From NCBI GenBank assembly GCA_026391775.1, contig JAPLDK010000006.1:2608-66607 (forward strand): a stretch of DNA of 64,000 nucleotides. The letters run 5' to 3'. Of this stretch, positions 1 through 64,000 are shown in pieces; position 1 is the stretch's first letter, and every line of letters begins with the position of its first letter. The position numbers and the translations under genes were made by a program. The notes under the pieces were generated by a model. It was given only the letters and a program-made list of their open reading frames with translations. It made no database searches and was not told where the DNA came from. This stretch comes from Bacteroidota bacterium (lineage in GTDB: Bacteria; Bacteroidota; Bacteroidia; Bacteroidales; FEN-979).

Positions 1-1421
1 ACTTTCAGCATGGGATTATGAGTATGCCCAAATGCAACTATTTTAAAGAGATTGGGCACCGTGGGTTGCATATATTCATATGCAGCTGTAAAAGAAAGAT
101 CAAGACTCCCATTCAGTATGGCCATCAAAACAGGCATGGTAACCGGGACTGCATTCCTGGTTTCTGTGGAAGGCCAGACATCTTCAATGTTTGAGCTGTA
201 CATATCCCTGACCCCATTGAAGCTGAAAGTGCTGGAATAGTTATCTATCCCTCCCATCAGGATGTTTGAGGAATCTGCTGCAACGGTAAGGGAGTATTGA
301 ATTTTAAGATATTCAAAAGCAGCCGTCCAGGCCGCTAAAAATTCAATCTGCCCGCTACCGGCCTTAAGCTCTTTACGGTTAAGACTTCCATGTTCCATCA
401 ATCCTTCAGCATCCAGCCTGGAGATAAAATATCCCGGAGGCAGGATATGACCCTGGTTTGAAAGAGGTTGGGGACAATTGAAAAAATCATAGCGGTGGCC
501 GTGCTCCATTATCATCTCACTCAGGGGCGAATAATGCCCGAGCCCCGACGAGTCTCCCTTCCAGATAACTCCCGGTATGATCTCCTGAAGGATGTCCTGT
601 GTTAACAGCATATCATGATTCCCGGGAACATATATCAATTGGATAGCCCCGCTTGAGGCAATTGCTTTGAGTTTATTGATAACATTGATGTTAACAGCCG
701 AGTTTGCTATAGACAGAAAGTAATCCCTGGAAGTGTTGATCCCTGCCGCAGAATCAAATGGTGATATGCGATAAGGGACCACCCATTCATCGAAGAGATC
801 ACCCAGAATGACCAATTGCCGTACATGGTCGCTTGTAAGCACTACATTGAGCAAACTTTCAAGGGCCGCTGCATTCTTATAGAACCAGCAATACCCATAT
901 ACCACAGACCGCGGATCCCCCATATGGATATCACTGATGCACACAATGGAATTCCGTTTTGTGGTATCGTTATCAAGAACCAGATGCCTTGCAGTTGTTC
1001 TTATTTCGATCACTTTAGACGACTGAAAGGTCACACCGGAAGTTGATCTCAAACCGGTTGTGATGGTGATCTTATATTTCCAGCCATCCTGCAACAGGAA
1101 ACCAGGTTGAAAAGCGATGAAAATTTTTCTCCCGTATGAAGTCATTGTATACATTGATGCCGGGATGACATCCTTGTCAGAAAATGAAATATTTCCTTTT
1201 ACGGTAGAAGAATCAACCGTCTGGCTGAAATCCAATTCAACAGATCTTTCCTGGTAATTCAGCGAATAATATAATCCGTTCTGCATCACCGATCTTGGTA
1301 AATCCACAGTCAGATACAAAGGTTCGGGCTGTGTCTCTTTCTTTTTACAGGATTGCAGCAGGCCAAACAAGCCGCCGAGAACGATCACCAATACGAATGT
1401 AAAAATGCGCCTGGGTTTCAT
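1..1421 (-). CDS. Calcineurin-like metallophosphoesterase lipoprotein; 3' end lies outside the window
   Basis: Absent from the ORF track because no stop is reached inside the window. Reverse-strand translation from the ATG at 1421 stays open to base 1. It begins MKPRRIFTFVLVIVLGGLFGLLQSC (lipobox), then shows CISDIHMGD / ILGDLFDEW / VPGNHD / MEHGHRYD / AFGHTHNP, the five metallophosphoesterase motifs in canonical order. Confidence 0.8.
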   Translation of the reverse strand, partial: MKPRRIFTFVLVIVLGGLFGLLQSCKKKETQPEPLYLTVDLPRSVMQNGLYYSLNYQERSVELDFSQTVDSSTVKGNISFSDKDVIPASMYTMTSYGRKIFIAFQPGFLLQDGWKYKITITTGLRSTSGVTFQSSKVIEIRTTARHLVLDNDTTKRNSIVCISDIHMGDPRSVVYGYCWFYKNAAALESLLNVVLTSDHVRQLVILGDLFDEWVVPYRISPFDSAAGINTSRDYFLSIANSAVNINVINKLKAIASSGAIQLIYVPGNHDMLLTQDILQEIIPGVIWKGDSSGLGHYSPLSEMIMEHGHRYDFFNCPQPLSNQGHILPPGYFISRLDAEGLMEHGSLNRKELKAGSGQIEFLAAWTAAFEYLKIQYSLTVAADSSNILMGGIDNYSSTFSFNGVRDMYSSNIEDVWPSTETRNAVPVTMPVLMAILNGSLDLSFTAAYEYMQPTVPNLFKIVAFGHTHNPMLK

Positions 1422-1521
1422 AAGCATTGTTCTTAATCACCAGCAAGTTAAGCAAAAAATCGAAATTTCGTATATAATTAAGCTGAATTCTTAGTTATAT
1501 TTACAAGCTGGAAGTATTCTT

Positions 1522-2961
1522 GTGAAAGCAAAAATAAAATTAATAATCACTTGCCGGATTCTTTTTACTGCTGTTGCCAGGCTTACTTATCTGACAGTCT
1601 TCCTGTGCTTCCTTCCCTTTATACCCCGTTCGCAAACGCTTGTTTTTAAAGGCATTGTCAAAGACGAACAAACCCTGAAGCCCATTCCGGACGTAAATAT
1701 CAAAGTGATCGGGACGACACTGGGGGCAGCAACCGATAAAACAGGCAGATTTGTTTTAAAACTTGACAAAATACCCACTTCGCTGGGATTTTCATGCGTA
1801 GGTTTTAATGAAGAGCATTTCAAAGTCACCAAAATCACGGATATCCAGCTTGAATTTCTGCTAAGGTCAAAGGCTTATAACCTGAAAGAAGTGAATATCA
1901 CTTCCAATAATTATTCATTCCTTTTTAAAGACAGGGAGTATTCTGTTCTTGATTATGAGCTGATGGATGACAACGTCCTTTTGCTGATCTTCCGTACGTT
2001 GTTGAAACAATCTCAGTTAGTCCTGCTTAACAGGAACGGCGACACTTTGGCTGTATCGGCATTACCGGAGCTACCCCCAACACGATTGTATAAGGATTTC
2101 CTCTCAAATATTCATTACTGCTCAAAACCAGGAAATGCATACCAGTGTTTTTATAACAGGGAAGCCATGTCTCTTGATTTTTTGTATAAAACCAAACTTG
2201 ATTCACTTCGAATTTTGTTCAAACCGTTTATTTTCAGCATGTCCGACCATATTTATTTCCAGGCAAGCATCCTTAACGGGTTCGGGACGACCTTTGGGAT
2301 TATTGAGCCGGGAAAAGGGAAGAAATACATCAGGCAGGTAATCAACAAGAAAAAAATTACGGAATACACTGATGACCAGATTTTTTACCAAAAGTGGAAT
2401 GCCGGATGCCCTCCTCAACACTACTTCATGCAAACCAACCCGGATGAATTTGACATAGAGCCAGCCTTTAATTTTTCAGTAGGTGACAGCGGTGGGGGAG
2501 CTTATGAGAAAAACGAAGCAAGGGCGCACTCCTTTGAGTATTTCAACATGATCTTCCCGGTAATAAAAACCAGGGATAACACCATCGCATTTTTCAATTT
2601 TGGCAATGATGTGATAGAACTGATGGATAAAGACGGAAAACTCTTACAAAAGATCCCTATAACATTTCATAAGGGTTTTTTGTCAAAGTATGATTCAGTT
2701 ACATCAGTCAGGTTGTCGGAATCGGGCTGGCGATGGAGTCCTATGATCCTGGTTGATGAATTTAACCGCAATATGTATACAATTTTTCTAAAAAATGAAA
2801 TGGTCAGGATACACCGGATAAACATGGAAACCGGGCAATTGCATGCGGGAACCATATTGCCCCTCCCGTTCCCTGAAAAAATTGAACTATATGATGGCGA
2901 AGCCTATTTTCTGAATAAAGGTGTGAATGAAAACTGGAAACTTGTTAAGTGCAAATTGTGA
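1522..2961 (+). CDS. Hypothetical envelope protein with N-terminal carboxypeptidase-regulatory-like (CarboxypepD_reg) domain
   Basis: 479-aa ORF with a GTG start and hydrophobic N-terminus. FKGIVKDEQTLKPIPDVNIKVIGTTLGAATDKTGRFVLKL fits the CarboxypepD_reg pattern. The remainder is unrecognised. Confidence 0.6.
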   Translation: MKAKIKLIITCRILFTAVARLTYLTVFLCFLPFIPRSQTLVFKGIVKDEQTLKPIPDVNIKVIGTTLGAATDKTGRFVLKLDKIPTSLGFSCVGFNEEHFKVTKITDIQLEFLLRSKAYNLKEVNITSNNYSFLFKDREYSVLDYELMDDNVLLLIFRTLLKQSQLVLLNRNGDTLAVSALPELPPTRLYKDFLSNIHYCSKPGNAYQCFYNREAMSLDFLYKTKLDSLRILFKPFIFSMSDHIYFQASILNGFGTTFGIIEPGKGKKYIRQVINKKKITEYTDDQIFYQKWNAGCPPQHYFMQTNPDEFDIEPAFNFSVGDSGGGAYEKNEARAHSFEYFNMIFPVIKTRDNTIAFFNFGNDVIELMDKDGKLLQKIPITFHKGFLSKYDSVTSVRLSESGWRWSPMILVDEFNRNMYTIFLKNEMVRIHRINMETGQLHAGTILPLPFPEKIELYDGEAYFLNKGVNENWKLVKCKL

Positions 2962-3063
2962 ACCCAAACATCGAACTTTAAAATATTGCCCGGCTAAAAC
3001 CGATTTACAAGTAACTTTGAAACTCGTGTCATAGAGACCAAGTGAACCATAAAACCTAAAGTT

Positions 3064-4950
3064 ATGAGAACATTTATCATTACCACTTTGTTTTACTTCA
3101 TTACTTTCCAATGTTTTTCCCAGCAACCAACACTTCAGGATACCTTGCTGGACTACATTACCGGGCGATGGGTACTCAGGGGGAACATAGCCGGGCAGGC
3201 AACAGTGCACGACATCTCTGCCGAATGGGTTTTAAACCACCAGTTCGTACTCATCAGGGAAACCTCCCACGAAAAAAATGCAAAGGGAGAACCTGAATAC
3301 CAGGCGAATGTATATGTGGGTTGGGATCAGGCCTCCAGTGAATATATCTGTATATGGCTGGATATCTGGGGTGGTTTCACCCCTCAGAGCGTGGGACGTG
3401 CAAAACGTGAAGGCGACAGCATTCCATTCCTGTTCAGGAAAAACGACAATACAACCGATTTCCATACCACTTTTGTATACGATAAAAAAACCGGCACTTG
3501 GCAGTGGAAGATGGATAATGATTACGGGGGAAAATTGCAGGCCTTTGCACGGGTAACATTGTCCAGATATTATTCACCCAAAATGCAGGTTTCGGAGTTT
3601 GCCTCTGTGAGCCAGGTTGCAAATGGCAAGCCGGTATCTGTAATGCTCACCAGCTACAGCACTACTCTTCTGGCAAATGGCAGGGACCATGCAAAATTGA
3701 GGATAGCCCTTATTGATAGTATCTCACGGGAGATCACATCAGCCAATGATTCCATTCGTATTTATGTGACCGGCGACGGAAAAGTTACAGCTTCTGACGG
3801 GAGCGATCTCCTTATGCGTACTGATACTGCCGGAACACTTTATTCTGCATGCAAGCTTGTGAACGGAACCTGCCGTATGCTTTTTATTGCAGGGAACAAA
3901 CCCGGAAAGGTTAAGGTTGAAGCCCACTCCGGAAAACTCTGGCCTGGTTCTCATGAGATCCATACCCTCCCTGCAGACTTTGCAATGATGAAGCCGAAAG
4001 CAGATCAGCTTTCACCGACAACAAAACCTATTGACAGAATGATTGGTGCCGATATTTCATTCCTGCCTGAGATCGAGGCCAGGGGAAGTAAATTTTTGGA
4101 TAACGGGCAAGAGAAAGATGCCATCATGCTGCTCAAAGACCATGGATTCAATTACATCCGCTTAAGGATCTTCGTTAACCCCGAAAATCAAAAAGGTTAT
4201 TCACCTGGCAAGGGATTTTGTGACCTTAAACATACTCTTGATATGGCCCAACGCATCCATGATGCCGGGATGAAACTCCTGCTCGATTTTCATTACAGTG
4301 ATTACTGGGCCGATCCTCAGCAGCAATTCAAACCTGAAGCATGGGCAAACCTGGATTTTAATACATTGATGGATTCAGTGAAAACGTACACTTCAAAGGT
4401 GCTGATGGCCCTTAAACAACAGGGGACAATGCCTGCCATGGTCCAGGTGGGGAATGAAATCAACCACGGCATCCTCTGGCCCGACGGCCATATAGGCAAT
4501 CCCGACCAGTTGGCCGGGCTATTGAAAGCAGGCGTAGCGGGCGTAGAGTCTGTGGATCCCGCAATCCCGGTAATGATGCACCTTGCCCTTGGTGGTCAGA
4601 ACGAAGAGGCTGTATTCTGGCTCGACAATATGATCGCCCGGGGAGTGAGATTTGATATAATAGGCCTCTCCTATTATCCACGATGGCATGGTACCCTGGA
4701 TGACCTTCAAAATAACCTGAATGATCTTAGAAATCGCTATAACAAACCTCTTAACGTGGCCGAATATTCGGATTTTAAGCCTCAGGTACATGATATTATT
4801 TTTAGTTTGCCTGAAGGTATGGGAAAAGGAGCCTGCATCTGGGAACCCCTCAATAGCTGGAGCGGACTGTTTGACCGTAATGGAGCGACTACAAAACTAA
4901 TCCAGGTGTATGATGAAATGAATTCAAAATATTTCACAACGGTGAAATGA
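3064..4950 (+). CDS. Arabinogalactan endo-beta-1,4-galactanase (GH53) with extra N-terminal domains
   Basis: 628 aa with a signal peptide. The C-terminal half has GH53 hallmarks: GADISFLPEIEARG, FNYIRLRIFVNP, DFHYSDYWADPQQQ, VQVGNEINHG (acid/base Glu) and PLNVAEYS (nucleophile Glu). The N-terminal ~170 aa look lipocalin/DUF1579-like and are followed by an Ig-like segment. Confidence 0.85.
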   Translation: MRTFIITTLFYFITFQCFSQQPTLQDTLLDYITGRWVLRGNIAGQATVHDISAEWVLNHQFVLIRETSHEKNAKGEPEYQANVYVGWDQASSEYICIWLDIWGGFTPQSVGRAKREGDSIPFLFRKNDNTTDFHTTFVYDKKTGTWQWKMDNDYGGKLQAFARVTLSRYYSPKMQVSEFASVSQVANGKPVSVMLTSYSTTLLANGRDHAKLRIALIDSISREITSANDSIRIYVTGDGKVTASDGSDLLMRTDTAGTLYSACKLVNGTCRMLFIAGNKPGKVKVEAHSGKLWPGSHEIHTLPADFAMMKPKADQLSPTTKPIDRMIGADISFLPEIEARGSKFLDNGQEKDAIMLLKDHGFNYIRLRIFVNPENQKGYSPGKGFCDLKHTLDMAQRIHDAGMKLLLDFHYSDYWADPQQQFKPEAWANLDFNTLMDSVKTYTSKVLMALKQQGTMPAMVQVGNEINHGILWPDGHIGNPDQLAGLLKAGVAGVESVDPAIPVMMHLALGGQNEEAVFWLDNMIARGVRFDIIGLSYYPRWHGTLDDLQNNLNDLRNRYNKPLNVAEYSDFKPQVHDIIFSLPEGMGKGACIWEPLNSWSGLFDRNGATTKLIQVYDEMNSKYFTTVK

Positions 4951-5071
4951 CTTTTAAAATACACATTACTGCAGTATGGTCCAGGGATTATCTCATCAAA
5001 CACGGATCCTATCTGAATAATATGATCCGTCGGAAAACTGAAATTATCACACCGCATTAATTCTTTGTAAC

Positions 5072-5800
5072 ATGAAAATCTCGGATAACAAAATCCTCAT
5101 AACAGGCGGTGCATCAGGCATTCGACTGGGCCTTGCCGAACGGTTTCTCAAAGAGAATAATGCTGTTATTGTCTGCGGACGGCGTGAGTCCCGCTTAAAA
5201 GAGGTTTCGGAAAAGTTCCCTTCCATCATCACAAGGGCTTGCGATCTCTCAAAAGCCTCAGAAAGGGAGGGACTTTTCAACTGGATATCCGCAGAACATA
5301 ACGACCTGAACGTTTTAGTCAACAATGCCGGTATCCAGCAGAGGATGTCAGTAACAGACCATGACTTTTATACGCGTTCAAAAGAGGAAATAGATATCAA
5401 TATTGAAGCTCCGGTCCATCTTACATCATTGTTCATAAAGCTTAAATCCCTCGATACTGTTATCAATGTTACCTCCGGTTTATCCTTTGCCCCGCTCACC
5501 AGTGTCCCGGTGTACTCGGCTTCAAAGGCATTCTTTCATTCCTTCACACTCTCTCTCAGGCACTTATTGAAACCCAGGAACATTGAGGTTATCGAACTTA
5601 TTCCCCCTGCCCTGAATACCGATCTCGGGGGGAGAAGTATACACAGTGAAGCTCCGCATGTAGCTGTGTTTATTGAGGCTGTATTTGAACAATTAAAACA
5701 GGGAAAGACTGAAATCACTTTTGGTTTCAGCGAAGCAATGACAAAAGCCGGACCCGAAGATCTTCAAAGGGCGTTTGCAAGGATGAATGCAACCAGATGA
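5072..5800 (+). CDS. Short-chain dehydrogenase/reductase (SDR) family oxidoreductase
   Basis: ITGGASGIRLG (TGxxxGxG), NNAG, and YSASK (YxxxK catalytic motif). 242 aa, a typical SDR length. Confidence 0.85.
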   Translation: MKISDNKILITGGASGIRLGLAERFLKENNAVIVCGRRESRLKEVSEKFPSIITRACDLSKASEREGLFNWISAEHNDLNVLVNNAGIQQRMSVTDHDFYTRSKEEIDINIEAPVHLTSLFIKLKSLDTVINVTSGLSFAPLTSVPVYSASKAFFHSFTLSLRHLLKPRNIEVIELIPPALNTDLGGRSIHSEAPHVAVFIEAVFEQLKQGKTEITFGFSEAMTKAGPEDLQRAFARMNATR

Positions 5801-5833
5801 ACTATTAACATGGTTCTTGAATATGAACAATGC

Positions 5834-6298
5834 CTAAGGATGGATATCATAACTCATCCCTCCCAGCAACTTCCAGCTATAGCCTTTTTTCACCCAGGTA
5901 TGTGTTATACGTGATGAGGTGGTTTTAGTAAGCCCTGTATCGCCGGGGCAATCCACACTTATCACATATTGCGTTAAAGCAACATCGTCATGCAAACGTA
6001 TGCCCTGTCGGTCGATCCTGAAACTGCACTTTGAAGGCTGGGGCACCAGCTTCCTCATGAAACTGGAACTTTCATTCCGGTCGATAGGCCTGAGCATTGC
6101 ACCGGGCCAACCCAGGAACTGCTCATCCACCAATGATAAAACGCCCTTGTAATCCGCCTTATAGAGGTTTGAGAAATAAGCCTCTTCAAGTTTCCATATC
6201 TTCTCTTCGGCTGTGTCAGTTTTGCTGTAAGTAAGGGACTGCGCTGAACAAACAAACGAACACAAAAACAGGACAAAGGCCAGGGTGAATGCTTTCAT
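5834..6298 (-). CDS. Secreted SnoaL/NTF2-like (DUF4440-like) protein
   Basis: The ORF 5834..6328 starts at TTG. The internal ATG at 6298 gives a clean signal peptide, MKAFTLAFVLFLCSFVCSAQS. Size and pattern fit the NTF2-like fold, but the family call is tentative. Confidence 0.5.
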   Translation of the reverse strand: MKAFTLAFVLFLCSFVCSAQSLTYSKTDTAEEKIWKLEEAYFSNLYKADYKGVLSLVDEQFLGWPGAMLRPIDRNESSSFMRKLVPQPSKCSFRIDRQGIRLHDDVALTQYVISVDCPGDTGLTKTTSSRITHTWVKKGYSWKLLGGMSYDIHP

Positions 6299-6410
6299 AA
6301 ATCCGTATTTTTGTTGCAAAACTACCAATATAAACTGAAGAGAACTATGAAGGAGCTATTTGATACCCTGTTGTTGTTTTTGTGCTATTACCAGAAGATC
6401 ATCATCATAC

Positions 6411-7682
6411 ATGAATAGAAGCTTAATAAAATTGCTCATGAAACAACCTGTACTAGTTGGTCTACTGCTTATTGCTTCTGCTTATTGTTACTCCCAGTCA
6501 GATTTCAGAAAAGGTTACCTTGTTAAAAATCCGGGTGATACAGCCTGGGGGTATATCGATTACAGGGGAAATAAAAGCAATGCCAGAAAATGCATTTTCA
6601 TGAAGGACAAAGATGGCAGAGGGAAAAAAACGGCATACACTCCCGAGCAAATCATTGCATACAGATTTATCGACAGCAAGTATTATGTTTCCCGTAATGT
6701 TCAAAACATAGACAAGGAAGACCATCTTTTTCTTGAATATCTTATCCACGGAATGGTTGATATTTACTACTATCGGGACGAATTCGGCGAGCATTATCTT
6801 GCACGGAAAGGCGATGGTAAAATTCTGCCGTTGACGAATGAAGATAAGGCCCATTATGTCGACGGGGTAACGTATCTGCAGGAATCGAAACAATATATTG
6901 GAATGTTGAAATTTCTGTTCCAGGATAGCCCAGAGGTCAGCAAGGAAACCGAATCGGTAGGATTGAGCCATAAATCCCTGATTAAAATTTCTAAAAAGTA
7001 CCACGAAGCAGTATGTACAAACGAGCAATGCATCATTTATGAGAAAAAAATTCCTAAAGTATTTGTTTTCCTGGGCCCTGTGGCAGGCGTGAATGTTGAC
7101 TTCCTGAACCGCATCGGCAGCACATTTACAGACAGATACTATTATTTCGGTGACTGCAAATGGAAAGCCGGCATCGATCCGTCCATAGGCCTGTCGCTTA
7201 CGCTTACACTGCCTTCATTAAACGAAAGGATGTCGGTGGAATACGATGTTACCATCAACCGTTTTACTTCAAAAGCAACTTCAACAACAAATGACGGAGT
7301 TAATTCTATGTTACTTCAGAATGACATCTCATTTACACAATATAATTGGAACAATGTTTTGATGTTTAAATACCAGCTGAGTATTGGGAAAGTGAGGCCG
7401 GTTATTATTGCAGGAGGGTTTCTCAATTATGTTTTTAACACCAGCTATACCAGGCATTTCTCCACCTTTTTGTGGGGACAGGCATTCCAGAATGAAACAT
7501 TTACAAACAACCCTTTTAGCAAATTCATTTACGGACTTACGATCGGAGCAGGCTGTGTATTTATAGTCCATAAGGAGCAAACCATAACGCTTGACCTGAG
7601 ATACAGCAGCGGGCTTGGTATTTTTCCTAACCTGAATACAAACCTGGTTTCGCTTACTCTTGCTGTGCCTTTTAAATTGTAA
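6411..7682 (+). CDS. Outer-membrane beta-barrel family protein (hypothetical)
   Basis: The longest ORF starts at TTG 6360. ATG 6411 gives MNRSLIKLLMKQPVLVGLLLIASAYCYSQ (signal peptide). The C-terminal third has alternating hydrophobic beta-strand periodicity, ending ...LTLAVPFKL. Confidence 0.5.
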   Translation: MNRSLIKLLMKQPVLVGLLLIASAYCYSQSDFRKGYLVKNPGDTAWGYIDYRGNKSNARKCIFMKDKDGRGKKTAYTPEQIIAYRFIDSKYYVSRNVQNIDKEDHLFLEYLIHGMVDIYYYRDEFGEHYLARKGDGKILPLTNEDKAHYVDGVTYLQESKQYIGMLKFLFQDSPEVSKETESVGLSHKSLIKISKKYHEAVCTNEQCIIYEKKIPKVFVFLGPVAGVNVDFLNRIGSTFTDRYYYFGDCKWKAGIDPSIGLSLTLTLPSLNERMSVEYDVTINRFTSKATSTTNDGVNSMLLQNDISFTQYNWNNVLMFKYQLSIGKVRPVIIAGGFLNYVFNTSYTRHFSTFLWGQAFQNETFTNNPFSKFIYGLTIGAGCVFIVHKEQTITLDLRYSSGLGIFPNLNTNLVSLTLAVPFKL

Positions 7683-7742
7683 TTGCAGATGTGTTTTTCA
7701 TTATTATTAAACACCTAATGGTTAGATGATTTCGGAATAATG

Positions 7743-8184
7743 AAACGATTCTAATAATCAGATTAAAGTCATTTTTGACGGGCTGCTTAACGAATGGGGA
7801 AGTGGTGGGGGTTATTCCACTGTTGATGATTCTATTATTTTTATTTCTCCCGGTTGGGAAAAAACCCTGATTATAGCACCATGGCTCTACATTGCGGCCG
7901 GTTACCGGTATTATTTCAACAATAATAAAACCTTTTATACCTCACCGGAGTTATTCTACAAGTATATGTGGGCCGATAAAATTGTGTACACTTTCGGGCT
8001 TGGAGGAGGAGGGACCCTGACAAACCAGTATGAGATCAGTTCCATGAATGCCGGGATAACCGGCCTGAATCTTTTACTGGGCAAGAAGCTCAGGATAAAG
8101 TTCAGCGCAGGCTTTAACATGGGGCTGGATATTTATACAGGTTTAACCTTCAGGTACAAAATGCTTAATACAACGATTTACTGA
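7743..8184 (+). pseudogene. Possible C-terminal remnant of a beta-barrel/OMP-like gene (open frame without start or signal peptide)
   Basis: The frame is open from the TGA at 7740-7742 to the stop at 8184 (147 codons). The only ATG is at 7966, and there is no signal peptide. Gly/Tyr-rich strand-like sequence (GLGGGGTLTNQYEI..., GLDIYTGLTFRYKM). A stranded ATG AAA CGA TTC TAA sits just upstream, out of frame. Confidence 0.25.
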
Positions 8185-8292
8185 AAAAAAACTGCCAGCC
8201 GTTATCATGACGAATGGGTGAATGTTATTTCAATACCTTTGTCGGAAAATCCGGAAATAAGTCATGAAAATCTGTTTCAGTTTTCACTTCAG

Positions 8293-8352
8293 TTTGGTAT
8301 AAATCTGTTTTTCTCATGGTTTTTGGTATAAATCTGTTTTTCTCATGGTTTT
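8293..8352 (+). repeat. Perfect 29-bp tandem duplication (2 copies + 2 nt) spanning the start codon of the next gene
   Basis: tttggtataaatctgtttttctcatggtt occurs at 8293-8321 and again at 8322-8350. Each copy contains an ATG (8316 and 8345). Confidence 0.9.
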
Positions 8353-9022
8353 AAAAATTAAGGCAATAATCACAGGCACAACCGGGATGGTTGGCAAAGG
8401 TGTTCTGCTGGAATGCCTCGACAGTCCTGATGTGGAATCCGTTCTTGTGATCAACCGCAAGCCCCTGGGCCTGCAACACTCAAAGCTGAAAGAAATCCTG
8501 CACAAGGACTTTTTTGACCTTCAGGCAATAGCATCAGAAATGAAAGGATATAATTCCTGCTTTTTCTGCCTGGGGGTATCTTCGGCAGGTATGAACGAAA
8601 AAGAGTATACGCATCTTACCCACGACCTCACACTGACGTTTGCAAAGGCCTTTATTCAACAGAACCCCGGATCGTTGTTCACCTATGTTTCAGGTGCAGG
8701 GACCGATTCTACTGAAAAAGGCAGGATCATGTGGGCCAGGGTAAAAGGCCGTACCGAGAATGCTTTACTTGCCCTGCCGTTCAAAGCTGCATACATGTTC
8801 AGGCCGGGATTTATCGAACCCCTTAAAGGCATAAAATCCAGTACCAAACTCTATAACACACTCTATATAATTCTAAAACCGTTTTTCCCCATCTTCAGGG
8901 CCATGCCGAAATACGCTACAGATACCATAAGAGTTGGCAAAGCCATGATCCATGTTGCCCTCAGAGACTATGAAAAGAAGCACCTTGAATGTACCGATAT
9001 TAACATCATTGCAAAACAATAA
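8345..9022 (+). CDS. NAD(P)H-binding atypical SDR / epimerase-like protein
   Basis: N-terminal Rossmann motif KAIITGTTGMVGKGV (GxxGxxG). 225 aa. Confidence 0.7.
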   Translation: MVLKIKAIITGTTGMVGKGVLLECLDSPDVESVLVINRKPLGLQHSKLKEILHKDFFDLQAIASEMKGYNSCFFCLGVSSAGMNEKEYTHLTHDLTLTFAKAFIQQNPGSLFTYVSGAGTDSTEKGRIMWARVKGRTENALLALPFKAAYMFRPGFIEPLKGIKSSTKLYNTLYIILKPFFPIFRAMPKYATDTIRVGKAMIHVALRDYEKKHLECTDINIIAKQ

Positions 9023-9025
9023 ATC

Positions 9026-9319
9026 ATGAAAACAAAGTATTTCTTCGGATTTCTGGGACTTGCAGTCCTGGCGGTCGTTTTGCTCAGCGGTTGTGCACAC
9101 CGCGAGATCGTAACCCATTGCCTCCAGGGGCACACGTATGGCTTCTGGGGTGGTTTATGGCATGGCTTTATCTCTCCTTTTGACCTGGTTGGTATGCTGA
9201 TCTACGATGATGTTACGGTATTTGCCCAGAACAATAACGGAGCCTGGTATGCATTCGGCTTTCTTCTCGGTGGAGGGGGCTGGGGCCTGCTGGGAGGTAA
9301 CAGGCTAGGCAGAAGATAA
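9026..9319 (+). CDS. Small lipoprotein/membrane protein, Gly-rich C-terminus (hypothetical)
   Basis: Lipobox in MKTKYFFGFLGLAVLAVVLLSGC. C-terminus GFLLGGGGWGLLGG. Sits 4 nt after the upstream gene. Confidence 0.4.
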   Translation: MKTKYFFGFLGLAVLAVVLLSGCAHREIVTHCLQGHTYGFWGGLWHGFISPFDLVGMLIYDDVTVFAQNNNGAWYAFGFLLGGGGWGLLGGNRLGRR

Positions 9320-9342
9320 ACAACGGTCCATTTAATCTTCTT

Positions 9343-10068
9343 ATGGAAAGTCTTATTCAAACCAACATCGGACAGATTATAAGAAAATATCTGGTCCCAG
9401 CTGAGAATTTCATTTACGGCTTTGCCGATCTCCGCGGATTGCTCAATCCGGAGTTCAATGACTTTTCCTACGGGATTTCGATAGGGAAAAAATTGGACGA
9501 CCGCATCCTGGATTCGGTTGAGAACGGTCCAACCAGGGAGTACTATGAGCACTACAGGGAAATGAACCTCGCGCTTGAGAAGATCACCGATGACATCTGC
9601 CTTGACCTGAAAAAAAACAGGATCAATTGCGTGAACGTATCCCCTACTGTGGTCTTGACCAGTGAGGAGTTTAAACCCTATCTGAAGGACCTGCGATACA
9701 AGTTTTCCCATAAAATGGTTGCAACAAGAGCCGGTTTGGGATGGATCGGGAAGACAGATCTGTTTGTCTCGAAAGCCTTCGGCCCCCGCCTGAGGCTGGC
9801 AAGCATATTACTCAGCGAATCAATCCCGTTTCAGAATATGCCCATAGATAAAAGCAGATGCGGGACCTGTGAAGTCTGTGTCGTGAAATGCCCGGCCGGG
9901 GCTGCAAACGGGAAGTTATGGGATATCTGTACCGACCGTGACCTGTTCTTTGATGCTCAAAAATGCAGGGCACAATGCGGAAAGTTCGGTATGGACCTTT
10001 TTCAGAAAGAAACCCGTATCTGCGGTATCTGTGTATCCGTTTGCCCGCTGGGTCACAATAAATCTTAG
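9343..10068 (+). CDS. QueG/RdhA-superfamily 4Fe-4S protein (short epoxyqueuosine-reductase-like)
   Basis: CGTCEVCVVKCP (CxxCxxCxxxCP) plus a second CGICVSVCP cluster motif. KMVATRAGLGWIGKTDLFVS resembles the QueG core. Confidence 0.6.
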   Translation: MESLIQTNIGQIIRKYLVPAENFIYGFADLRGLLNPEFNDFSYGISIGKKLDDRILDSVENGPTREYYEHYREMNLALEKITDDICLDLKKNRINCVNVSPTVVLTSEEFKPYLKDLRYKFSHKMVATRAGLGWIGKTDLFVSKAFGPRLRLASILLSESIPFQNMPIDKSRCGTCEVCVVKCPAGAANGKLWDICTDRDLFFDAQKCRAQCGKFGMDLFQKETRICGICVSVCPLGHNKS

Positions 10069-10151
10069 GTAACCAAACAACTATACCGGATTAATCCGTA
10101 TTCCGATTTAATCCCTAAATTTACTTCCTCAAAAACCTTAAAACTCCAAAC

Positions 10152-10835
10152 ATGAAAAAAACAGCAGGTTTAATTTGTTTGATCTTTGCCTTTGGCCTTA
10201 TTACTCCAATATCAGCAAATGCCGGAGGCGGAAAATTTGAAGGTGTTATTTCCTATTCCATAACTTTCCCTAACAGTACATTGCCTGCTGAACAGCTTGC
10301 CATGTTCCCTAAGGCCATGACCCTAACAGTAAAAGGCACAAATACCCGTAATGAATCAGTATCGGCAATGGGCAATATGGTTGAGATCACCAATTTTGAT
10401 AAAAAATTCACTGTTAGCCTTCTCAATATGATGGGAAAGAAACTTGCCATAAGGAAAACTCTTGATGAAATCAATCAGGATATCAGTAAGGAGCCTAAAC
10501 CCTCTGTACAGATAACTAATGAAACTAAGGATATTTCAGGTTATAAATGCAAAAAAGCCGTTGTCACTATTGAAAAGAATGGGAAAAAGAATTCTTTCGA
10601 GATATGGTATACAAATGAATTGGGTGGAAGGGAAGTGAATTTCGGTAACCCTGTATACCAGGATATTGATGGTATGCTTATGGAATTCACCTTCCAGGAG
10701 CGGACTCTCTCAATGAAGTATACAGTCACGAAAGTTGAAAAAAAGGCTGTCTTAGATAGTAGCTTTGAGATTCCTTCAGACTATACGCTCACAACCGAAG
10801 CGGAACTTAAAAATATGTTCGGCGGCGGGATGTAA
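10152..10835 (+). CDS. Secreted hypothetical protein (possibly DUF4412-like)
   Basis: Signal peptide MKKTAGLICLIFAFGLITPISANA. No catalytic motif recognised. Confidence 0.4.
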   Translation: MKKTAGLICLIFAFGLITPISANAGGGKFEGVISYSITFPNSTLPAEQLAMFPKAMTLTVKGTNTRNESVSAMGNMVEITNFDKKFTVSLLNMMGKKLAIRKTLDEINQDISKEPKPSVQITNETKDISGYKCKKAVVTIEKNGKKNSFEIWYTNELGGREVNFGNPVYQDIDGMLMEFTFQERTLSMKYTVTKVEKKAVLDSSFEIPSDYTLTTEAELKNMFGGGM

Positions 10836-10859
10836 ACAGGCCCTGACCAAATTAACAAT

Positions 10860-12668
10860 ATGCTGTCGGTACGGCATATCCTCATATACTTGCAGATTAT
10901 TCTTTCTTTACCGGCCCTGACACAGCAGGCGTATAAGGGAGTTATATATGATGTAAAGTCCCGTGATCCTGTTCCTTACGCTACCATCAGGCTGATAGGC
11001 AAACAAGGTGGGATGATCGCCAACGAGGATGGCAGGTACTACTTGCCTGCCGTTGTTTTCCTGAAGACTGATACTGTCCTGGTTTCCTGTGTAGGTTATA
11101 ACAGCAGGAAGATCCCTGTGAGGGCACTGAAAGATTCAGCCAATATCGGGTTGCACCCCATGGTTTATGATCTGAAGGAAGTCAATATCGTTGCAAAAGG
11201 ACAGCCTGATTACTTGTACCGGATGTATTATGACATCTGCCAAAAATACCGCAAAACCGATGAGAAACTCTATGCCAAGGCATACTTCTCTTTCCTGAGC
11301 GAATGCAATGGCGAACCTCTGGAACTTATAGAAGCTTACTTTAATGCTTCGGTTTCTGCTGGCGAGGGGATTAGTCAGCTCACACCAAAAAACGGGAGGA
11401 TCGGTTTAACACTCAGGAATTTCTGGAGCCTGAATACAACTGATATTCTTAAGCACCTGTTTCCGTTCACAAGCGGGGGACATCACACTGTTCCCATGTG
11501 TGCCGGTAATTTCAGCTATCACCGGTTTAAGGAACTTTATTATGTGAACCTGATAAAACATTCCGGGGAAGGGAAGAACATCAATTATGTTCTCAGGCTG
11601 GTACCGAAGAGTGACAGCGTCAAGCTCTTCGAAAGCATAGTCTACCTGAATGAATATGACAACACCATTGACAGGATAGAAAATTCGCTCAAAAACATTG
11701 ATTTCTATTATCTCCGGACGCCTATCCACGGCGACAGGGTTGATTCAGTTAATGTAGCCTGGTCAGTAACATTCGACAATTCCGATAAAGAACATCCGAA
11801 GATATCCAGGATGTCACTCGATTATTCATTGCTTTATATTGAAAAACTGGAGGAGAAAAAGACCAGCCTGTCGGCAAATGCCGAACTCCTGTTTTACGAC
11901 TTCAATAAACCATACCTTAACACTCTTGGGTATCTGGGGGATCAGCCGAACGATTACCAGAGGATCATGAGTATTCCCTATGACTCCGTATTCTGGATGT
12001 ATCCAGGGATTACACCCGAAAGCAGGAAACAATCGAAATTCAGGGACTTTTTCCGTTCAAATGGTGTGCTGCTGAACTATTCCCCCTCCCTCAACAGTTT
12101 CGTGAGGTCAGTGTATATTCCCTGGGCAGCCGACCGAAACCTGGAATTCTATGAGCTGGGAACATCGCCCCCCGTATCAAAAACAGTTTATATCCCGACA
12201 GTACCAGGGAGAAGCGATCCCCGTAAAGGATCTCAGATATTGGGTTTAATCCTGATCAATCCCGTTGAAATAAATGACAGCCTTCATTTAAGCTCTGTAA
12301 CCCTGGTCAATGCCCGGGGCTCCTATATGAACGAAAGGCAAAGCTACAGGGCAACTGCCTTTATCAACGTGATTTTTGACCTGTATGAGCTGAAAAGAAG
12401 GGAGACCGTGAATAGGTTCCATAGCATGAAATACGGGTCACTGACTTCATGGAACGAGTTTAAGGACTTGTATGGGAAAGAGCTGGGCAATGTCCAGGAC
12501 AGTATTCTTCTTTTCTATAAGGATAGCTGGGAAGGCACTAATGTAGATATGATAGTTAAATGGTCTGAGATTGTTTCTGCAAGACTCGGTGTGAAACGAA
12601 CTGCCCTCATCCAAAGAATGATTGTTGAAGACCAGGATAAAAAGAAAAGAAAAAGATCAAAACCCTGA
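10860..12668 (+). CDS. Hypothetical protein with N-terminal CarboxypepD_reg-like domain, basic C-terminal tail
   Basis: YKGVIYDVKSRDPVPYATIRLIGKQGGMIANEDGRYYL. Shares the SCVG[FY]N ... Y[ND]LKEVNI module with ORF 1522..2961. Ends in KKKRKRSKP. Confidence 0.55.
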   Translation: MLSVRHILIYLQIILSLPALTQQAYKGVIYDVKSRDPVPYATIRLIGKQGGMIANEDGRYYLPAVVFLKTDTVLVSCVGYNSRKIPVRALKDSANIGLHPMVYDLKEVNIVAKGQPDYLYRMYYDICQKYRKTDEKLYAKAYFSFLSECNGEPLELIEAYFNASVSAGEGISQLTPKNGRIGLTLRNFWSLNTTDILKHLFPFTSGGHHTVPMCAGNFSYHRFKELYYVNLIKHSGEGKNINYVLRLVPKSDSVKLFESIVYLNEYDNTIDRIENSLKNIDFYYLRTPIHGDRVDSVNVAWSVTFDNSDKEHPKISRMSLDYSLLYIEKLEEKKTSLSANAELLFYDFNKPYLNTLGYLGDQPNDYQRIMSIPYDSVFWMYPGITPESRKQSKFRDFFRSNGVLLNYSPSLNSFVRSVYIPWAADRNLEFYELGTSPPVSKTVYIPTVPGRSDPRKGSQILGLILINPVEINDSLHLSSVTLVNARGSYMNERQSYRATAFINVIFDLYELKRRETVNRFHSMKYGSLTSWNEFKDLYGKELGNVQDSILLFYKDSWEGTNVDMIVKWSEIVSARLGVKRTALIQRMIVEDQDKKKRKRSKP

Positions 12669-12725
12669 TTTTTTACATATCTTTGTACTCAGTCTAAATT
12701 AAAATTATATCAACAACCGACCCAA

Positions 12726-13001
12726 ATGGAAACAACAATCATAGTATCCCAGGAAGTAAAAAGTTACCCTGTATGGCAGGACGCCTTTTATGCAGGAGCC
12801 GGAATGCGTGAACAAGCCGGTATCAATGTGCTGGGAGTATACCAGGACATGAATAATAAAAACAGGATCACAGTGATCTCCGAGGCGCCCAGTCCAGAAG
12901 TCGCGGAAGCCTTTATCTTCAATCCGGAAATTAAAACAATCTGGGAAAAGATCGGGGTAATTGGTGAAACTCAGATAAATATACTGAACAAGGTGATCTG
13001 A
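12726..13001 (+). CDS. Small hypothetical protein (91 aa)
   Basis: ATG-initiated ORF preceded by TATCTTTG at 12678. No family recognised. Confidence 0.4.
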   Translation: METTIIVSQEVKSYPVWQDAFYAGAGMREQAGINVLGVYQDMNNKNRITVISEAPSPEVAEAFIFNPEIKTIWEKIGVIGETQINILNKVI

Positions 13002-13012
13002 AATAAGAGAAT

Positions 13013-13804
13013 CTAATCAATGATGATCTCACCCTTGAGGTAAGTTATCGCTCTGCCCGAGATCTCTGTCCTGTCGCCAAGATTTTCGCAATATAGCCAG
13101 CCTTTTCGTGCTGAAAGCTGCATTGCAGTGAGTTTCCGTTTATTTAGTCTGGAACTCCAATAAGGTGTTAAGGTGGTATGTGCCGACCCGGTTACAGGGT
13201 CTTCTGGCACACCTGACTGAGGTGCAAAAAAACGGGATACAAAATCAACCTTATCACCCTGGGCTGTTGCAATCACACCCCTTCCGTTGAATTGCATGAT
13301 GTCATCGTTTGAAGGCCGGAGCCCTGCGATCTGGGATTCCTTCTCAAACACCAGCATAAAATCGGTTTTCCCTTTCCAGGCTTCCAGGGGAATAACACCG
13401 AAGCATTTCCCCATTTTGTCGGTAACAGGCACTCTCGAGATGGTATCGGTTGGAAAATTCAGTGTAAGGAGTTCTGTTGACCTTCTTACAAACAGGTCAC
13501 CACTGAGGGATTTAAAACAGATCTCCATTCCTTCAAAACCTTCATGCTTGAACAGGACATGTGCAGAGGCAAGTGTGGCATGGCCACATAATTCCACTTC
13601 GACAGCCGGTGTGAACCAGCGGATATTCCAGGTTCCGCCTGTATTAAGGACGAATGCAGTTTCTGGCAGGTTGTTTTCCATGGCTATGTTCTGCATCAGG
13701 GTTTCGTCAAGCCATTCATCACGCAAGGGCACAACGCCGGCAGGATTGCCGGTGAACGGACCGTTTGAAAAGGCATCAACTTTGTAGATCTTCAACGATT
13801 TCAT
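13013..13804 (-). CDS. PhzF-family isomerase
   Basis: 263 aa. N-terminus KIYKVDAFSNGPFTGNPAGVV and internal CGHATLA are typical of the PhzF/YddE family. Confidence 0.8.
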   Translation of the reverse strand: MKSLKIYKVDAFSNGPFTGNPAGVVPLRDEWLDETLMQNIAMENNLPETAFVLNTGGTWNIRWFTPAVEVELCGHATLASAHVLFKHEGFEGMEICFKSLSGDLFVRRSTELLTLNFPTDTISRVPVTDKMGKCFGVIPLEAWKGKTDFMLVFEKESQIAGLRPSNDDIMQFNGRGVIATAQGDKVDFVSRFFAPQSGVPEDPVTGSAHTTLTPYWSSRLNKRKLTAMQLSARKGWLYCENLGDRTEISGRAITYLKGEIIID

Positions 13805-14499
13805 AGTTTTTTTTCTATTATAAGTGCTCCCTCAAAGTATTTTTCAGATCTCATGACATCCCCGTTCTCTTCATAGATTATCCATGCCCCATCCTTATGG
13901 CCTGCCTTATAAGCTCCGGAAAGATTGATCTTCCCATTGGGATAGTATCCGGTGAAAGGACCATCCTTCTCATCACCGGCATATGAACCCTTGAACTTCA
14001 GCTTACCATCTTCAAAATACTGAACCCACTCCCCTTCTTTCTTCCCTTCCCTGTAATGGATGAGTTCGGCAATAGTCCCCTTTGAATAAAACGTCCTGAA
14101 AACCCCATTTTTCACTCCGGAGTTGTAACTTTCTTCCGAAAGCATGACCCCGTCATAATCGCTGTAGTATCTCCAGATGCTGTCTTTTTTCTCATTCATG
14201 TATTTGCCTTCTGCGATCTTACGGCCATTGTTTGCGTACGTTACTGTTCTTGCCGTTTTGCCTTCATCACTCAGCACCGAATTCGTTTTCAGTTTGCCGT
14301 TGGTATAATAATACCTGAATTCTCCATAAGGGATACCGTTTTTGAATTGTCCGTCGTAAATCTTATGTCCATCTTTGTCAAGTTTCCGCCAGGATCCTTG
14401 TCTTCGGCCTGATGCATCAGTGAGATTAAGGCTGTCCTGGCTGAAAGACAAAAAATTTATTCCGAGCAGCATAAAAAGTATAAGAAGGCGGGTCATCAT
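13801..14499 (-). CDS. MORN-repeat-variant protein (YwqK-family 'antitoxin'-like), secreted
   Basis: Signal peptide followed by about 6 repeats of the G-x-W/F-x-x-Y-Y/F-x-N/D-G-K type ([39 protein letters not shown] ...). Its stop overlaps the PhzF start (ATGA). Confidence 0.7.
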
Positions 14500-14515
14500 G
14501 AAAGAGCTAAAAGAT

Positions 14516-14523
14516 TACATTTG
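14516..14523 (+). promoter_or_regulatory. Bacteroidota-type -7 promoter element (TAnnTTTG) upstream of recR
   Basis: TACATTTG. It overlaps the TTG (14521) used as start by the longest-ORF call, which argues for the downstream GTG start. Confidence 0.4.
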
Positions 14524-14541
14524 CAAAATAAACAATTTTTA

Positions 14542-15171
14542 GTGAATTCTCTACCATCCAGGGTATTTGAAACCGCAGTAAATGAACTGGCTAAATTGCC
14601 CGGTATAGGCAGGAAAACCGCCCTGAGGATGGCTTTGCACCTCCTGAAATCAAGGAAGGAAGATGCAGAATCTTTCGGGATGGCCATCATCCGCATGCAT
14701 AATGAGATCCGTTACTGCCGGGAGTGCGGGAACATCAGTGATAATGAACTTTGTTCAATCTGCGGAAGCCCGAAACGTGAGAAATCAATCGTTTGTGTGG
14801 TTGAGGACATCCGCGATGTAATTGCTATTGAGAATACCGGTCAGTATAACGGCGTATACCATGTCCTCGGCGGGATCATCTCTCCTATGGAAGGCATAGG
14901 CCCTAACGACCTGAACATTTCAGGGCTTGTCGTAAAAGTTGAATCGGGCAGTGTTGCCGAGATCATTCTTGCATTGCCCACCACCATTGAAGGGGATACT
15001 ACGAATTTCTACATCTATAAAAAACTGCATGCATCGACAATTCCGGTGACCACCATTGCCCGGGGGATTTCGGTTGGTGATGAACTGGAACATACTGATG
15101 AAGTCACGCTGGGCAGGTCGATCATCAACAGAACCCCATACGAGAACACCATTCTGAAAAAAAATCAGTAA
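14542..15171 (+). CDS. recR: Recombination protein RecR
   Basis: [18 protein letters not shown] (HhH), Cys4 zinc finger [16 protein letters not shown], and Toprim [14 protein letters not shown]. The in-frame GTG at 14542 gives [13 protein letters not shown]..., a normal RecR N-terminal length. The longest ORF starts at 14521. Confidence 0.9.
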
Positions 15172-15175
15172 ACTT

Positions 15176-15400
15176 TTATTCCATACTGAACAGCTGGAGC
15201 TGGTTAACCTTTGAGGAGACATGATTCACCTCGAGGTCATGGTAATTTTCAAGGAGGGGACGTATAGCCTTTTTAATGATCTTATTGGGTGTGCTTTTTC
15301 TTGATTTGCAGAAATTCATCAGGGATTTTTTCTGACGTGCAGAGATGGTGATCGTCACCTGCTTGAATTTCACCGTCTTTTTCTTCTTTTTCTTACTCAT
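15176..15400 (-). CDS. Small basic ribbon-helix-helix-like protein (hypothetical)
   Basis: MSKKKKKKTVKFKQVTITISARQKKSLMNFCKSRKSTPNKIIKKAIRPLL shows a strand-helix-helix pattern. Its ATG overlaps the glmM stop (ATGAGTAA). The longest ORF extends to 15421. Confidence 0.45.
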   Translation of the reverse strand: MSKKKKKKTVKFKQVTITISARQKKSLMNFCKSRKSTPNKIIKKAIRPLLENYHDLEVNHVSSKVNQLQLFSME

Positions 15401-16790
15401 TTCCCCTGATGATCTCGTCAACGTCCCTCATTAGCTTCATTGCAAGATGATCAGCCTTTGCCTGTACATTGCTCTCGGCATATATCCTGACGATGGCCTC
15501 TGTATTTGACTTTCTGAGGTGGACCCACTCCCCATCGAAATGTATTTTTATTCCGTCGATAGTCGAAACCGGACGGTTTCTATATTGCTTTGCAATCTTT
15601 TTCAGGATATCGTCGATATCCATATCCTGGGTAAAAGTGATTTTGTTTTTCGAGATAAAATAGCTTGGATACTCATCCCGGAGCTTGGAACAGTTTTTGC
15701 CGGAACGGGCCAGGTATGATAAAAACAATGCTATCCCAACGAGGGCATCCCTTCCGTAATGCAATGCCGGATAAATCACACCTCCGTTTCCTTCCCCTCC
15801 AATCACAGCTTTATGCTCCTTCATGCATTCAACCACATTGACTTCCCCGACGGCAGATGCAAAATATTTTCCACCATGCTTTTGGGTCACACCTTGAAGG
15901 GCCTGTGTTGAAGAGAGGTTTGACACTGTATTTCCCTTTTCGTACCCTAAAACGTAATCAGCCACCGCAACCAGGGTATATTCCTCTCCAAACGGCTCGC
16001 CAAGCTGGTTTACGATGGCAAGGCGGTCGACATCCGGATCAACGACGAAACCCACATGAGCCTTATTTTTAACTACAATCTCACAGATGTCGGTGATGTT
16101 TTCGGGAAGCGGTTCGGGGTTATGCGGAAAATCTCCGTTTGGATCACAGTAAAGGGGAACCACCTTGTTTACCCCCAGGGCTGTGAGTAACATGGGGACA
16201 GCAATTCCACCAGTACTGTTAACGGCATCCACAGCGACGGTAAACTTAGCCTTTTTAATGGCTTCAACATCCACAAGGGGAAGCTCAAGTATTGTTTCAA
16301 TATGCTTCTGAATACATGAATCATCCGAAGAACAGATCCCCAGGTCCTGCACTTCGGCATATTTACGGTCTTTCCTGGCAGCCAGTTCGAGAATATTTTC
16401 CCCGTCGGCTGCTGAAAGAAATTCCCCTCTGGAATTAAGCAGTTTTAACGCATTCCACTGCTTCGGGTTGTGGCTTGCAGTAAGAATGATCCCACCGTCG
16501 GCATTGTGAAATCCTACGGCCATCTCTGCTGTGGGCGTAGTAGTTAGCCCGATATCGATAACATCCACCCCGCAACTCAGTAAAGTCCCGCAAACCAGGT
16601 GATTGACCATCTCACCCGACATCCTTGCATCCCTGCCAAGAATCAGCAAGGGTGTTTCTTTCCCTGTATCATTTTTGACCCATTGTGAAAATGCGGATGT
16701 AAATTTCAATACATCAACCGGCGTCAGTCCCTGCCCTTCCTTTCCCCCTATCGTTCCACGTATCCCACTGATTGAAGTGATTAAAGTCAT
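15393..16790 (-). CDS. glmM: Phosphoglucosamine mutase
   Basis: SISGIRGTIGG at the N-terminus, phosphoserine loop TASHNP, 465 aa with alpha-D-phosphohexomutase layout. GlmM versus another phosphohexomutase cannot be fully separated by eye. Confidence 0.8.
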   Translation of the reverse strand: MTLITSISGIRGTIGGKEGQGLTPVDVLKFTSAFSQWVKNDTGKETPLLILGRDARMSGEMVNHLVCGTLLSCGVDVIDIGLTTTPTAEMAVGFHNADGGIILTASHNPKQWNALKLLNSRGEFLSAADGENILELAARKDRKYAEVQDLGICSSDDSCIQKHIETILELPLVDVEAIKKAKFTVAVDAVNSTGGIAVPMLLTALGVNKVVPLYCDPNGDFPHNPEPLPENITDICEIVVKNKAHVGFVVDPDVDRLAIVNQLGEPFGEEYTLVAVADYVLGYEKGNTVSNLSSTQALQGVTQKHGGKYFASAVGEVNVVECMKEHKAVIGGEGNGGVIYPALHYGRDALVGIALFLSYLARSGKNCSKLRDEYPSYFISKNKITFTQDMDIDDILKKIAKQYRNRPVSTIDGIKIHFDGEWVHLRKSNTEAIVRIYAESNVQAKADHLAMKLMRDVDEIIRGNE

Positions 16791-16801
16791 GTTTTTTTAA
16801 A

Positions 16802-16809
16802 CAAATGTA
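16802..16809 (-). promoter_or_regulatory. -7 promoter element TAnnTTTG upstream of glmM
   Basis: The reverse strand reads TACATTTG, 11 nt before the glmM ATG. Confidence 0.4.
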
Positions 16810-16892
16810 AAGTATTTTTTATGTTTTCAAAATCTTTGTTAAAAAAAACGCAGAACATAGTCCTGCATGGAGCAACGCATGCCGGAATTTAT

Positions 16893-16900
16893 TACTTTTG
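16893..16900 (+). promoter_or_regulatory. -7 promoter element TAnnTTTG upstream of the TPR gene
   Basis: TACTTTTG. It overlaps the TTG start of the longest ORF (16898), which favours ATG 16940. Confidence 0.4.
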
Positions 16901-16939
16901 CAGGGAATTTGTTTGTTACGCTTTTCTGAAGTATCCTTT

Positions 16940-18343
16940 ATGGAAGATCCCTTTGAATCCCAGTTCGACCCTGAGCTGATTGCCCTTGTGAGACACTACG
17001 AGGACATGATCAACCATAAGGAACAGCATTTCTTTGATGTTTTTGAATACGAAGACATTATTGACTACTACATTTATCTGAACGATCTTCCTTCAGCTCT
17101 TCAATGCCTGAAAAAAGCCCTTCGTCAGCATCAGAACAATCCCCTGATCCTCCTTAAGCAGGTACAGTATTACATCCATGCAAAAAAAGACCATGAAGCT
17201 TTGAACCTGCTGGATGAGCTTGACCATACTGAAGTCAGTGATTCAGAATTCCTTGTTCAGAAAGGAAACCTCTACAGCCAGCTTGAACGATCGGAGAAGG
17301 CCATTCAATCGTACAAAAGTGCATTGGAAAGCGGCGAGGATCAGGATGATATCTACGTTAGCCTGGCTTTTGAATATGAGAACCTTGGCAAATATAAACA
17401 GGCCATTAAATACCTCACCGAAGCCATCCGGATAAATCCTGAAAATGAAGCTGCACTATTTGAGATCTCATTTTGTTTCGAGATCACCAGGCAATCGGAA
17501 AAATGCACTGAATTTTTCAAAACTTTCCTCGAAGAACATCCCTATTCCAAAGTGTCGTGGTTCAACCTGGGTGTGGCATATGGGAACATGGAAGAGTTTG
17601 ATAAATCGGTAGAAGCTTACGATTATGCAATTGCCATTGATGAATCGTTCTCTTCAGCTTACTTTAATAAAGCTAATTGCTATGCAAATGCCGGCATGTA
17701 TGAAAAAGCTATACAAACGTACCTGGAGACCTTGTTTTATGAAGACCCCGAGCCCTTAACCTATTATTATATAGGCGAGTGTTATGAAAAACTTTGCCAG
17801 TTCGACTACTCAATTGACTATTATAAGAAGGCGATCACCCTTGACAGCGACTTTGCAGATGCGTGGATGGGGATTGGCATTGCGTATGATGAACTCGGTA
17901 AGCCCCAGACAGCACTATCCTATATAAGAAAAGCAATAAAATTGTCACCAGCTGTGCCTGAATACTGGTCTATGCTGGCCGACATGTATATCAAGCTGAA
18001 CCGTTTTGATGAAGGTATCCCTGCCTATAAAAAGGCAATTGAAATGAACCCTGATGATCCGGAGGTCTGGCTTGACCTTTCTGTTGCTTATGCAGATGCC
18101 CGGCTCCAGCAGGATGCTTATGACGTGCTTCTTGAAGGCCTGAAATACCATGATGAAAACCCCGATTTCTTCTTCGGGATGGCCTATTACCTTTTCCTTC
18201 TCGGCAGGAACAAACATGCTAACGAAACCCTTTCGAAAGCTCTCAATATGGACTTCAACGGGTATAAGCGATTGTTTACAATGTTTCCTGAAGCCCAGCA
18301 TAATCCTGCTGTTATTGAGATTATTGAAGCCCACAAAAAATAA
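16940..18343 (+). CDS. Tetratricopeptide-repeat (TPR) protein
   Basis: About 10 successive 34-aa TPR units (e.g. AYFNKANCYANAGMYEKAIQTYLETL, AWMGIGIAYDELGKPQTALSYIRKAIKLSP). Confidence 0.8.
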   Translation: MEDPFESQFDPELIALVRHYEDMINHKEQHFFDVFEYEDIIDYYIYLNDLPSALQCLKKALRQHQNNPLILLKQVQYYIHAKKDHEALNLLDELDHTEVSDSEFLVQKGNLYSQLERSEKAIQSYKSALESGEDQDDIYVSLAFEYENLGKYKQAIKYLTEAIRINPENEAALFEISFCFEITRQSEKCTEFFKTFLEEHPYSKVSWFNLGVAYGNMEEFDKSVEAYDYAIAIDESFSSAYFNKANCYANAGMYEKAIQTYLETLFYEDPEPLTYYYIGECYEKLCQFDYSIDYYKKAITLDSDFADAWMGIGIAYDELGKPQTALSYIRKAIKLSPAVPEYWSMLADMYIKLNRFDEGIPAYKKAIEMNPDDPEVWLDLSVAYADARLQQDAYDVLLEGLKYHDENPDFFFGMAYYLFLLGRNKHANETLSKALNMDFNGYKRLFTMFPEAQHNPAVIEIIEAHKK

Positions 18344-18348
18344 ACCCT

Positions 18349-19137
18349 ATGTTGAACATTGACCTTCCTTTTTTACCTGAACGATCGTTAAAACCGCGTC
18401 AGACCGGTATTGCCATGGTAATGGATAAAAGCCTCAGCGTACGTGAAGCCGAAGACCTTGTATCAGTTGGCAACGATTATATTGATTATGTCAAACTTGG
18501 TTTTGGCACTTCAATGGTTACCCATGACCTGCAGAAGAAAATCAAAGTGTATAAAGAAGGCGGGATCAAAGTTTATCTTGGCGGTACTCTTTTTGAAGCC
18601 TTTTTCATCCGCGACCGCTTTGATGATTACCGGAAATTTATGGATCAGCTGGGGCTTGACACAGTTGAGATCTCCGATGGCTCCATGAGTATCGACCATG
18701 ACGTGAAATGCGAACATATTAACATCCTGTCAAAACAGTACACCGTTCTTTCTGAAGTCGGATCCAAGGAATCTGGCATTCTTATTTCCCCAAACAAATG
18801 GATCGAAATGATGCAGAAGGAATTACAGGCAGGCTCGTTTAAAGTCATTGGCGAGGCCAGGGAAAGCGGCAATGTGGGTATTTACAGGCCGACCGGAAAA
18901 GCCCATGTGGCCCTGATCAATAAGATTCTAAGCAAGGTTGACATCCAGAAGATCATCTGGGAGGCCCCGCTGAAATCCCAGCAGGTCTGGTTTATCAAGC
19001 ATTTCGGCGCCAATGTGAACCTAGGGAATATACCACCCTCGGAGATCATTCCACTGGAAACATTAAGGCTCGGCTTAAGGGGAGATACGTTTTTCCAGTT
19101 CCTTCCCGAAAAGCTGAAAAAGTATCAGCAGGTTTGA
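18349..19137 (+). CDS. comA: Phosphosulfolactate synthase (ComA) family protein
   Basis: LPERSLKPRQTGIAMVMDK ... DYVKLGFGTS ... GGTLFE ... VEISDGS is the pattern I recognise from (2R)-phospho-3-sulfolactate synthase. 262 aa. Confidence 0.65.
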   Translation: MLNIDLPFLPERSLKPRQTGIAMVMDKSLSVREAEDLVSVGNDYIDYVKLGFGTSMVTHDLQKKIKVYKEGGIKVYLGGTLFEAFFIRDRFDDYRKFMDQLGLDTVEISDGSMSIDHDVKCEHINILSKQYTVLSEVGSKESGILISPNKWIEMMQKELQAGSFKVIGEARESGNVGIYRPTGKAHVALINKILSKVDIQKIIWEAPLKSQQVWFIKHFGANVNLGNIPPSEIIPLETLRLGLRGDTFFQFLPEKLKKYQQV

Positions 19138-19895
19138 ACAGCAAGCCCTGCCGGTTCGGACTGATCGGTTACCCGCTTGAACATACCGCATCAGCCAGGT
19201 ATTTCGCGAAAAAGTTTGAACGCGAAGGATTATCAGATTATTCTTATTCCCTTTTTCCTTTAATGAATGTGGATGAGGTAAGGCATTTGATCTCAGGCAC
19301 TCCCGGTTTGCAAGGTCTCAATGTAACAATACCTTACAAACAAAGTATTATTCCCTTTCTTGACCGCCTCGACCCTGTCGCAGAAGAGATCGGGGCTGTG
19401 AATACTGTGGCAATAAGGCCATCAGGCCAAGGGTTTGAGCTTACCGGGTATAATACGGATGCCGAGGGTTTCAGGAGGTCTTTGAGACCTGATTTCCATC
19501 ATAAACAAGGGCTGGTTCTCGGGACAGGAGGCTCTTCAAAAGCTGTTACCTACATCCTGAGGAAGATGAGTCTGGTGGTTTTGAAAGCCTCAAGGACCCT
19601 GAAACAAGAAGGAGTAATCAGCTATCAGGAAATCAACGGGGATATTCTTGAAAAATATACATTTATTGTGAATTGTACCCCAGTGGGGATGTTCCCTGAT
19701 GTGTATGCGGTCCCCGACCTGCCTTTCAGCCTCCTGAGGCCATATCATGAGGTGTATGACCTGATCTACAACCCGGTTGAAACCATGCTTTTACGGTTTG
19801 CCCGTGAAGCAGGCACAAAGGTGCAGAATGGTCAGAAAATGCTGGAACTGCAGGCGGAGCTGGCGTTTGATATATGGATGGGCGCCCGACCCTGA
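19134..19895 (+). CDS. aroE: Shikimate 5-dehydrogenase
   Basis: FGLIGYPLEHTASARYF, LNVTIPYKQ, GTGGSSKAV. The TTG start overlaps the comA stop (TTGA). Confidence 0.85.
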   Translation: MNSKPCRFGLIGYPLEHTASARYFAKKFEREGLSDYSYSLFPLMNVDEVRHLISGTPGLQGLNVTIPYKQSIIPFLDRLDPVAEEIGAVNTVAIRPSGQGFELTGYNTDAEGFRRSLRPDFHHKQGLVLGTGGSSKAVTYILRKMSLVVLKASRTLKQEGVISYQEINGDILEKYTFIVNCTPVGMFPDVYAVPDLPFSLLRPYHEVYDLIYNPVETMLLRFAREAGTKVQNGQKMLELQAELAFDIWMGARP

Positions 19896-19929
19896 TGTGG
19901 ATTTGATCCTAAATCGAAATTCGTAATTT

Positions 19930-20190
19930 CTAAGCTTTCTTCTCCAGCTCATCATTACGGATGACCTCTATCTGCAGATGGGCAACCATAGCGGCGATGG
20001 CGCCAACTGCAGCCAGCATAGGCGCAATCAGAGCTCCAATCACACCCACGGTTACAGGGATCTCAAGATAAACCTTACCGGTCTCATCCTTGATGATAAG
20101 CTTTCTCACATTTCCTTCGTGAATGAGCTGCCTGACTTTTTCAACGAGTTCTTCACTTTTAACCTTGAATTCTTCCTTAATATTTTCCAT
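19930..20190 (-). CDS. DUF4342-like small membrane-associated protein
   Basis: MENIKEEFKVKSEELVEKVRQLIHEGNVRKLIIKDETGKVYLEIPVTVGVIGALIAPMLAAVGAIAA. The longest ORF (TTG) extends to 20235. Confidence 0.5.
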   Translation of the reverse strand: MENIKEEFKVKSEELVEKVRQLIHEGNVRKLIIKDETGKVYLEIPVTVGVIGALIAPMLAAVGAIAAMVAHLQIEVIRNDELEKKA

Positions 20191-20254
20191 GACATTTTCT
20201 ATTAACTTTTCAGTATGACGAAGCCCTGGCTCCAATGTTACATTTTGACAATAC

Positions 20255-21634
20255 TTACTTCAACAACATCTTCAATATCCGTAGTTTACCCCTGTATGGC
20301 GGATACCTTACAGGAACATCCATCCTGGTCGATTTGCTGATCACCGACCGCTGATGAGAGAATGTTTCAAAACTATATCGGCCATGATACTTTCCCATAC
20401 CCGAATTCCCGACTCCTCCGAAAGGCATATTCGGATTGGCCACATGGGTAATGACGTCGTTGATGCAGGCACCGCCTGAGGAGGTCTTCCCCAGGACTTC
20501 AGCCTGTCTTGAACTGTCTTCAGAAAAATAATACAGGGCCAGTGGCTTGGAATGAGAGTTGATAAAAGTGAAGACTTCGCTGATGTTTGAGAACTCCATG
20601 ACAGGCAGAATTGGACCAAAGATCTCTTCCTGCATGATGGGATCACCCGGCTTTACGTTATCAAGTATGGTTGGAGAAACAAAGCGGTCCAGAATGTCGA
20701 CTTCACCCCCGGCGATGATTCTTCCCTGCCCCAGGAAGCCTGCGAGTCTTTGCGTTTTTATTTCGCTGACAATGCGGGTCAGATCCTTGCTTTCCCTGGG
20801 ATTAGTTCCAAAGTATTGGGTAATTTTATTACTCATTAGTCGAAGGAATTCATTTTTCACGGAGGTATGAACAAACAGATAATCCGGGGCAATACAGGTT
20901 TGGCCTGCATTCAGAAATTTACCCCATGCGATGCGGTTTGCGGCCACTTTAAGATTTGCATCGGAATCAACGATACAAGGACTTTTTCCTCCAAGTTCAA
21001 GTACAACCGGACTAAGGTTCCTGGCTGCGGATTCCATCACGATCCGGCCCACAGCAGGGCTTCCTGTAAAGAAAATCTGGTCCCATTTCTCCTCAAGTAA
21101 AGCCTTGCTCAGTTCAACCTCCCCGTTAAAAAATGAAATGTACCTGGGATTAAAGAATTCCACTATCATTTCTTCCATGACCCCTGCTATAGTTGGTGTA
21201 AGTTCGGAAGGTTTAAGGGCAACGCAGTTTCCTGCCGAAAGAGCTCCAATAAGGGGATTGATCAGTAGCTGAAAAGGATAATTCCAGGGAGCCATGATCA
21301 GCACCAGCCCGTAAGGTTCCTGGTATATCCTGCTTTTTGACCAGAAATGAAGCAGTTGGTTTGTACCTACTTTCCTGGGTTTTGCCCAATGGTGAAGATT
21401 TCGTATATGCCGCCCCGTTTCCTCAAGCACCAGCCCGATCTCGGTCTCATACACCTCAAACTTTGACTTTCTGAGGTCCTTCCAAAAGGCTTCATATAGC
21501 CGGTCCTCATATTTGAGGATTGCTTTTCTCAGAGTCTTTAACTGCTCAAGCCTGAACTCAAGGTCCTTGGTTTTGTGTGTGAAAAAAAATTCACGCTGTG
21601 CCTGCAGGACAGATGAGATGTTCTCTATATTCAT
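20255..21634 (-). CDS. Aldehyde dehydrogenase (class-3-like, NAD(P)+)
   Basis: ELGGKSP (catalytic Glu), NAGQTCIAPDY (catalytic Cys), FTGS, EEIFGP. 459 aa. Confidence 0.9.
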   Translation of the reverse strand: MNIENISSVLQAQREFFFTHKTKDLEFRLEQLKTLRKAILKYEDRLYEAFWKDLRKSKFEVYETEIGLVLEETGRHIRNLHHWAKPRKVGTNQLLHFWSKSRIYQEPYGLVLIMAPWNYPFQLLINPLIGALSAGNCVALKPSELTPTIAGVMEEMIVEFFNPRYISFFNGEVELSKALLEEKWDQIFFTGSPAVGRIVMESAARNLSPVVLELGGKSPCIVDSDANLKVAANRIAWGKFLNAGQTCIAPDYLFVHTSVKNEFLRLMSNKITQYFGTNPRESKDLTRIVSEIKTQRLAGFLGQGRIIAGGEVDILDRFVSPTILDNVKPGDPIMQEEIFGPILPVMEFSNISEVFTFINSHSKPLALYYFSEDSSRQAEVLGKTSSGGACINDVITHVANPNMPFGGVGNSGMGKYHGRYSFETFSHQRSVISKSTRMDVPVRYPPYRGKLRILKMLLK

Positions 21635-21682
21635 TGTTCAATAAATTAATTCCGTAATTTCGCTACTTCGCTATTTACAATT

Positions 21683-21690
21683 CAAAGGTA
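21683..21690 (-). promoter_or_regulatory. -7 promoter element TAnnTTTG upstream of the aldehyde dehydrogenase gene
   Basis: The reverse strand reads TACCTTTG, about 48 nt before the ATG at 21634. Confidence 0.35.
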
Positions 21691-21759
21691 CTTATTTCCA
21701 TCTCCTCAAAAAAATTAAGCAGATTCTCATGTACATTTGGTAAATTCCAAAGAATTATG

Positions 21760-21767
21760 TAATTTTG
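21760..21767 (+). promoter_or_regulatory. -7 promoter element TAnnTTTG (with -33 TTTG at 21736-21739) upstream of rpsO
   Basis: TAATTTTG. A TTTG lies 20 nt upstream, matching the published Bacteroides -33/-7 spacing. Confidence 0.5.
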
Positions 21768-21817
21768 CAGCCCGATTTTAATACCCTGAAAAATACGTTA
21801 AATTAAGTTGTCAGAAA

Positions 21818-22087
21818 ATGAATTTAGCACCTGAAGTAAAGAAGAAAGCATTTAAAGAGCACGGAAAATCTGAGTTTGACACTGGTTCGGCTGAGGCTCA
21901 GATCGCATTGTTTACCATGAAAATCCAGCATCTTACCGAGCACCTGAAAGTGAATAAAAAAGACATGGCCACCGAAAGATCATTGGTTGCCCTTGTTGGA
22001 AAACGTCGTCGTTTGCTCGATTTCCTGAAGAAAAAAGAGATAAGCCGTTACAGGGCTATCATCAAGAAACTGAATATCCGTAAATAA
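21818..22087 (+). CDS. rpsO: 30S ribosomal protein S15
   Basis: 89 aa. GSAEAQIALFTMKIQHLTEHLKVNKKDMATERSLVALVGKRRRLLDFLKK. Conserved rpsO-pnp synteny. Confidence 0.95.
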   Translation: MNLAPEVKKKAFKEHGKSEFDTGSAEAQIALFTMKIQHLTEHLKVNKKDMATERSLVALVGKRRRLLDFLKKKEISRYRAIIKKLNIRK

Positions 22088-22110
22088 ATTATTTCTTTAC
22101 GGAATTGTAA

Positions 22111-22140
22111 AAGAGGCAATTCATTCAATTGCCTCTTTTA
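22111..22140 (+). terminator. Rho-independent terminator after rpsO
   Basis: AAGAGGCAATT-cattc-AATTGCCTCTT hairpin followed by TTTA. Confidence 0.65.
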
Positions 22141-22232
22141 CTATCTGAAAGACTGTAAGAATTTCATCCCGGGCTTACAGCTTCCTTTAATAAACCAGAA
22201 AATCCGGGCCCATACATAAACGAATTATTCCA

Positions 22233-24449
22233 ATGAACCCTATTTTAAAAACTTTCCAGCTTCCCGACGGCCGCGAGGTAAGTATTGAAACCGGACGCCT
22301 TGCAAAGCAGGCTGACGGATCCGTTGTCGTCAGGCTGGGCGATACTATGTTACTGGCCACCGTGGTAGCCAGGCAGGAAGCCGGCGAGAATGTCGATTTT
22401 ATGCCGCTTTCGGTTGAATACCGCGAAAAATATGCCGCAGCCGGCCGTTTTCCCGGCGGTTTTTTCAAACGCGAAACCAGGCCTTCCGACTATGAAGTAC
22501 TGATCGCACGTCTTGTCGACCGCGTTTTGAGGCCTTTATTCCCCGATGATTTTCATGCCGAAGTCCAGGTGATCATCACGCTCATCTCTGCCGATAAAAA
22601 TATTATGCCGGATGCGCTGGCAGGCCTCGCTGCCTCTGCAGCCCTTGCCGTCAGCGACATTCCTTTCCTGGGCCCCATTTCGGAAGTCCGCGTGGCCAGG
22701 ATCAACGGCCGGTTCGTTGTTAATCCCAACATTTCCGACCTCGCCAATGCCGATATCGACATTCTGGTTGGCGCAACCATGGAAAACATCATGATGGTTG
22801 AAGGTGAAATGAAAGAAGTTTCGGAAAACGATATGGTGGAAGCCCTCCGTTTTGCACATGAAGCTATCAAAATACAATGCCAGGCCCAGATTGACCTTGC
22901 CTCTCAGGTTGAGTCATCAACAGTTAAGCGTGTATACTGCCACGAAGTCAACGACGCAGAATACATGCAGAAAATACATGCCGCCTGCTACGACAAGATC
23001 TATGCTATGGCAGCCAAAGGCGTTGCCGATAAACACGAACGCAAGAACATTCTTGACACGATAAAGGAAGAATTCCTTGCAACCCTTACCGAGGAGGATA
23101 AATTAAAGTTTGCACCGATGACCGGCCGCTATTACCATCACCTGGAAAAGGAAGCCATCAGGAATGCAACCCTCGATGCACGTGTTCGCGTTGACGGACG
23201 CAAGCTCGATCAAATCCGCCCGATCTGGACCTTGGTAGATTATCTTCCCGCAGCCCACGGCTCGGCAATTTTTACCAGGGGTGAAACCCAGTCGCTGACC
23301 ACGGTCACCCTGGGCACAAAGCTCGATGAACAGGTAATCGACGGCGCAGTGATTGAAGGCAAAACAAATTTCATGCTGCATTATAACTTCCCTCCCTTTG
23401 CAACCAAAGAAGTGAAGCCTATCCGCAGCACCAGCAGAAGGGAGATCGGCCACGGCAATCTCGCACTGCGGGCATTGAAGCCTGTCCTGCCTACCGACGT
23501 GGACAGCCATTATACAATCCGTATTGTTTCCGATATCCTGGAATCCAACGGTTCTTCTTCCATGGCGACGGTCTGTGCAGGAACCCTTGCGTTGATGGAT
23601 GCCGGTATTAAGATTAAAAAGCCCGTTTCCGGTATTGCAATGGGACTTATCACCGATACAAAGACCGGCAAATATGCAGTCCTCTCAGATATCCTTGGAG
23701 ATGAGGACCACCTTGGCGACATGGATTTCAAGGTTTGCGGTACTGCCGACGGCATAACTGCCTGCCAGATGGACATTAAATGTGACGGACTTTCCTACGA
23801 CATACTGAAAGAAGCCCTTGAACAGGCAAAACGCGGAAGAATGCATATCCTTGGCGAAATGGCCAAGACAATTAATGAACCGCGTGCAGATTACAAACCA
23901 TTCGTGCCCCGTATCACCCAGATCAAGATCCCCCGTGAATTTATCGGCGCTATTATCGGCCCCGGCGGAAAAGTCATCCAGGAAATGCAGCGTGAAACAG
24001 GTACTACTATCGTTATCGAAGAAGTTGGTGAATTCGGAGTTATTGATATCGTAGCCGACAATATTGCTGCAAGGGATGCCGTTCTTGACAAAATCAAACG
24101 CATTGTTGCTGTTCCTGAAGTTGGTGAGATTTACAAAGGCAAGGTGAAGAACATTCAGCCTTTTGGCGCTTTCATCGAAATCCTTCCAAACCAGGACGGG
24201 CTCCTGCATATTTCCGAGATCGAATGGAAACGGCTTGAAAAGGTTGAAGATGCGTTGAAAATCGGTGATGAAGTTGAAGTAAAACTCATCGAAGTCGATG
24301 CCAAGACCGGGAAACTTAAACTGTCAAGGAAAGTCCTGCTGCCCAAACCTGAAGGCTATGTCGAGCACAAAGAAAGCCAACGCAGCGGCCCGAGACCTGA
24401 GCACAGATCGGAACACAGGCCTGACCACAGGCATCCGAGAAATGACTAA
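22233..24449 (+). CDS. pnp: Polyribonucleotide nucleotidyltransferase (PNPase)
   Basis: Two RNase PH domains ([24 protein letters not shown]), KH ([20 protein letters not shown]) and S1 ([20 protein letters not shown]). 738 aa. Confidence 0.97.
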
Positions 24450-24454
24450 CTTTG
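24447..24454 (+). promoter_or_regulatory. -7 promoter element TAnnTTTG upstream of rpoD (overlaps the pnp stop codon)
   Basis: TAACTTTG, 62 nt before the rpoD ATG. Confidence 0.35.
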
Positions 24455-24516
24455 TAACCTTAGGACCAACTTTTCGTAAAATTGACCATACCCAGGTTTA
24501 AAAAAGGAAATCGCGC

Positions 24517-25380
24517 ATGAGGCAGCTGAAAATCACCAAACAGGTTACCAACCGCGAAACCGCGTCATTAGACAAGTATCTCCAGGAAATCGGTAAAGTT
24601 GAATTGATCACCGCCGATGAAGAGGTATCCCTTGCCCAACGCATAAAGCAGGGCGACCAGGGTGCACTGGAGAAACTTACCAAGGCAAACCTGCGTTTTG
24701 TGGTTTCAGTGTCGAAACAATACCAGAACCAGGGGCTCAGCCTTCCCGACCTGATCAACGAAGGGAACCTGGGCCTGATCAAGGCTGCGCAGCGTTTTGA
24801 CGAAACCCGTGGTTTTAAATTCATCTCCTATGCAGTGTGGTGGATCCGTCAGTCAATCCTTCAGGCCCTTGCCGAACAGTCCAGGATCGTGCGCCTTCCC
24901 CTGAACAAGATCGGTTCCATCAACAAGATCAACAAAGCATACGCCCAGTTGGAACAACAGTACGAGAGGGAACCGAATTCCGACGAGATCGCCCGCCTTC
25001 TCGAAATCAGTGAGAATGAGGTCAAGGAATCTCTCCGCAACTCCGGCCGCCATGTTTCCATGGACGCTCCCCTGATACAGGACGAAGACAATACCATGTA
25101 CGACGTCCTCAAAGGTGAAGAGAACACAACCCCGGATAACGGTCTTCTTTATGAATCTTTGAAAAAGGAAATAGAACGTGCGGTTTCAACGCTTACACAA
25201 AGAGAAGCCGATGTGATCCGATTATATTTCGGCCTTAACGGCAGCCACCCGATGACCCTCGAAGAGATCGGCGAACGCTTCGACCTCACACGCGAACGTG
25301 TGCGTCAGATCAAGGAAAAAGCCATAAGACGTTTGAAACATACGTCGAGGAGTAAGATATTGAAAACGTATCTCGGGTAA
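24517..25380 (+). CDS. rpoD: Primary RNA polymerase sigma factor (Bacteroidota short sigma-A)
   Basis: [18 protein letters not shown] (region 2.2), [10 protein letters not shown] (2.4), [27 protein letters not shown] (4.2). 287 aa, lacking region 1.1, as in Bacteroidota. Confidence 0.93.
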
Positions 25381-25418
25381 AATGTGAATGATTGGGATTA
25401 GTATTGAATTTGAATAGA

Positions 25419-25513
25419 GAATACTCGAATACCGAATTTTGAATTACGAATGAAGGTATTACATTAAAATTCATAATTCTTAATTCGATTGTTCGATTAT
25501 TCGAATATTTTTT
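25419..25513 (+). terminator. Long imperfect AT-rich inverted repeat plus T-run between rpoD and rpe (terminator or structured RNA)
   Basis: The outer arms gaatactcgaataccgaatt (25419-25438) and aattcgattgttcgattattc (25482-25502) are near-complementary. The inner arms gaattacgaat (25441-25451) and attcataattc (25469-25479) have 1 mismatch. TTTTTT follows at 25508-25513. Confidence 0.35.
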
Positions 25514-25531
25514 ACGCTTAATTTTTCCTGT

Positions 25532-26182
25532 ATGCCCCACCTGGTTGCCCCATCCCTCCTCAGTGCCAACTTCCTTAATCTCGAGAAGGACATTGAGATG
25601 GTTAACCGCAGCCAGGCCGACTGGTTTCATCTGGATGTGATGGATGGTGTTTTTGTTCCCAATATTTCTTTCGGGCTTCCAATAATTGAAAAGATCAAAA
25701 AGGCCACCATTAAGCCTTTCGACGTCCACCTCATGATCATCGATCCCGACCGCTTTGTGGAGAGATTCCGCAAGGCCGGCGCCGATATTATCAGTGTACA
25801 TGCCGAAGCATGTACCCACCTGCACCGTTCGGTATACCTGATTAAAAATACAGGCGCAAAAGCAGGTGTTGTGCTCAATCCCCATTCACCGGTGAGCCTG
25901 CTTACCGAGATAATCAATGATACGGATATGGTGCTGCTGATGAGTGTAAACCCCGGATTCGGCGGACAGAAATTCATTGAGAACACTTACGCTAAAGTCA
26001 GGGACCTCAAAGAACTTATCCTGAAAAAGAATTCCTCTGCCACAATCGAAATCGATGGTGGCATTGACCTTAATAATGCCCCCCTGCTGGTAAATGAAGG
26101 TGTCGATATCCTGGTTGCCGGCAATACAGTTTTTGCCTCTTCAAACCCCGAAGAGACAATAAGGTTGTTAAAGAATTTCTGA
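25532..26182 (+). CDS. rpe: Ribulose-phosphate 3-epimerase
   Basis: PSLLSANF, HLDVMDGVFVPNISFG, SVNPGFGGQKF, EIDGGI. Confidence 0.93.
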   Translation: MPHLVAPSLLSANFLNLEKDIEMVNRSQADWFHLDVMDGVFVPNISFGLPIIEKIKKATIKPFDVHLMIIDPDRFVERFRKAGADIISVHAEACTHLHRSVYLIKNTGAKAGVVLNPHSPVSLLTEIINDTDMVLLMSVNPGFGGQKFIENTYAKVRDLKELILKKNSSATIEIDGGIDLNNAPLLVNEGVDILVAGNTVFASSNPEETIRLLKNF

Positions 26183-26246
26183 CCCTCCACGCCTTTTCAT
26201 TTTTCTTTTTTGCTATTTTTACATTTCATTTTCCTTATGAACCATT

Positions 26247-26837
26247 ATGGATTTCCAGGGAGCAAAATCTTTTATTATCCGGGAACTGCGCAGGGAACTT
26301 AACCCATTATACAGCTACCACTGCATTGGACACACCCTTGATGTCCATACTGCAGCACAAATGCTGATCGGAATGGAAGGTATTCCCGAAAAGGAAGCCG
26401 GTCTCATTGAAATTGCTGCCCTGTACCATGATTCAGGAATGATCCTGACGTACAAAAACCATGAGGATGCTTCAGCAGAACTCGCTTCCCGTTTTCTTCC
26501 CGACTTTGGCTTCTCCAAAAAGGATATCAGCATAATCAACAGCCTGATCATGGTAACATGTCTTCCTCAGAGAGCTTCATCTATTGCAGAACAGGTACTA
26601 TGCGATGCTGATCTGGATTACCTTGGCCGGGAAGACTTTTTCATTCACTCTTTCGAACTGCAGAATGAATGGAACCATTTCGGGATCAGGAAAACGGATC
26701 TTAGCGAATGGCTCGACATACAGATAAAATTCCTCAGCGAACACACTTATTTCACAAAATCCGCAGCCTTTTTACGGAATAAGAAAAAATCAGAGAACCT
26801 TAATGAAATAACAACCTTATGGCAACAAAAAAATTAA
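26247..26837 (+). CDS. HD-domain metal-dependent phosphohydrolase
   Basis: H...HD signature: HCIGHTLDVH ... AALYHDSG ... CDADLDYLG. Confidence 0.75.
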   Translation: MDFQGAKSFIIRELRRELNPLYSYHCIGHTLDVHTAAQMLIGMEGIPEKEAGLIEIAALYHDSGMILTYKNHEDASAELASRFLPDFGFSKKDISIINSLIMVTCLPQRASSIAEQVLCDADLDYLGREDFFIHSFELQNEWNHFGIRKTDLSEWLDIQIKFLSEHTYFTKSAAFLRNKKKSENLNEITTLWQQKN

Positions 26838-27703
26838 AAGAGACCAAGTACGACAACATCATCCTGATCCCTACCGATTTCTCCGAAGTATGCGGAAATG
26901 CGGTTATCCACGGCATTCACCTTGCCCGTTTTCTAAAATACAAAGCGGTCATCCTCCATGTCATCAACAATGAGACAAAGTCGGCTTTAAAGAAGAAAAA
27001 AGTTGGAACCGATTATGTTGAAAAAAGGCTGAAAGAATACAAAGCGTATTACGAGAAAAAATACGATGTTATTGTTGACACAATTGCGGAAGAAGGCAGC
27101 ATTTTCAGCACTATTAACGAAGTTGCCTCCAGATTAAAGGCCAATATGATGATCCTGGGTACACACGGAAAGAAAGGCCTGCAGCATGTGTTTGGCAGTT
27201 ATGCCCTCCGTGTCGTTTCAGAATCACCCGTTCCAGTCATCGTGGTACAGAAAAGATCGTTCAAACAGGGTTACCAGAACATTGTTCTGCCGGTTTCCAA
27301 TGATCTTGAATCAAGGCAAGCCGTTCAGTGGGTAAAAATGATCGCGAAACTGTTCAAATCGAAGATCCATATTTTCCAGGCTGTTGAAGCCGACAAAGGG
27401 CTTAACAGCCGCCTGAAGATAATTGCACGTCAGATCACCGATGCTTTCAACGAAGAAAACATTAACCATGAAATCACCTATGCTGAGCCAAAGGGTGATT
27501 TTGCAAAGCAGCTGCTTTCTTATGCTGCCGTGAATCATGCCGATATGATCATGATCATGACCAGGCCAAATATCGACGTTCCCGGCTTCAGCATGTCGGC
27601 CTGGGATGAAAAACTGATGTTCAACGAAGCCCAGATCCCGGTAATGTGTATCAACCCTATTGAACTCGGGTATTACTATTACGAGTGGATCCAACTGGCC
27701 TGA
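26819..27703 (+). CDS. Tandem universal stress protein (UspA) domain protein
   Basis: Two Usp-like halves (ILIPTDFSE ... MMILGTHGKKGL ... SPVPVIVV; NIVLPVSND ... MIMIMTRP ... AQIPVMCI). Confidence 0.75.
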   Translation: MATKKLKETKYDNIILIPTDFSEVCGNAVIHGIHLARFLKYKAVILHVINNETKSALKKKKVGTDYVEKRLKEYKAYYEKKYDVIVDTIAEEGSIFSTINEVASRLKANMMILGTHGKKGLQHVFGSYALRVVSESPVPVIVVQKRSFKQGYQNIVLPVSNDLESRQAVQWVKMIAKLFKSKIHIFQAVEADKGLNSRLKIIARQITDAFNEENINHEITYAEPKGDFAKQLLSYAAVNHADMIMIMTRPNIDVPGFSMSAWDEKLMFNEAQIPVMCINPIELGYYYYEWIQLA

Positions 27704-27714
27704 GATTAAACCGA

Positions 27715-29247
27715 ATGCGGATCCGTAAATACTGGGACGATCAGCCCCTGATACTGATCATGGCTCTGGCAATACTTTTCCGTTTGCTGGCTGCTATCTT
27801 TGCAAAAGGCTGGGGAATGTTTGATGATCATTATATTGTCATCGAATCGGCCCAGTCATGGGTCGACGGCCATGATTACAATAACTGGCTGCCGGGGAGC
27901 CAGGGGAATACAGGTCCCACCGGGCATAATCTGTTTTATCCGGGGTTTAACTTTTTGTTCTTCTCACTGATGAAACTTATTCATATCCATGATCCCCAGG
28001 TGAAAATGCTGTTTATGAGGCTTCTTCTGGCTGCATGGTCACTGGTCATAGTTTTCTACGGATACAAGATCACCGAAACCCTTGATGGCAAAAAATCAGC
28101 CCGGCTTGCAGGCATACTGCTGGCCTTGTTCTGGTTCATGCCCTGGTTGAGCGTAAGGAACCTGGTGGAAATGGTTTGCGTGCCATTTATCATCCTTGGA
28201 TTCTGGTTTATAATTAAACCTGAAAGCAAAAAAAAACCGGTCCTTTCCTGGTTTATATCAGGTCTCTTCCTGGGCCTGGCCACCGATATACGTCTGCAGG
28301 CAGTGTTTTTCCCCCTGGGCCTCGGAATATGGCTGCTATTCACCGGAAAATTCAAATACCTGCTTTCCTTTACGGCCGGTTCCATTCTGACATTCAGCCT
28401 GGTGCAGGGCGGTATTGACCTTGTTATCTGGGGCAAGCCTTTTATTGAGATTTATTCATACACCGCATTATGTTTCAATGAAAGAAACGATTATATAAGC
28501 CTTCCGTGGTATGATTTTTTTCTTGTTATTGGCGGAATGCTGATCCCCCCGGTAAGCATTTTCCTTTTCTGGGGGTTTATCCGGAAATGGGAAAAACTAT
28601 TCTTTATCATCTTTCCCATCCTGCTTTTCTTTGTTTTCCATTCCTGGGTCCCGAATAAACAGGAAAGGTTTATCATTCCCATGATCCCTCTGTTAATCAT
28701 GATCGGCAGTATCGGATGGATGGAATTCCGCGAGAGGTCGGTTTACTGGTCCCGGCATAAAACATTTTTGCGTTCGTGCTGGATAACTTTCTGGGTCTTG
28801 AATTCCATTATGTTACTGGTTTTCACTTTCACTTATTCGAAGAAGTCCATGGCTGAAAGCATGGGGTATCTTTCAAAATACCCTGATATACAATACATGA
28901 CATCTATCGACGATGGGAATAACCCGGAAATGTTCCCAAAATATTACCTCGGCCAATGGCCGGTCATGAGCAATGAAAAGAACGGGGACCGGAGCCTTGA
29001 CAGCATTCTTGTATATTCTCTCAAAAGAGGGAATGCGGATGCTCCCAGGTTCGTGCTTTTTACCGGGGACAGAGACATTGCCCCCATGGTAGTCAAAGCG
29101 AGGCAATACCTTCCGCTCCTGGTTTACGAAACAACCATAAAACCCGGGTTCATCGACAGGCTTGTGCATTGGCTGAATCCCATCAACAGGAATAAAACCG
29201 TATATATATACAGGAATGCCGGATTCTTTCCTGAAAAGAAACAATAG
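27715..29247 (+). CDS. Polytopic GT-C-fold glycosyltransferase (GT22/GT39/GT83-like, ArnT/PMT-type)
   Basis: At least 10 predicted TM helices. The first-loop acidic motif GMFDDHYIVIESAQ resembles the DE/DD loop of lipid-linked-sugar transferases. The longest ORF starts at GTG 27685. Confidence 0.6.
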   Translation: MRIRKYWDDQPLILIMALAILFRLLAAIFAKGWGMFDDHYIVIESAQSWVDGHDYNNWLPGSQGNTGPTGHNLFYPGFNFLFFSLMKLIHIHDPQVKMLFMRLLLAAWSLVIVFYGYKITETLDGKKSARLAGILLALFWFMPWLSVRNLVEMVCVPFIILGFWFIIKPESKKKPVLSWFISGLFLGLATDIRLQAVFFPLGLGIWLLFTGKFKYLLSFTAGSILTFSLVQGGIDLVIWGKPFIEIYSYTALCFNERNDYISLPWYDFFLVIGGMLIPPVSIFLFWGFIRKWEKLFFIIFPILLFFVFHSWVPNKQERFIIPMIPLLIMIGSIGWMEFRERSVYWSRHKTFLRSCWITFWVLNSIMLLVFTFTYSKKSMAESMGYLSKYPDIQYMTSIDDGNNPEMFPKYYLGQWPVMSNEKNGDRSLDSILVYSLKRGNADAPRFVLFTGDRDIAPMVVKARQYLPLLVYETTIKPGFIDRLVHWLNPINRNKTVYIYRNAGFFPEKKQ

Positions 29248-29263
29248 AAGACAGCGAAAACTG

Positions 29264-30384
29264 ATGAGTGAACAAAGAATTCAGATAGCAAGACCATCCT
29301 TCCTGGGAAATGAGAAGAAATACGTACTTGATGCTTTGGAATCGGGCTGGATCAGTTCCATCGGGCCTTATATCGACCGGTTTGAAAGGGAATTTGCCTC
29401 CTATCATGGTATGAAACATGCCATTGCCACGCATAACGGAACAATCGCCCTTCATCTCGCCCTTTCGGCTTCGGGTATCAGTACCGGGCATGAGGTGATT
29501 GTGCCTGACCTTACATTCATTGCCACATCAAACTCGGTAAGATATTGCAATGCCATACCCATTCTGACAGATGTGGATCCTGACGACTGGAATATAAACC
29601 CCGGATGTATCAGGGAGGCGATAAGTCCGGTTACAAAAGCCATTATCCCGGTTCACCTCTATGGCAATCCTGCCAGGATGAATGAGATCATGAAAATCGC
29701 AGGTGAACACAAGCTGATGGTAATAGAAGATTGTGCAGAAGCGACAGGAGCACTTTTGCAGGGCAGGAAAGTAGGGACGTTTGGCCACATAAGTTGTTTC
29801 AGCTTTTTCGGCAACAAGATCATGACCACCGGCGAAGGCGGGATGTGCCTCACAAACGACGATGAGCTTGCCGAGAGAATGAGGATCCTAAGGGATCACG
29901 GGATGAACCGTAAAAAGAAGTACTGGTACGACAACCTGGGGTTCAATTACCGGATGACCAATATGCAGGCGGCAGTCGGCCTGGCCCAGCTTGAACAGCT
30001 CGATTCCCTTCTGGCTTCAAGAGATGCCATCCTCAGGCAGTATAAAGAAAAACTTTCATCCTGCGAAGGCATTGTTTTTCAGGAAACCCATGGAAACCGA
30101 AATGTGAACTGGCTTGTCACAGTAAGGCTCAAAGGCATGGGGTTCGAGACCAGGGATGTCGTGATAAGTGAACTAAGCCGTAATAATATTGACAGCCGCC
30201 CGGTGTTTTATCCAATTCATTTTATGTCTTTCTATAAAGACTCTGCCTTTATGCGGGGAGAGAACCTGAACAGCATCGCTATAGCCGGGGAAGGCATTAG
30301 CCTGCCCACATACGTAGGCCTTGAGGAAGAAAAGATTGATTATATTGCGGCTTGTCTCATCAAGGCCTACGAAAAATACTCCCT

Positions 30385-30388
<4 letters not shown>
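29264..30388 (+). CDS. DegT/DnrJ/EryC1/StrS-family sugar aminotransferase (ArnB-like)
   Basis: IQIARPSFLGNEKKYVLDALESGWIS, THNGTIALHLAL, and PLP-lysine context SFFGNKIMTTGEGG. The longest ORF starts at 29216. Confidence 0.85.
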
Positions 30389-33152
<2,764 letters not shown>

Positions 33153-33235
33153 AAGAAATGGTGTTTTGCAAAGCATTTTACACAAGCCGCCTTGGTTTTT
33201 GGAGCGAACAACCGAACCGTAGCCGCCTTGCAAAG

Positions 33236-34303
33236 ATGCGAGTGAATTCACAGCCATCACGATCATCAATCCATCACGATCATCACGTCCTTCAGGCCAT
33301 CACGATTCTGATCCTCCTGTTCCTGCTGCCACTCTCCCATTCAGCTTTTTCACTTGCCGGCTTCAAAGCAGTTAATCCGGGGGCCTTATGTTATGTGATC
33401 AACAGCACTATTACCATTACTGTGAGTGAAAGCAGTGGCTCCGGTCTTTCTGCTGAGCCTGATGAAATCACAATTCCCCTGAAACGCGCCGGCAGGTTGC
33501 TTATGATGGAAGCCCGGATTGATAATGAAACCGGTAATTTCATCTTCGATACCGGCTCTTCGAAGCTGGTTCTCAACAATACCTACTTCAGGAAATATGT
33601 GAGCGTGGAATCTGGTGAACGGGGCGGGATCACGGGAGGGGTTGCCAATGTAAGGCAGACTAAAATCAGCAGGATACAGATCTCGGGGTTTTCGTGTACA
33701 AACGTCATGGCCGATCTCACCGACCTGGGGCATATCGAAAACCGCAGGGGTATAAAAATCCTGGGGCTTCTGGGTCTCAGTCTTCTGAAGAACATGGAAA
33801 TTATTATCGATGTCAGCCATAACGAGCTCCATCTCTACCGCCTTGACCACAGCGGCAACAGGATCAGTAAGGGCTCAAAGGAATTCAAATCCGATATAAG
33901 TCAGAAAATTCAGATGTACCAGGATGTTTTGTTCGTAAGTCCGAAAATTGGCGGCAAAATCCTGAGTTTTTGCCTGGATACAGGGGCCGAATCAAATGTG
34001 ATCAGTTCAGCAGCCCCGAAAAAGGTGATGAACACTGTGAGCATAACCCGCCGTTCGGGCCTCGTCGGATCAGGGAGGCCTTCAACCGAAGCTTTGTACG
34101 GGATCCTGAACGATTTCGTTCTTGGCGGACAGCAATTATCTCAGATGGAAACCATTATTACCAATCTTGATAATATGTCCACAGCCTTTGGTTTGACGGT
34201 TGATGGTATGCTTGGTTATGATTTCTTTGCCAGAGGACAGATTTGTATTAATTTAGTAAGACTGGAAATGAAGGTATGCTTCAATAAAAGCGAGAAAAAT
34301 TGA
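33236..34303 (+). CDS. Secreted retropepsin-like (clan AA) aspartic protease with two catalytic halves
   Basis: Two D-T/S-G motifs in one chain: GNFIFDTGSSKLVL and LSFCLDTGAESNVIS. Signal-like segment AITILILLFLLPLSHSAFS. The start is uncertain (33149 GTG, 33158 ATG or 33236 ATG). Confidence 0.65.
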   Translation: MRVNSQPSRSSIHHDHHVLQAITILILLFLLPLSHSAFSLAGFKAVNPGALCYVINSTITITVSESSGSGLSAEPDEITIPLKRAGRLLMMEARIDNETGNFIFDTGSSKLVLNNTYFRKYVSVESGERGGITGGVANVRQTKISRIQISGFSCTNVMADLTDLGHIENRRGIKILGLLGLSLLKNMEIIIDVSHNELHLYRLDHSGNRISKGSKEFKSDISQKIQMYQDVLFVSPKIGGKILSFCLDTGAESNVISSAAPKKVMNTVSITRRSGLVGSGRPSTEALYGILNDFVLGGQQLSQMETIITNLDNMSTAFGLTVDGMLGYDFFARGQICINLVRLEMKVCFNKSEKN

Positions 34304-35742
34304 TAAGAGGACTACGGCATATTATCCTATTAACATTCATGGCTGTGATAGTTACTGCCCAGCCCCAGTCAGACCAAAAAGACATTTGCAGGATTGATAA
34401 CAACCGGATGATCTTCAGGCTTGACCGGACTTGGACTGCGGTTCAGAAGAAGTCAGTCATGAAGCAGTTTGATCTCGACAGTTCCTTACTTGCGTCTGCC
34501 TTTAGCGGGAAACCAGAGATTACCGTCAGCGGCATAAAATGGAATGTTAAAAAGCTTGATAACAACTGGGTGGAATTGTCGAAGCCAATGGGAGGAGGAC
34601 TTTCCCTCGAAAAGGGCGATGTTTATATGCTGGATGACCGCTGGATCAATGCCGCCGGAATAGAAGAAAGAGAATCGGCAGCATTCGGGATCAATATACT
34701 GACCCTTTATACCGTTTTTAATTATCATAACGGGGTAGCCACGTTTTTTCTGCCTGAACGGAAATATGCACGGAATGTTTATATAGCAGGAACTTTCAAC
34801 AACTGGAGCACAATGCAAACCCCGATGATCCGCTGCGACTCCGGTTGGTTCATCACCCTCAGGCTGAAACCAGGAAAATACACTTATAAATACATCATTG
34901 ACGGTAAATGGAGTCCCGACCCCTACAATAAGCTCAGGGAAAATGACAGTCAGGGAGGCCAGAATTCGGTGATCTTCTGTTACAATTACCGCTTCTTCCT
35001 CCCCTTTTATAAAGGCTCGAAGAAAGTGTTGGTTGCCGGCAGCTTTAACAACTGGAACCCTTATGAATTAAGGTTGCTCGGGGTTGACGGCGGCTGGGCG
35101 CTAAACCTCTACCTTCGTGAAGGGACACATGCCTATAAATTCGTTGTGGATGGCGAATGGTTCCTTGATCCCACGAATGATGCCCAGAGGCCCGACGGCA
35201 TGGGGCATGAGAATTCTTTTCTGAGTATTGGCGACACCATGTTTTTCATTCTGAAAGGGCATTCGGCCATGAAGCAGGTTAATGTTGCAGGTAATTTCAA
35301 TGCCTGGAACAAATCGGAATTAACCATGAAGAAAGTTAAAGACGGATGGCAGCTTCCCTATGTTCTGGCTGCCGGAAATTACGAGTATAAATTCATTCTT
35401 GACGGCCGCTGGATCACCGATCCCGATAATCCCACCACCGTCGGATCAGGTGCAGGTCAGAATTCTTTTATTACGATCAAACCAAACCACATTTTCCGCC
35501 TTGAAGGAAAAGCAGGTGCCAGAAAAGTCATACTCACAGGCAGTTTTAACGGATGGAGGAACGACGGGTATGAAATGATGATTAAAGAAGACGGAACATG
35601 GGTTTTCCCAATATTCCTGAAACCCGGCAAACATACTTACAAATTTATCGTTGATGGTAAATGGATCATTGACCCTGCCAATGAGCTTTGGGAAGAGAAC
35701 CAGTATGGGACTGGGAATTCGGTTTTATGGATTGAACCGTAA
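34300..35742 (+). CDS. Secreted protein with four CBM48 / AMPK-beta-like glycogen-binding modules
   Basis: Four repeats: IAGTFNNWSTMQ...YTYKYIIDGKWSPDPYN; VAGSFNNWNPYE...HAYKFVVDGEWFLDPTN; VAGNFNAWNKSE...YEYKFILDGRWITDPDN; LTGSFNGWRNDG...HTYKFIVDGKWIIDPAN. The TTG start overlaps the upstream stop. Confidence 0.7.
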   Translation: MIRGLRHIILLTFMAVIVTAQPQSDQKDICRIDNNRMIFRLDRTWTAVQKKSVMKQFDLDSSLLASAFSGKPEITVSGIKWNVKKLDNNWVELSKPMGGGLSLEKGDVYMLDDRWINAAGIEERESAAFGINILTLYTVFNYHNGVATFFLPERKYARNVYIAGTFNNWSTMQTPMIRCDSGWFITLRLKPGKYTYKYIIDGKWSPDPYNKLRENDSQGGQNSVIFCYNYRFFLPFYKGSKKVLVAGSFNNWNPYELRLLGVDGGWALNLYLREGTHAYKFVVDGEWFLDPTNDAQRPDGMGHENSFLSIGDTMFFILKGHSAMKQVNVAGNFNAWNKSELTMKKVKDGWQLPYVLAAGNYEYKFILDGRWITDPDNPTTVGSGAGQNSFITIKPNHIFRLEGKAGARKVILTGSFNGWRNDGYEMMIKEDGTWVFPIFLKPGKHTYKFIVDGKWIIDPANELWEENQYGTGNSVLWIEP

Positions 35743-35743
35743 A

Positions 35744-36478
35744 TCAGTCCTCATGCTTTATCGATCCCGCACCTGAAACGCTCTGGTTGATCACAGATGG
35801 GTTTCCTTTATAACGTATGCTGCCGGCCCCGGAGATCTCGGCATTTATTTTCTTGGTTACATGGATTTGAGCTTTTCCGGCCCCACTCATGTCAACGGTA
35901 AAATTCTCACAAACCAGGTCGAAACCATATATGTCGCAGGCTCCCGACAGATCGGCTGTTACATCGGTAACAGTACCGGCCAGCCTCAGTTTGCTGGCAC
36001 CACTGCTGTTCAGATCGAGTTTCTGTGCAGTAACTTCCATACGCACGTCAGAAGCCCCACTGGTATGTAAACTGAAATCGTTCAGGGTGACTTTGTTCTC
36101 AGTCACAATATCCACTGCCCCGCTGACTTCCACTTTTTTCAGGTCTTTAAATGTGATGTACACGTTTAATGAGGTGGGATGGTTGATGGGTTTCCTGGTA
36201 TCGATCACAAGGGTGGATCCACGGACCTCAGCACGAATGATTGTCTGAAGATTTTCATCTGCTTCAATGATCACTTCTTCATTGGGTCCCTGCCTCAGGT
36301 AAATATTAAATGCACCTGAAACGTCAATGCCGTCAAAGGAACTTACAACACGGGTTTCCTTTATAACTTTGCCGTCGCCATGCACACCGGTAATCATATT
36401 GCAACCCGAAGTAATTCCCGAAATGCCCGTGAACAGCATCACGAACATAAACAGGGTAACTAATTTTCTTGTTTTCAT
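35744..36478 (-). CDS. DUF2807 / 'head GIN' putative adhesin-like lipoprotein
   Basis: MKTRKLVTLFMFVMLFTGISGITSGC lipobox. Then GDGKVIKETRVVSSFDGIDVSGAFNIYLRQG and repeated SGA(S/G) strand units. Last gene of the ECF operon. Confidence 0.6.
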   Translation of the reverse strand: MKTRKLVTLFMFVMLFTGISGITSGCNMITGVHGDGKVIKETRVVSSFDGIDVSGAFNIYLRQGPNEEVIIEADENLQTIIRAEVRGSTLVIDTRKPINHPTSLNVYITFKDLKKVEVSGAVDIVTENKVTLNDFSLHTSGASDVRMEVTAQKLDLNSSGASKLRLAGTVTDVTADLSGACDIYGFDLVCENFTVDMSGAGKAQIHVTKKINAEISGAGSIRYKGNPSVINQSVSGAGSIKHED

Positions 36479-36556
36479 ACTCTTGGATTTTAATTGTTCG
36501 GATTTATATTTGATGATCAAATTTATTTTTGGTTACAATTTTCACCATTTTACCAT

Positions 36557-37612
36557 TTATTTCAATGACACACTTCCATAATCGCTCCTCACCACAACAC
36601 TGGCTTTTGGTTTGGCATCCTTGCTTCCAACAACACCCCTGTATTCCGATGAGGTCGGTGTTACCGAGCGGTAGTTCAGATTTGAATTACTTTCAGGGAA
36701 ATGCAGTTCACAGTATTTCAATGTGGCATCCAGGCTGTACACGGCCGATTCGGGTAGCCTTACATCCACATCAGCATATTTGTTTTTAATGTTGATACTC
36801 GTAAAATCGGGCCCCATGTTGCGCACACTGCAACTTCCGTATTGTATGTCAAGGCTCAGGCTCTGCTCTATCCTTTCAATGTCCATATCGGAAAACTTGG
36901 AACGGCTTTCAATGGTTGATGAATTTTTAATATCCACTGCCCCTCCCTCGAAACTGACATTCAGGGCAATGATCTTATTCGCATTAAGGTTTGAAAATTT
37001 CGAATCCAGTCTCAGGCTTCCCGCATAATCTATATCCAGCGTGGAATATTTCAGGTTTATAACAGCTCCTTTTATGCTGCGCACCTTGGCCGAGTTGCAG
37101 AATTTGAGATCGATGAGATTATCGGAATTATTCAGCTTGTTCACATCCAGGCTGCCATAACTGAGATTGATCCTGGTTTTTCCGGATGCTTCGTTAATAT
37201 AAATATCCCCGAATTTATTCGAAAGGTCAAGGCTCATGCTTGACGGGAGGTTGATGGTATAATCCACCTGGAACCTGTTTCTTCCGGAGGTATTCATCTC
37301 ATCGAATACAGTTGTAACTTCTACCAATGAAGTGGTACTGTTGAAGTTCACATTGATCTTTTCAAGCATTTTTGCTGCTGTATTGTCATTTGTGGCATCC
37401 ACGACCACCTTGACTTCTATTCCAACCACGTTTTTATCCCAGTTGGAACAATGGATCCCGCCGAATTTATTGGATATCGTAAGTTGTGCATCGGGGCTCA
37501 CGCTGAATTCCTTTTTTATTACCCTGGTATACTCATTGATGCTGGCTCCTTTCATTCCGATCGCAAGGCCGACCAGGAGTATTATAATGGTTATTTTTAA
37601 AACAGTTTTCAT
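36557..37612 (-). CDS. DUF4097-like beta-strand-repeat protein
   Basis: Signal peptide followed by repetitive beta-helix-like units (KFGDIYINE, SYGSLDV, KYSTLDI, KFSDMDI, QYGSCSV, DYGSVSL). Confidence 0.55.
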   Translation of the reverse strand: MKTVLKITIIILLVGLAIGMKGASINEYTRVIKKEFSVSPDAQLTISNKFGGIHCSNWDKNVVGIEVKVVVDATNDNTAAKMLEKINVNFNSTTSLVEVTTVFDEMNTSGRNRFQVDYTINLPSSMSLDLSNKFGDIYINEASGKTRINLSYGSLDVNKLNNSDNLIDLKFCNSAKVRSIKGAVINLKYSTLDIDYAGSLRLDSKFSNLNANKIIALNVSFEGGAVDIKNSSTIESRSKFSDMDIERIEQSLSLDIQYGSCSVRNMGPDFTSINIKNKYADVDVRLPESAVYSLDATLKYCELHFPESNSNLNYRSVTPTSSEYRGVVGSKDAKPKASVVVRSDYGSVSLK

Positions 37613-37632
37613 ATGCTGTGTTGTTAGTATTG

Positions 37633-38166
37633 TTAATGTTTGCTTAATTTTTTGACAATGTTGTTCATAATTCCTTCTTTCATCTGCTGATTCTGGATGA
37701 CGGCAGCCTGTAGCCGCTCACAGTTTGGATTCTCGGCAAGGGATTTCTGGAGATCACGTGTACTTTCATCAAGAGATTGCATTTCCTTCAGGGCATCCTC
37801 ATTGATGATGTTGGCTTGTACAGGGTCGCTGGCAAGCTTGCGAACTTCTTTCATCTGAGCCATGGCCCTGTCATCATAATATTGAATTGCTTCTGCAAAT
37901 TCAGAGGACATTTGCACGGTAGCCTTATCGGAAGAAAACCTTTCCCGGATAGAACGTGTTGCCAGATCGAAAACTGCAATGCTTCCCGTGATGATCAACA
38001 GTATGATGGCAGCGACCTTAAGCTGGCCGAACCTTGAAGGAGCTGCTATTGCCTGTTGTTTTGTAATACCCAGCTTCTCGCTGAATCTTTCAAAGTGTCC
38101 GTCCAATGGTTCGATCACATCAAACCGATCGCGCTTTTCCTGTATTAATTTATCCAGATTGTTCAT
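37633..38166 (-). CDS. Probable anti-sigma factor (single-pass membrane protein)
   Basis: Lies 2 nt downstream of the ECF sigma gene. One TM helix (LKVAAIILLIITGSIAVF) separates a short cytoplasmic N-terminus from a helical C-terminal domain. The call rests on position and topology only. Confidence 0.45.
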   Translation of the reverse strand: MNNLDKLIQEKRDRFDVIEPLDGHFERFSEKLGITKQQAIAAPSRFGQLKVAAIILLIITGSIAVFDLATRSIRERFSSDKATVQMSSEFAEAIQYYDDRAMAQMKEVRKLASDPVQANIINEDALKEMQSLDESTRDLQKSLAENPNCERLQAAVIQNQQMKEGIMNNIVKKLSKH

Positions 38167-38168
38167 TC

Positions 38169-38771
38169 CTAATTATATAAAAAGACGTTCCGGTATTTGT
38201 TTTCTTTTAAAATGGCAAGAAGCTTTTGCCTGGCGCGTGAGTACCGTGTCCGCGAAAGCTGGTTGCTGATGTTCAGTATTTCGGATATCTCATCATGATC
38301 ATATCCTTCCAGGAGGAACAGGCTGATGATGACCCGGTATTCCTCGGGAAGCTGCTGGATTGCCTTCATCACTTCATGCACCTGGAGCTGGATCTCAGCC
38401 TCATGGCTTTCTTCATGCTCTGCAGACAGGTCTACGCCTTCCTCTTCGAACGATATGGTATCTTTTACCCTTCTCAGGGAGTCAAGCGAGTTATTGACAA
38501 CGATCCTCTTGAGCCAGCTTCCGAAACTGCCCTGTCCCGTATAACCGGCCAGCCTTTGAAACGCATCCAGGAAGGACTCCTGCATGATGTCTTCGGCTTC
38601 GGCGGTATCGTTGACTATTCTGAGACTGGTATTGAACATGGCTTTATAATATAGTTTGTAAATTTTAAACTGGGCGCTTCTTTCCCCGCGACGGCAGGCA
38701 TCGATCAGATCCTTATGAATATTCTCGTAACGGGTTTCCAAACTCCCTGTTTTAGCCAATAGACTCGCCAA
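38169..38771 (-). CDS. ECF-type RNA polymerase sigma-70 family factor
   Basis: Region 2 (FKIYKLYYKAMFNTSLRIVNDTAEAEDIMQESFLDAF) and region 4 HTH (YDHDEISEILNISNQLSRTRYSRARQKL). TTG start, exact start uncertain. Confidence 0.85.
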   Translation of the reverse strand: MASLLAKTGSLETRYENIHKDLIDACRRGERSAQFKIYKLYYKAMFNTSLRIVNDTAEAEDIMQESFLDAFQRLAGYTGQGSFGSWLKRIVVNNSLDSLRRVKDTISFEEEGVDLSAEHEESHEAEIQLQVHEVMKAIQQLPEEYRVIISLFLLEGYDHDEISEILNISNQLSRTRYSRARQKLLAILKENKYRNVFLYN

Positions 38772-38804
38772 GTTAGTAAATGTTACAATGAAGATTTAAA
38801 ATTC

Positions 38805-38812
38805 TATTTTTG
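38805..38812 (+). promoter_or_regulatory. -7 promoter element TAnnTTTG upstream of the EamA transporter gene
   Basis: TATTTTTG, 12 nt before ATG 38825. Confidence 0.4.
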
Positions 38813-38824
38813 CAGCAGGTGAAA

Positions 38825-39706
38825 ATGAATAAAGTCCCGGTGCATTTTTATGCTCTGGCAGCCATGCTGTTCTGGGGTATGTCCTTTGTGTGGACTACCC
38901 GCTTGCTGGTCCATTTTCAGCCGGTCTCCATTATTTTTATCCGCCTGCTGATATCGTCTGTATTCCTTTTTCTGCTGATGATCTTCTCGGGACGGTTCGA
39001 ACGGATCCGGCGCGAAGATATCTGGCTGTTGCTAGGAAGTGCTGTTTTTAACCCTTTCCTGTATTTCCTCGGAGAGAATTTCGGTGTTAAATTTACTTCA
39101 GCTACCATATCCAGCGTCATTATCGCGACAATCCCTGTTTTCTCGCCTGTCATAGCCTGGCTCACTTTCAAAGAAAAAATATCCAGGCTGAATATCTTCG
39201 GCATCTTTGTGTCCTTTGGCGGTGTCTCAATAATGCTAGTCTCAAGGGACCTGTCCCTTTCGGGAGAAGGTAAAGGAGTCCTGGCACTTTTTGGTGCCGT
39301 AATGTCGGCCCTGGTCTTTTCGGTATTTCTGAAGAAACTTACTCAGAAATATTCGCCCGTCACACTAGTGGCCTGGCAAAACATCCTTGGTGCACTTATG
39401 TTCCTCCCTGTATTCCTCATATTTGAGAGCCACGGGATTAAAGCAATCCATATAAATTATGAAGTTGTTTCTACATTTCTTTTCTTATCCGTCTTCGCCT
39501 CTTCCCTCGCATTTGTTTTCTTTGCCAAAACCGTGAAGGAAATCGGGATAAGCAAGGCAAATATATATTCCAATCTTATTCCTGTTTTTACAGCATTTTT
39601 TTCATATTTTCTTATTTCAGAACCATTTACTGTTCAAAAGCTTACAGGTATCATCCTGGTGATTGGCGGGGTTTATCTGTCGGAAAGGAACAAGTCACGT
39701 AAATAA
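38825..39706 (+). CDS. DMT-superfamily (EamA) transporter
   Basis: About 10 TM helices in two EamA-like halves. 293 aa. Confidence 0.8.
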   Translation: MNKVPVHFYALAAMLFWGMSFVWTTRLLVHFQPVSIIFIRLLISSVFLFLLMIFSGRFERIRREDIWLLLGSAVFNPFLYFLGENFGVKFTSATISSVIIATIPVFSPVIAWLTFKEKISRLNIFGIFVSFGGVSIMLVSRDLSLSGEGKGVLALFGAVMSALVFSVFLKKLTQKYSPVTLVAWQNILGALMFLPVFLIFESHGIKAIHINYEVVSTFLFLSVFASSLAFVFFAKTVKEIGISKANIYSNLIPVFTAFFSYFLISEPFTVQKLTGIILVIGGVYLSERNKSRK

Positions 39707-39729
39707 GCATCCCTCCCCTTCTTTTTTTG

Positions 39730-39737
39730 TACCTTTG
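39730..39737 (+). promoter_or_regulatory. -7 promoter element TAnnTTTG upstream of hydG
   Basis: TACCTTTG. It lies inside the N-terminal extension of the longest ORF (39727), which supports ATG 39814 as the start. Confidence 0.4.
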
Positions 39738-39813
39738 CATTCGGGTAAAACCTGCCGTCAAACCACCAGAGATGCTGTTTAAACCTGAGAAACTGAGAAT
39801 AAAGGATCAACGA

Positions 39814-41202
39814 ATGAAATCCTTCATTGATCCTGATGAAATATGGGGGTTCATTAACAATGCCAGGCCAACAAAAGAAAGAGTGAGGGAGATTATTTCA
39901 AAATCACTCGACAAGCAGCGGCTTACGCTTGAGGAGACTGCCCTTCTGGTTCAGGCTAACGACCCTGAATTGGTCGAAGAGATCAAGCAGGGCGCTAAAA
40001 TCCTTAAAGAAAAGGTTTACGGTCAGAGAATAGTTTTATTTGCTCCCCTGTATATCGGGAATCTTTGTATTAATAAATGTGCTTACTGCGGATTCAAATC
40101 CACAAATGAAGCCATCCGGCGTATCACCCTCACCAACGATGAGCTGGTTGCTCAGGTTAAAGCCTTGGAGGATGCCGGCCAGAAGCGCCTTATCCTTGTT
40201 TATGGAGAACATCCGAAATATGATGCAAAGTTTATTGCCGGGACTGTGGGTATCGTATATTCCGTTCGCAGCGGCCCCGGAGAGATCCGAAGGGTCAATA
40301 TCAATGCAGCACCAATGGATATCGACGGTTTCCGAATCATAAAGGACGCAAAGATAGGTACTTACCAGATTTTCCAGGAAACTTACCATGAAGACACATA
40401 TGCTAAAGTTCATCTTGGCGGGATAAAAAGGAATTACGAATGGAGGTTGACCGCTCTCGACCGTGCACAGGAAGCCGGGATTGATGATGTTGGTATTGGT
40501 GCGCTGTTCGGACTCTACGACTGGAGGTTTGACCTGCTCGGCCTGTTAAGGCATACAAATCATTTTGAAGCGGTGTATAATGTCGGTCCACATACAATTT
40601 CTTTCCCAAGGATACAGTATGCCTCCCAGCTGAACATCGACAAATCCCATATTGTCACCGATGCAGAATTCACCCGCTTGGTAGCCATTCTGAGGCTTGC
40701 TGTTCCATATACCGGCCTTATTCTCACCGCCAGGGAACCTTCGGCCGTACGGGATGAGATTTTGCAATTCGGGGTTTCCCAGATCGACGGCGGCACCAAT
40801 ATCGAGATGGGAGGTTATGCAAAAAAGGAACATGCCGAAACCCAGGATATAGACCTTGAACAGTTCCAGATCAACGATAACCGTAGTTTGAATGAGATTA
40901 TGGATGAACTTATACAGCAAGGTTATATTCCTTCGTTTTGCACTTCATGTTACAGGAGAGGGCGCACAGGAGAGCATTTTATGGAATTTTCCGTACCCGG
41001 ATTCATTAAAAGGTTCTGTCAGCCCAATGCCCTGCTCACCCTGGCCGAATACCTTGAAGATTACGCCCCGGAAGCGACAAAAATAAAGGGATATCAGCTT
41101 GTACAGAAAAAATTGGATGAAATGGATGAGGATTCATTCAAAAACAGCCTTATAGAAAAACTTGACCAGGTTAAGGAAGGAAAACGTGACTTGTATTTCT
41201 AA
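39814..41202 (+). CDS. hydG: [FeFe]-hydrogenase H-cluster maturase, radical-SAM tyrosine lyase HydG
   Basis: Radical-SAM CINKCAYCGF (Cx3Cx2C) plus the HydG-specific C-terminal Cx2Cx22C cluster (CTSCYRRGRTGEHFMEFSVPGFIKRFC), which ThiH lacks. FCQPNALLTLAEYLEDY. Confidence 0.88.
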   Translation: MKSFIDPDEIWGFINNARPTKERVREIISKSLDKQRLTLEETALLVQANDPELVEEIKQGAKILKEKVYGQRIVLFAPLYIGNLCINKCAYCGFKSTNEAIRRITLTNDELVAQVKALEDAGQKRLILVYGEHPKYDAKFIAGTVGIVYSVRSGPGEIRRVNINAAPMDIDGFRIIKDAKIGTYQIFQETYHEDTYAKVHLGGIKRNYEWRLTALDRAQEAGIDDVGIGALFGLYDWRFDLLGLLRHTNHFEAVYNVGPHTISFPRIQYASQLNIDKSHIVTDAEFTRLVAILRLAVPYTGLILTAREPSAVRDEILQFGVSQIDGGTNIEMGGYAKKEHAETQDIDLEQFQINDNRSLNEIMDELIQQGYIPSFCTSCYRRGRTGEHFMEFSVPGFIKRFCQPNALLTLAEYLEDYAPEATKIKGYQLVQKKLDEMDEDSFKNSLIEKLDQVKEGKRDLYF

Positions 41203-41211
41203 ACAGAGAAT

Positions 41212-41469
41212 ATGAAAGAAATCCGTATTATTGGCCTGCTGATAACCGACCGTATCAAAGAGGCAGGCCTTACCCAGGGTGTGCTTTCAGAATATGCACA
41301 CCTTATTAAATCAAGGTTGGGATTTCATGAAGTAAGTGAGGATGTATGCAGCAGAACAGGGGTAATCCTTCTTCAACTAAGCGGGAACCAGTCTGAATTT
41401 GACCTTTTTGAGGAAAAACTTAAGAAAATCGACGGTCTCGAAATTCAACATATGATATTCAAAACCTGA
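41212..41469 (+). CDS. TM1266-type small ACT/NikR-C-like protein ('iron-only hydrogenase system regulator' family), paralog 1
   Basis: 85 aa, 9 nt after hydG. MKEIRIIGLLITDR...GVILLQLSGNQSEFDLFEEKLKKIDGLEIQHMIFK fits my recollection of the TM1266 family (beta-alpha-beta-beta-alpha-beta). An HMM confirmation is needed. Confidence 0.55.
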   Translation: MKEIRIIGLLITDRIKEAGLTQGVLSEYAHLIKSRLGFHEVSEDVCSRTGVILLQLSGNQSEFDLFEEKLKKIDGLEIQHMIFKT

Positions 41470-41486
41470 GGAAAAAAATCTAAGCA

Positions 41487-43133
41487 ATGGAGCAGCAGTC
41501 ACGCAAAGAATTGGATAAGGAATTCCAGGAATATTACCTGTCTTCCTCAATTCCAAGCATGAAAGTTGGCCTTTCTGTCACCCTCCTGCTATTCGTTGCC
41601 TATGCCATTGTCAACAACATTCTTTTTGGTTCCCTTCCTGAACAACAGTATTTTTTAAGATTCGGGCTGATTATACCCTCCCTTCTTCTTTCCCTGCTCG
41701 TTATTTTTATTCAACCCTTGCGCAAACATCTTACCCTGATATTCATCATTGTAAACCTTTTCTCATGCTTTGCCATATATTACATTGGGGTCACTACAGA
41801 TATCACAAGCCGGGGCTATAATTACTTTTACGCCTGGGTGATGCTTATCATGATCGGTATGCATACATTTTACAGGATCCGTTTCTGGGATCTTATCATA
41901 TTGAATGCTATGCAGCTGCTGGCCTATGTCCTGGCCTCCCTGTTCAACCGCAGTTATACTGTACCGGTACTTTTTCTCAACCATTTGTTTTTTGTAGTTT
42001 CAGTAACCTCACTTGGATTTTTCATCTCCTATATTTTCCAGAGCCTTAACTGGAAGAACTTTCTCCATCAGAAAGCGCTCACCGAAAATTACCATAAACT
42101 GATCCTTGAGATCAGGGACCGTAAGGAGGCCGAAGAAGAACTCCTGCGATCGGAAAGGCAGTATCATGAGGCTCTGGACAGTTTTCCCGACTGGGTTGTT
42201 GTTGTGGACCGGGACATGAATATTATTATGGTTAATTCCACACTCAAGCAGGTTGCCACGGAAGCAGGCCTTTTAGCTGATCTTACAGAGTTAAACTTCA
42301 AGGACTCATTTCCCTTCATCCGGAAAGAAGAAATTGAAGACGTTAAAGCCGTTTTTGAAACCGGCAGGATCTCCATTGGAGAAATGAATTTTGAATTCAT
42401 GGGGAAGAATGTTTTTCTTGAGACCAGGAAAATCCCTATGATACGTAACAGCAGGGTTGAGCAGGTGATGGTGGTTACCAGGGACCGGTCGAAAGAGAAG
42501 GAAGTTGAAGCTCTGAAGCTAAGGAATGCCGAGACAAAAGAGATTATGCTCAAAGAGATTCATCACAGGGTGAAAAACAATCTCGCTATCGTGATCAGCC
42601 TCCTCGGCATGCAGGGAAAGAAAAACCCTGATCCCGACTTCCAGAGACTAATCAGGGACATTGAGCTCAGGATCAGGTCGATGGCCCTCATCCATGAGCA
42701 TCTTTACCGCAGCGAGAATCTCGATAAAGTACCACTTTCAAATTACATTCACTCCCTGGTATCGATTATTTCAGGTACTTTCAGTGGACATAAGATAAGG
42801 CTGGAGATGCAGCTTGAAGATATCCTGGCAAATATTGAGACGGCCCTGCCCCTGGGCCTGATAACGAATGAACTGCTTACAAATTCCTATAAATACGCAT
42901 TTCCCGGCAATAAGGAAGGCATAGTTACTTTGAAACTCGAAAAATACAATTCGACAGGGTTTAAGCTTGAAATTTCCGATAACGGAGTGGGCCTTCCTGC
43001 TGGTTTTGACCTGCAAAGCCAGGAATCTCTAGGTATGTTTATTATTAAACTCCTGGTTGAACAGCTGGATGGCAGTATTACTATCACGTCAAACGAAGGG
43101 GTATCAGCATCCATTATTGTTCCAACTGTTTAA
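41487..43133 (+). CDS. Membrane sensor histidine kinase, HisKA_2/HWE-like class, with PAS domain
   Basis: About 6 N-terminal TM helices, a coiled coil and PAS (WVVVVDRDMNIIMVN...). H-box EIHHRVKNNLAIVISLL, N-box ELLTNSYKYAF, G-box ISDNGVGLP. Confidence 0.85.
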   Translation: MEQQSRKELDKEFQEYYLSSSIPSMKVGLSVTLLLFVAYAIVNNILFGSLPEQQYFLRFGLIIPSLLLSLLVIFIQPLRKHLTLIFIIVNLFSCFAIYYIGVTTDITSRGYNYFYAWVMLIMIGMHTFYRIRFWDLIILNAMQLLAYVLASLFNRSYTVPVLFLNHLFFVVSVTSLGFFISYIFQSLNWKNFLHQKALTENYHKLILEIRDRKEAEEELLRSERQYHEALDSFPDWVVVVDRDMNIIMVNSTLKQVATEAGLLADLTELNFKDSFPFIRKEEIEDVKAVFETGRISIGEMNFEFMGKNVFLETRKIPMIRNSRVEQVMVVTRDRSKEKEVEALKLRNAETKEIMLKEIHHRVKNNLAIVISLLGMQGKKNPDPDFQRLIRDIELRIRSMALIHEHLYRSENLDKVPLSNYIHSLVSIISGTFSGHKIRLEMQLEDILANIETALPLGLITNELLTNSYKYAFPGNKEGIVTLKLEKYNSTGFKLEISDNGVGLPAGFDLQSQESLGMFIIKLLVEQLDGSITITSNEGVSASIIVPTV

Positions 43134-43151
43134 GCCATTAAAGAAATTGAC

Positions 43152-43412
43152 ATGAAAGAAATCTGGGTTCTTGGCATCAATATCACCGACCGGGCCAGCA
43201 GAGTGTCCCTGGTTCAGAATGTACTGGCAAAATTCGGCTGTTCCATACGTACAAGGCTTGGTTTACACAACCCCGACCCAGGTGCATGTGCAGGTTGTGG
43301 TCTTATTTTACTTGAATTATACGGAGATACTACTGAATTCTATAAACTGGAGAATGAACTCCTGAAAATTGAAGGTATAGAAGTAAAGAAAATGGTCTTT
43401 AAACAAGGGTGA
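43152..43412 (+). CDS. TM1266-type small ACT-like protein, paralog 2 (CxxC variant)
   Basis: 86 aa. MKEIWVLGINITDR...GLILLELYGDTTEFYKLENELLKIEGIEVKKMVFK, roughly 40% identical by eye to paralog 1. Carries ACAGCG where paralog 1 has VCSRTG. Confidence 0.55.
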   Translation: MKEIWVLGINITDRASRVSLVQNVLAKFGCSIRTRLGLHNPDPGACAGCGLILLELYGDTTEFYKLENELLKIEGIEVKKMVFKQG

Positions 43413-44343
43413 TCCTGGTCCCCCCATTGTCGATCCCAAGCATGGTAGTCTTGGTGATAATGGTATCTTTCCCTGAATTTTCCACAAAATGAATTGCAGC
43501 CCTGATCTTGGGGCCCATGCTCCCCTCAGGAAACTGTCCTTCCTCAAGGTATTGTTTAGCCTTGGCAATTGTTAAACGGTGAAGTGGTTCCTCCTGTGGA
43601 GTGTTAAAATTGATACAAACTTTTGGTACATCGGTCAGGATAAAGAATTTATCGGCATTGATCTGTGAAGCCAGGAGTGCCGAAGCAAGGTCTTTGTCTA
43701 TAACGGCATCAATTCCCTCCAGTTTGTTAGGTTCAACATAGTAAACAGGAATCCCTCCTCCGCCCACAGCGATGACAATATTATCCTGTCTGGCAATTTT
43801 CTCAATGGTTTTCTTATTCAGGATAACCAGGGGTTTTGGTGATGCCACAACTTTTCTCCAGCCCCTGCCCCGCGCATCCTCTTTAAAAACAGCATTGGAA
43901 TCGGCAGAGATCACATCAGCTTCTTCCTTTGTATAATATGGCCCTACAGGTTTTGTAGGGTTTTTAAATGCAGGATCATCCTTATTTACCAGTACCTGTG
44001 TTGTTATTGTGATGATGTCTCTTTCCATTTCATACTTCTCGAGCACATTCTTGAGTTGCTGCTCAATAATATAGCCTATGAACCCCTGGGAATAAGCCAC
44101 ACAGATATCCAAGGGCATCTCTGGGATGCCGAACATCTTATATCCTGCCGAATTGGCGAGCATTATATTTCCTACCTGGGGTCCGTTGCCATGGGTTAGT
44201 ACAAGGTTATAATCGCGTTTCATGAGTTTAACAAGACTTTCGGATGTAGCATAGGCATTTGCTTCCTGCTCTCCGATCGTCCCTTTCTGATCGGACCTGA
44301 GAAGGGCATTGCCTCCAAGAGCAACAACAGCAAGCTTTTTCAT
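43399..44343 (-). CDS. arcC: Carbamate kinase
   Basis: MKKLAVVALGGNALL, THGNGPQVG, AVGGGGIPV. 314 aa. Its 3' end overlaps the convergent small ORF by 14 nt. Confidence 0.9.
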   Translation of the reverse strand: MKKLAVVALGGNALLRSDQKGTIGEQEANAYATSESLVKLMKRDYNLVLTHGNGPQVGNIMLANSAGYKMFGIPEMPLDICVAYSQGFIGYIIEQQLKNVLEKYEMERDIITITTQVLVNKDDPAFKNPTKPVGPYYTKEEADVISADSNAVFKEDARGRGWRKVVASPKPLVILNKKTIEKIARQDNIVIAVGGGGIPVYYVEPNKLEGIDAVIDKDLASALLASQINADKFFILTDVPKVCINFNTPQEEPLHRLTIAKAKQYLEEGQFPEGSMGPKIRAAIHFVENSGKDTIITKTTMLGIDNGGTRITLV

Positions 44344-44423
44344 AATTCAGGGTTTATAAGGCAAAAATAAGACTTTTTTCAATCTTTCTTACCTTCGCAA
44401 CGCAATGTACAAAGGGGGGAAGG

Positions 44424-45299
44424 ATGAAAGCGCAGCGAAAAGCTTACTTATATGCATTCTCAGCCATAGCCTGCTGGTCGACCATTGGTTCGGCTTTCAA
44501 GCTCAGCCTGCGCTACCTGGATCCCCTGGGCCTTCTTCTATTTTCAGGGATTATAGCATGCATCGCTTTGTTTATTATCCTGCTTGCCCAGGGGAAGCTT
44601 TCATTGCTCAGAAAAACCACATCCAGGCAAGTCCTGATGTCGGCAGTGATGGGGATGCTCAACCCCTATTTGTATTATCTTGTACTTCTGAGGGCATATG
44701 ACATTCTGCCGGCACAGGAAGCCGGGACACTCAATTACATATGGCCTCTGGTACTTGTATTGCTTTCGATTCCCCTTCTCGGTCAGAAGATCAGTGCCTG
44801 GAGCATAGCAGCCGTGATAGTAAGTTTCATGGGGATACTGATTATTTCCACACATGGCCATCTTCTGACCTTCAAATTTACAAGTACTACAGGCGTTCTG
44901 CTTGCCCTCGGAAGCGCTGTTTTCTGGGCTCTTTACTGGATACTCAACCTTAAGGATAAGAGGGAAGCGGTAGTTAAGATCTTTCTCAACTTCTGCTTTG
45001 GATTATTGTATGTTTTTATTACGATAGCGGTCACAAAGCACTTCTGGATTCCGCCCTGGACAGGCATTGCAGGAGCGGTGTACATAGGTCTGTTTGAAAT
45101 GGGCATCACTTTTGTGCTCTGGCTCAATGCCCTTAAATACTCCGAGACAACTGCCAAAGTGAGCAATCTTATCTACCTCTCCCCTTTTCTATCCCTGATA
45201 ATAATTCACCTTGCAGTAGGCGAAGCGATCCTGCTTTCCACGATAGCAGGACTGGGGCTGATTGTTTCGGGCATATTGATGCAGCAGTATTTTAAGTAG
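44424..45299 (+). CDS. DMT-superfamily (EamA) transporter
   Basis: 10 predicted TM helices with the two-EamA-repeat layout. Confidence 0.8.
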   Translation: MKAQRKAYLYAFSAIACWSTIGSAFKLSLRYLDPLGLLLFSGIIACIALFIILLAQGKLSLLRKTTSRQVLMSAVMGMLNPYLYYLVLLRAYDILPAQEAGTLNYIWPLVLVLLSIPLLGQKISAWSIAAVIVSFMGILIISTHGHLLTFKFTSTTGVLLALGSAVFWALYWILNLKDKREAVVKIFLNFCFGLLYVFITIAVTKHFWIPPWTGIAGAVYIGLFEMGITFVLWLNALKYSETTAKVSNLIYLSPFLSLIIIHLAVGEAILLSTIAGLGLIVSGILMQQYFK

Positions 45300-45343
45300 C
45301 GATTTTTTTCGCTTATTCGCTTTTTCGCTACTTCCCTACTTTG

Positions 45344-45351
45344 TACTTTTG
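45344..45351 (+). promoter_or_regulatory. -7 promoter element TAnnTTTG immediately upstream of mtaB (near-leaderless)
   Basis: TACTTTTG ends 4 nt before ATG 45356. Confidence 0.4.
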
Positions 45352-45355
45352 CCCC

Positions 45356-46645
45356 ATGTCTCCTACCACTATCGCATTTCACCATTTCGGCTGCAAGGTC
45401 AACTTTGCCGAGGCTTCTTCAATTTCCCGCCAGTTCCGTGAAAAAGGGTTCGAACTGAAAAATCACCATGAAGTGGCTGATATTTACGTGATCAGTACCT
45501 GTGTTGTCACTGCTGTTGCTGAAAAAAAATGCAGGGCTGCGATCCACCAGGCCCATAAGCTAAACCCGGATGCTAAAATTGCTGTGATAGGGTGTTTCTC
45601 CGAATTAAAGCCGGGTGAACTCAGTCAAATCGAAGGTGTGGACCTTGTTCTGGGGAACAGCTCAAAATACATGCTCATTGAGGAACTTGAAAAACTCAAA
45701 TCTCCTGATTACCATGGAGGGTTCAATCCGGGCATCAGGGGAACCAGCAGTTTTGTTCCTTCCTTCTCATTTGGTGACCGCACCCGCTCTTTCCTGAAGA
45801 TCCAGGATGGATGCGATTATTACTGTTCTTATTGCACGATTCCGCTGGCCAGGGGGCATAGCCGCAGCGATACCATCGCCCACGTGATCAGCAGCGCTCA
45901 GGAGATAGTTAAAAACGGGATCCGCGAGATTGTGCTTACAGGAGTTAATATAGGTGATTTCGGCAGGCATAACGGAGAAAATTTTTTTCAGCTAATACAG
46001 GCTCTTGATCAGCTTAAAGGGCTTGTCAGACTAAGGATCTCCTCGATAGAGCCTGATCTTCTCTCAGATGAGATTATCGATTTCGCAAGCACTTCCCTTA
46101 AATTCATGCCCCATTTTCATATTCCGCTTCAATCTGGCTCAGATAAGATACTCAAGGCAATGAAGCGGAAGTATAGTCTTGAAGTCTATTCAGGCCGGGT
46201 TGAGAGGATAAGGCAAAAGCTTCCACTGGCCTGTATAGCTTCGGATATTATCGTTGGGTTCCCCGGGGAGTCAGAAGATGACTTCCGGGATACTGTTAAT
46301 TACATCGGGCATTTGCCTGTTTCATATATGCATGTTTTCACCTATTCGAAACGGGAAAACACTCTGGCTTCCCTCATCAGTGAAGAAGTGCCCGGCAAAA
46401 TCAAAAAAGAAAGGAGCAAACTGCTTCATCATCTTTCAAAACAAAAAAAACAGGCCTTTTATCAGCAAAACCTGAACAGGGAAGTTAATGTTCTGTTCGA
46501 GTCGGATAATTCACAGGGCTGGATGCATGGTTTTTCGGAAAACTATATCAAAGTCAAGACAAAGTTCAATTCCGCTCTGTCAAACCAGGTAAGAAAAGTA
46601 AGACTTCAAGAGATGGATGATGAGGGTGTTTACATATTTGAATAA
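45356..46645 (+). CDS. mtaB: tRNA t6A37 methylthiotransferase MtaB (MiaB-like radical SAM)
   Basis: N-terminal UPF0004 Cys triad (GCKVN..., TCVVT, GC), radical-SAM CDYYCSYC, and a C-terminal TRAM-like segment. MtaB versus MiaB/RimO was judged from the lack of an N-terminal extension and from the FGCKVN start. Confidence 0.8.
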   Translation: MSPTTIAFHHFGCKVNFAEASSISRQFREKGFELKNHHEVADIYVISTCVVTAVAEKKCRAAIHQAHKLNPDAKIAVIGCFSELKPGELSQIEGVDLVLGNSSKYMLIEELEKLKSPDYHGGFNPGIRGTSSFVPSFSFGDRTRSFLKIQDGCDYYCSYCTIPLARGHSRSDTIAHVISSAQEIVKNGIREIVLTGVNIGDFGRHNGENFFQLIQALDQLKGLVRLRISSIEPDLLSDEIIDFASTSLKFMPHFHIPLQSGSDKILKAMKRKYSLEVYSGRVERIRQKLPLACIASDIIVGFPGESEDDFRDTVNYIGHLPVSYMHVFTYSKRENTLASLISEEVPGKIKKERSKLLHHLSKQKKQAFYQQNLNREVNVLFESDNSQGWMHGFSENYIKVKTKFNSALSNQVRKVRLQEMDDEGVYIFE

Positions 46646-46709
46646 TCCGTAATTTCGCGGGATGATGAGCCAAGAATAATTCTATAATCAATCCTTCATT
46701 CCTTCTTCA

Positions 46710-47507
46710 ATGAACCTCCAGCATATCACTCAACAAACCTGCCAGGTCGCAATCGAGGCGGGTGAATTCCTCAGGAACGAGATACGAAAACTTAAATCCT
46801 CCGATATAGAGATGAAAAGCTTCAACAACTTCGTTACTTATGTTGACCGCGAATCGGAGACCAGGATCATGGAACAGCTTTCAAAGATCCTTCCCGGTTC
46901 AGGCTTTATTGCAGAAGAAAGTCCGGATTTAACAAGCAGCGAACTTACCTGGGTAATTGACCCTCTCGACGGGACCACGAATTATATTCATGGGGTACCA
47001 ATGTATTGCGTCAGTATAGGCCTTATACAGAATGATAAGGTCCTTGCCGGTATCGTATATGAGGTTAACCTCAATGAATGTTTTTATACCTGGGAAAATG
47101 CCCCCTCATATAAAAACGGCGAACAGATCTGCGTATCAAAAACACCGAAAGTTGCCGACTCCCTGTTTGCCACCGGCTTCCCTTATCATGATTACGGCCG
47201 GATGGAGGATTATCTTGATATTTTCAGGCACCTGATGCAGCACAGCAGGGGCATACGGAGGCTTGGGTCAGCAGCTGCCGACTTGGCCTATGTTGCAGCA
47301 GGGAGGTATGATGGTTTTTATGAATACGGATTAAGTGCGTGGGATGTCACGGCCGGTGTGCTGCTTGTGAAAAATGCAGGCGGCAGGGTTTCTGATTTTT
47401 CAGAGAGGGAAAATTATATCTTTGGTAAGGAAATTATCGCTACGAATAACTCAATATACGACGAATTTAAAAACTTGTTCACACAATGGAAGAACGTATC
47501 AAACTGA
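46710..47507 (+). CDS. Inositol monophosphatase family protein (SuhB-like)
   Basis: [17 protein letters not shown] and WDVTAG motifs. Confidence 0.85.
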
Positions 47508-47995
47508 TTCAGGGCGACATTACTGCAATACAGGTCGATGCGATTGTCAATGCAGCCAATACTTCCCTGCTTGGAGGAGGTGGTGTTGATGGCGCAATTC
47601 ACCGCGCAGCAGGCCCTGGCCTTGTTGAGATCTGCCGGTTGCTTGGAGGTTGCGAAGTGGGGGAAGCCAAAGTTACTCCAGGTCTCCATCTGCCTGTAAA
47701 ATATATCATTCATACTGTAGGCCCCGTATGGAAGGAAGGGAACAACGAAGAAGCCGAAAAACTTGCAAACTGTTACAGGTCCAGCCTTGAACAGGCCATG
47801 CTGCATGATTGCAAAACCCTTGCCTTTCCCAATATAAGTACAGGGGTTTACCACTTTCCAAAACAGCTCGCAGCTGAGATAGCCGTTCGCGAAACCAGGG
47901 CTTTCCTGGCCTCCAACACAATCCCTGAGTCTGTTACATTTGTTTGTTTTGACGAAGAAAATTTCAACCTTTATAAGGGTTTGCTGAATTCATGA
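47486..47995 (+). CDS. Macro-domain O-acetyl-ADP-ribose deacetylase (YmdB-like)
   Basis: [39 protein letters not shown] and [13 protein letters not shown]. Confidence 0.9.
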
Positions 47996-50439
47996 GACTC
48001 CTGATTGCCTTGCTGCTGATGATATCTTTTTGTTGTCAGGCTTCAGGGCAGGCCATAAAGAGAACGGTGGAAGCCGTCAGAACCAATGCCTCCATAAAGA
48101 TAGACGGGGTTCTTGACGAAGAAGCCTGGGACAAAGCAATTCCGGCTGGGGATTTTATTCAACGGCTGCCTTACAACGGCTCCACAGCGACATTTCAAAC
48201 AGAGGTAAGGTTCCTATATGACAATACGGCCCTGTATGTCGGAGCAATGATGTTTGACCCGCATCCCGACAGTATTCCTGCTCAGCTTGGGTTAAGGGAT
48301 TCACAGGGGCTCAACGCCGATTACTTTATGCTGATGCTCTGCCCGTTCAACGATGGGCTTAATGCATTCTGTTTCCAGGTGTTTGTTTCCGATGTGCAGG
48401 CCGATTTCCAGCTTCATGGTACATATTCAGGCGAAGATAACGATATGAGCTGGGATGCGGTTTGGTATAGCAAAGCTAAAATCAATAAGCAGGGTTGGGT
48501 CGTTGAATTGCGTATCCCATACTCTGCCCTGCGCTTCCCAAAGAAAGATATCCAGGAATGGGAAATTAACTGCCAGCGCGACATCCGCAGAACAAGAGAA
48601 AATGACACATGGAATTTTGTTAATGCCGCCGTTCAGGGCTATGTAAACCAGGGAGGCCTGATGCAGGGGATGACGAATGTAAAACCCCCGCTCCGTCTTT
48701 CTCTTACACCGTATGTTTCAGGATATATGGAGAAAAACCCGGGAGACCCCAACTGGCAGTTTTCCTATAATGTAGGCGCCGACCTGAAATACGGGATCAA
48801 CCAGTCTTTCACTATGGACATGACGCTCATCCCCGATTTCGGGCAGGTGCCTTCGGATGATAAGATTTACAATTTCACACCTTATGAGATCAGGTATCTG
48901 GAAAGAAGACAGTTTTTCACCGAAGGGACCGAACTGTTCAACAAATCCGGGATTTTCTATTCAAGGAGGATAGGCGCACTCCCGAAAGCCTACGACAAGC
49001 CTTATGGAGGGCTTGATTCGGCCGAATTTGTTAGCAATAATCCAATGCAGACCAAACTGATCAACGCAACCAAGATAAGCGGTCGTACTGTAAAAGGCCT
49101 GGGAATCGGTGTTTTCAACGCCATGACAGCCAATACCTGGGCCACTGTTTCCGACATTGAAACCGGGGATACGAGAAAGGTCCTTACCCAGGGCTTTACA
49201 AATTATAACATGATCGTGTTTGATCAGAACCTGAAAAATAATTCCTTCTTTGACATACTGAATACTAATTACTTCATGCCTACCGAAGGCTATATCGCCA
49301 ATGTTTCCGGGATACAATTCAAATTTGCCAATAAAAAATACACTTATGCCTTAACAGGCGACGGCTTCATGAGCCAGAAGTACTATTCCCATTCAAGTCC
49401 TGATTTCGGGTACAGGGCCGATCTGGCATTCGGCAAGATCACGGGCCGGTTTCTATATCAATACGCAATGAATCTTGAGACTCCCAACTACGATCAGAAC
49501 GACATGGGCTACGACCCGGTGAATAACAAGTTCAACAATTCAATCACCCTGGAATACAACTTCTACAAGCCATTCTGGAAACTACTGAATTGGTATAATT
49601 TGCTGAGATTTTCCTATAAATGCCTGTATGATGACCTGAAATACTCTGCCCTGACTATTGATTACCAGACTCACCTGAACACAAGAAAATATCTCACCAT
49701 TGGGCTGAACTTTTCGGCACAACCATTTCAAGGTAATGATTACTATGAACCCAGGGTTGCCGGTTGGATGTATATCTCACCTGCATCACTTACAACCGAT
49801 GCCTGGATTTCTACTGATTACCGTAAAAAATTCGCTGTTGATGCATGGGGGATATGGTATGCGGTTTCAACCCGGGCCACCAGTGGTTTTGAGCTTGGAG
49901 CCGGGCCAAGACTCAGGGTAAGTAACAGGTTGTTCTTTTATTGTGCTGTAAATTTCAACAAGGTATACAATGATGTGGGATACGTAATGGATTCGGTCAG
50001 TAATACAGGAGAACAGGTGATATTATTCGGACGCAGGGACAGGCAAACCATCATTAATATCCTGCAGGGAAATTTTATGTTCAATTCCTCCATGAGTATT
50101 GATCTGAAAATAAGGCATTACTGGGTACTTGCACCATATTATTCCATCTATCGGCTTCAGCCTGACGGAAGCCTCCAACCCATTGATTATACAGGTAATG
50201 TGGGCCTCAACTTCAACCTTTTCAACATCGACCTGAGCTATATCTGGAATTTCGCACCCGGCAGCCAGCTCTCGTTCATGTGGAAGAATGCCATCGGTAC
50301 AAGCAACAACCAAATTGTAAGAAGTTATTTTGACAATTTACATAACACGGTTTTATCTCCCGCGTCTAACAGCCTTTCCATACGCCTGCTTTACTACCTT
50401 GACGCTTTATATTTGAAGCGAAAAAAGAAAACGGATTGA
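47992..50439 (+). CDS. CBM9-like / DUF5916 outer-membrane-associated protein
   Basis: Signal peptide, then an N-terminal [15 protein letters not shown] pattern (CBM9-like) and a long beta-rich C-terminus. 815 aa. Confidence 0.55.
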
Positions 50440-50458
50440 CCTTTGCTTTATTTTATTG

Positions 50459-50466
50459 TACATTTG
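50459..50466 (+). promoter_or_regulatory. -7 promoter element TAnnTTTG upstream of the kinase array
   Basis: TACATTTG, about 60 nt before the first kinase start. Confidence 0.35.
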
Positions 50467-50525
50467 TTAATAGCGGATGATATGCAGCAAAGTGTCTTTT
50501 TACATTAAATAACTTATCTGTGAAA

Positions 50526-53228
50526 ATGATAAATAACAGTGAGTTTAAGATTCTCGTGGTTGACGATGAACCCGACCAGCTTAAAATCACTGAACACCTG
50601 TTGAGAAAAGAACACTATGCCGTAAAAACGGCTCAAAACGGGATGGAATGTCTCCATACAATCCGCATGGATAAGCCTGACCTGCTTATGCTGGATGTTG
50701 TTATGCCTGATATGAGCGGTATAGACATTTGCATGATAATTAAAAGTGATCCTGCATTATCTTCTGTTTACATTATTCTTCTTTCAGGTTTAAAGATACA
50801 AACGGATCAGATAGCTGAAGGTTTGGAGACCGGAGCAGACGGGTACATAATTAAACCGTACAAAAGAAGGGAGTTGCTTGCAAGGATTGAAGCGGCTCAT
50901 CGGACTATCAGTGCAGAAAAAAAACTCCGCATTCTCCAAACCAGGACTGATGTCATTTTGTCGGAAATGCCAGACATCATTATGGAAGTGAACAGGAACA
51001 AGGTTTACACATGGGCCAACCATGCTGGTTACCAGTTTTTCGGAGATGATGTGATCGGGAAAGAAGCTGCATTTTATTTTGAAGAGGATCAAAAAACATA
51101 TGAAATCGTCGATCCTCTTTTTTATGGCGCTGATGATATTTTCTATGTGGAAAGCTGGCAAAAGCGGAAGGATGGAGAGAAGCGTCTGCTTGCATGGAGA
51201 TGCCGGGTACTGAAAGACGAAAACGGTAAAGTCGTGGGTGCACTCTCTTCTGCAAGGGATATAACCCAGGCAAAGCAAGCCGAGTTGGCCATGATGGAAA
51301 GCGAAGAACGGTTCCGTTCACTGGTTAAACTGGCTCCTATCCCATTGTGCTTCGTCAACCGGGAAGGCGTCCTGAGTTATTTCAATGATCGCTTTATTCG
51401 AACTTTTGGCTATACTTCGGCCGATATTCCAACCTTAAGAGAATGGTGGAAACTGGCATATCCTGACGAGGGTTACAGGCGATGGGTCGTGGAAACCTGG
51501 GAGAAGGCCGTGGCAAAGGCAGCAAGGGAAGGTATAGATATCGAGCCTGTCGAGTACAATGTGACCTGTAAAAACGGGATAGTGCGCGTTATGGAGATCT
51601 CAGGGATAACCATCGGAGAAAATTTCCTGGCCAGCTTCATCGACCTTACCGGGCACAAGAAGGCCGAATATGCACTGCGTGAAAATGAACATATGCTAAG
51701 GGAGTCTCAGGAAGTTGCCCGTTTGGGAAGTTACATTTGGGATTTGTCCGAAGATTTATGGACAAGCTCAAAAATCCTGGATGATATCTTTGGCATAGAT
51801 GAAAAATACATCCGTTCCCTTAAAGGATGGACGGCATTGATTCATCCCGACTGGCAAGATACAATGCATAATTATGTTGTAGATGAAATTTTAGGGAAAC
51901 TTAAAAGATTTGATAAGGAATATAAAATCATTAACAAAAAAAATGGTAAGGAATACTGGGTACACGGCTTGGGTCGACTTGAATTAGACCAGGATAACAA
52001 ACCCTTAAAATTAATCGGCACCATAACCGATATTTCCAAACGCAAGCAGGTGGAAGTAGAACTGCTTAAAGCTAAGAACAAAGCGGAGGAGAGCGACCGT
52101 CTCAAATCTGTCTTCCTTGCAAATATGTCGCATGAGATCCGCACTCCAATGAACGCCATTGTTGGTTTTGCAGGCATGCTGTCTGATCCGGAACTTTCTG
52201 AAGATGACCGTAACCGGTTTTCGGGGATCATCCAGTCCCGTTCGGATGACCTGATGCATATTATCAACGATCTGCTGGAGATTTCCAGGATCGAATCCGG
52301 GAATGCTACTTTTGTAAAACAAAAAGTCTTCCTGAACTCTGTCCTTGACGAGATGGAGGAAGTGTTCAGGCAGAAGCTTGAAAGAAGCAACAAAACCAAT
52401 ATTCGGCTTGTAGCCGAAAAAGCAATGTTCGACACTGATTCAAACATTGTTACCGATGGGCTTATTCTCAGGCAGGTGCTATCCAATCTCATCGATAATG
52501 CTGTCAAGTATACCGAATCCGGGTCGGTCAGGTTTGGATACAATACACCAGTAAACGGGACAATTACATTTTATGTAGCCGACACCGGTATCGGTATCTC
52601 ACAAGAGAACCATCATGTCATTTTTGAACATTTCCGTCAGGCTGAATCACAGGATCAGCAAAAATACGGAGGCACCGGACTGGGTCTCTCAATATGCAAA
52701 GGGTCTCTTGCCCTTCTCGGTGGCGAGATCTGGGTGGAATCCAGCCCGGGAAATGGCAGCACTTTCTTTTTCAGGCTCCCCTTTGAACCCGATAAAGAGA
52801 AAAACCAGTCCACCGGATCAGTCCTGGATAAGCAAACCGTTAGAGCCACATATAACTGGTCTGGTAAAAAAATCCTGCTGGTCGAGGACGAACAAACGAA
52901 TATGGATTTCCTACAGATCATTCTTGGCCGTACCAATGCTGAATTGATTCCAATATATAATGGCAGTCAGCTGAAAGCCATGTATGATAATCTGGATTCC
53001 TTTGATCTCGTTCTGCTTGATATCAGGCTTCCTGACGCCAACGGTTGGGACCTGGCTAAAGAGATCAAATCGATTAGGCCTGGATTAAAAATTGTCGCCC
53101 AAACTGCATATGCCATGTCGACAGACCGTAAAAAAAGTGAGGAGGCCGGTTGCGACGGGTATATCTCCAAACCGATAAGAAAAAATGAGTTGTACCAGAT
53201 TCTTGATAAATTTATGCTCCGTTCATGA
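50526..53228 (+). CDS. Hybrid sensor histidine kinase: REC - PAS x3 - HisKA - HATPase_c - REC
   Basis: N-terminal receiver (KILVVDDE ... LLMLDVVMPDMSG ... IIKP), PAS repeats, H-box MSHEIRTPMNAI, G-boxes DTGIGI / GGTGLGLSI, and a C-terminal receiver (ILLVEDE ... LLDIRLPDANG ... ISKP). GTG 50520 is an alternative start. Confidence 0.9.
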   Translation: MINNSEFKILVVDDEPDQLKITEHLLRKEHYAVKTAQNGMECLHTIRMDKPDLLMLDVVMPDMSGIDICMIIKSDPALSSVYIILLSGLKIQTDQIAEGLETGADGYIIKPYKRRELLARIEAAHRTISAEKKLRILQTRTDVILSEMPDIIMEVNRNKVYTWANHAGYQFFGDDVIGKEAAFYFEEDQKTYEIVDPLFYGADDIFYVESWQKRKDGEKRLLAWRCRVLKDENGKVVGALSSARDITQAKQAELAMMESEERFRSLVKLAPIPLCFVNREGVLSYFNDRFIRTFGYTSADIPTLREWWKLAYPDEGYRRWVVETWEKAVAKAAREGIDIEPVEYNVTCKNGIVRVMEISGITIGENFLASFIDLTGHKKAEYALRENEHMLRESQEVARLGSYIWDLSEDLWTSSKILDDIFGIDEKYIRSLKGWTALIHPDWQDTMHNYVVDEILGKLKRFDKEYKIINKKNGKEYWVHGLGRLELDQDNKPLKLIGTITDISKRKQVEVELLKAKNKAEESDRLKSVFLANMSHEIRTPMNAIVGFAGMLSDPELSEDDRNRFSGIIQSRSDDLMHIINDLLEISRIESGNATFVKQKVFLNSVLDEMEEVFRQKLERSNKTNIRLVAEKAMFDTDSNIVTDGLILRQVLSNLIDNAVKYTESGSVRFGYNTPVNGTITFYVADTGIGISQENHHVIFEHFRQAESQDQQKYGGTGLGLSICKGSLALLGGEIWVESSPGNGSTFFFRLPFEPDKEKNQSTGSVLDKQTVRATYNWSGKKILLVEDEQTNMDFLQIILGRTNAELIPIYNGSQLKAMYDNLDSFDLVLLDIRLPDANGWDLAKEIKSIRPGLKIVAQTAYAMSTDRKKSEEAGCDGYISKPIRKNELYQILDKFMLRS

Positions 53229-55240
53229 TCAGGCCTTCCCCTTATCAAACCACACAGGGTCTCCGTAGAGTGATTGCCTTATCAGGTGGGTTAACCATAT
53301 TAACTGGCTCAATTGCTCTTGGGGTATGGATATATGGAGCAGGCAACCTCACCAGTATGTCTCCGGAATATATCCCGATGGCCGTATCAACCGGTATTTT
53401 AGCCAGCATATTCGGACTGATTTTCTTATCCGGAGCTTATCAGGTGTCTGGAAAAATATACAGATTTGGGACAATTGCTGTGGTTTGCCTGGTATCATTG
53501 TATGCTTTTTTAAAATTCATTGAATATTTCCTGAAGGCAGACCTAACATTCGATTCCTTTGTTTTTCCTATCCAAAACAGGCTTGGAAGGTATGCTGTTA
53601 ACCGTATATCACCCATTGCCGGTTTGTTATTCTTCCTTTGCGGCCTTGCTACACTGATCAGGATTTCAGGAAAGGGTCATGTTTTTGGGGTAAATCTTGT
53701 AAGCGGAATTGGCGCTATAATCTTGTTTTCAGGTTTTACCGGTTTGATTGGCTACCTTGTTGAGACTCCCTTATTCTACGGAGGCGATATAACACCGGTC
53801 TCCTTACCAACTACATTTGTTTTCCTGGTTTTGGGTTGCGGGCTAGTGGCAATGGGAGGAAATGAGAGCTTTTTATTGCGACAATTCACTGGGGATTTTG
53901 CCAGTGCCAGGATTTTACGGGCAATTCTTCCTCTTATCGTCCTTGCAATGCTGGCTGATGACGTTTTGAGAGCTTTATTATCTCATATCACGTCAATAAA
54001 CATGGTTGCCGCATCAGCTGTTATTGCATTATTGCTGATTCCTGTCACGGTATGGATTGTAATGAAAATTTCACAGCAGATCTTCCAAAAAGCCGAAAAG
54101 GCGGAAGATTCGCGCAGAAAAGCTGAAGCATCACTTAAAGAAAGTGAAAAGCGCAACAGTATCCTCCTTGAGAACCTGGGTGAAGGCATTGGCCTGGTTG
54201 ACCCGGAGGAGCGCTTTGTTTTTGCGAACCCTGCAGCTGAAAGAATTTTTGGTGTTCCTACTGGTACACTGATAGGATATAATCTTAAAGATTTTCTTCT
54301 CCCTGATCAGCTTTCAAAAGTATTACAGGAAACGGAAAAACGGACCCAGGCCGAACCATCTACCTACGAAGTCGATATTATTACACCCGACAATCAAATC
54401 CACAATCTACTCGTCACAGCAACCCCACAGGTGAACAGTGATGGAGCGTTTACAGGAACATTTGGGGTTTTCCGCGACATCACAGCAAGGAAAAAAGTGG
54501 ATTCCGAACTTGAAAAATTCACTATAGCATTGCAGCAATCCAATGCCACAAAGGATAAGTTTTTTTCCATCATTGCCCATGACCTGAAAGGCCCTTTCAA
54601 TTCGATCCTCGGACTTACAAATCTGTTAATTAATGACTATGAGACTTTTGAGGAAAAAGAAATAGAGCATACCTTAAATACGATCAGAAAGTCCTCCGAG
54701 AAAGCCTTTGAGTTACTTGAGAACCTGCTTGTTTGGGCAAATTCACAAACCGGGCAAATCATATTCAATCCGCAGGAGTTCAATCTCACGAATACTATGG
54801 ATGAAAATATCGCACTTCTTGAGGTCCAGGCTGCACGAAAAAAAATTCGTATTGTCGCAAACTGTCCACCGGAATGTATTGCATTCGGTGACAAGCAAAT
54901 GATTCAAACAGTGTTACGTAACCTGATGTCGAATGCCATTAAATTTACACATCCCGGCGGAGAAGTGGGAATAGCTCTTATCCTACATAACAACCACCAT
55001 GAAATTTCGGTAAAAGATACAGGGGTTGGTATTGCTCCAAAAGAGATTCAAAAACTTTTCAAAATTGAAAGCAAGTATAGTACCAGCGGCACATCCAACG
55101 AGAAAGGAACCGGCCTGGGATTGATCCTCTGCAAGGAATTTGTAGAAAAACACGGAGGCAGGATCTGGGTAGACAGTGATGTAGGCCTTGGAAGTAAATT
55201 TAGTTTTACTATCCCAAGGGTAAATGATAATACAAATTAA
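53225..55240 (+). CDS. Membrane sensor histidine kinase (multi-TM N-domain - PAS - HisKA - HATPase_c)
   Basis: About 8 TM helices in the first 300 aa, then PAS. H-box IIAHDLKGPFNSI, then NLMSNAIKFT, DTGVGI, GTGLGLILC. The start overlaps the upstream stop by 4 nt. Confidence 0.9.
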   Translation: MIRPSPYQTTQGLRRVIALSGGLTILTGSIALGVWIYGAGNLTSMSPEYIPMAVSTGILASIFGLIFLSGAYQVSGKIYRFGTIAVVCLVSLYAFLKFIEYFLKADLTFDSFVFPIQNRLGRYAVNRISPIAGLLFFLCGLATLIRISGKGHVFGVNLVSGIGAIILFSGFTGLIGYLVETPLFYGGDITPVSLPTTFVFLVLGCGLVAMGGNESFLLRQFTGDFASARILRAILPLIVLAMLADDVLRALLSHITSINMVAASAVIALLLIPVTVWIVMKISQQIFQKAEKAEDSRRKAEASLKESEKRNSILLENLGEGIGLVDPEERFVFANPAAERIFGVPTGTLIGYNLKDFLLPDQLSKVLQETEKRTQAEPSTYEVDIITPDNQIHNLLVTATPQVNSDGAFTGTFGVFRDITARKKVDSELEKFTIALQQSNATKDKFFSIIAHDLKGPFNSILGLTNLLINDYETFEEKEIEHTLNTIRKSSEKAFELLENLLVWANSQTGQIIFNPQEFNLTNTMDENIALLEVQAARKKIRIVANCPPECIAFGDKQMIQTVLRNLMSNAIKFTHPGGEVGIALILHNNHHEISVKDTGVGIAPKEIQKLFKIESKYSTSGTSNEKGTGLGLILCKEFVEKHGGRIWVDSDVGLGSKFSFTIPRVNDNTN

Positions 55241-55271
55241 CAACCCATTAATGCAACAAACTTGCAGGTAA

Positions 55272-57254
55272 ATGATTCATCCCATGGGAAATACTGCCAA
55301 TGAATTGTTTTTATTGAACACCAGCCTGTCTCAGCTAAGAAACGCCGGGCAGGTAATTCAGCTGTTCATTGAAAGTATTAAAACAATCTTTCCCAATAAA
55401 ATATTAAGCTGGCATCCCGAAAAAGACAACCCACCTCACCCTAATTTCCCTGTCTGTTCGCGAAACAGGACATATGGATTTATACACTTTGACAAATCCA
55501 TGCAAAAGGACCAGGAATCTTACGTTTTGTTACAGATCGCTGCCCAAACACTTGCTGTCCTGCTTGAAAAACTTTCGCTTGAAGAATCTCTCCTGATTCA
55601 GAAAATCCATCTTCAGCAATTGATTGATGAAAAAGCCAGTGAGAATGCTGCATTGAATGAAGAGTACCAGGCGATGAACGAAGAGTTGATGGAAGGGAAC
55701 AGAAACCTGCTACAAATCAACGATCAGCTTGCGTTGGAAATACAGGAGCGCCGGAAAGCGGAAGAATTGCAACAGGCAACCCTTCAACGTCTCAACACCC
55801 ATATCTCAAGTATCTATGCGGGGGTTATTGCCGTTTCCAAAGAGAACCAGGTTGAAATTGTTAACCAGGCCTTCTGCGATCTTTTCAACCTGCCTGAACC
55901 ACCTGCCTTTTACATCGGGTTAGCCTCTGAGGAAATGATAGAAAAGGTACTTTGTGCCTACGCAGATCCTGCTGATACCCTTGCCCGGATGCAGAAGATA
56001 ATTGCTGAAGGGCATCCTGTGAGGGGTGAGGAACTAGCGATGCAGGACGGACGCTATTGCCTTGTTGACTTCATCCCGATAATTGTTAATGATAGAAAAT
56101 GTGGTCACCTCTGGCATCATCAGGACATTACCAACCGTAAAAAAACTGAGGAGGCATTGCGTGAATCCAACGAATACCTGGAGAATCTGTTCAACTATGC
56201 AAATGCGCCAATCATAGTTTGGGATCCTCAATTCCATATTACACGGTTTAACCATGCATTTGAATATCTTACCGGACTAAAAGAAGCCGAAGTAATCGGG
56301 AAATCGCTTGAGATGCTTTTTCCGCCGGAGCTTGCCTTACAATCCATGATTCTTATCCGCAAGACTTTGACCGGCGAACGATGGGAAACAGTCGAGATCA
56401 AAATTCAGCACGAGGACGGTTCTGTAAAGACCGTCTTATGGAATTCGGCTACCTTGTTTGGTTCCGACGGTAAAACCCCTGTTGCCACTATAGCCCAGGG
56501 CCATGACATTACTAAACGCAAAAAAGCGGAAGAAGAAATCAACCTAAAAAACGAGGAACTTCAAAAAATAAATTTAGAAAAAGATAAATTTTTTTCCATT
56601 CTTGCCCATGACCTTCGAAGCCCCTTCAGCGCCTTCCTTGGGTTTACTCAACTGATGGCCGAAGAATTGCCCACCATGACACTCGACCAGATCCAGAAGA
56701 TTGCCATAAACATGAGGAAATCGGCCACTAACCTTTATAATCTGCTGAACAACCTCCTGGAATGGTCCCGTTTACAAAGAGGTGCCACGAGTTTCAAGCC
56801 TGAATCGTTCATGTTGTTGCCAAGCATAACCGAATGCCTCGAATCGGTCAAGGAAAATGCAGTAAAAAAAGGAATAGAAATTATTACAGATATTCCTGAG
56901 GATTTGAACATCATTGCTGATGTCAATATGATGCAGACTATCATCCGTAACCTTGTCTCAAATGCTGTAAAATATACAAACAAAGGAGGAAAGGTAGAAA
57001 TTACAGTCAAAGTCAACACTGTGGGATCGCTGGAACTTTGCATAAAGGATAGCGGTATTGGCATGACAAAAGATATGATCAGCCATCTTTTCAGCCTTGA
57101 TCAGAATATCAACCGCCAAGGGACGGAAGGAGAGCCCAGCACCGGACTTGGATTGATAATCTGCAAGGAATTTGTGGAGAAGCATGGCGGGAAAATCCGG
57201 GTCGTAAGCGAAGAAGGCAAAGGGAGTATTTTTTGTTTTACTATTCCAACTTGA
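55272..57254 (+). CDS. Cytoplasmic PAS sensor histidine kinase
   Basis: No TM helix. Coiled coil and two PAS-like regions. H-box ILAHDLRSPFSAF, then NLVSNAVKYT, DSGIGM, STGLGLIICKEF. Confidence 0.9.
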   Translation: MIHPMGNTANELFLLNTSLSQLRNAGQVIQLFIESIKTIFPNKILSWHPEKDNPPHPNFPVCSRNRTYGFIHFDKSMQKDQESYVLLQIAAQTLAVLLEKLSLEESLLIQKIHLQQLIDEKASENAALNEEYQAMNEELMEGNRNLLQINDQLALEIQERRKAEELQQATLQRLNTHISSIYAGVIAVSKENQVEIVNQAFCDLFNLPEPPAFYIGLASEEMIEKVLCAYADPADTLARMQKIIAEGHPVRGEELAMQDGRYCLVDFIPIIVNDRKCGHLWHHQDITNRKKTEEALRESNEYLENLFNYANAPIIVWDPQFHITRFNHAFEYLTGLKEAEVIGKSLEMLFPPELALQSMILIRKTLTGERWETVEIKIQHEDGSVKTVLWNSATLFGSDGKTPVATIAQGHDITKRKKAEEEINLKNEELQKINLEKDKFFSILAHDLRSPFSAFLGFTQLMAEELPTMTLDQIQKIAINMRKSATNLYNLLNNLLEWSRLQRGATSFKPESFMLLPSITECLESVKENAVKKGIEIITDIPEDLNIIADVNMMQTIIRNLVSNAVKYTNKGGKVEITVKVNTVGSLELCIKDSGIGMTKDMISHLFSLDQNINRQGTEGEPSTGLGLIICKEFVEKHGGKIRVVSEEGKGSIFCFTIPT

Positions 57255-57312
57255 CTGAATTAACCTTTTTTCCTTATTTAATTATTTGCACTTTATTTTC
57301 AAGGAGGTTTGC

Positions 57313-59565
57313 ATGTCTTTAAAAAAATTATTTATACTCCTTTTCGGGATTCAATTTATCCTGATTATCGGGTTGGGGATAATGACTCTGCGTTTGTTCC
57401 GGAATGAGGAGGAACTTAGCAGGAGTCGTGATGTTCGTTTTCACTCCTGGCAGCTTTCGGATGAACTTCGTCAAAGTTCAGATGATCTCACACGGATGGC
57501 CCGGACCTATGCAGCGACCGGCAATCCGGAATATGAGCGCCAATACTGGACTGTGCTCGGTATCAGGAACGGTAAATGTCCCCGTCCGTTAAACTACAAC
57601 CAGATCTACTGGGATTTTGTTATTGCACCGGGGCAAAAACCCCGCGAAGACGGAGAAGCCATATCCCTGCATGATCTGATGATCAGGGAAGGGTTCACAA
57701 CTGCAGAATTTAATAAATTGACCGAAGCACAGAAGAATTCAGATGAACTGGTCAATGTTGAAAGAATTGCCATGAATGCGGTCAAAGGATTGTATGCTGA
57801 TAATAACGGAAATTTCACTGTGAAGAAAAAACCGGACCGGGAGTTGGCGATCAGATTGATGAATGATAAGGCTTATCACATAACCAAAGCCAACATCATG
57901 AAACCCATCGATGAATTCTATGTCATGTTTATCAAGCGGACAACCCTTGATGTAGTCACGAATGAACGGCACTCAAAGAATTTACTAGTAGGCATCATAA
58001 CGCTTATTCTCCTTATTATGGGCATCTTCGCATTTTCATTCGTTATGATCCTGCGACAGATTGGAATGCGTGAGCAGGCGGAAGATACGCTTCGTGAAAG
58101 TGAAGCACGTTTTCGGGATATTATTTTTAGTTCCTCTGATTGGATCTGGGAAATTGACCAACATTGGAATTATTGTTATTCTTCAGCAAATATTGACAAA
58201 ATATTAGGTTATTCTGTAAATGAGATTCTTGGCAAATCACCATTTGATTTAATGACCGGGGAAGAGAAAGAACATTCGGGGCCTTATTTTCAAAACATAG
58301 TTAAAACCAAAGGAGTAATTAAAGATTTAGAGAATTGGAATTTACATAAAGACGGACATAAGGTCTGCCTTTTGACCAATGGCTTTCCTATAATTGATAA
58401 AACCGGAAGGTTAACCGGATTCAGAGGAGTCGATAAAGATATTACCGGTCGAAAACTGTCGGAGGAAGCCTTACTTGAGAGTGAAGAGAAATACCGTGAC
58501 CTGATTGAAACGATGACGGATGGCGTGTATAGAAGTAGTCATGAGGGAAAATTTCTGGAAGTTAATCAGGCAATGGTTAATATTCTCGGATATGACAGCA
58601 GGGAAGAACTTAAGGCCATAGACATCAAATCACAATTGTATTTTGCTGAAGAAGACCGTGAAAGTGCAGCTTTGGAAGAGAAACTTGAAGAAATGGCAGT
58701 TTTTCGTCTCCGGAAAAAAGATGGCTCTGAAATCTGGGTGGAAGATCATGGCAGGCATGTACTTAATGACATAGGGGCTATCCTGTACCATGAGGGGACT
58801 TTGAGGGACGTAACGGAACGTAAAAAGGCAGAGGATGAGATAACCCTTAAAAATGAACAACTTCAACTCATCAATGCCGAAAAAGACAAGTTTTTCTCCA
58901 TCATTGCTCATGATCTCCGAAGTCCGTTCAGTTCATTGCTTGGCTTTTCGCAAATGTTGGTCGAAGAATTACCTGCCCTTAAACCGGAAGAAATTCAAAA
59001 GATTGCCCAGAGTATTAGGAGAACGACCACTAACCTTTATAGTCTGTTGGTAAATCTTTTAGAGTGGTCGCGACTGCAGCGGGATATGATCAGCTTCAAC
59101 CCGGAATCCTTTCCATTGAGGCATAAAATAACTGAGACGATGGAGTTACTTATGGAATCGGCCAATAAAAAGAAAATTTCAGTCAGTTATGATATCCCGG
59201 CCGATTTGGAGCTATATGCAGACACAACAATGTTTGAAGCCATTATACGAAATTTAGCTTCTAATGCTATAAAATTCACGCGTGAAAACGGGGAAGTCTC
59301 CATCATTGCAAAGTCAGCACCCGACCTTTCGGTTAAAATTTCCGTCTCAGATACAGGTATCGGAATGAACCAGGAAATGATTTCCAATCTGTTCCGGCTT
59401 GACGAGAAAACAAACCGTAAAGGCACCGACCATGAACCAAGCACAGGATTAGGCTTGATCATTTGCAGGGAATTTATTGAAAAACACAGTGGGGAATTAC
59501 GGATTGAGAGCCAGGAGGAAAAGGGAAGTACAATAACAATCACCTTCCCGCCACATTACAGGTAA
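57313..59565 (+). CDS. Membrane sensor histidine kinase (TM - ~200-aa extracytoplasmic helical domain - TM - PAS x2 - HisKA - HATPase_c)
   Basis: MSLKKLFILLFGIQFILIIGLGIM (TM1) and LLVGIITLILLIMGIFAFSFVMIL (TM2). H-box IIAHDLRSPFSSL. An AAGGAGG at 57301-57307 lies 5 nt before the ATG, a canonical SD that is unusual for Bacteroidota. The longest ORF starts at TTG 57286. Confidence 0.9.
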   Translation: MSLKKLFILLFGIQFILIIGLGIMTLRLFRNEEELSRSRDVRFHSWQLSDELRQSSDDLTRMARTYAATGNPEYERQYWTVLGIRNGKCPRPLNYNQIYWDFVIAPGQKPREDGEAISLHDLMIREGFTTAEFNKLTEAQKNSDELVNVERIAMNAVKGLYADNNGNFTVKKKPDRELAIRLMNDKAYHITKANIMKPIDEFYVMFIKRTTLDVVTNERHSKNLLVGIITLILLIMGIFAFSFVMILRQIGMREQAEDTLRESEARFRDIIFSSSDWIWEIDQHWNYCYSSANIDKILGYSVNEILGKSPFDLMTGEEKEHSGPYFQNIVKTKGVIKDLENWNLHKDGHKVCLLTNGFPIIDKTGRLTGFRGVDKDITGRKLSEEALLESEEKYRDLIETMTDGVYRSSHEGKFLEVNQAMVNILGYDSREELKAIDIKSQLYFAEEDRESAALEEKLEEMAVFRLRKKDGSEIWVEDHGRHVLNDIGAILYHEGTLRDVTERKKAEDEITLKNEQLQLINAEKDKFFSIIAHDLRSPFSSLLGFSQMLVEELPALKPEEIQKIAQSIRRTTTNLYSLLVNLLEWSRLQRDMISFNPESFPLRHKITETMELLMESANKKKISVSYDIPADLELYADTTMFEAIIRNLASNAIKFTRENGEVSIIAKSAPDLSVKISVSDTGIGMNQEMISNLFRLDEKTNRKGTDHEPSTGLGLIICREFIEKHSGELRIESQEEKGSTITITFPPHYR

Positions 59566-59586
59566 AGTTGAAATAATTTTCAAAAA

Positions 59587-60564
59587 ATGAAGAACGAAAG
59601 TAAATTACGTCATTGCCTGTTTTCAGGTGTTTTTATGATCCTGCTTTTAAGCGCATTCACTCTTCCCGGCTGTCACCGCCAACCGCCTGTTTTAAGAGTT
59701 GCTACAAACCTGTGGCCGGGTTATGAAATGCTGTATCTTGCCAGGAACCTGGGATATTATAATGAACTGCCTGTTCGACTTGTAGAAGTCCCTTCTACAA
59801 GCCAGGTAACAAGAAACTTAAGGAATGGCACACTGGAAGTGGGCTGTCTTACTCTCGATGAGGCGTTAACCCTTCTTCAGGACAAGATTGACCTGCGGGT
59901 CATACTGGTAATGGATGAATCTTGTGGCGGAGATGTGCTGATGGCAAAACCGGATATAGACGGTCTGAAGGGATTGCGTGGCAAACGCATAGGTTTTGAA
60001 AATTCAACTGTAAGCGCGGTCCTTCTTGATGCGGCATTGGTAGAAGCAGGGTTACAGATCAATGAAATCAAGCAGGTTCCTATGTCTGTAGACGAACAAT
60101 TCCAGGGTTATATGACCGATAAGGCTGATGCAGTGGCAACTTATGAACCTGTGCGAAGTCAGCTTCTCCGGAAAGGGGCAAAAATACTTTTCAGCAGCGC
60201 CCAGATACCGGGAAGGATCATTGATATACTTGTCGTCCGTGCTGAAGTTATAGACAAATATTCAGAAGAACTGACAGCTCTGCTTGATGGCTACTTCAGG
60301 GCGCTGGAATACTTCGAAAAACATCCTTTGGATGCTGCCAAACAAATGGAGAAGAGGCTTGGCAGGGATCCGTTGACACAGTTCAAAGGACTTCATATTC
60401 CAAGCCTGAATGAAAATTATCATTACCTGAGAGGAGATTCGGCCCGTCTTTTAAAGTCTTCCCAAAATCTATTGGAAGTAATGTTGAAACGTAAGTTGCT
60501 GCGGCATAGTTTCTCATTCGGTAACCTGGCAGAACCAAAATTTCTTCCAAACCAAAAACCATGA
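59587..60564 (+). CDS. Periplasmic substrate-binding lipoprotein, NMT1/SsuA (NitT/TauT)-like
   Basis: Lipobox LSAFTLPGC. LRVATNLWPGYEMLYLA ... GKRIGFENSTVS is the type-2 PBP pattern of the nitrate/sulfonate/taurine family. No ABC permease or ATPase gene is nearby. Confidence 0.65.
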   Translation: MKNESKLRHCLFSGVFMILLLSAFTLPGCHRQPPVLRVATNLWPGYEMLYLARNLGYYNELPVRLVEVPSTSQVTRNLRNGTLEVGCLTLDEALTLLQDKIDLRVILVMDESCGGDVLMAKPDIDGLKGLRGKRIGFENSTVSAVLLDAALVEAGLQINEIKQVPMSVDEQFQGYMTDKADAVATYEPVRSQLLRKGAKILFSSAQIPGRIIDILVVRAEVIDKYSEELTALLDGYFRALEYFEKHPLDAAKQMEKRLGRDPLTQFKGLHIPSLNENYHYLRGDSARLLKSSQNLLEVMLKRKLLRHSFSFGNLAEPKFLPNQKP

Positions 60565-62519
60565 AGAAAATAACTACAATACGTCTGCGCTTCTGGTTAC
60601 CCTTCTCGATTTTTACAACCTTCACCTTATTACTCATTTTCTTCAGCTTCCTGCAATTTCGTGACTTACTCAGTAATCTTGAAGAAAGTATGATTATTTC
60701 ATCGCAGGAAAAGCTGACCCGCATGGGCAACCGGATCGAAAGGTTATACAATAATAATCTCAATTACATGATTGGCGCAGAAATTGCAGATCTAAACATT
60801 TCAAATGATGTTCAATCCATTGTACTTGTTGACGAGAATGGCATAATTCTTAACGCATCCCAGGTTGAATGGGAGGGACAATCTATACGGAAATGCCTTC
60901 CTGCTTTCAATGAATTCATTTTCCACTCCACTCAGCTTAAGAACCGGCAGGAAATCCAAGTATCAGGTGATGGCGACCACATCTTTGTATATGAACCTAT
61001 CTTATTGGAAACCCGCCCAGGGGAAATCAGGCCGATGCGAATTGGCTTACTTTTTGTGGATTACAATTTATCAGAAATCAAATCTGATCAACGTTCAAGT
61101 CTCCTCGTGAGAACCTATACCGTTTGGGGTATCGGTGCGCTGCTGATGATCTTTCTCTATCTTGCCCTTCGTTTTTGGTTGACGAGACCATTTCGCCTTC
61201 TGCAAACAATCATTACCCAATTCGGCAAAGGTAAATACGATGCCAGGATTAATATTATGGGCAATGGAGAACTTGCCGAACTCGGTAATGCTTTTAACCG
61301 GATGGCGGAGGATGTGTCCAATCAAAGAAATGAATTGCAGACCGTATTAGAGTCGAAAACACAGATCGAAAAAGAATTACTGATTGCAAAACACAGGGCT
61401 GAAGAGAGTGACAAGCTGAAATCGGCATTTTTAGCCAACATGTCACACGAAATCCGTACACCAATGAATGGTATTCTGGGTTTTACAGACCTTTTAAAGG
61501 ATAAAAACCTGGCGGATAGCGACCGGGATAAATTCATTACGATAATTCATAATAGTTCACACCAGCTCTTAATGATCATTAATGATATCATCGATATCTC
61601 AAAAATTGAGGCTGGGCAGGAAATGATAAACCCAGAGGATATAAATCTTAATCATACTTTTAACGAACTTTTTTCCTTCTTCCATCCGTATGCTGAAAAA
61701 CGCAATCTGAAGCTGATCCTTTATAAGAAATTACCGGACAATGAATCCTTTATTCGATGCGATTCAGTCAAACTGCGGCAAATCCTTACAAATCTCCTGG
61801 GAAATGCGCTTAAATTTACACCAAACGGAAGTATTCAGTTTGGTTATCATATCGAAGGATCAAACCTGGTTTTTTATGTTGAAGACACTGGTATTGGCGT
61901 AGAACCACAACTTCAAAAATTCATTTTTGATCGTTTCCGGCAGGCTGAGACTACACTCTCCCGAAAATTTGGAGGTACAGGTCTTGGACTTGCAATTTCA
62001 AAGTCATATATCGAAATGATGGGAGGTGAAATTTGGGTTGAATCAAAGCCTGGCCTTGGCAGCCGGTTTGTTTTTACTCTTCCATATTATTCCACATCCT
62101 CAGGATCAACAATCACAAAGCCAAAGGCTGATGACAAATCCCTCTCCATACCAAACTGGAGTGGAAAAAAGCTAATGCTAGTAGAAGACATAGAAGATAA
62201 TGCATTCTTAATAAAACATATATTAAAACCTACAGGGATTTCAGTAATATTAGCTCGTAACGGATTGGAAGCCATTGAACTGCAATCAATAAATTCTGAC
62301 ATTTCGTTGATTTTGATGGATATGAAAATGCCTGAAATGGATGGTTACGAAACAACAAAAAGGCTTAAAACTGTAAAAGGCGATCTTCATATTATTGCTA
62401 CGACAGCATTCGCTCTGGAAGGCGACTGTCAGAAATGCCTGGCTGCAGGCTGCGATGATTACCTGGCCAAACCTATTCGCAGGGACGAACTATTTATGAT
62501 GATAGAAAAATATATGTGA
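60561..62519 (+). CDS. Hybrid sensor histidine kinase: TM - Cache/PDC-like - TM - HAMP - HisKA - HATPase_c - REC
   Basis: Two TM helices flank about 150 aa. HAMP (LTRPFRLLQTIITQFGKGKYDARI), H-box MSHEIRTPMNGI, GGTGLGLAI, and a receiver (LMLVEDIEDN ... ILMDMKMPEMDG ... LAKP). The start overlaps the SBP stop by 4 nt. Confidence 0.9.
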   Translation: MKKITTIRLRFWLPFSIFTTFTLLLIFFSFLQFRDLLSNLEESMIISSQEKLTRMGNRIERLYNNNLNYMIGAEIADLNISNDVQSIVLVDENGIILNASQVEWEGQSIRKCLPAFNEFIFHSTQLKNRQEIQVSGDGDHIFVYEPILLETRPGEIRPMRIGLLFVDYNLSEIKSDQRSSLLVRTYTVWGIGALLMIFLYLALRFWLTRPFRLLQTIITQFGKGKYDARINIMGNGELAELGNAFNRMAEDVSNQRNELQTVLESKTQIEKELLIAKHRAEESDKLKSAFLANMSHEIRTPMNGILGFTDLLKDKNLADSDRDKFITIIHNSSHQLLMIINDIIDISKIEAGQEMINPEDINLNHTFNELFSFFHPYAEKRNLKLILYKKLPDNESFIRCDSVKLRQILTNLLGNALKFTPNGSIQFGYHIEGSNLVFYVEDTGIGVEPQLQKFIFDRFRQAETTLSRKFGGTGLGLAISKSYIEMMGGEIWVESKPGLGSRFVFTLPYYSTSSGSTITKPKADDKSLSIPNWSGKKLMLVEDIEDNAFLIKHILKPTGISVILARNGLEAIELQSINSDISLILMDMKMPEMDGYETTKRLKTVKGDLHIIATTAFALEGDCQKCLAAGCDDYLAKPIRRDELFMMIEKYM

Positions 62520-62562
62520 GCGGTAAATGGGATTCGAACCCACAACCCTCAGCTTGGCAAGC
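62519..62562 (-). pseudogene. 3' fragment (~44 nt) of tRNA-Gly(GCC): anticodon loop through acceptor 3' strand, no 5' half
   Basis: The reverse strand reads GC-TTGCCAA-GCTGA-GGGTT-GTGGG-TTCGAAT-CCCAT-TTACCGC-T. That is anticodon loop (GCC), variable loop, a fully paired T-arm with a canonical TTCGAAT loop, then acceptor and discriminator. The upstream sequence (…GATGTGCCCATAC) cannot form the D-arm, the 5' anticodon stem or the 5' acceptor GCGGTAA. Confidence 0.6.
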
Positions 62563-62746
62563 GTATGGGCACATCTGTACTGGCTTATTTGACGGGCTTT
62601 TTATGACTGGTTTCTTTTTTGGCACATTTTTAGAAACACTTTTTGGCATCTGTTTTCCTCATAATACCAGTAAAATTAGAGACTCGAACCTAAGACATAC
62701 TTTTTCATCTTTAGTTCGAATGGAACCGAACTGGCAGAAAATGAGT

Positions 62747-62766
62747 CCTCCGGTGCTGGCCGGAGG
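62747..62766 (-). terminator. Orphan GC-rich hairpin (terminator-like on the minus strand) in gene-less DNA
   Basis: CCTCCGG-tgctgg-CCGGAGG. On the minus strand it is followed by ACTCATTTTCT. No annotated minus-strand gene lies upstream of it. Confidence 0.3.
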
Positions 62767-62951
62767 AACCATTTAGACCCATCCCAAAATATGATATCGG
62801 GAAATATCGTTCAACAGGATGAAGTTGCAAAGTTGCCGGACAGCGGCGAACCTAAGCGTTGCTGAGGTTTTGCCCTATACATGAAGTTTAAAAATAAATT
62901 GATTTTTTTTAGACCTTGAATTAATAAAGGTTATATTAGATGTCAATTTCA

Positions 62952-62959
62952 TATATTTG
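62952..62959 (+). promoter_or_regulatory. Candidate -7 promoter element TAnnTTTG upstream of the FISUMP gene
   Basis: TATATTTG, with a second match TATGTTTG at 62981-62988. Both are more than 130 nt from ATG 63119, so the assignment is weak. Confidence 0.25.
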
Positions 62960-63118
62960 TGCGTATGCAATTTTCTCAAATATGTTTGAGTTAATAAGTA
63001 CAGGATTACCTGAATAACTCGATTCAAGATACTAATAGTGTGATTCAAGAGAAATTTGTTTATTGATTTATTCCTTCATTTATTATGAAAGCAAATATTC
63101 ACACCTAACACTGGCGTT

Positions 63119-63832
63119 ATGAAGCTGCTTTACAAATTATCCGAGATTGTATTTATTTGTATCCTGTTATTTATTGCCAGTAGTTGCAGTAAACCAAGTG
63201 ACAACAGCAATCCTTTTCCGCCCCTTACAACCGTTACAGATATTGATGGCAATGTATACCATACTATCAAAATAGAAACACAAGTTTGGATGGTTGAAAA
63301 CCTGAAAACTACGAAAGACAATAACGGTAGCTCTATACCACTTGTTACATACGATTCAGTATCGAAAGAAACGCTAACTCCCGCATATTGCTGGTATCAA
63401 AATAACATTGGCTTTAAGGATACTTATGGCGCATTATACAACCGGTATGTAGTTCACACTGGAATATTAGCCCCAGCCGGGTGGCATGTTTCTTCCGATA
63501 ATGAACGGTTAACGCTTTTCGCATATCTTAGTGGGCCATTCCAAGCCGGAGGGCCATTAAAAGAAAAAGACACATTGCGTAGGGCTTCTCCTAATGCTGG
63601 TGCTACAGATGCAAATGGTTTTAAGGCTCTTCCAGATGGATACCGCACGGCGAATTTATTTTCAGGCTCTGCAACCTATAATGGAATACGTAAATCATGC
63701 TGCTTTTGGTCTACTTCTGAATATTCAGCTACTGAAGTTGGTGACTTGGAAATCTACCATGATAAATCAACTGCTTCATTGTACAGCATGTATAAAAACT
63801 GGGGAATATCTGTTCATTGTATAAAAGATTAA
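63119..63832 (+). CDS. FISUMP-domain lipoprotein (Fibrobacter succinogenes major paralogous domain)
   Basis: Lipobox LLFIASSC. VTDIDGNVYHTIKIETQVWMVENLK, YGALYN, APAGWHVSSDNE and CCFWSTSE are hallmarks of TIGR02145-type domains. Confidence 0.75.
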   Translation: MKLLYKLSEIVFICILLFIASSCSKPSDNSNPFPPLTTVTDIDGNVYHTIKIETQVWMVENLKTTKDNNGSSIPLVTYDSVSKETLTPAYCWYQNNIGFKDTYGALYNRYVVHTGILAPAGWHVSSDNERLTLFAYLSGPFQAGGPLKEKDTLRRASPNAGATDANGFKALPDGYRTANLFSGSATYNGIRKSCCFWSTSEYSATEVGDLEIYHDKSTASLYSMYKNWGISVHCIKD

Positions 63833-63868
63833 AACACCTTTAAGATATTAACATCTAATAATTGTATT

Positions 63869-64000
63869 ATGAAAAAAGGAATTATCTCCGTATTCTTTGT
63901 TTTTACAATATTCATTGTAAATGCACAGTCCAAGGTTGACACTCTTACCAATGCAAAAATCATTCAATTATCCAAGATTGGATTGCAATCTTCTGTGATT
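63869..64000 (+). CDS. Secreted hypothetical protein, 5' part only (runs off the right edge)
   Basis: ATG at 63869. MKKGIISVFFVFTIFIVNAQS signal peptide, then KVDTLTNAKIIQLSKIGLQSSVI. Open to the end of the window. Confidence 0.5.
   Translation, partial: MKKGIISVFFVFTIFIVNAQSKVDTLTNAKIIQLSKIGLQSSVI

Follow-up and report, generated by a model that had tools for sequence, protein, structure and literature searches.

Four open reading frames lie in close succession on the plus strand of the 64,000-nt window (the whole stretch of DNA that was analysed), separated by gaps of only 9, 17 and 18 nt. They encode HydG, a protein of 85 amino acids (small1), a membrane sensor kinase of 548 amino acids, and an 86-amino-acid paralog of the first small protein (small2). 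The first gene, hydG, encodes the radical-SAM maturase of the [FeFe]-hydrogenase H-cluster and spans 39727..41202 as a maximal ORF; on comparison with 476-aa orthologs, its probable start is the ATG at 39772. Its product, with Radical_SAM and BATS domains, reaches 502 bits with TIGR03955, whose cut-off is 312, and both cysteine motifs are found in the translation, CINKCAYC (Cx3Cx2C) and CTSC-x22-C (Cx2Cx22C). The identity of HydG, its motifs and the spacing of the four genes are thus as a preliminary description of this DNA had given them, as is the gene content of the operon, in which neither a receiver nor a DNA-binding protein is encoded. On the same strand, 65 nt before the probable hydG start, lies a gene for an EamA/DMT-family transporter (38810..39706; PF00892 EamA, E=2.4e-47), which is syntenic with hydG across the whole kinase-bearing clade discussed below and is possibly the first gene of the operon. 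At the other end, a carbamate kinase gene on the minus strand (43399-44343) is convergent with small2 and overlaps its end by 14 nt.

The two small proteins (small1, 41212..41469; small2, 43152..43412; both on the plus strand) had been taken for paralogs, and their 42% identity confirms this. They had also been assigned to the TM1266 type with an ACT/NikR-C-like fold; here the fold stands, but family membership does not. Both score below the cut-offs of TIGR03959 (28.8 bits for small1 and 26.6 for small2, against 60.8) and PF21699 (21.6 and 22.2, against 27), and neither matches Pfam ACT. The best model for both is NF052672, the 'CPF_0552 family', whose cut-off of 85 is passed by small2 (89.3 bits) and just missed by small1 (77.8). 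An AF2 model of small2 (pLDDT 87) has a beta-alpha-beta-beta-alpha-beta topology; its top Foldseek match is the TM1266 structure 2NZC (TM 0.80-0.87), followed by the C-terminal Ni-binding domain of NikR (TM 0.67-0.78), with ACT domains also matched and PII-like proteins among the structural neighbours. On these profile scores, small1 and small2 are a sister subfamily of TM1266 rather than TM1266 proper. A role as transcription factors is unlikely, since the small proteins carry no DNA-binding domain. A literature search on the TM1266 family found no paper, in keeping with the earlier statement that no mechanism has been described for it.

Conservation applies to hydG-small1-small2 as a unit, in which the small genes are neighbours. 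In a survey of 80 species-level Bacteroidota genomes, 71 loci have the two small genes after hydG, and most of the remaining nine are cut by contig ends. The median gap from hydG to small1 is 16 nt and, at loci without the kinase, that from small1 to small2 is 17 nt; this kinase-less form is both older and more widespread. The two small proteins also occur as natural fusions, always in the order small1 then small2, in which small1 corresponds to the N-terminal and small2 to the C-terminal half of a chain of 174 aa. Such fusions make up 10 of the top 150 cluster representatives at 50% identity. They have at least 1,188 relatives; among the 120 matches listed, nearly all are 174 aa long and those named are Bacteroidales. 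In both contigs checked, the fusion gene lies directly downstream of hydG. An AF2 model of the fusion (pTM 0.76) shows two beta-alpha-beta-beta-alpha-beta halves, and its best whole-chain matches are two-ACT regulatory subunits such as IlvH, at a low TM of 0.3-0.4. Since small1 and small2 are fused in more than 1,000 sequences, the separate proteins most likely assemble with each other, as a heterodimer or in a larger hetero-oligomer, and the pair is probably two halves of one HydG accessory protein.

Residue conservation points to where such a complex might bind a ligand. Invariant positions are D13-R14, K16-E17, H39 and C46-S47-R48 in small1 (76 orthologs) and G29-C30, T34, H39 and E55 in the ortholog alignment of small2, where C46 is mostly present and C49 is not conserved. 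As first described, small1 has the motif VCSRTG and small2 the motif ACAGCG, but the contrast drawn from them, CxxC against CxxT, is not conserved: the second Cys of the small2 motif is a minority state, and certain orthologs have no Cys in the motif at all. The natural fusions keep the small1-type H and CSR together with the small2-type C. Candidate ligand residues are H39 and C46 (with S47 and R48) of small1 and C30 of small2, which may belong to one putative composite site at the subunit interface.

The kinase (41487..43133, plus strand) has the architecture read from its sequence in the preliminary description, now borne out by Pfam and hydropathy. About six hydrophobic segments fall within residues 22-187 of an N-terminal region whose 229 residues have no Pfam match. 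They are followed by a PAS domain (PAS_4; residues 226-340, 42162-42506), a HisKA_2 DHp domain (88 bits; residues 357-428, 42555-42770) and HATPase_c (residues 455-545, 42849-43121). The H-box EIHHRVKNNL (residues 357-366, 42555..42584) is identical in 42 of 42 orthologs and contains H360, which we take, from HisKA_2 kinases in general, to be the phospho-accepting histidine. More than 120 clusters of kinase orthologs were found. Among the 42 orthologs, identity goes down to 47%, and the DHp is the most conserved domain. Their H-, N- and G1-boxes show no variation, a sign of purifying selection, and with its motifs intact we propose that the kinase is catalytically competent.

Of the 80 genomes surveyed, 42 have the kinase gene. 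They all fall into a single, syntenic clade of the HydG tree (Bacteroidales MAGs labelled Prolixibacteraceae or Draconibacterium), so this gene order is no accident of the present genome. The kinase gene lies exactly between the paralogs in all 42, as well as in two further ortholog contexts that were checked, with median flanking gaps of 10 and 6 nt and, at some loci, a 4-nt overlap of kinase and small2. No intrinsic terminator signal was seen between the operon genes. The kinase would thus be co-transcribed with the hydG operon and in places translationally coupled; an internal promoter is possible, Bacteroidota promoters being outside the reach of the scan. Inside the kinase clade there are also loci that lack the gene and keep both small genes, which correspond to at least five losses, an approximate count made on an NJ tree. 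One locus (L052) retains a kinase remnant with an internal deletion and another (L074) has kept the kinase and small2 and lost hydG and small1. Given these repeated losses, the kinase looks like an optional add-on. A direct partnership could underlie both the conserved slot between the paralogs and the coupling to small2; the slot may also be mere vertical inheritance in a syntenic region.

Hydrogenase genes are distant. In the window we found no hydA, hydE, NuoF, Rex, stand-alone receiver or HydF-type motif, and in the kinase clade the module of hydG and the pair stands apart from the hydrogenase gene cluster. In other Bacteroidales it forms the end of a hydrogenase cluster that already contains a sensory-hydrogenase::kinase fusion, response regulators and Rex. 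The contig also encodes many further sensor kinases.

We propose, with a probability of about 0.5 for the explanation as a whole, that the functional unit consists of hydG and the two paralogous TM1266-like proteins of ACT/NikR-C fold, and that the small1/small2 complex would be an accessory or regulatory subunit which binds a ligand or metal and works on HydG or together with it. Its nearest parallel would be found in acetohydroxyacid synthase, whose gene is directly followed by that of an ACT-type small subunit. In one Bacteroidales clade, a PAS/HisKA_2 kinase gene would have been inserted once between the paralogs. This kinase most likely signals to an unlinked receiver encoded elsewhere, and may link a signal perceived at the envelope or by the PAS domain with the conditions of hydG expression. 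It would be a dispensable, lineage-specific addition, and the small proteins would work without it. The locus with only kinase and small2 fits a link between these two better than a pure add-on. The association of hydG with TM1266-like genes is already known, and the present locus is a variant of it.

What the small proteins bind may be considered apart from the kinase. They might be modules of the NikR type in which an intersubunit Cys/His site serves for the sensing or delivery of a metal, Fe(II) or another, for example in resupplying the dangler Fe/Cys of HydG, rather than ACT regulators that bind amino acids. This idea is confined to the small proteins and can be combined with any model of the kinase; we regard it as tentative and somewhat unlikely. 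It draws on the second rank of the NikR domain among the structural matches and on the positions of three conserved residues: C30/H30 lies where helix 1 ends, H39 where strand 2 ends and C46 in the strand 2-3 loop. In an ungapped comparison their topological counterparts are H76, H87/H89 and C95 of NikR (the sequence used is identical to that of 1Q5V). Among 119 single-domain representatives of the family, 63 carry the C30/H39/C46 signature, and all three residues are missing in TM1266 itself. However, hhalign gave no significant profile match between the small proteins and NikR, the counterpart of NikR H87 is an invariant Gly, and the alignment shifts in register by 5 residues from one side of the loop to the other, so that C46 is not strictly equivalent to C95. 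Moreover, 12-36% of small2 orthologs have no C46, and H39 and C46 are both missing from the small2 half of the fusions.

Two other accounts of the kinase compete with ours. Along the lines of the preliminary description, the small proteins could be its direct partners, binding a ligand or metal or reporting the state of HydG and so switching the kinase between its kinase and phosphatase modes, or serving as non-canonical substrates, the whole being one signalling module for hydrogenase maturation. Alternatively, the kinase could have no functional relation to hydG or the small proteins, having landed in a permissive intergenic site and been kept in some lineages for signalling of its own. The invariable position between the paralogs, the short distance to small2, the lack of a receiver gene in the operon and the locus that kept only kinase and small2 all speak for partnership, as do the ferredoxin-like ligand-binding fold of the small proteins, with its PII-like neighbours, and the strong conservation of the DHp, the domain that selects partners. 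The region is collinear across the clade, reaching from an ECF sigma factor gene, by way of EamA and the carbamate kinase gene, to a second EamA gene and a methylthiotransferase gene, so the position of the kinase carries little independent information and regional synteny could account for it. Against partnership, the pair occurs without the kinase at 37 of the 80 loci (counting those that show the two small genes, or small2 and the side upstream of it) and as the widespread fusion, and both small genes outlast the kinase when it is lost. Their consensus residues are identical with and without it, and a rate comparison gave no clear speed-up of the small genes after its loss. Residual distance correlations with the kinase are 0.006 for small2 and 0.355 for small1, both below those for HydG (0.54) and the carbamate kinase (0.58). 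HisKA_2 kinases are, in addition, often orphans, according to the abstract of the PhyK study. Given that the pair is independent of the kinase, that the CxxC motif is not conserved and that neither covariation nor rates give a signal, direct signalling between kinase and small proteins is possible but not the best reading, and we hold it unlikely. The repeated losses and the missing covariation would suit an unrelated kinase, as would the other sensor kinases on the contig and an identity of 47-53% where HydG keeps about 80%, a pace much faster than that of its neighbours. Yet tight conserved spacing and start/stop overlaps imply that the kinase has long been transcribed and translated together with hydG and small2, splitting a pair that is fused in relatives should be costly unless tolerated or useful, and the invariant catalytic motifs bespeak purifying selection; a complete lack of relation is thus quite unlikely.

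Several known systems resemble parts of this locus. The TM1266 family (TIGR03959/PF21699; 2NZC), named 'iron-only hydrogenase system putative regulator', shares the fold of the small proteins and profile-level homology over their full length (E=2.2e-5); it is likewise encoded directly downstream of hydG and likewise has no known function. The window proteins differ from it in occurring as a paralog pair or fusion, in the conserved C30/H30, H39 and C46, in a loop about 4 residues longer that is also missing in TM1266, and, in the present clade, in the kinase gene that separates them. NF052672 offers a family name only, with no function described. The C-terminal domain of NikR has the same fold and conserved His/Cys residues at similar topology (where strand 2 ends and in the loop leading to strand 3), whereas the small proteins lack the ribbon-helix-helix DNA-binding domain and do not conserve the four Ni ligands as a set. 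IlvH/IlvN of acetohydroxyacid synthase are likewise small ACT-fold proteins encoded after the gene of a catalytic protein, and the fusion resembles their two-ACT chains, although only at the low whole-chain similarity given above. PII (GlnB), a small ferredoxin-fold ligand sensor, modulates the histidine kinase NtrB and is a conceptual analogue of the partnership model; the small proteins are not homologous to it. With the HWE/HisKA_2 kinases such as PhyK and LOV kinases, the window kinase shares the HisKA_2 DHp, the HRVKNN H-box, the N- and G1-boxes and orphan status, but it has a six-TM N-terminus outside any Pfam family, no PhyR-type partner was seen, and it lies in a Bacteroidota hydG operon. 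Finally, phospho-signalling genes also accompany the kinase-linked putative sensory [FeFe]-hydrogenases of group C/D, HydS (PMC8163306), and in related Bacteroidales an H-domain::HisKA-HATPase fusion, response regulators and Rex lie upstream of hydG and the pair; the window kinase, by contrast, has no hydrogenase domain, is of the HisKA_2 rather than the HisKA type, and is encoded in a maturase operon far from the hydrogenase genes.

The hydG operon of the window consists of four genes which, when the ORFs were read, proved to lie on the forward strand with spacings of 9, 17 and 18 nt, as had been claimed: hydG (39727-41202 as the maximal ORF), a gene for the 85-aa protein small1 (41212-41469), which begins 9 nt 3' of hydG, a gene for a 548-aa membrane sensor kinase (41487-43133) and a gene for the 86-aa protein small2 (43152-43412). 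The identification of HydG also held, with a score of 502.2 bits on TIGR03955 against a curated equivalog cut-off of 312.15, both the Radical_SAM and BATS domains, and the two cysteine motifs CINKCAYC (radical-SAM Cx3Cx2C) and CTSC-x22-C (C-terminal Cx2Cx22C auxiliary-cluster motif). Since orthologs are called at 476 aa, the sequence suggests that the true start of hydG is the ATG at 39772. No terminator-like site was found between any two neighbours among the four genes, and Rfam gave no match over the whole window. Counts of sigma-70 promoters and terminators did not exceed those of shuffled sequence, the sigma-70 scan being uninformative for Bacteroidota promoters. Neither hydA, hydE, NuoF or Rex genes, nor a HydF-type motif, nor a stand-alone receiver gene was found in the window.

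Pattern scanning across 185,579 species-representative genomes gave 543 stretches encoding a relative; the best 80 of these 543 loci, nearly all labelled Bacteroidota, were kept and the window proteins mapped onto them. In 72 of the 80 loci the small genes are preceded by hydG, and contig ends cut most of the others. Where the kinase is missing, small1 directly adjoins small2 (median gap 17 nt). In deeper-branching lineages a large hydrogenase cluster ends with hydG and the small pair, the order being NuoF-like subunit, HydA, a fusion of a hydrogenase H-domain to HisKA+HATPase, a single-domain response regulator, a receiver-kinase hybrid, Rex, FAD synthetase, HydG and the small pair. In three related Bacteroidales loci (L087, L088 and L089) the fusion of the [FeFe]-hydrogenase H-domain (Fer4, Fe_hyd_lg_C, FeS) to HisKA+HATPase_c (2127-4145, 2149-4200 and 3021-4982, respectively), the response regulator, the hybrid and Rex are all located 5' of the hydG-small pair. 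Putative sensory hydrogenases are already known for having phospho-signalling genes near genes of [FeFe]-hydrogenases (PMC8163306). Two further observations concern the surroundings of the small genes. At L084 (4374-8258) a NuoF-like gene, HydA and a single-domain response regulator are followed by a lone small2-like gene, with neither hydG nor small1 nearby. A radical-SAM gene of ~366-370 aa, which may be hydE, lies on the opposite (minus) strand 3' of the small genes, whether fused or paired, in L089 (10561-11661), L090 (9884-10996) and L072 (13480-14565), and is immediately adjacent to them in L089 only.

The small proteins are 42% identical to each other. They had been described as TM1266-type proteins with an ACT/NikR-C-like fold, and this is correct for the fold and, at the level of the superfamily, for the family, because a profile built from 86 relatives matches the entire 2NZC sequence (E=2.2e-5) and the structural matches are to 2NZC, NikR and ACT domains. 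The AF2 model of small2 (pLDDT 87, pTM 0.78) is a beta-alpha-beta-beta-alpha-beta fold for which Foldseek returned 2NZC as the top match (TM 0.80-0.87, E=1.5e-6), followed by the NikR nickel-binding domain (1Q5Y, 2BJ3, 2Y3Y and 3BKU; TM 0.67-0.78) and ACT domains. The likeness to ACT is structural only, the Pfam ACT models giving no match at E<=0.01. Membership in TM1266 proper was rejected, both proteins scoring under the curated cut-offs of TIGR03959 (small1 28.8 and small2 26.6 bits; cut-off 60.8) and PF21699 (21.6 and 22.2 bits; cut-off 27). The best-scoring and better-fitting model for both was NF052672 ('CPF_0552 family'), on which small2 reached 89.3, above the subfamily cut-off of 85, and small1 77.8, just below it. 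By profile comparison the small proteins are homologous to TM1266, and they belong to the same superfamily. The TM1266 family is marked by genes beside hydE, hydF or hydG, and small1 has hydG immediately 5'. Searches for TM1266, CPF_0552 and TIGR03959 found no relevant paper in the library searched.

Several lines of evidence bear on whether small1 and small2 belong together. Among 1.84 billion cluster representatives searched by profile, 655 were family members at E<=0.001, and 10 of the best 150 of these carry two matched stretches in a protein of 161-182 aa, with a small1-like N-terminal half and a small2-like C-terminal half. When one fusion protein was used as query it had at least 1,188 relatives; among the 120 listed nearly all are 174 aa long, and the named ones are Bacteroidales. 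The fusion gene is directly 3' of hydG in both contigs examined (2/2), and the AF2 model of a natural fusion (pTM 0.76) contains two beta-alpha-beta-beta-alpha-beta halves. Fusion of two genes in a constant order counts as a classical, though indirect, sign of protein association; it is not proof. Because they are naturally fused in such a fixed order, small1 and small2 probably work as one protein, a heterodimer. In Bacteroidales they are an obligate and often fused pair, and are therefore best studied together as a heterodimer.

The residues conserved in the pair were compared across 76 small1 and 83 small2 orthologs. In small1, D13-R14, K16-E17, H39 and C46-S47-R48 are kept in ~100%, and H30 in ~85% within the syntenic clade (the Bacteroidales loci with the same flanking genes as the window); in small2, G29-C30, T34, H39 and E55 are kept in 100% and C46 in 64-88%. 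The resulting shortlist of invariant positions (Cys, His and Arg) is not the one that a first inspection suggested. The preliminary description had proposed that CxxC in small2 and CxxT in small1 could mark a redox- or metal-sensing pair, an idea we abandoned: C49 of small2 is a minority state, and some orthologs are Cys-free at the motif (GASAGSG, GTAAGSG). The fusions retain the small1-type His and Cys-Ser-Arg and the small2-type Cys30, have Asn in place of small2 H39 and lack C46 in the small2 half, so that small1 H39 and C46 and small2 C30 are common to all forms. TM1266, in contrast, lacks every one of these residues and has a shorter loop. In the AF2 model the conserved Cys/His sites fall at the end of helix 1, at the end of strand 2 and in the loop between strands 2 and 3, and in an ungapped comparison with E. 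coli NikR (a sequence confirmed as identical to 1Q5V) they occupy the places of H76, H87/H89 and C95. However, the nickel ligands of NikR (H76', H87, H89, C95) are not conserved as a set: only H39 corresponds to H89, H87 is matched by a Gly that never varies, and C46 lies close to C95 without being equivalent to it. The registers of the NikR alignment on either side of the loop differ by five residues, and hhalign profile-profile comparison with NikR gave no significant match. We hypothesize an intersubunit Cys/His site in the pair. That the pair binds metal is a tentative idea, which would be compatible with all three readings of the kinase weighed below.

The kinase consists of ~6 hydrophobic segments in residues 22-187, in a membrane domain for which Pfam matched no family, followed by PAS_4, HisKA_2 and HATPase_c (37.9 bits). 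The assignment of its DHp domain to HisKA_2 was upheld (PF07568, 87.8 bits; gathering score 22.3), as was the H-box EIHHRVKNNL, which, like the N and G1 boxes, is invariant in 42 of 42 orthologs. The GHKL motifs NELLTNSYKYAF and DNGVG are conserved, and the DHp is the best-conserved domain of the kinase across the 42 orthologs. A canonical two-component system has its cognate receiver in or next to the operon, whereas here there is none. No Response_reg gene was present in the 16-kb annotated neighbourhoods, in agreement with the receiver-free operon originally described, and the only receivers within the window are parts of hybrid kinases located over 7 kb away.

The insertion of the kinase is not peculiar to this genome. 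It is found in 42 of the 80 loci, all in the one syntenic clade, and the two most divergent orthologs checked (47% identity) occupy the same slot. One of the 42 loci, L028, belongs to a MAG assigned to Draconibacterium orientale. The clade is defined by ECF sigma, EamA and hydG on the near side and carbamate kinase, EamA and methylthiotransferase on the far side, and it is monophyletic on an approximate NJ tree of HydG. Median gaps are 10 nt between small1 and the kinase and 6 nt between the kinase and small2, with 4-nt overlaps in three loci. Within the clade the kinase is missing from one 7-genome subclade and from L069, L025, L048, L052 and L056, which are scattered among kinase-bearing genomes; the 13th kinase-less locus, L049, is off the HydG tree, hydG being missing from its contig. 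In L052 small1 and small2 are separated by 495 nt (2585-3079) that contain the remnant of a kinase pseudogene: residues 7-119 and 497-543 of the kinase (N-terminal ~110 and C-terminal ~50 codons) can still be read on either side of an internal deletion of ~1.2 kb, and the DNA of this remnant is 70-82% identical to the kinase genes of neighbours. On this tree, which is only approximate, parsimony favours a history in which the kinase was gained once and lost at least five times. At L074, on a single MAG contig, an intact kinase (559 aa) and small2 directly follow EamA (1200-5094), hydG and small1 being cleanly absent.

The genes around the operon were also compared. An EamA/DMT transporter gene (38810-39706, forward strand) ends ~65 nt 5' of hydG, is kept beside it in the clade and may belong to the operon; it is speculation that the transporter moves HydG substrates or the by-product p-cresol. 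A carbamate kinase gene of the AA_kinase family (43399-44343, reverse strand) is convergent on small2, with a 14-nt overlap, and its product is 82-96% identical across the syntenic clade. Divergent from EamA-hydG is a reverse-strand block for ECF sigma factor, anti-sigma-like, DUF4097 and DUF2807 proteins (35744-38771), which is syntenic throughout the clade whether or not the kinase is present. In Alphaproteobacteria, published work places an ECF sigma factor under the control of HWE/HisKA_2 kinases; no PhyR-like gene was seen here alongside the ECF sigma block. Further downstream are five tandem forward-strand PAS/HisKA/HATPase sensor kinases (50520-62519; 902, 671, 660, 759 and 652 aa), the first and fifth of which are hybrids with receiver domains, and an NMT1-like solute-binding protein is encoded between the fourth and fifth (59587-60564).

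How, then, is the kinase related to the genes between which it lies? Its slot is exactly between small1 and small2 in every case, it is translationally coupled to small2, its operon has no receiver, and at L074 it is retained intact with small2 after the loss of hydG and small1, all of which speak for a tie to the small proteins. However, the small pair predates the kinase, is more widespread and outlives every kinase loss, its consensus residues are alike with and without the kinase, and when a locus with the kinase is paired with one without it, the small genes are not consistently more divergent. With shared phylogenetic signal removed, the distance correlation was 0.006 for small2-kinase and 0.355 for small1-kinase, against 0.54 for HydG-kinase and 0.58 for CarbK-kinase. 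The three-protein signalling module first proposed gained no specific signal from mirror-tree and rate-shift tests of the kinase against the small proteins, which have little power at 36 loci and 85 residues per protein. Because the whole region is collinear, descent alone can explain the position of the kinase. A specific partnership is favoured by none of these sequence-based tests, all of them weak, and we consider direct control by the small proteins unlikely. Also improbable in our view is that the kinase is a hitchhiker unrelated to hydG and the small proteins; judged from its sequences, it is clearly under selection where present, because it has invariant boxes, a conserved DHp, more than 120 ortholog clusters, a fixed slot and tight gaps with no terminator-like site.

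We favour, with a probability of about 0.5, a reading in which hydG plus small1/small2 is the functional core and the kinase an addition. The pair would most likely be a heterodimer that serves HydG as an accessory or regulatory subunit, acting either on the enzyme or together with it; the pair is not transcription-factor-like, being without a DNA-binding domain. In the syntenic clade the hydG-pair module would have moved off the hydrogenase cluster, which has a sensory kinase, response regulators and Rex of its own, and would then have gained the HisKA_2 kinase, which would share its expression with hydG and probably passes its signal to a receiver encoded elsewhere. A more elaborate model, by analogy with PII-NtrB, would make the heterodimer a Cys/His sensor of iron or H-cluster precursor that monitors HydG or maturation and, in this clade, docks directly on the kinase. 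We regard this as a long shot; if true, it would represent a three-protein module relaying [FeFe]-hydrogenase maturation status to a phosphorelay, and would give the TM1266 superfamily its first assigned function.

To our knowledge, TM1266-like genes are the sole regular partners of hydG without a known role. Synthesis of the CO and CN ligands is costly and toxic chemistry, and if the pair regulates or supplies HydG, this would bear on the cellular control of that chemistry and on heterologous hydrogenase production. The genomes with and without the embedded kinase, including L052 in mid-loss, provide a natural series in which a receiver could be sought by phylogenetic profiling. Together, the pair, the residue list and the kinase series offer a tractable way into an uncharacterised maturation-associated family. 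In its arrangement the small pair is reminiscent of ACT-type small subunits, whose gene follows that of the enzyme. The link of hydG to a TM1266-like gene is already known from curated models, as is the occurrence of kinases near [FeFe]-hydrogenase genes; what is new is that the paralogs form an obligate pair and also occur fused, that they carry a conserved Cys/His set missing from TM1266, and that a HisKA_2 insertion specific to one clade has been repeatedly lost.
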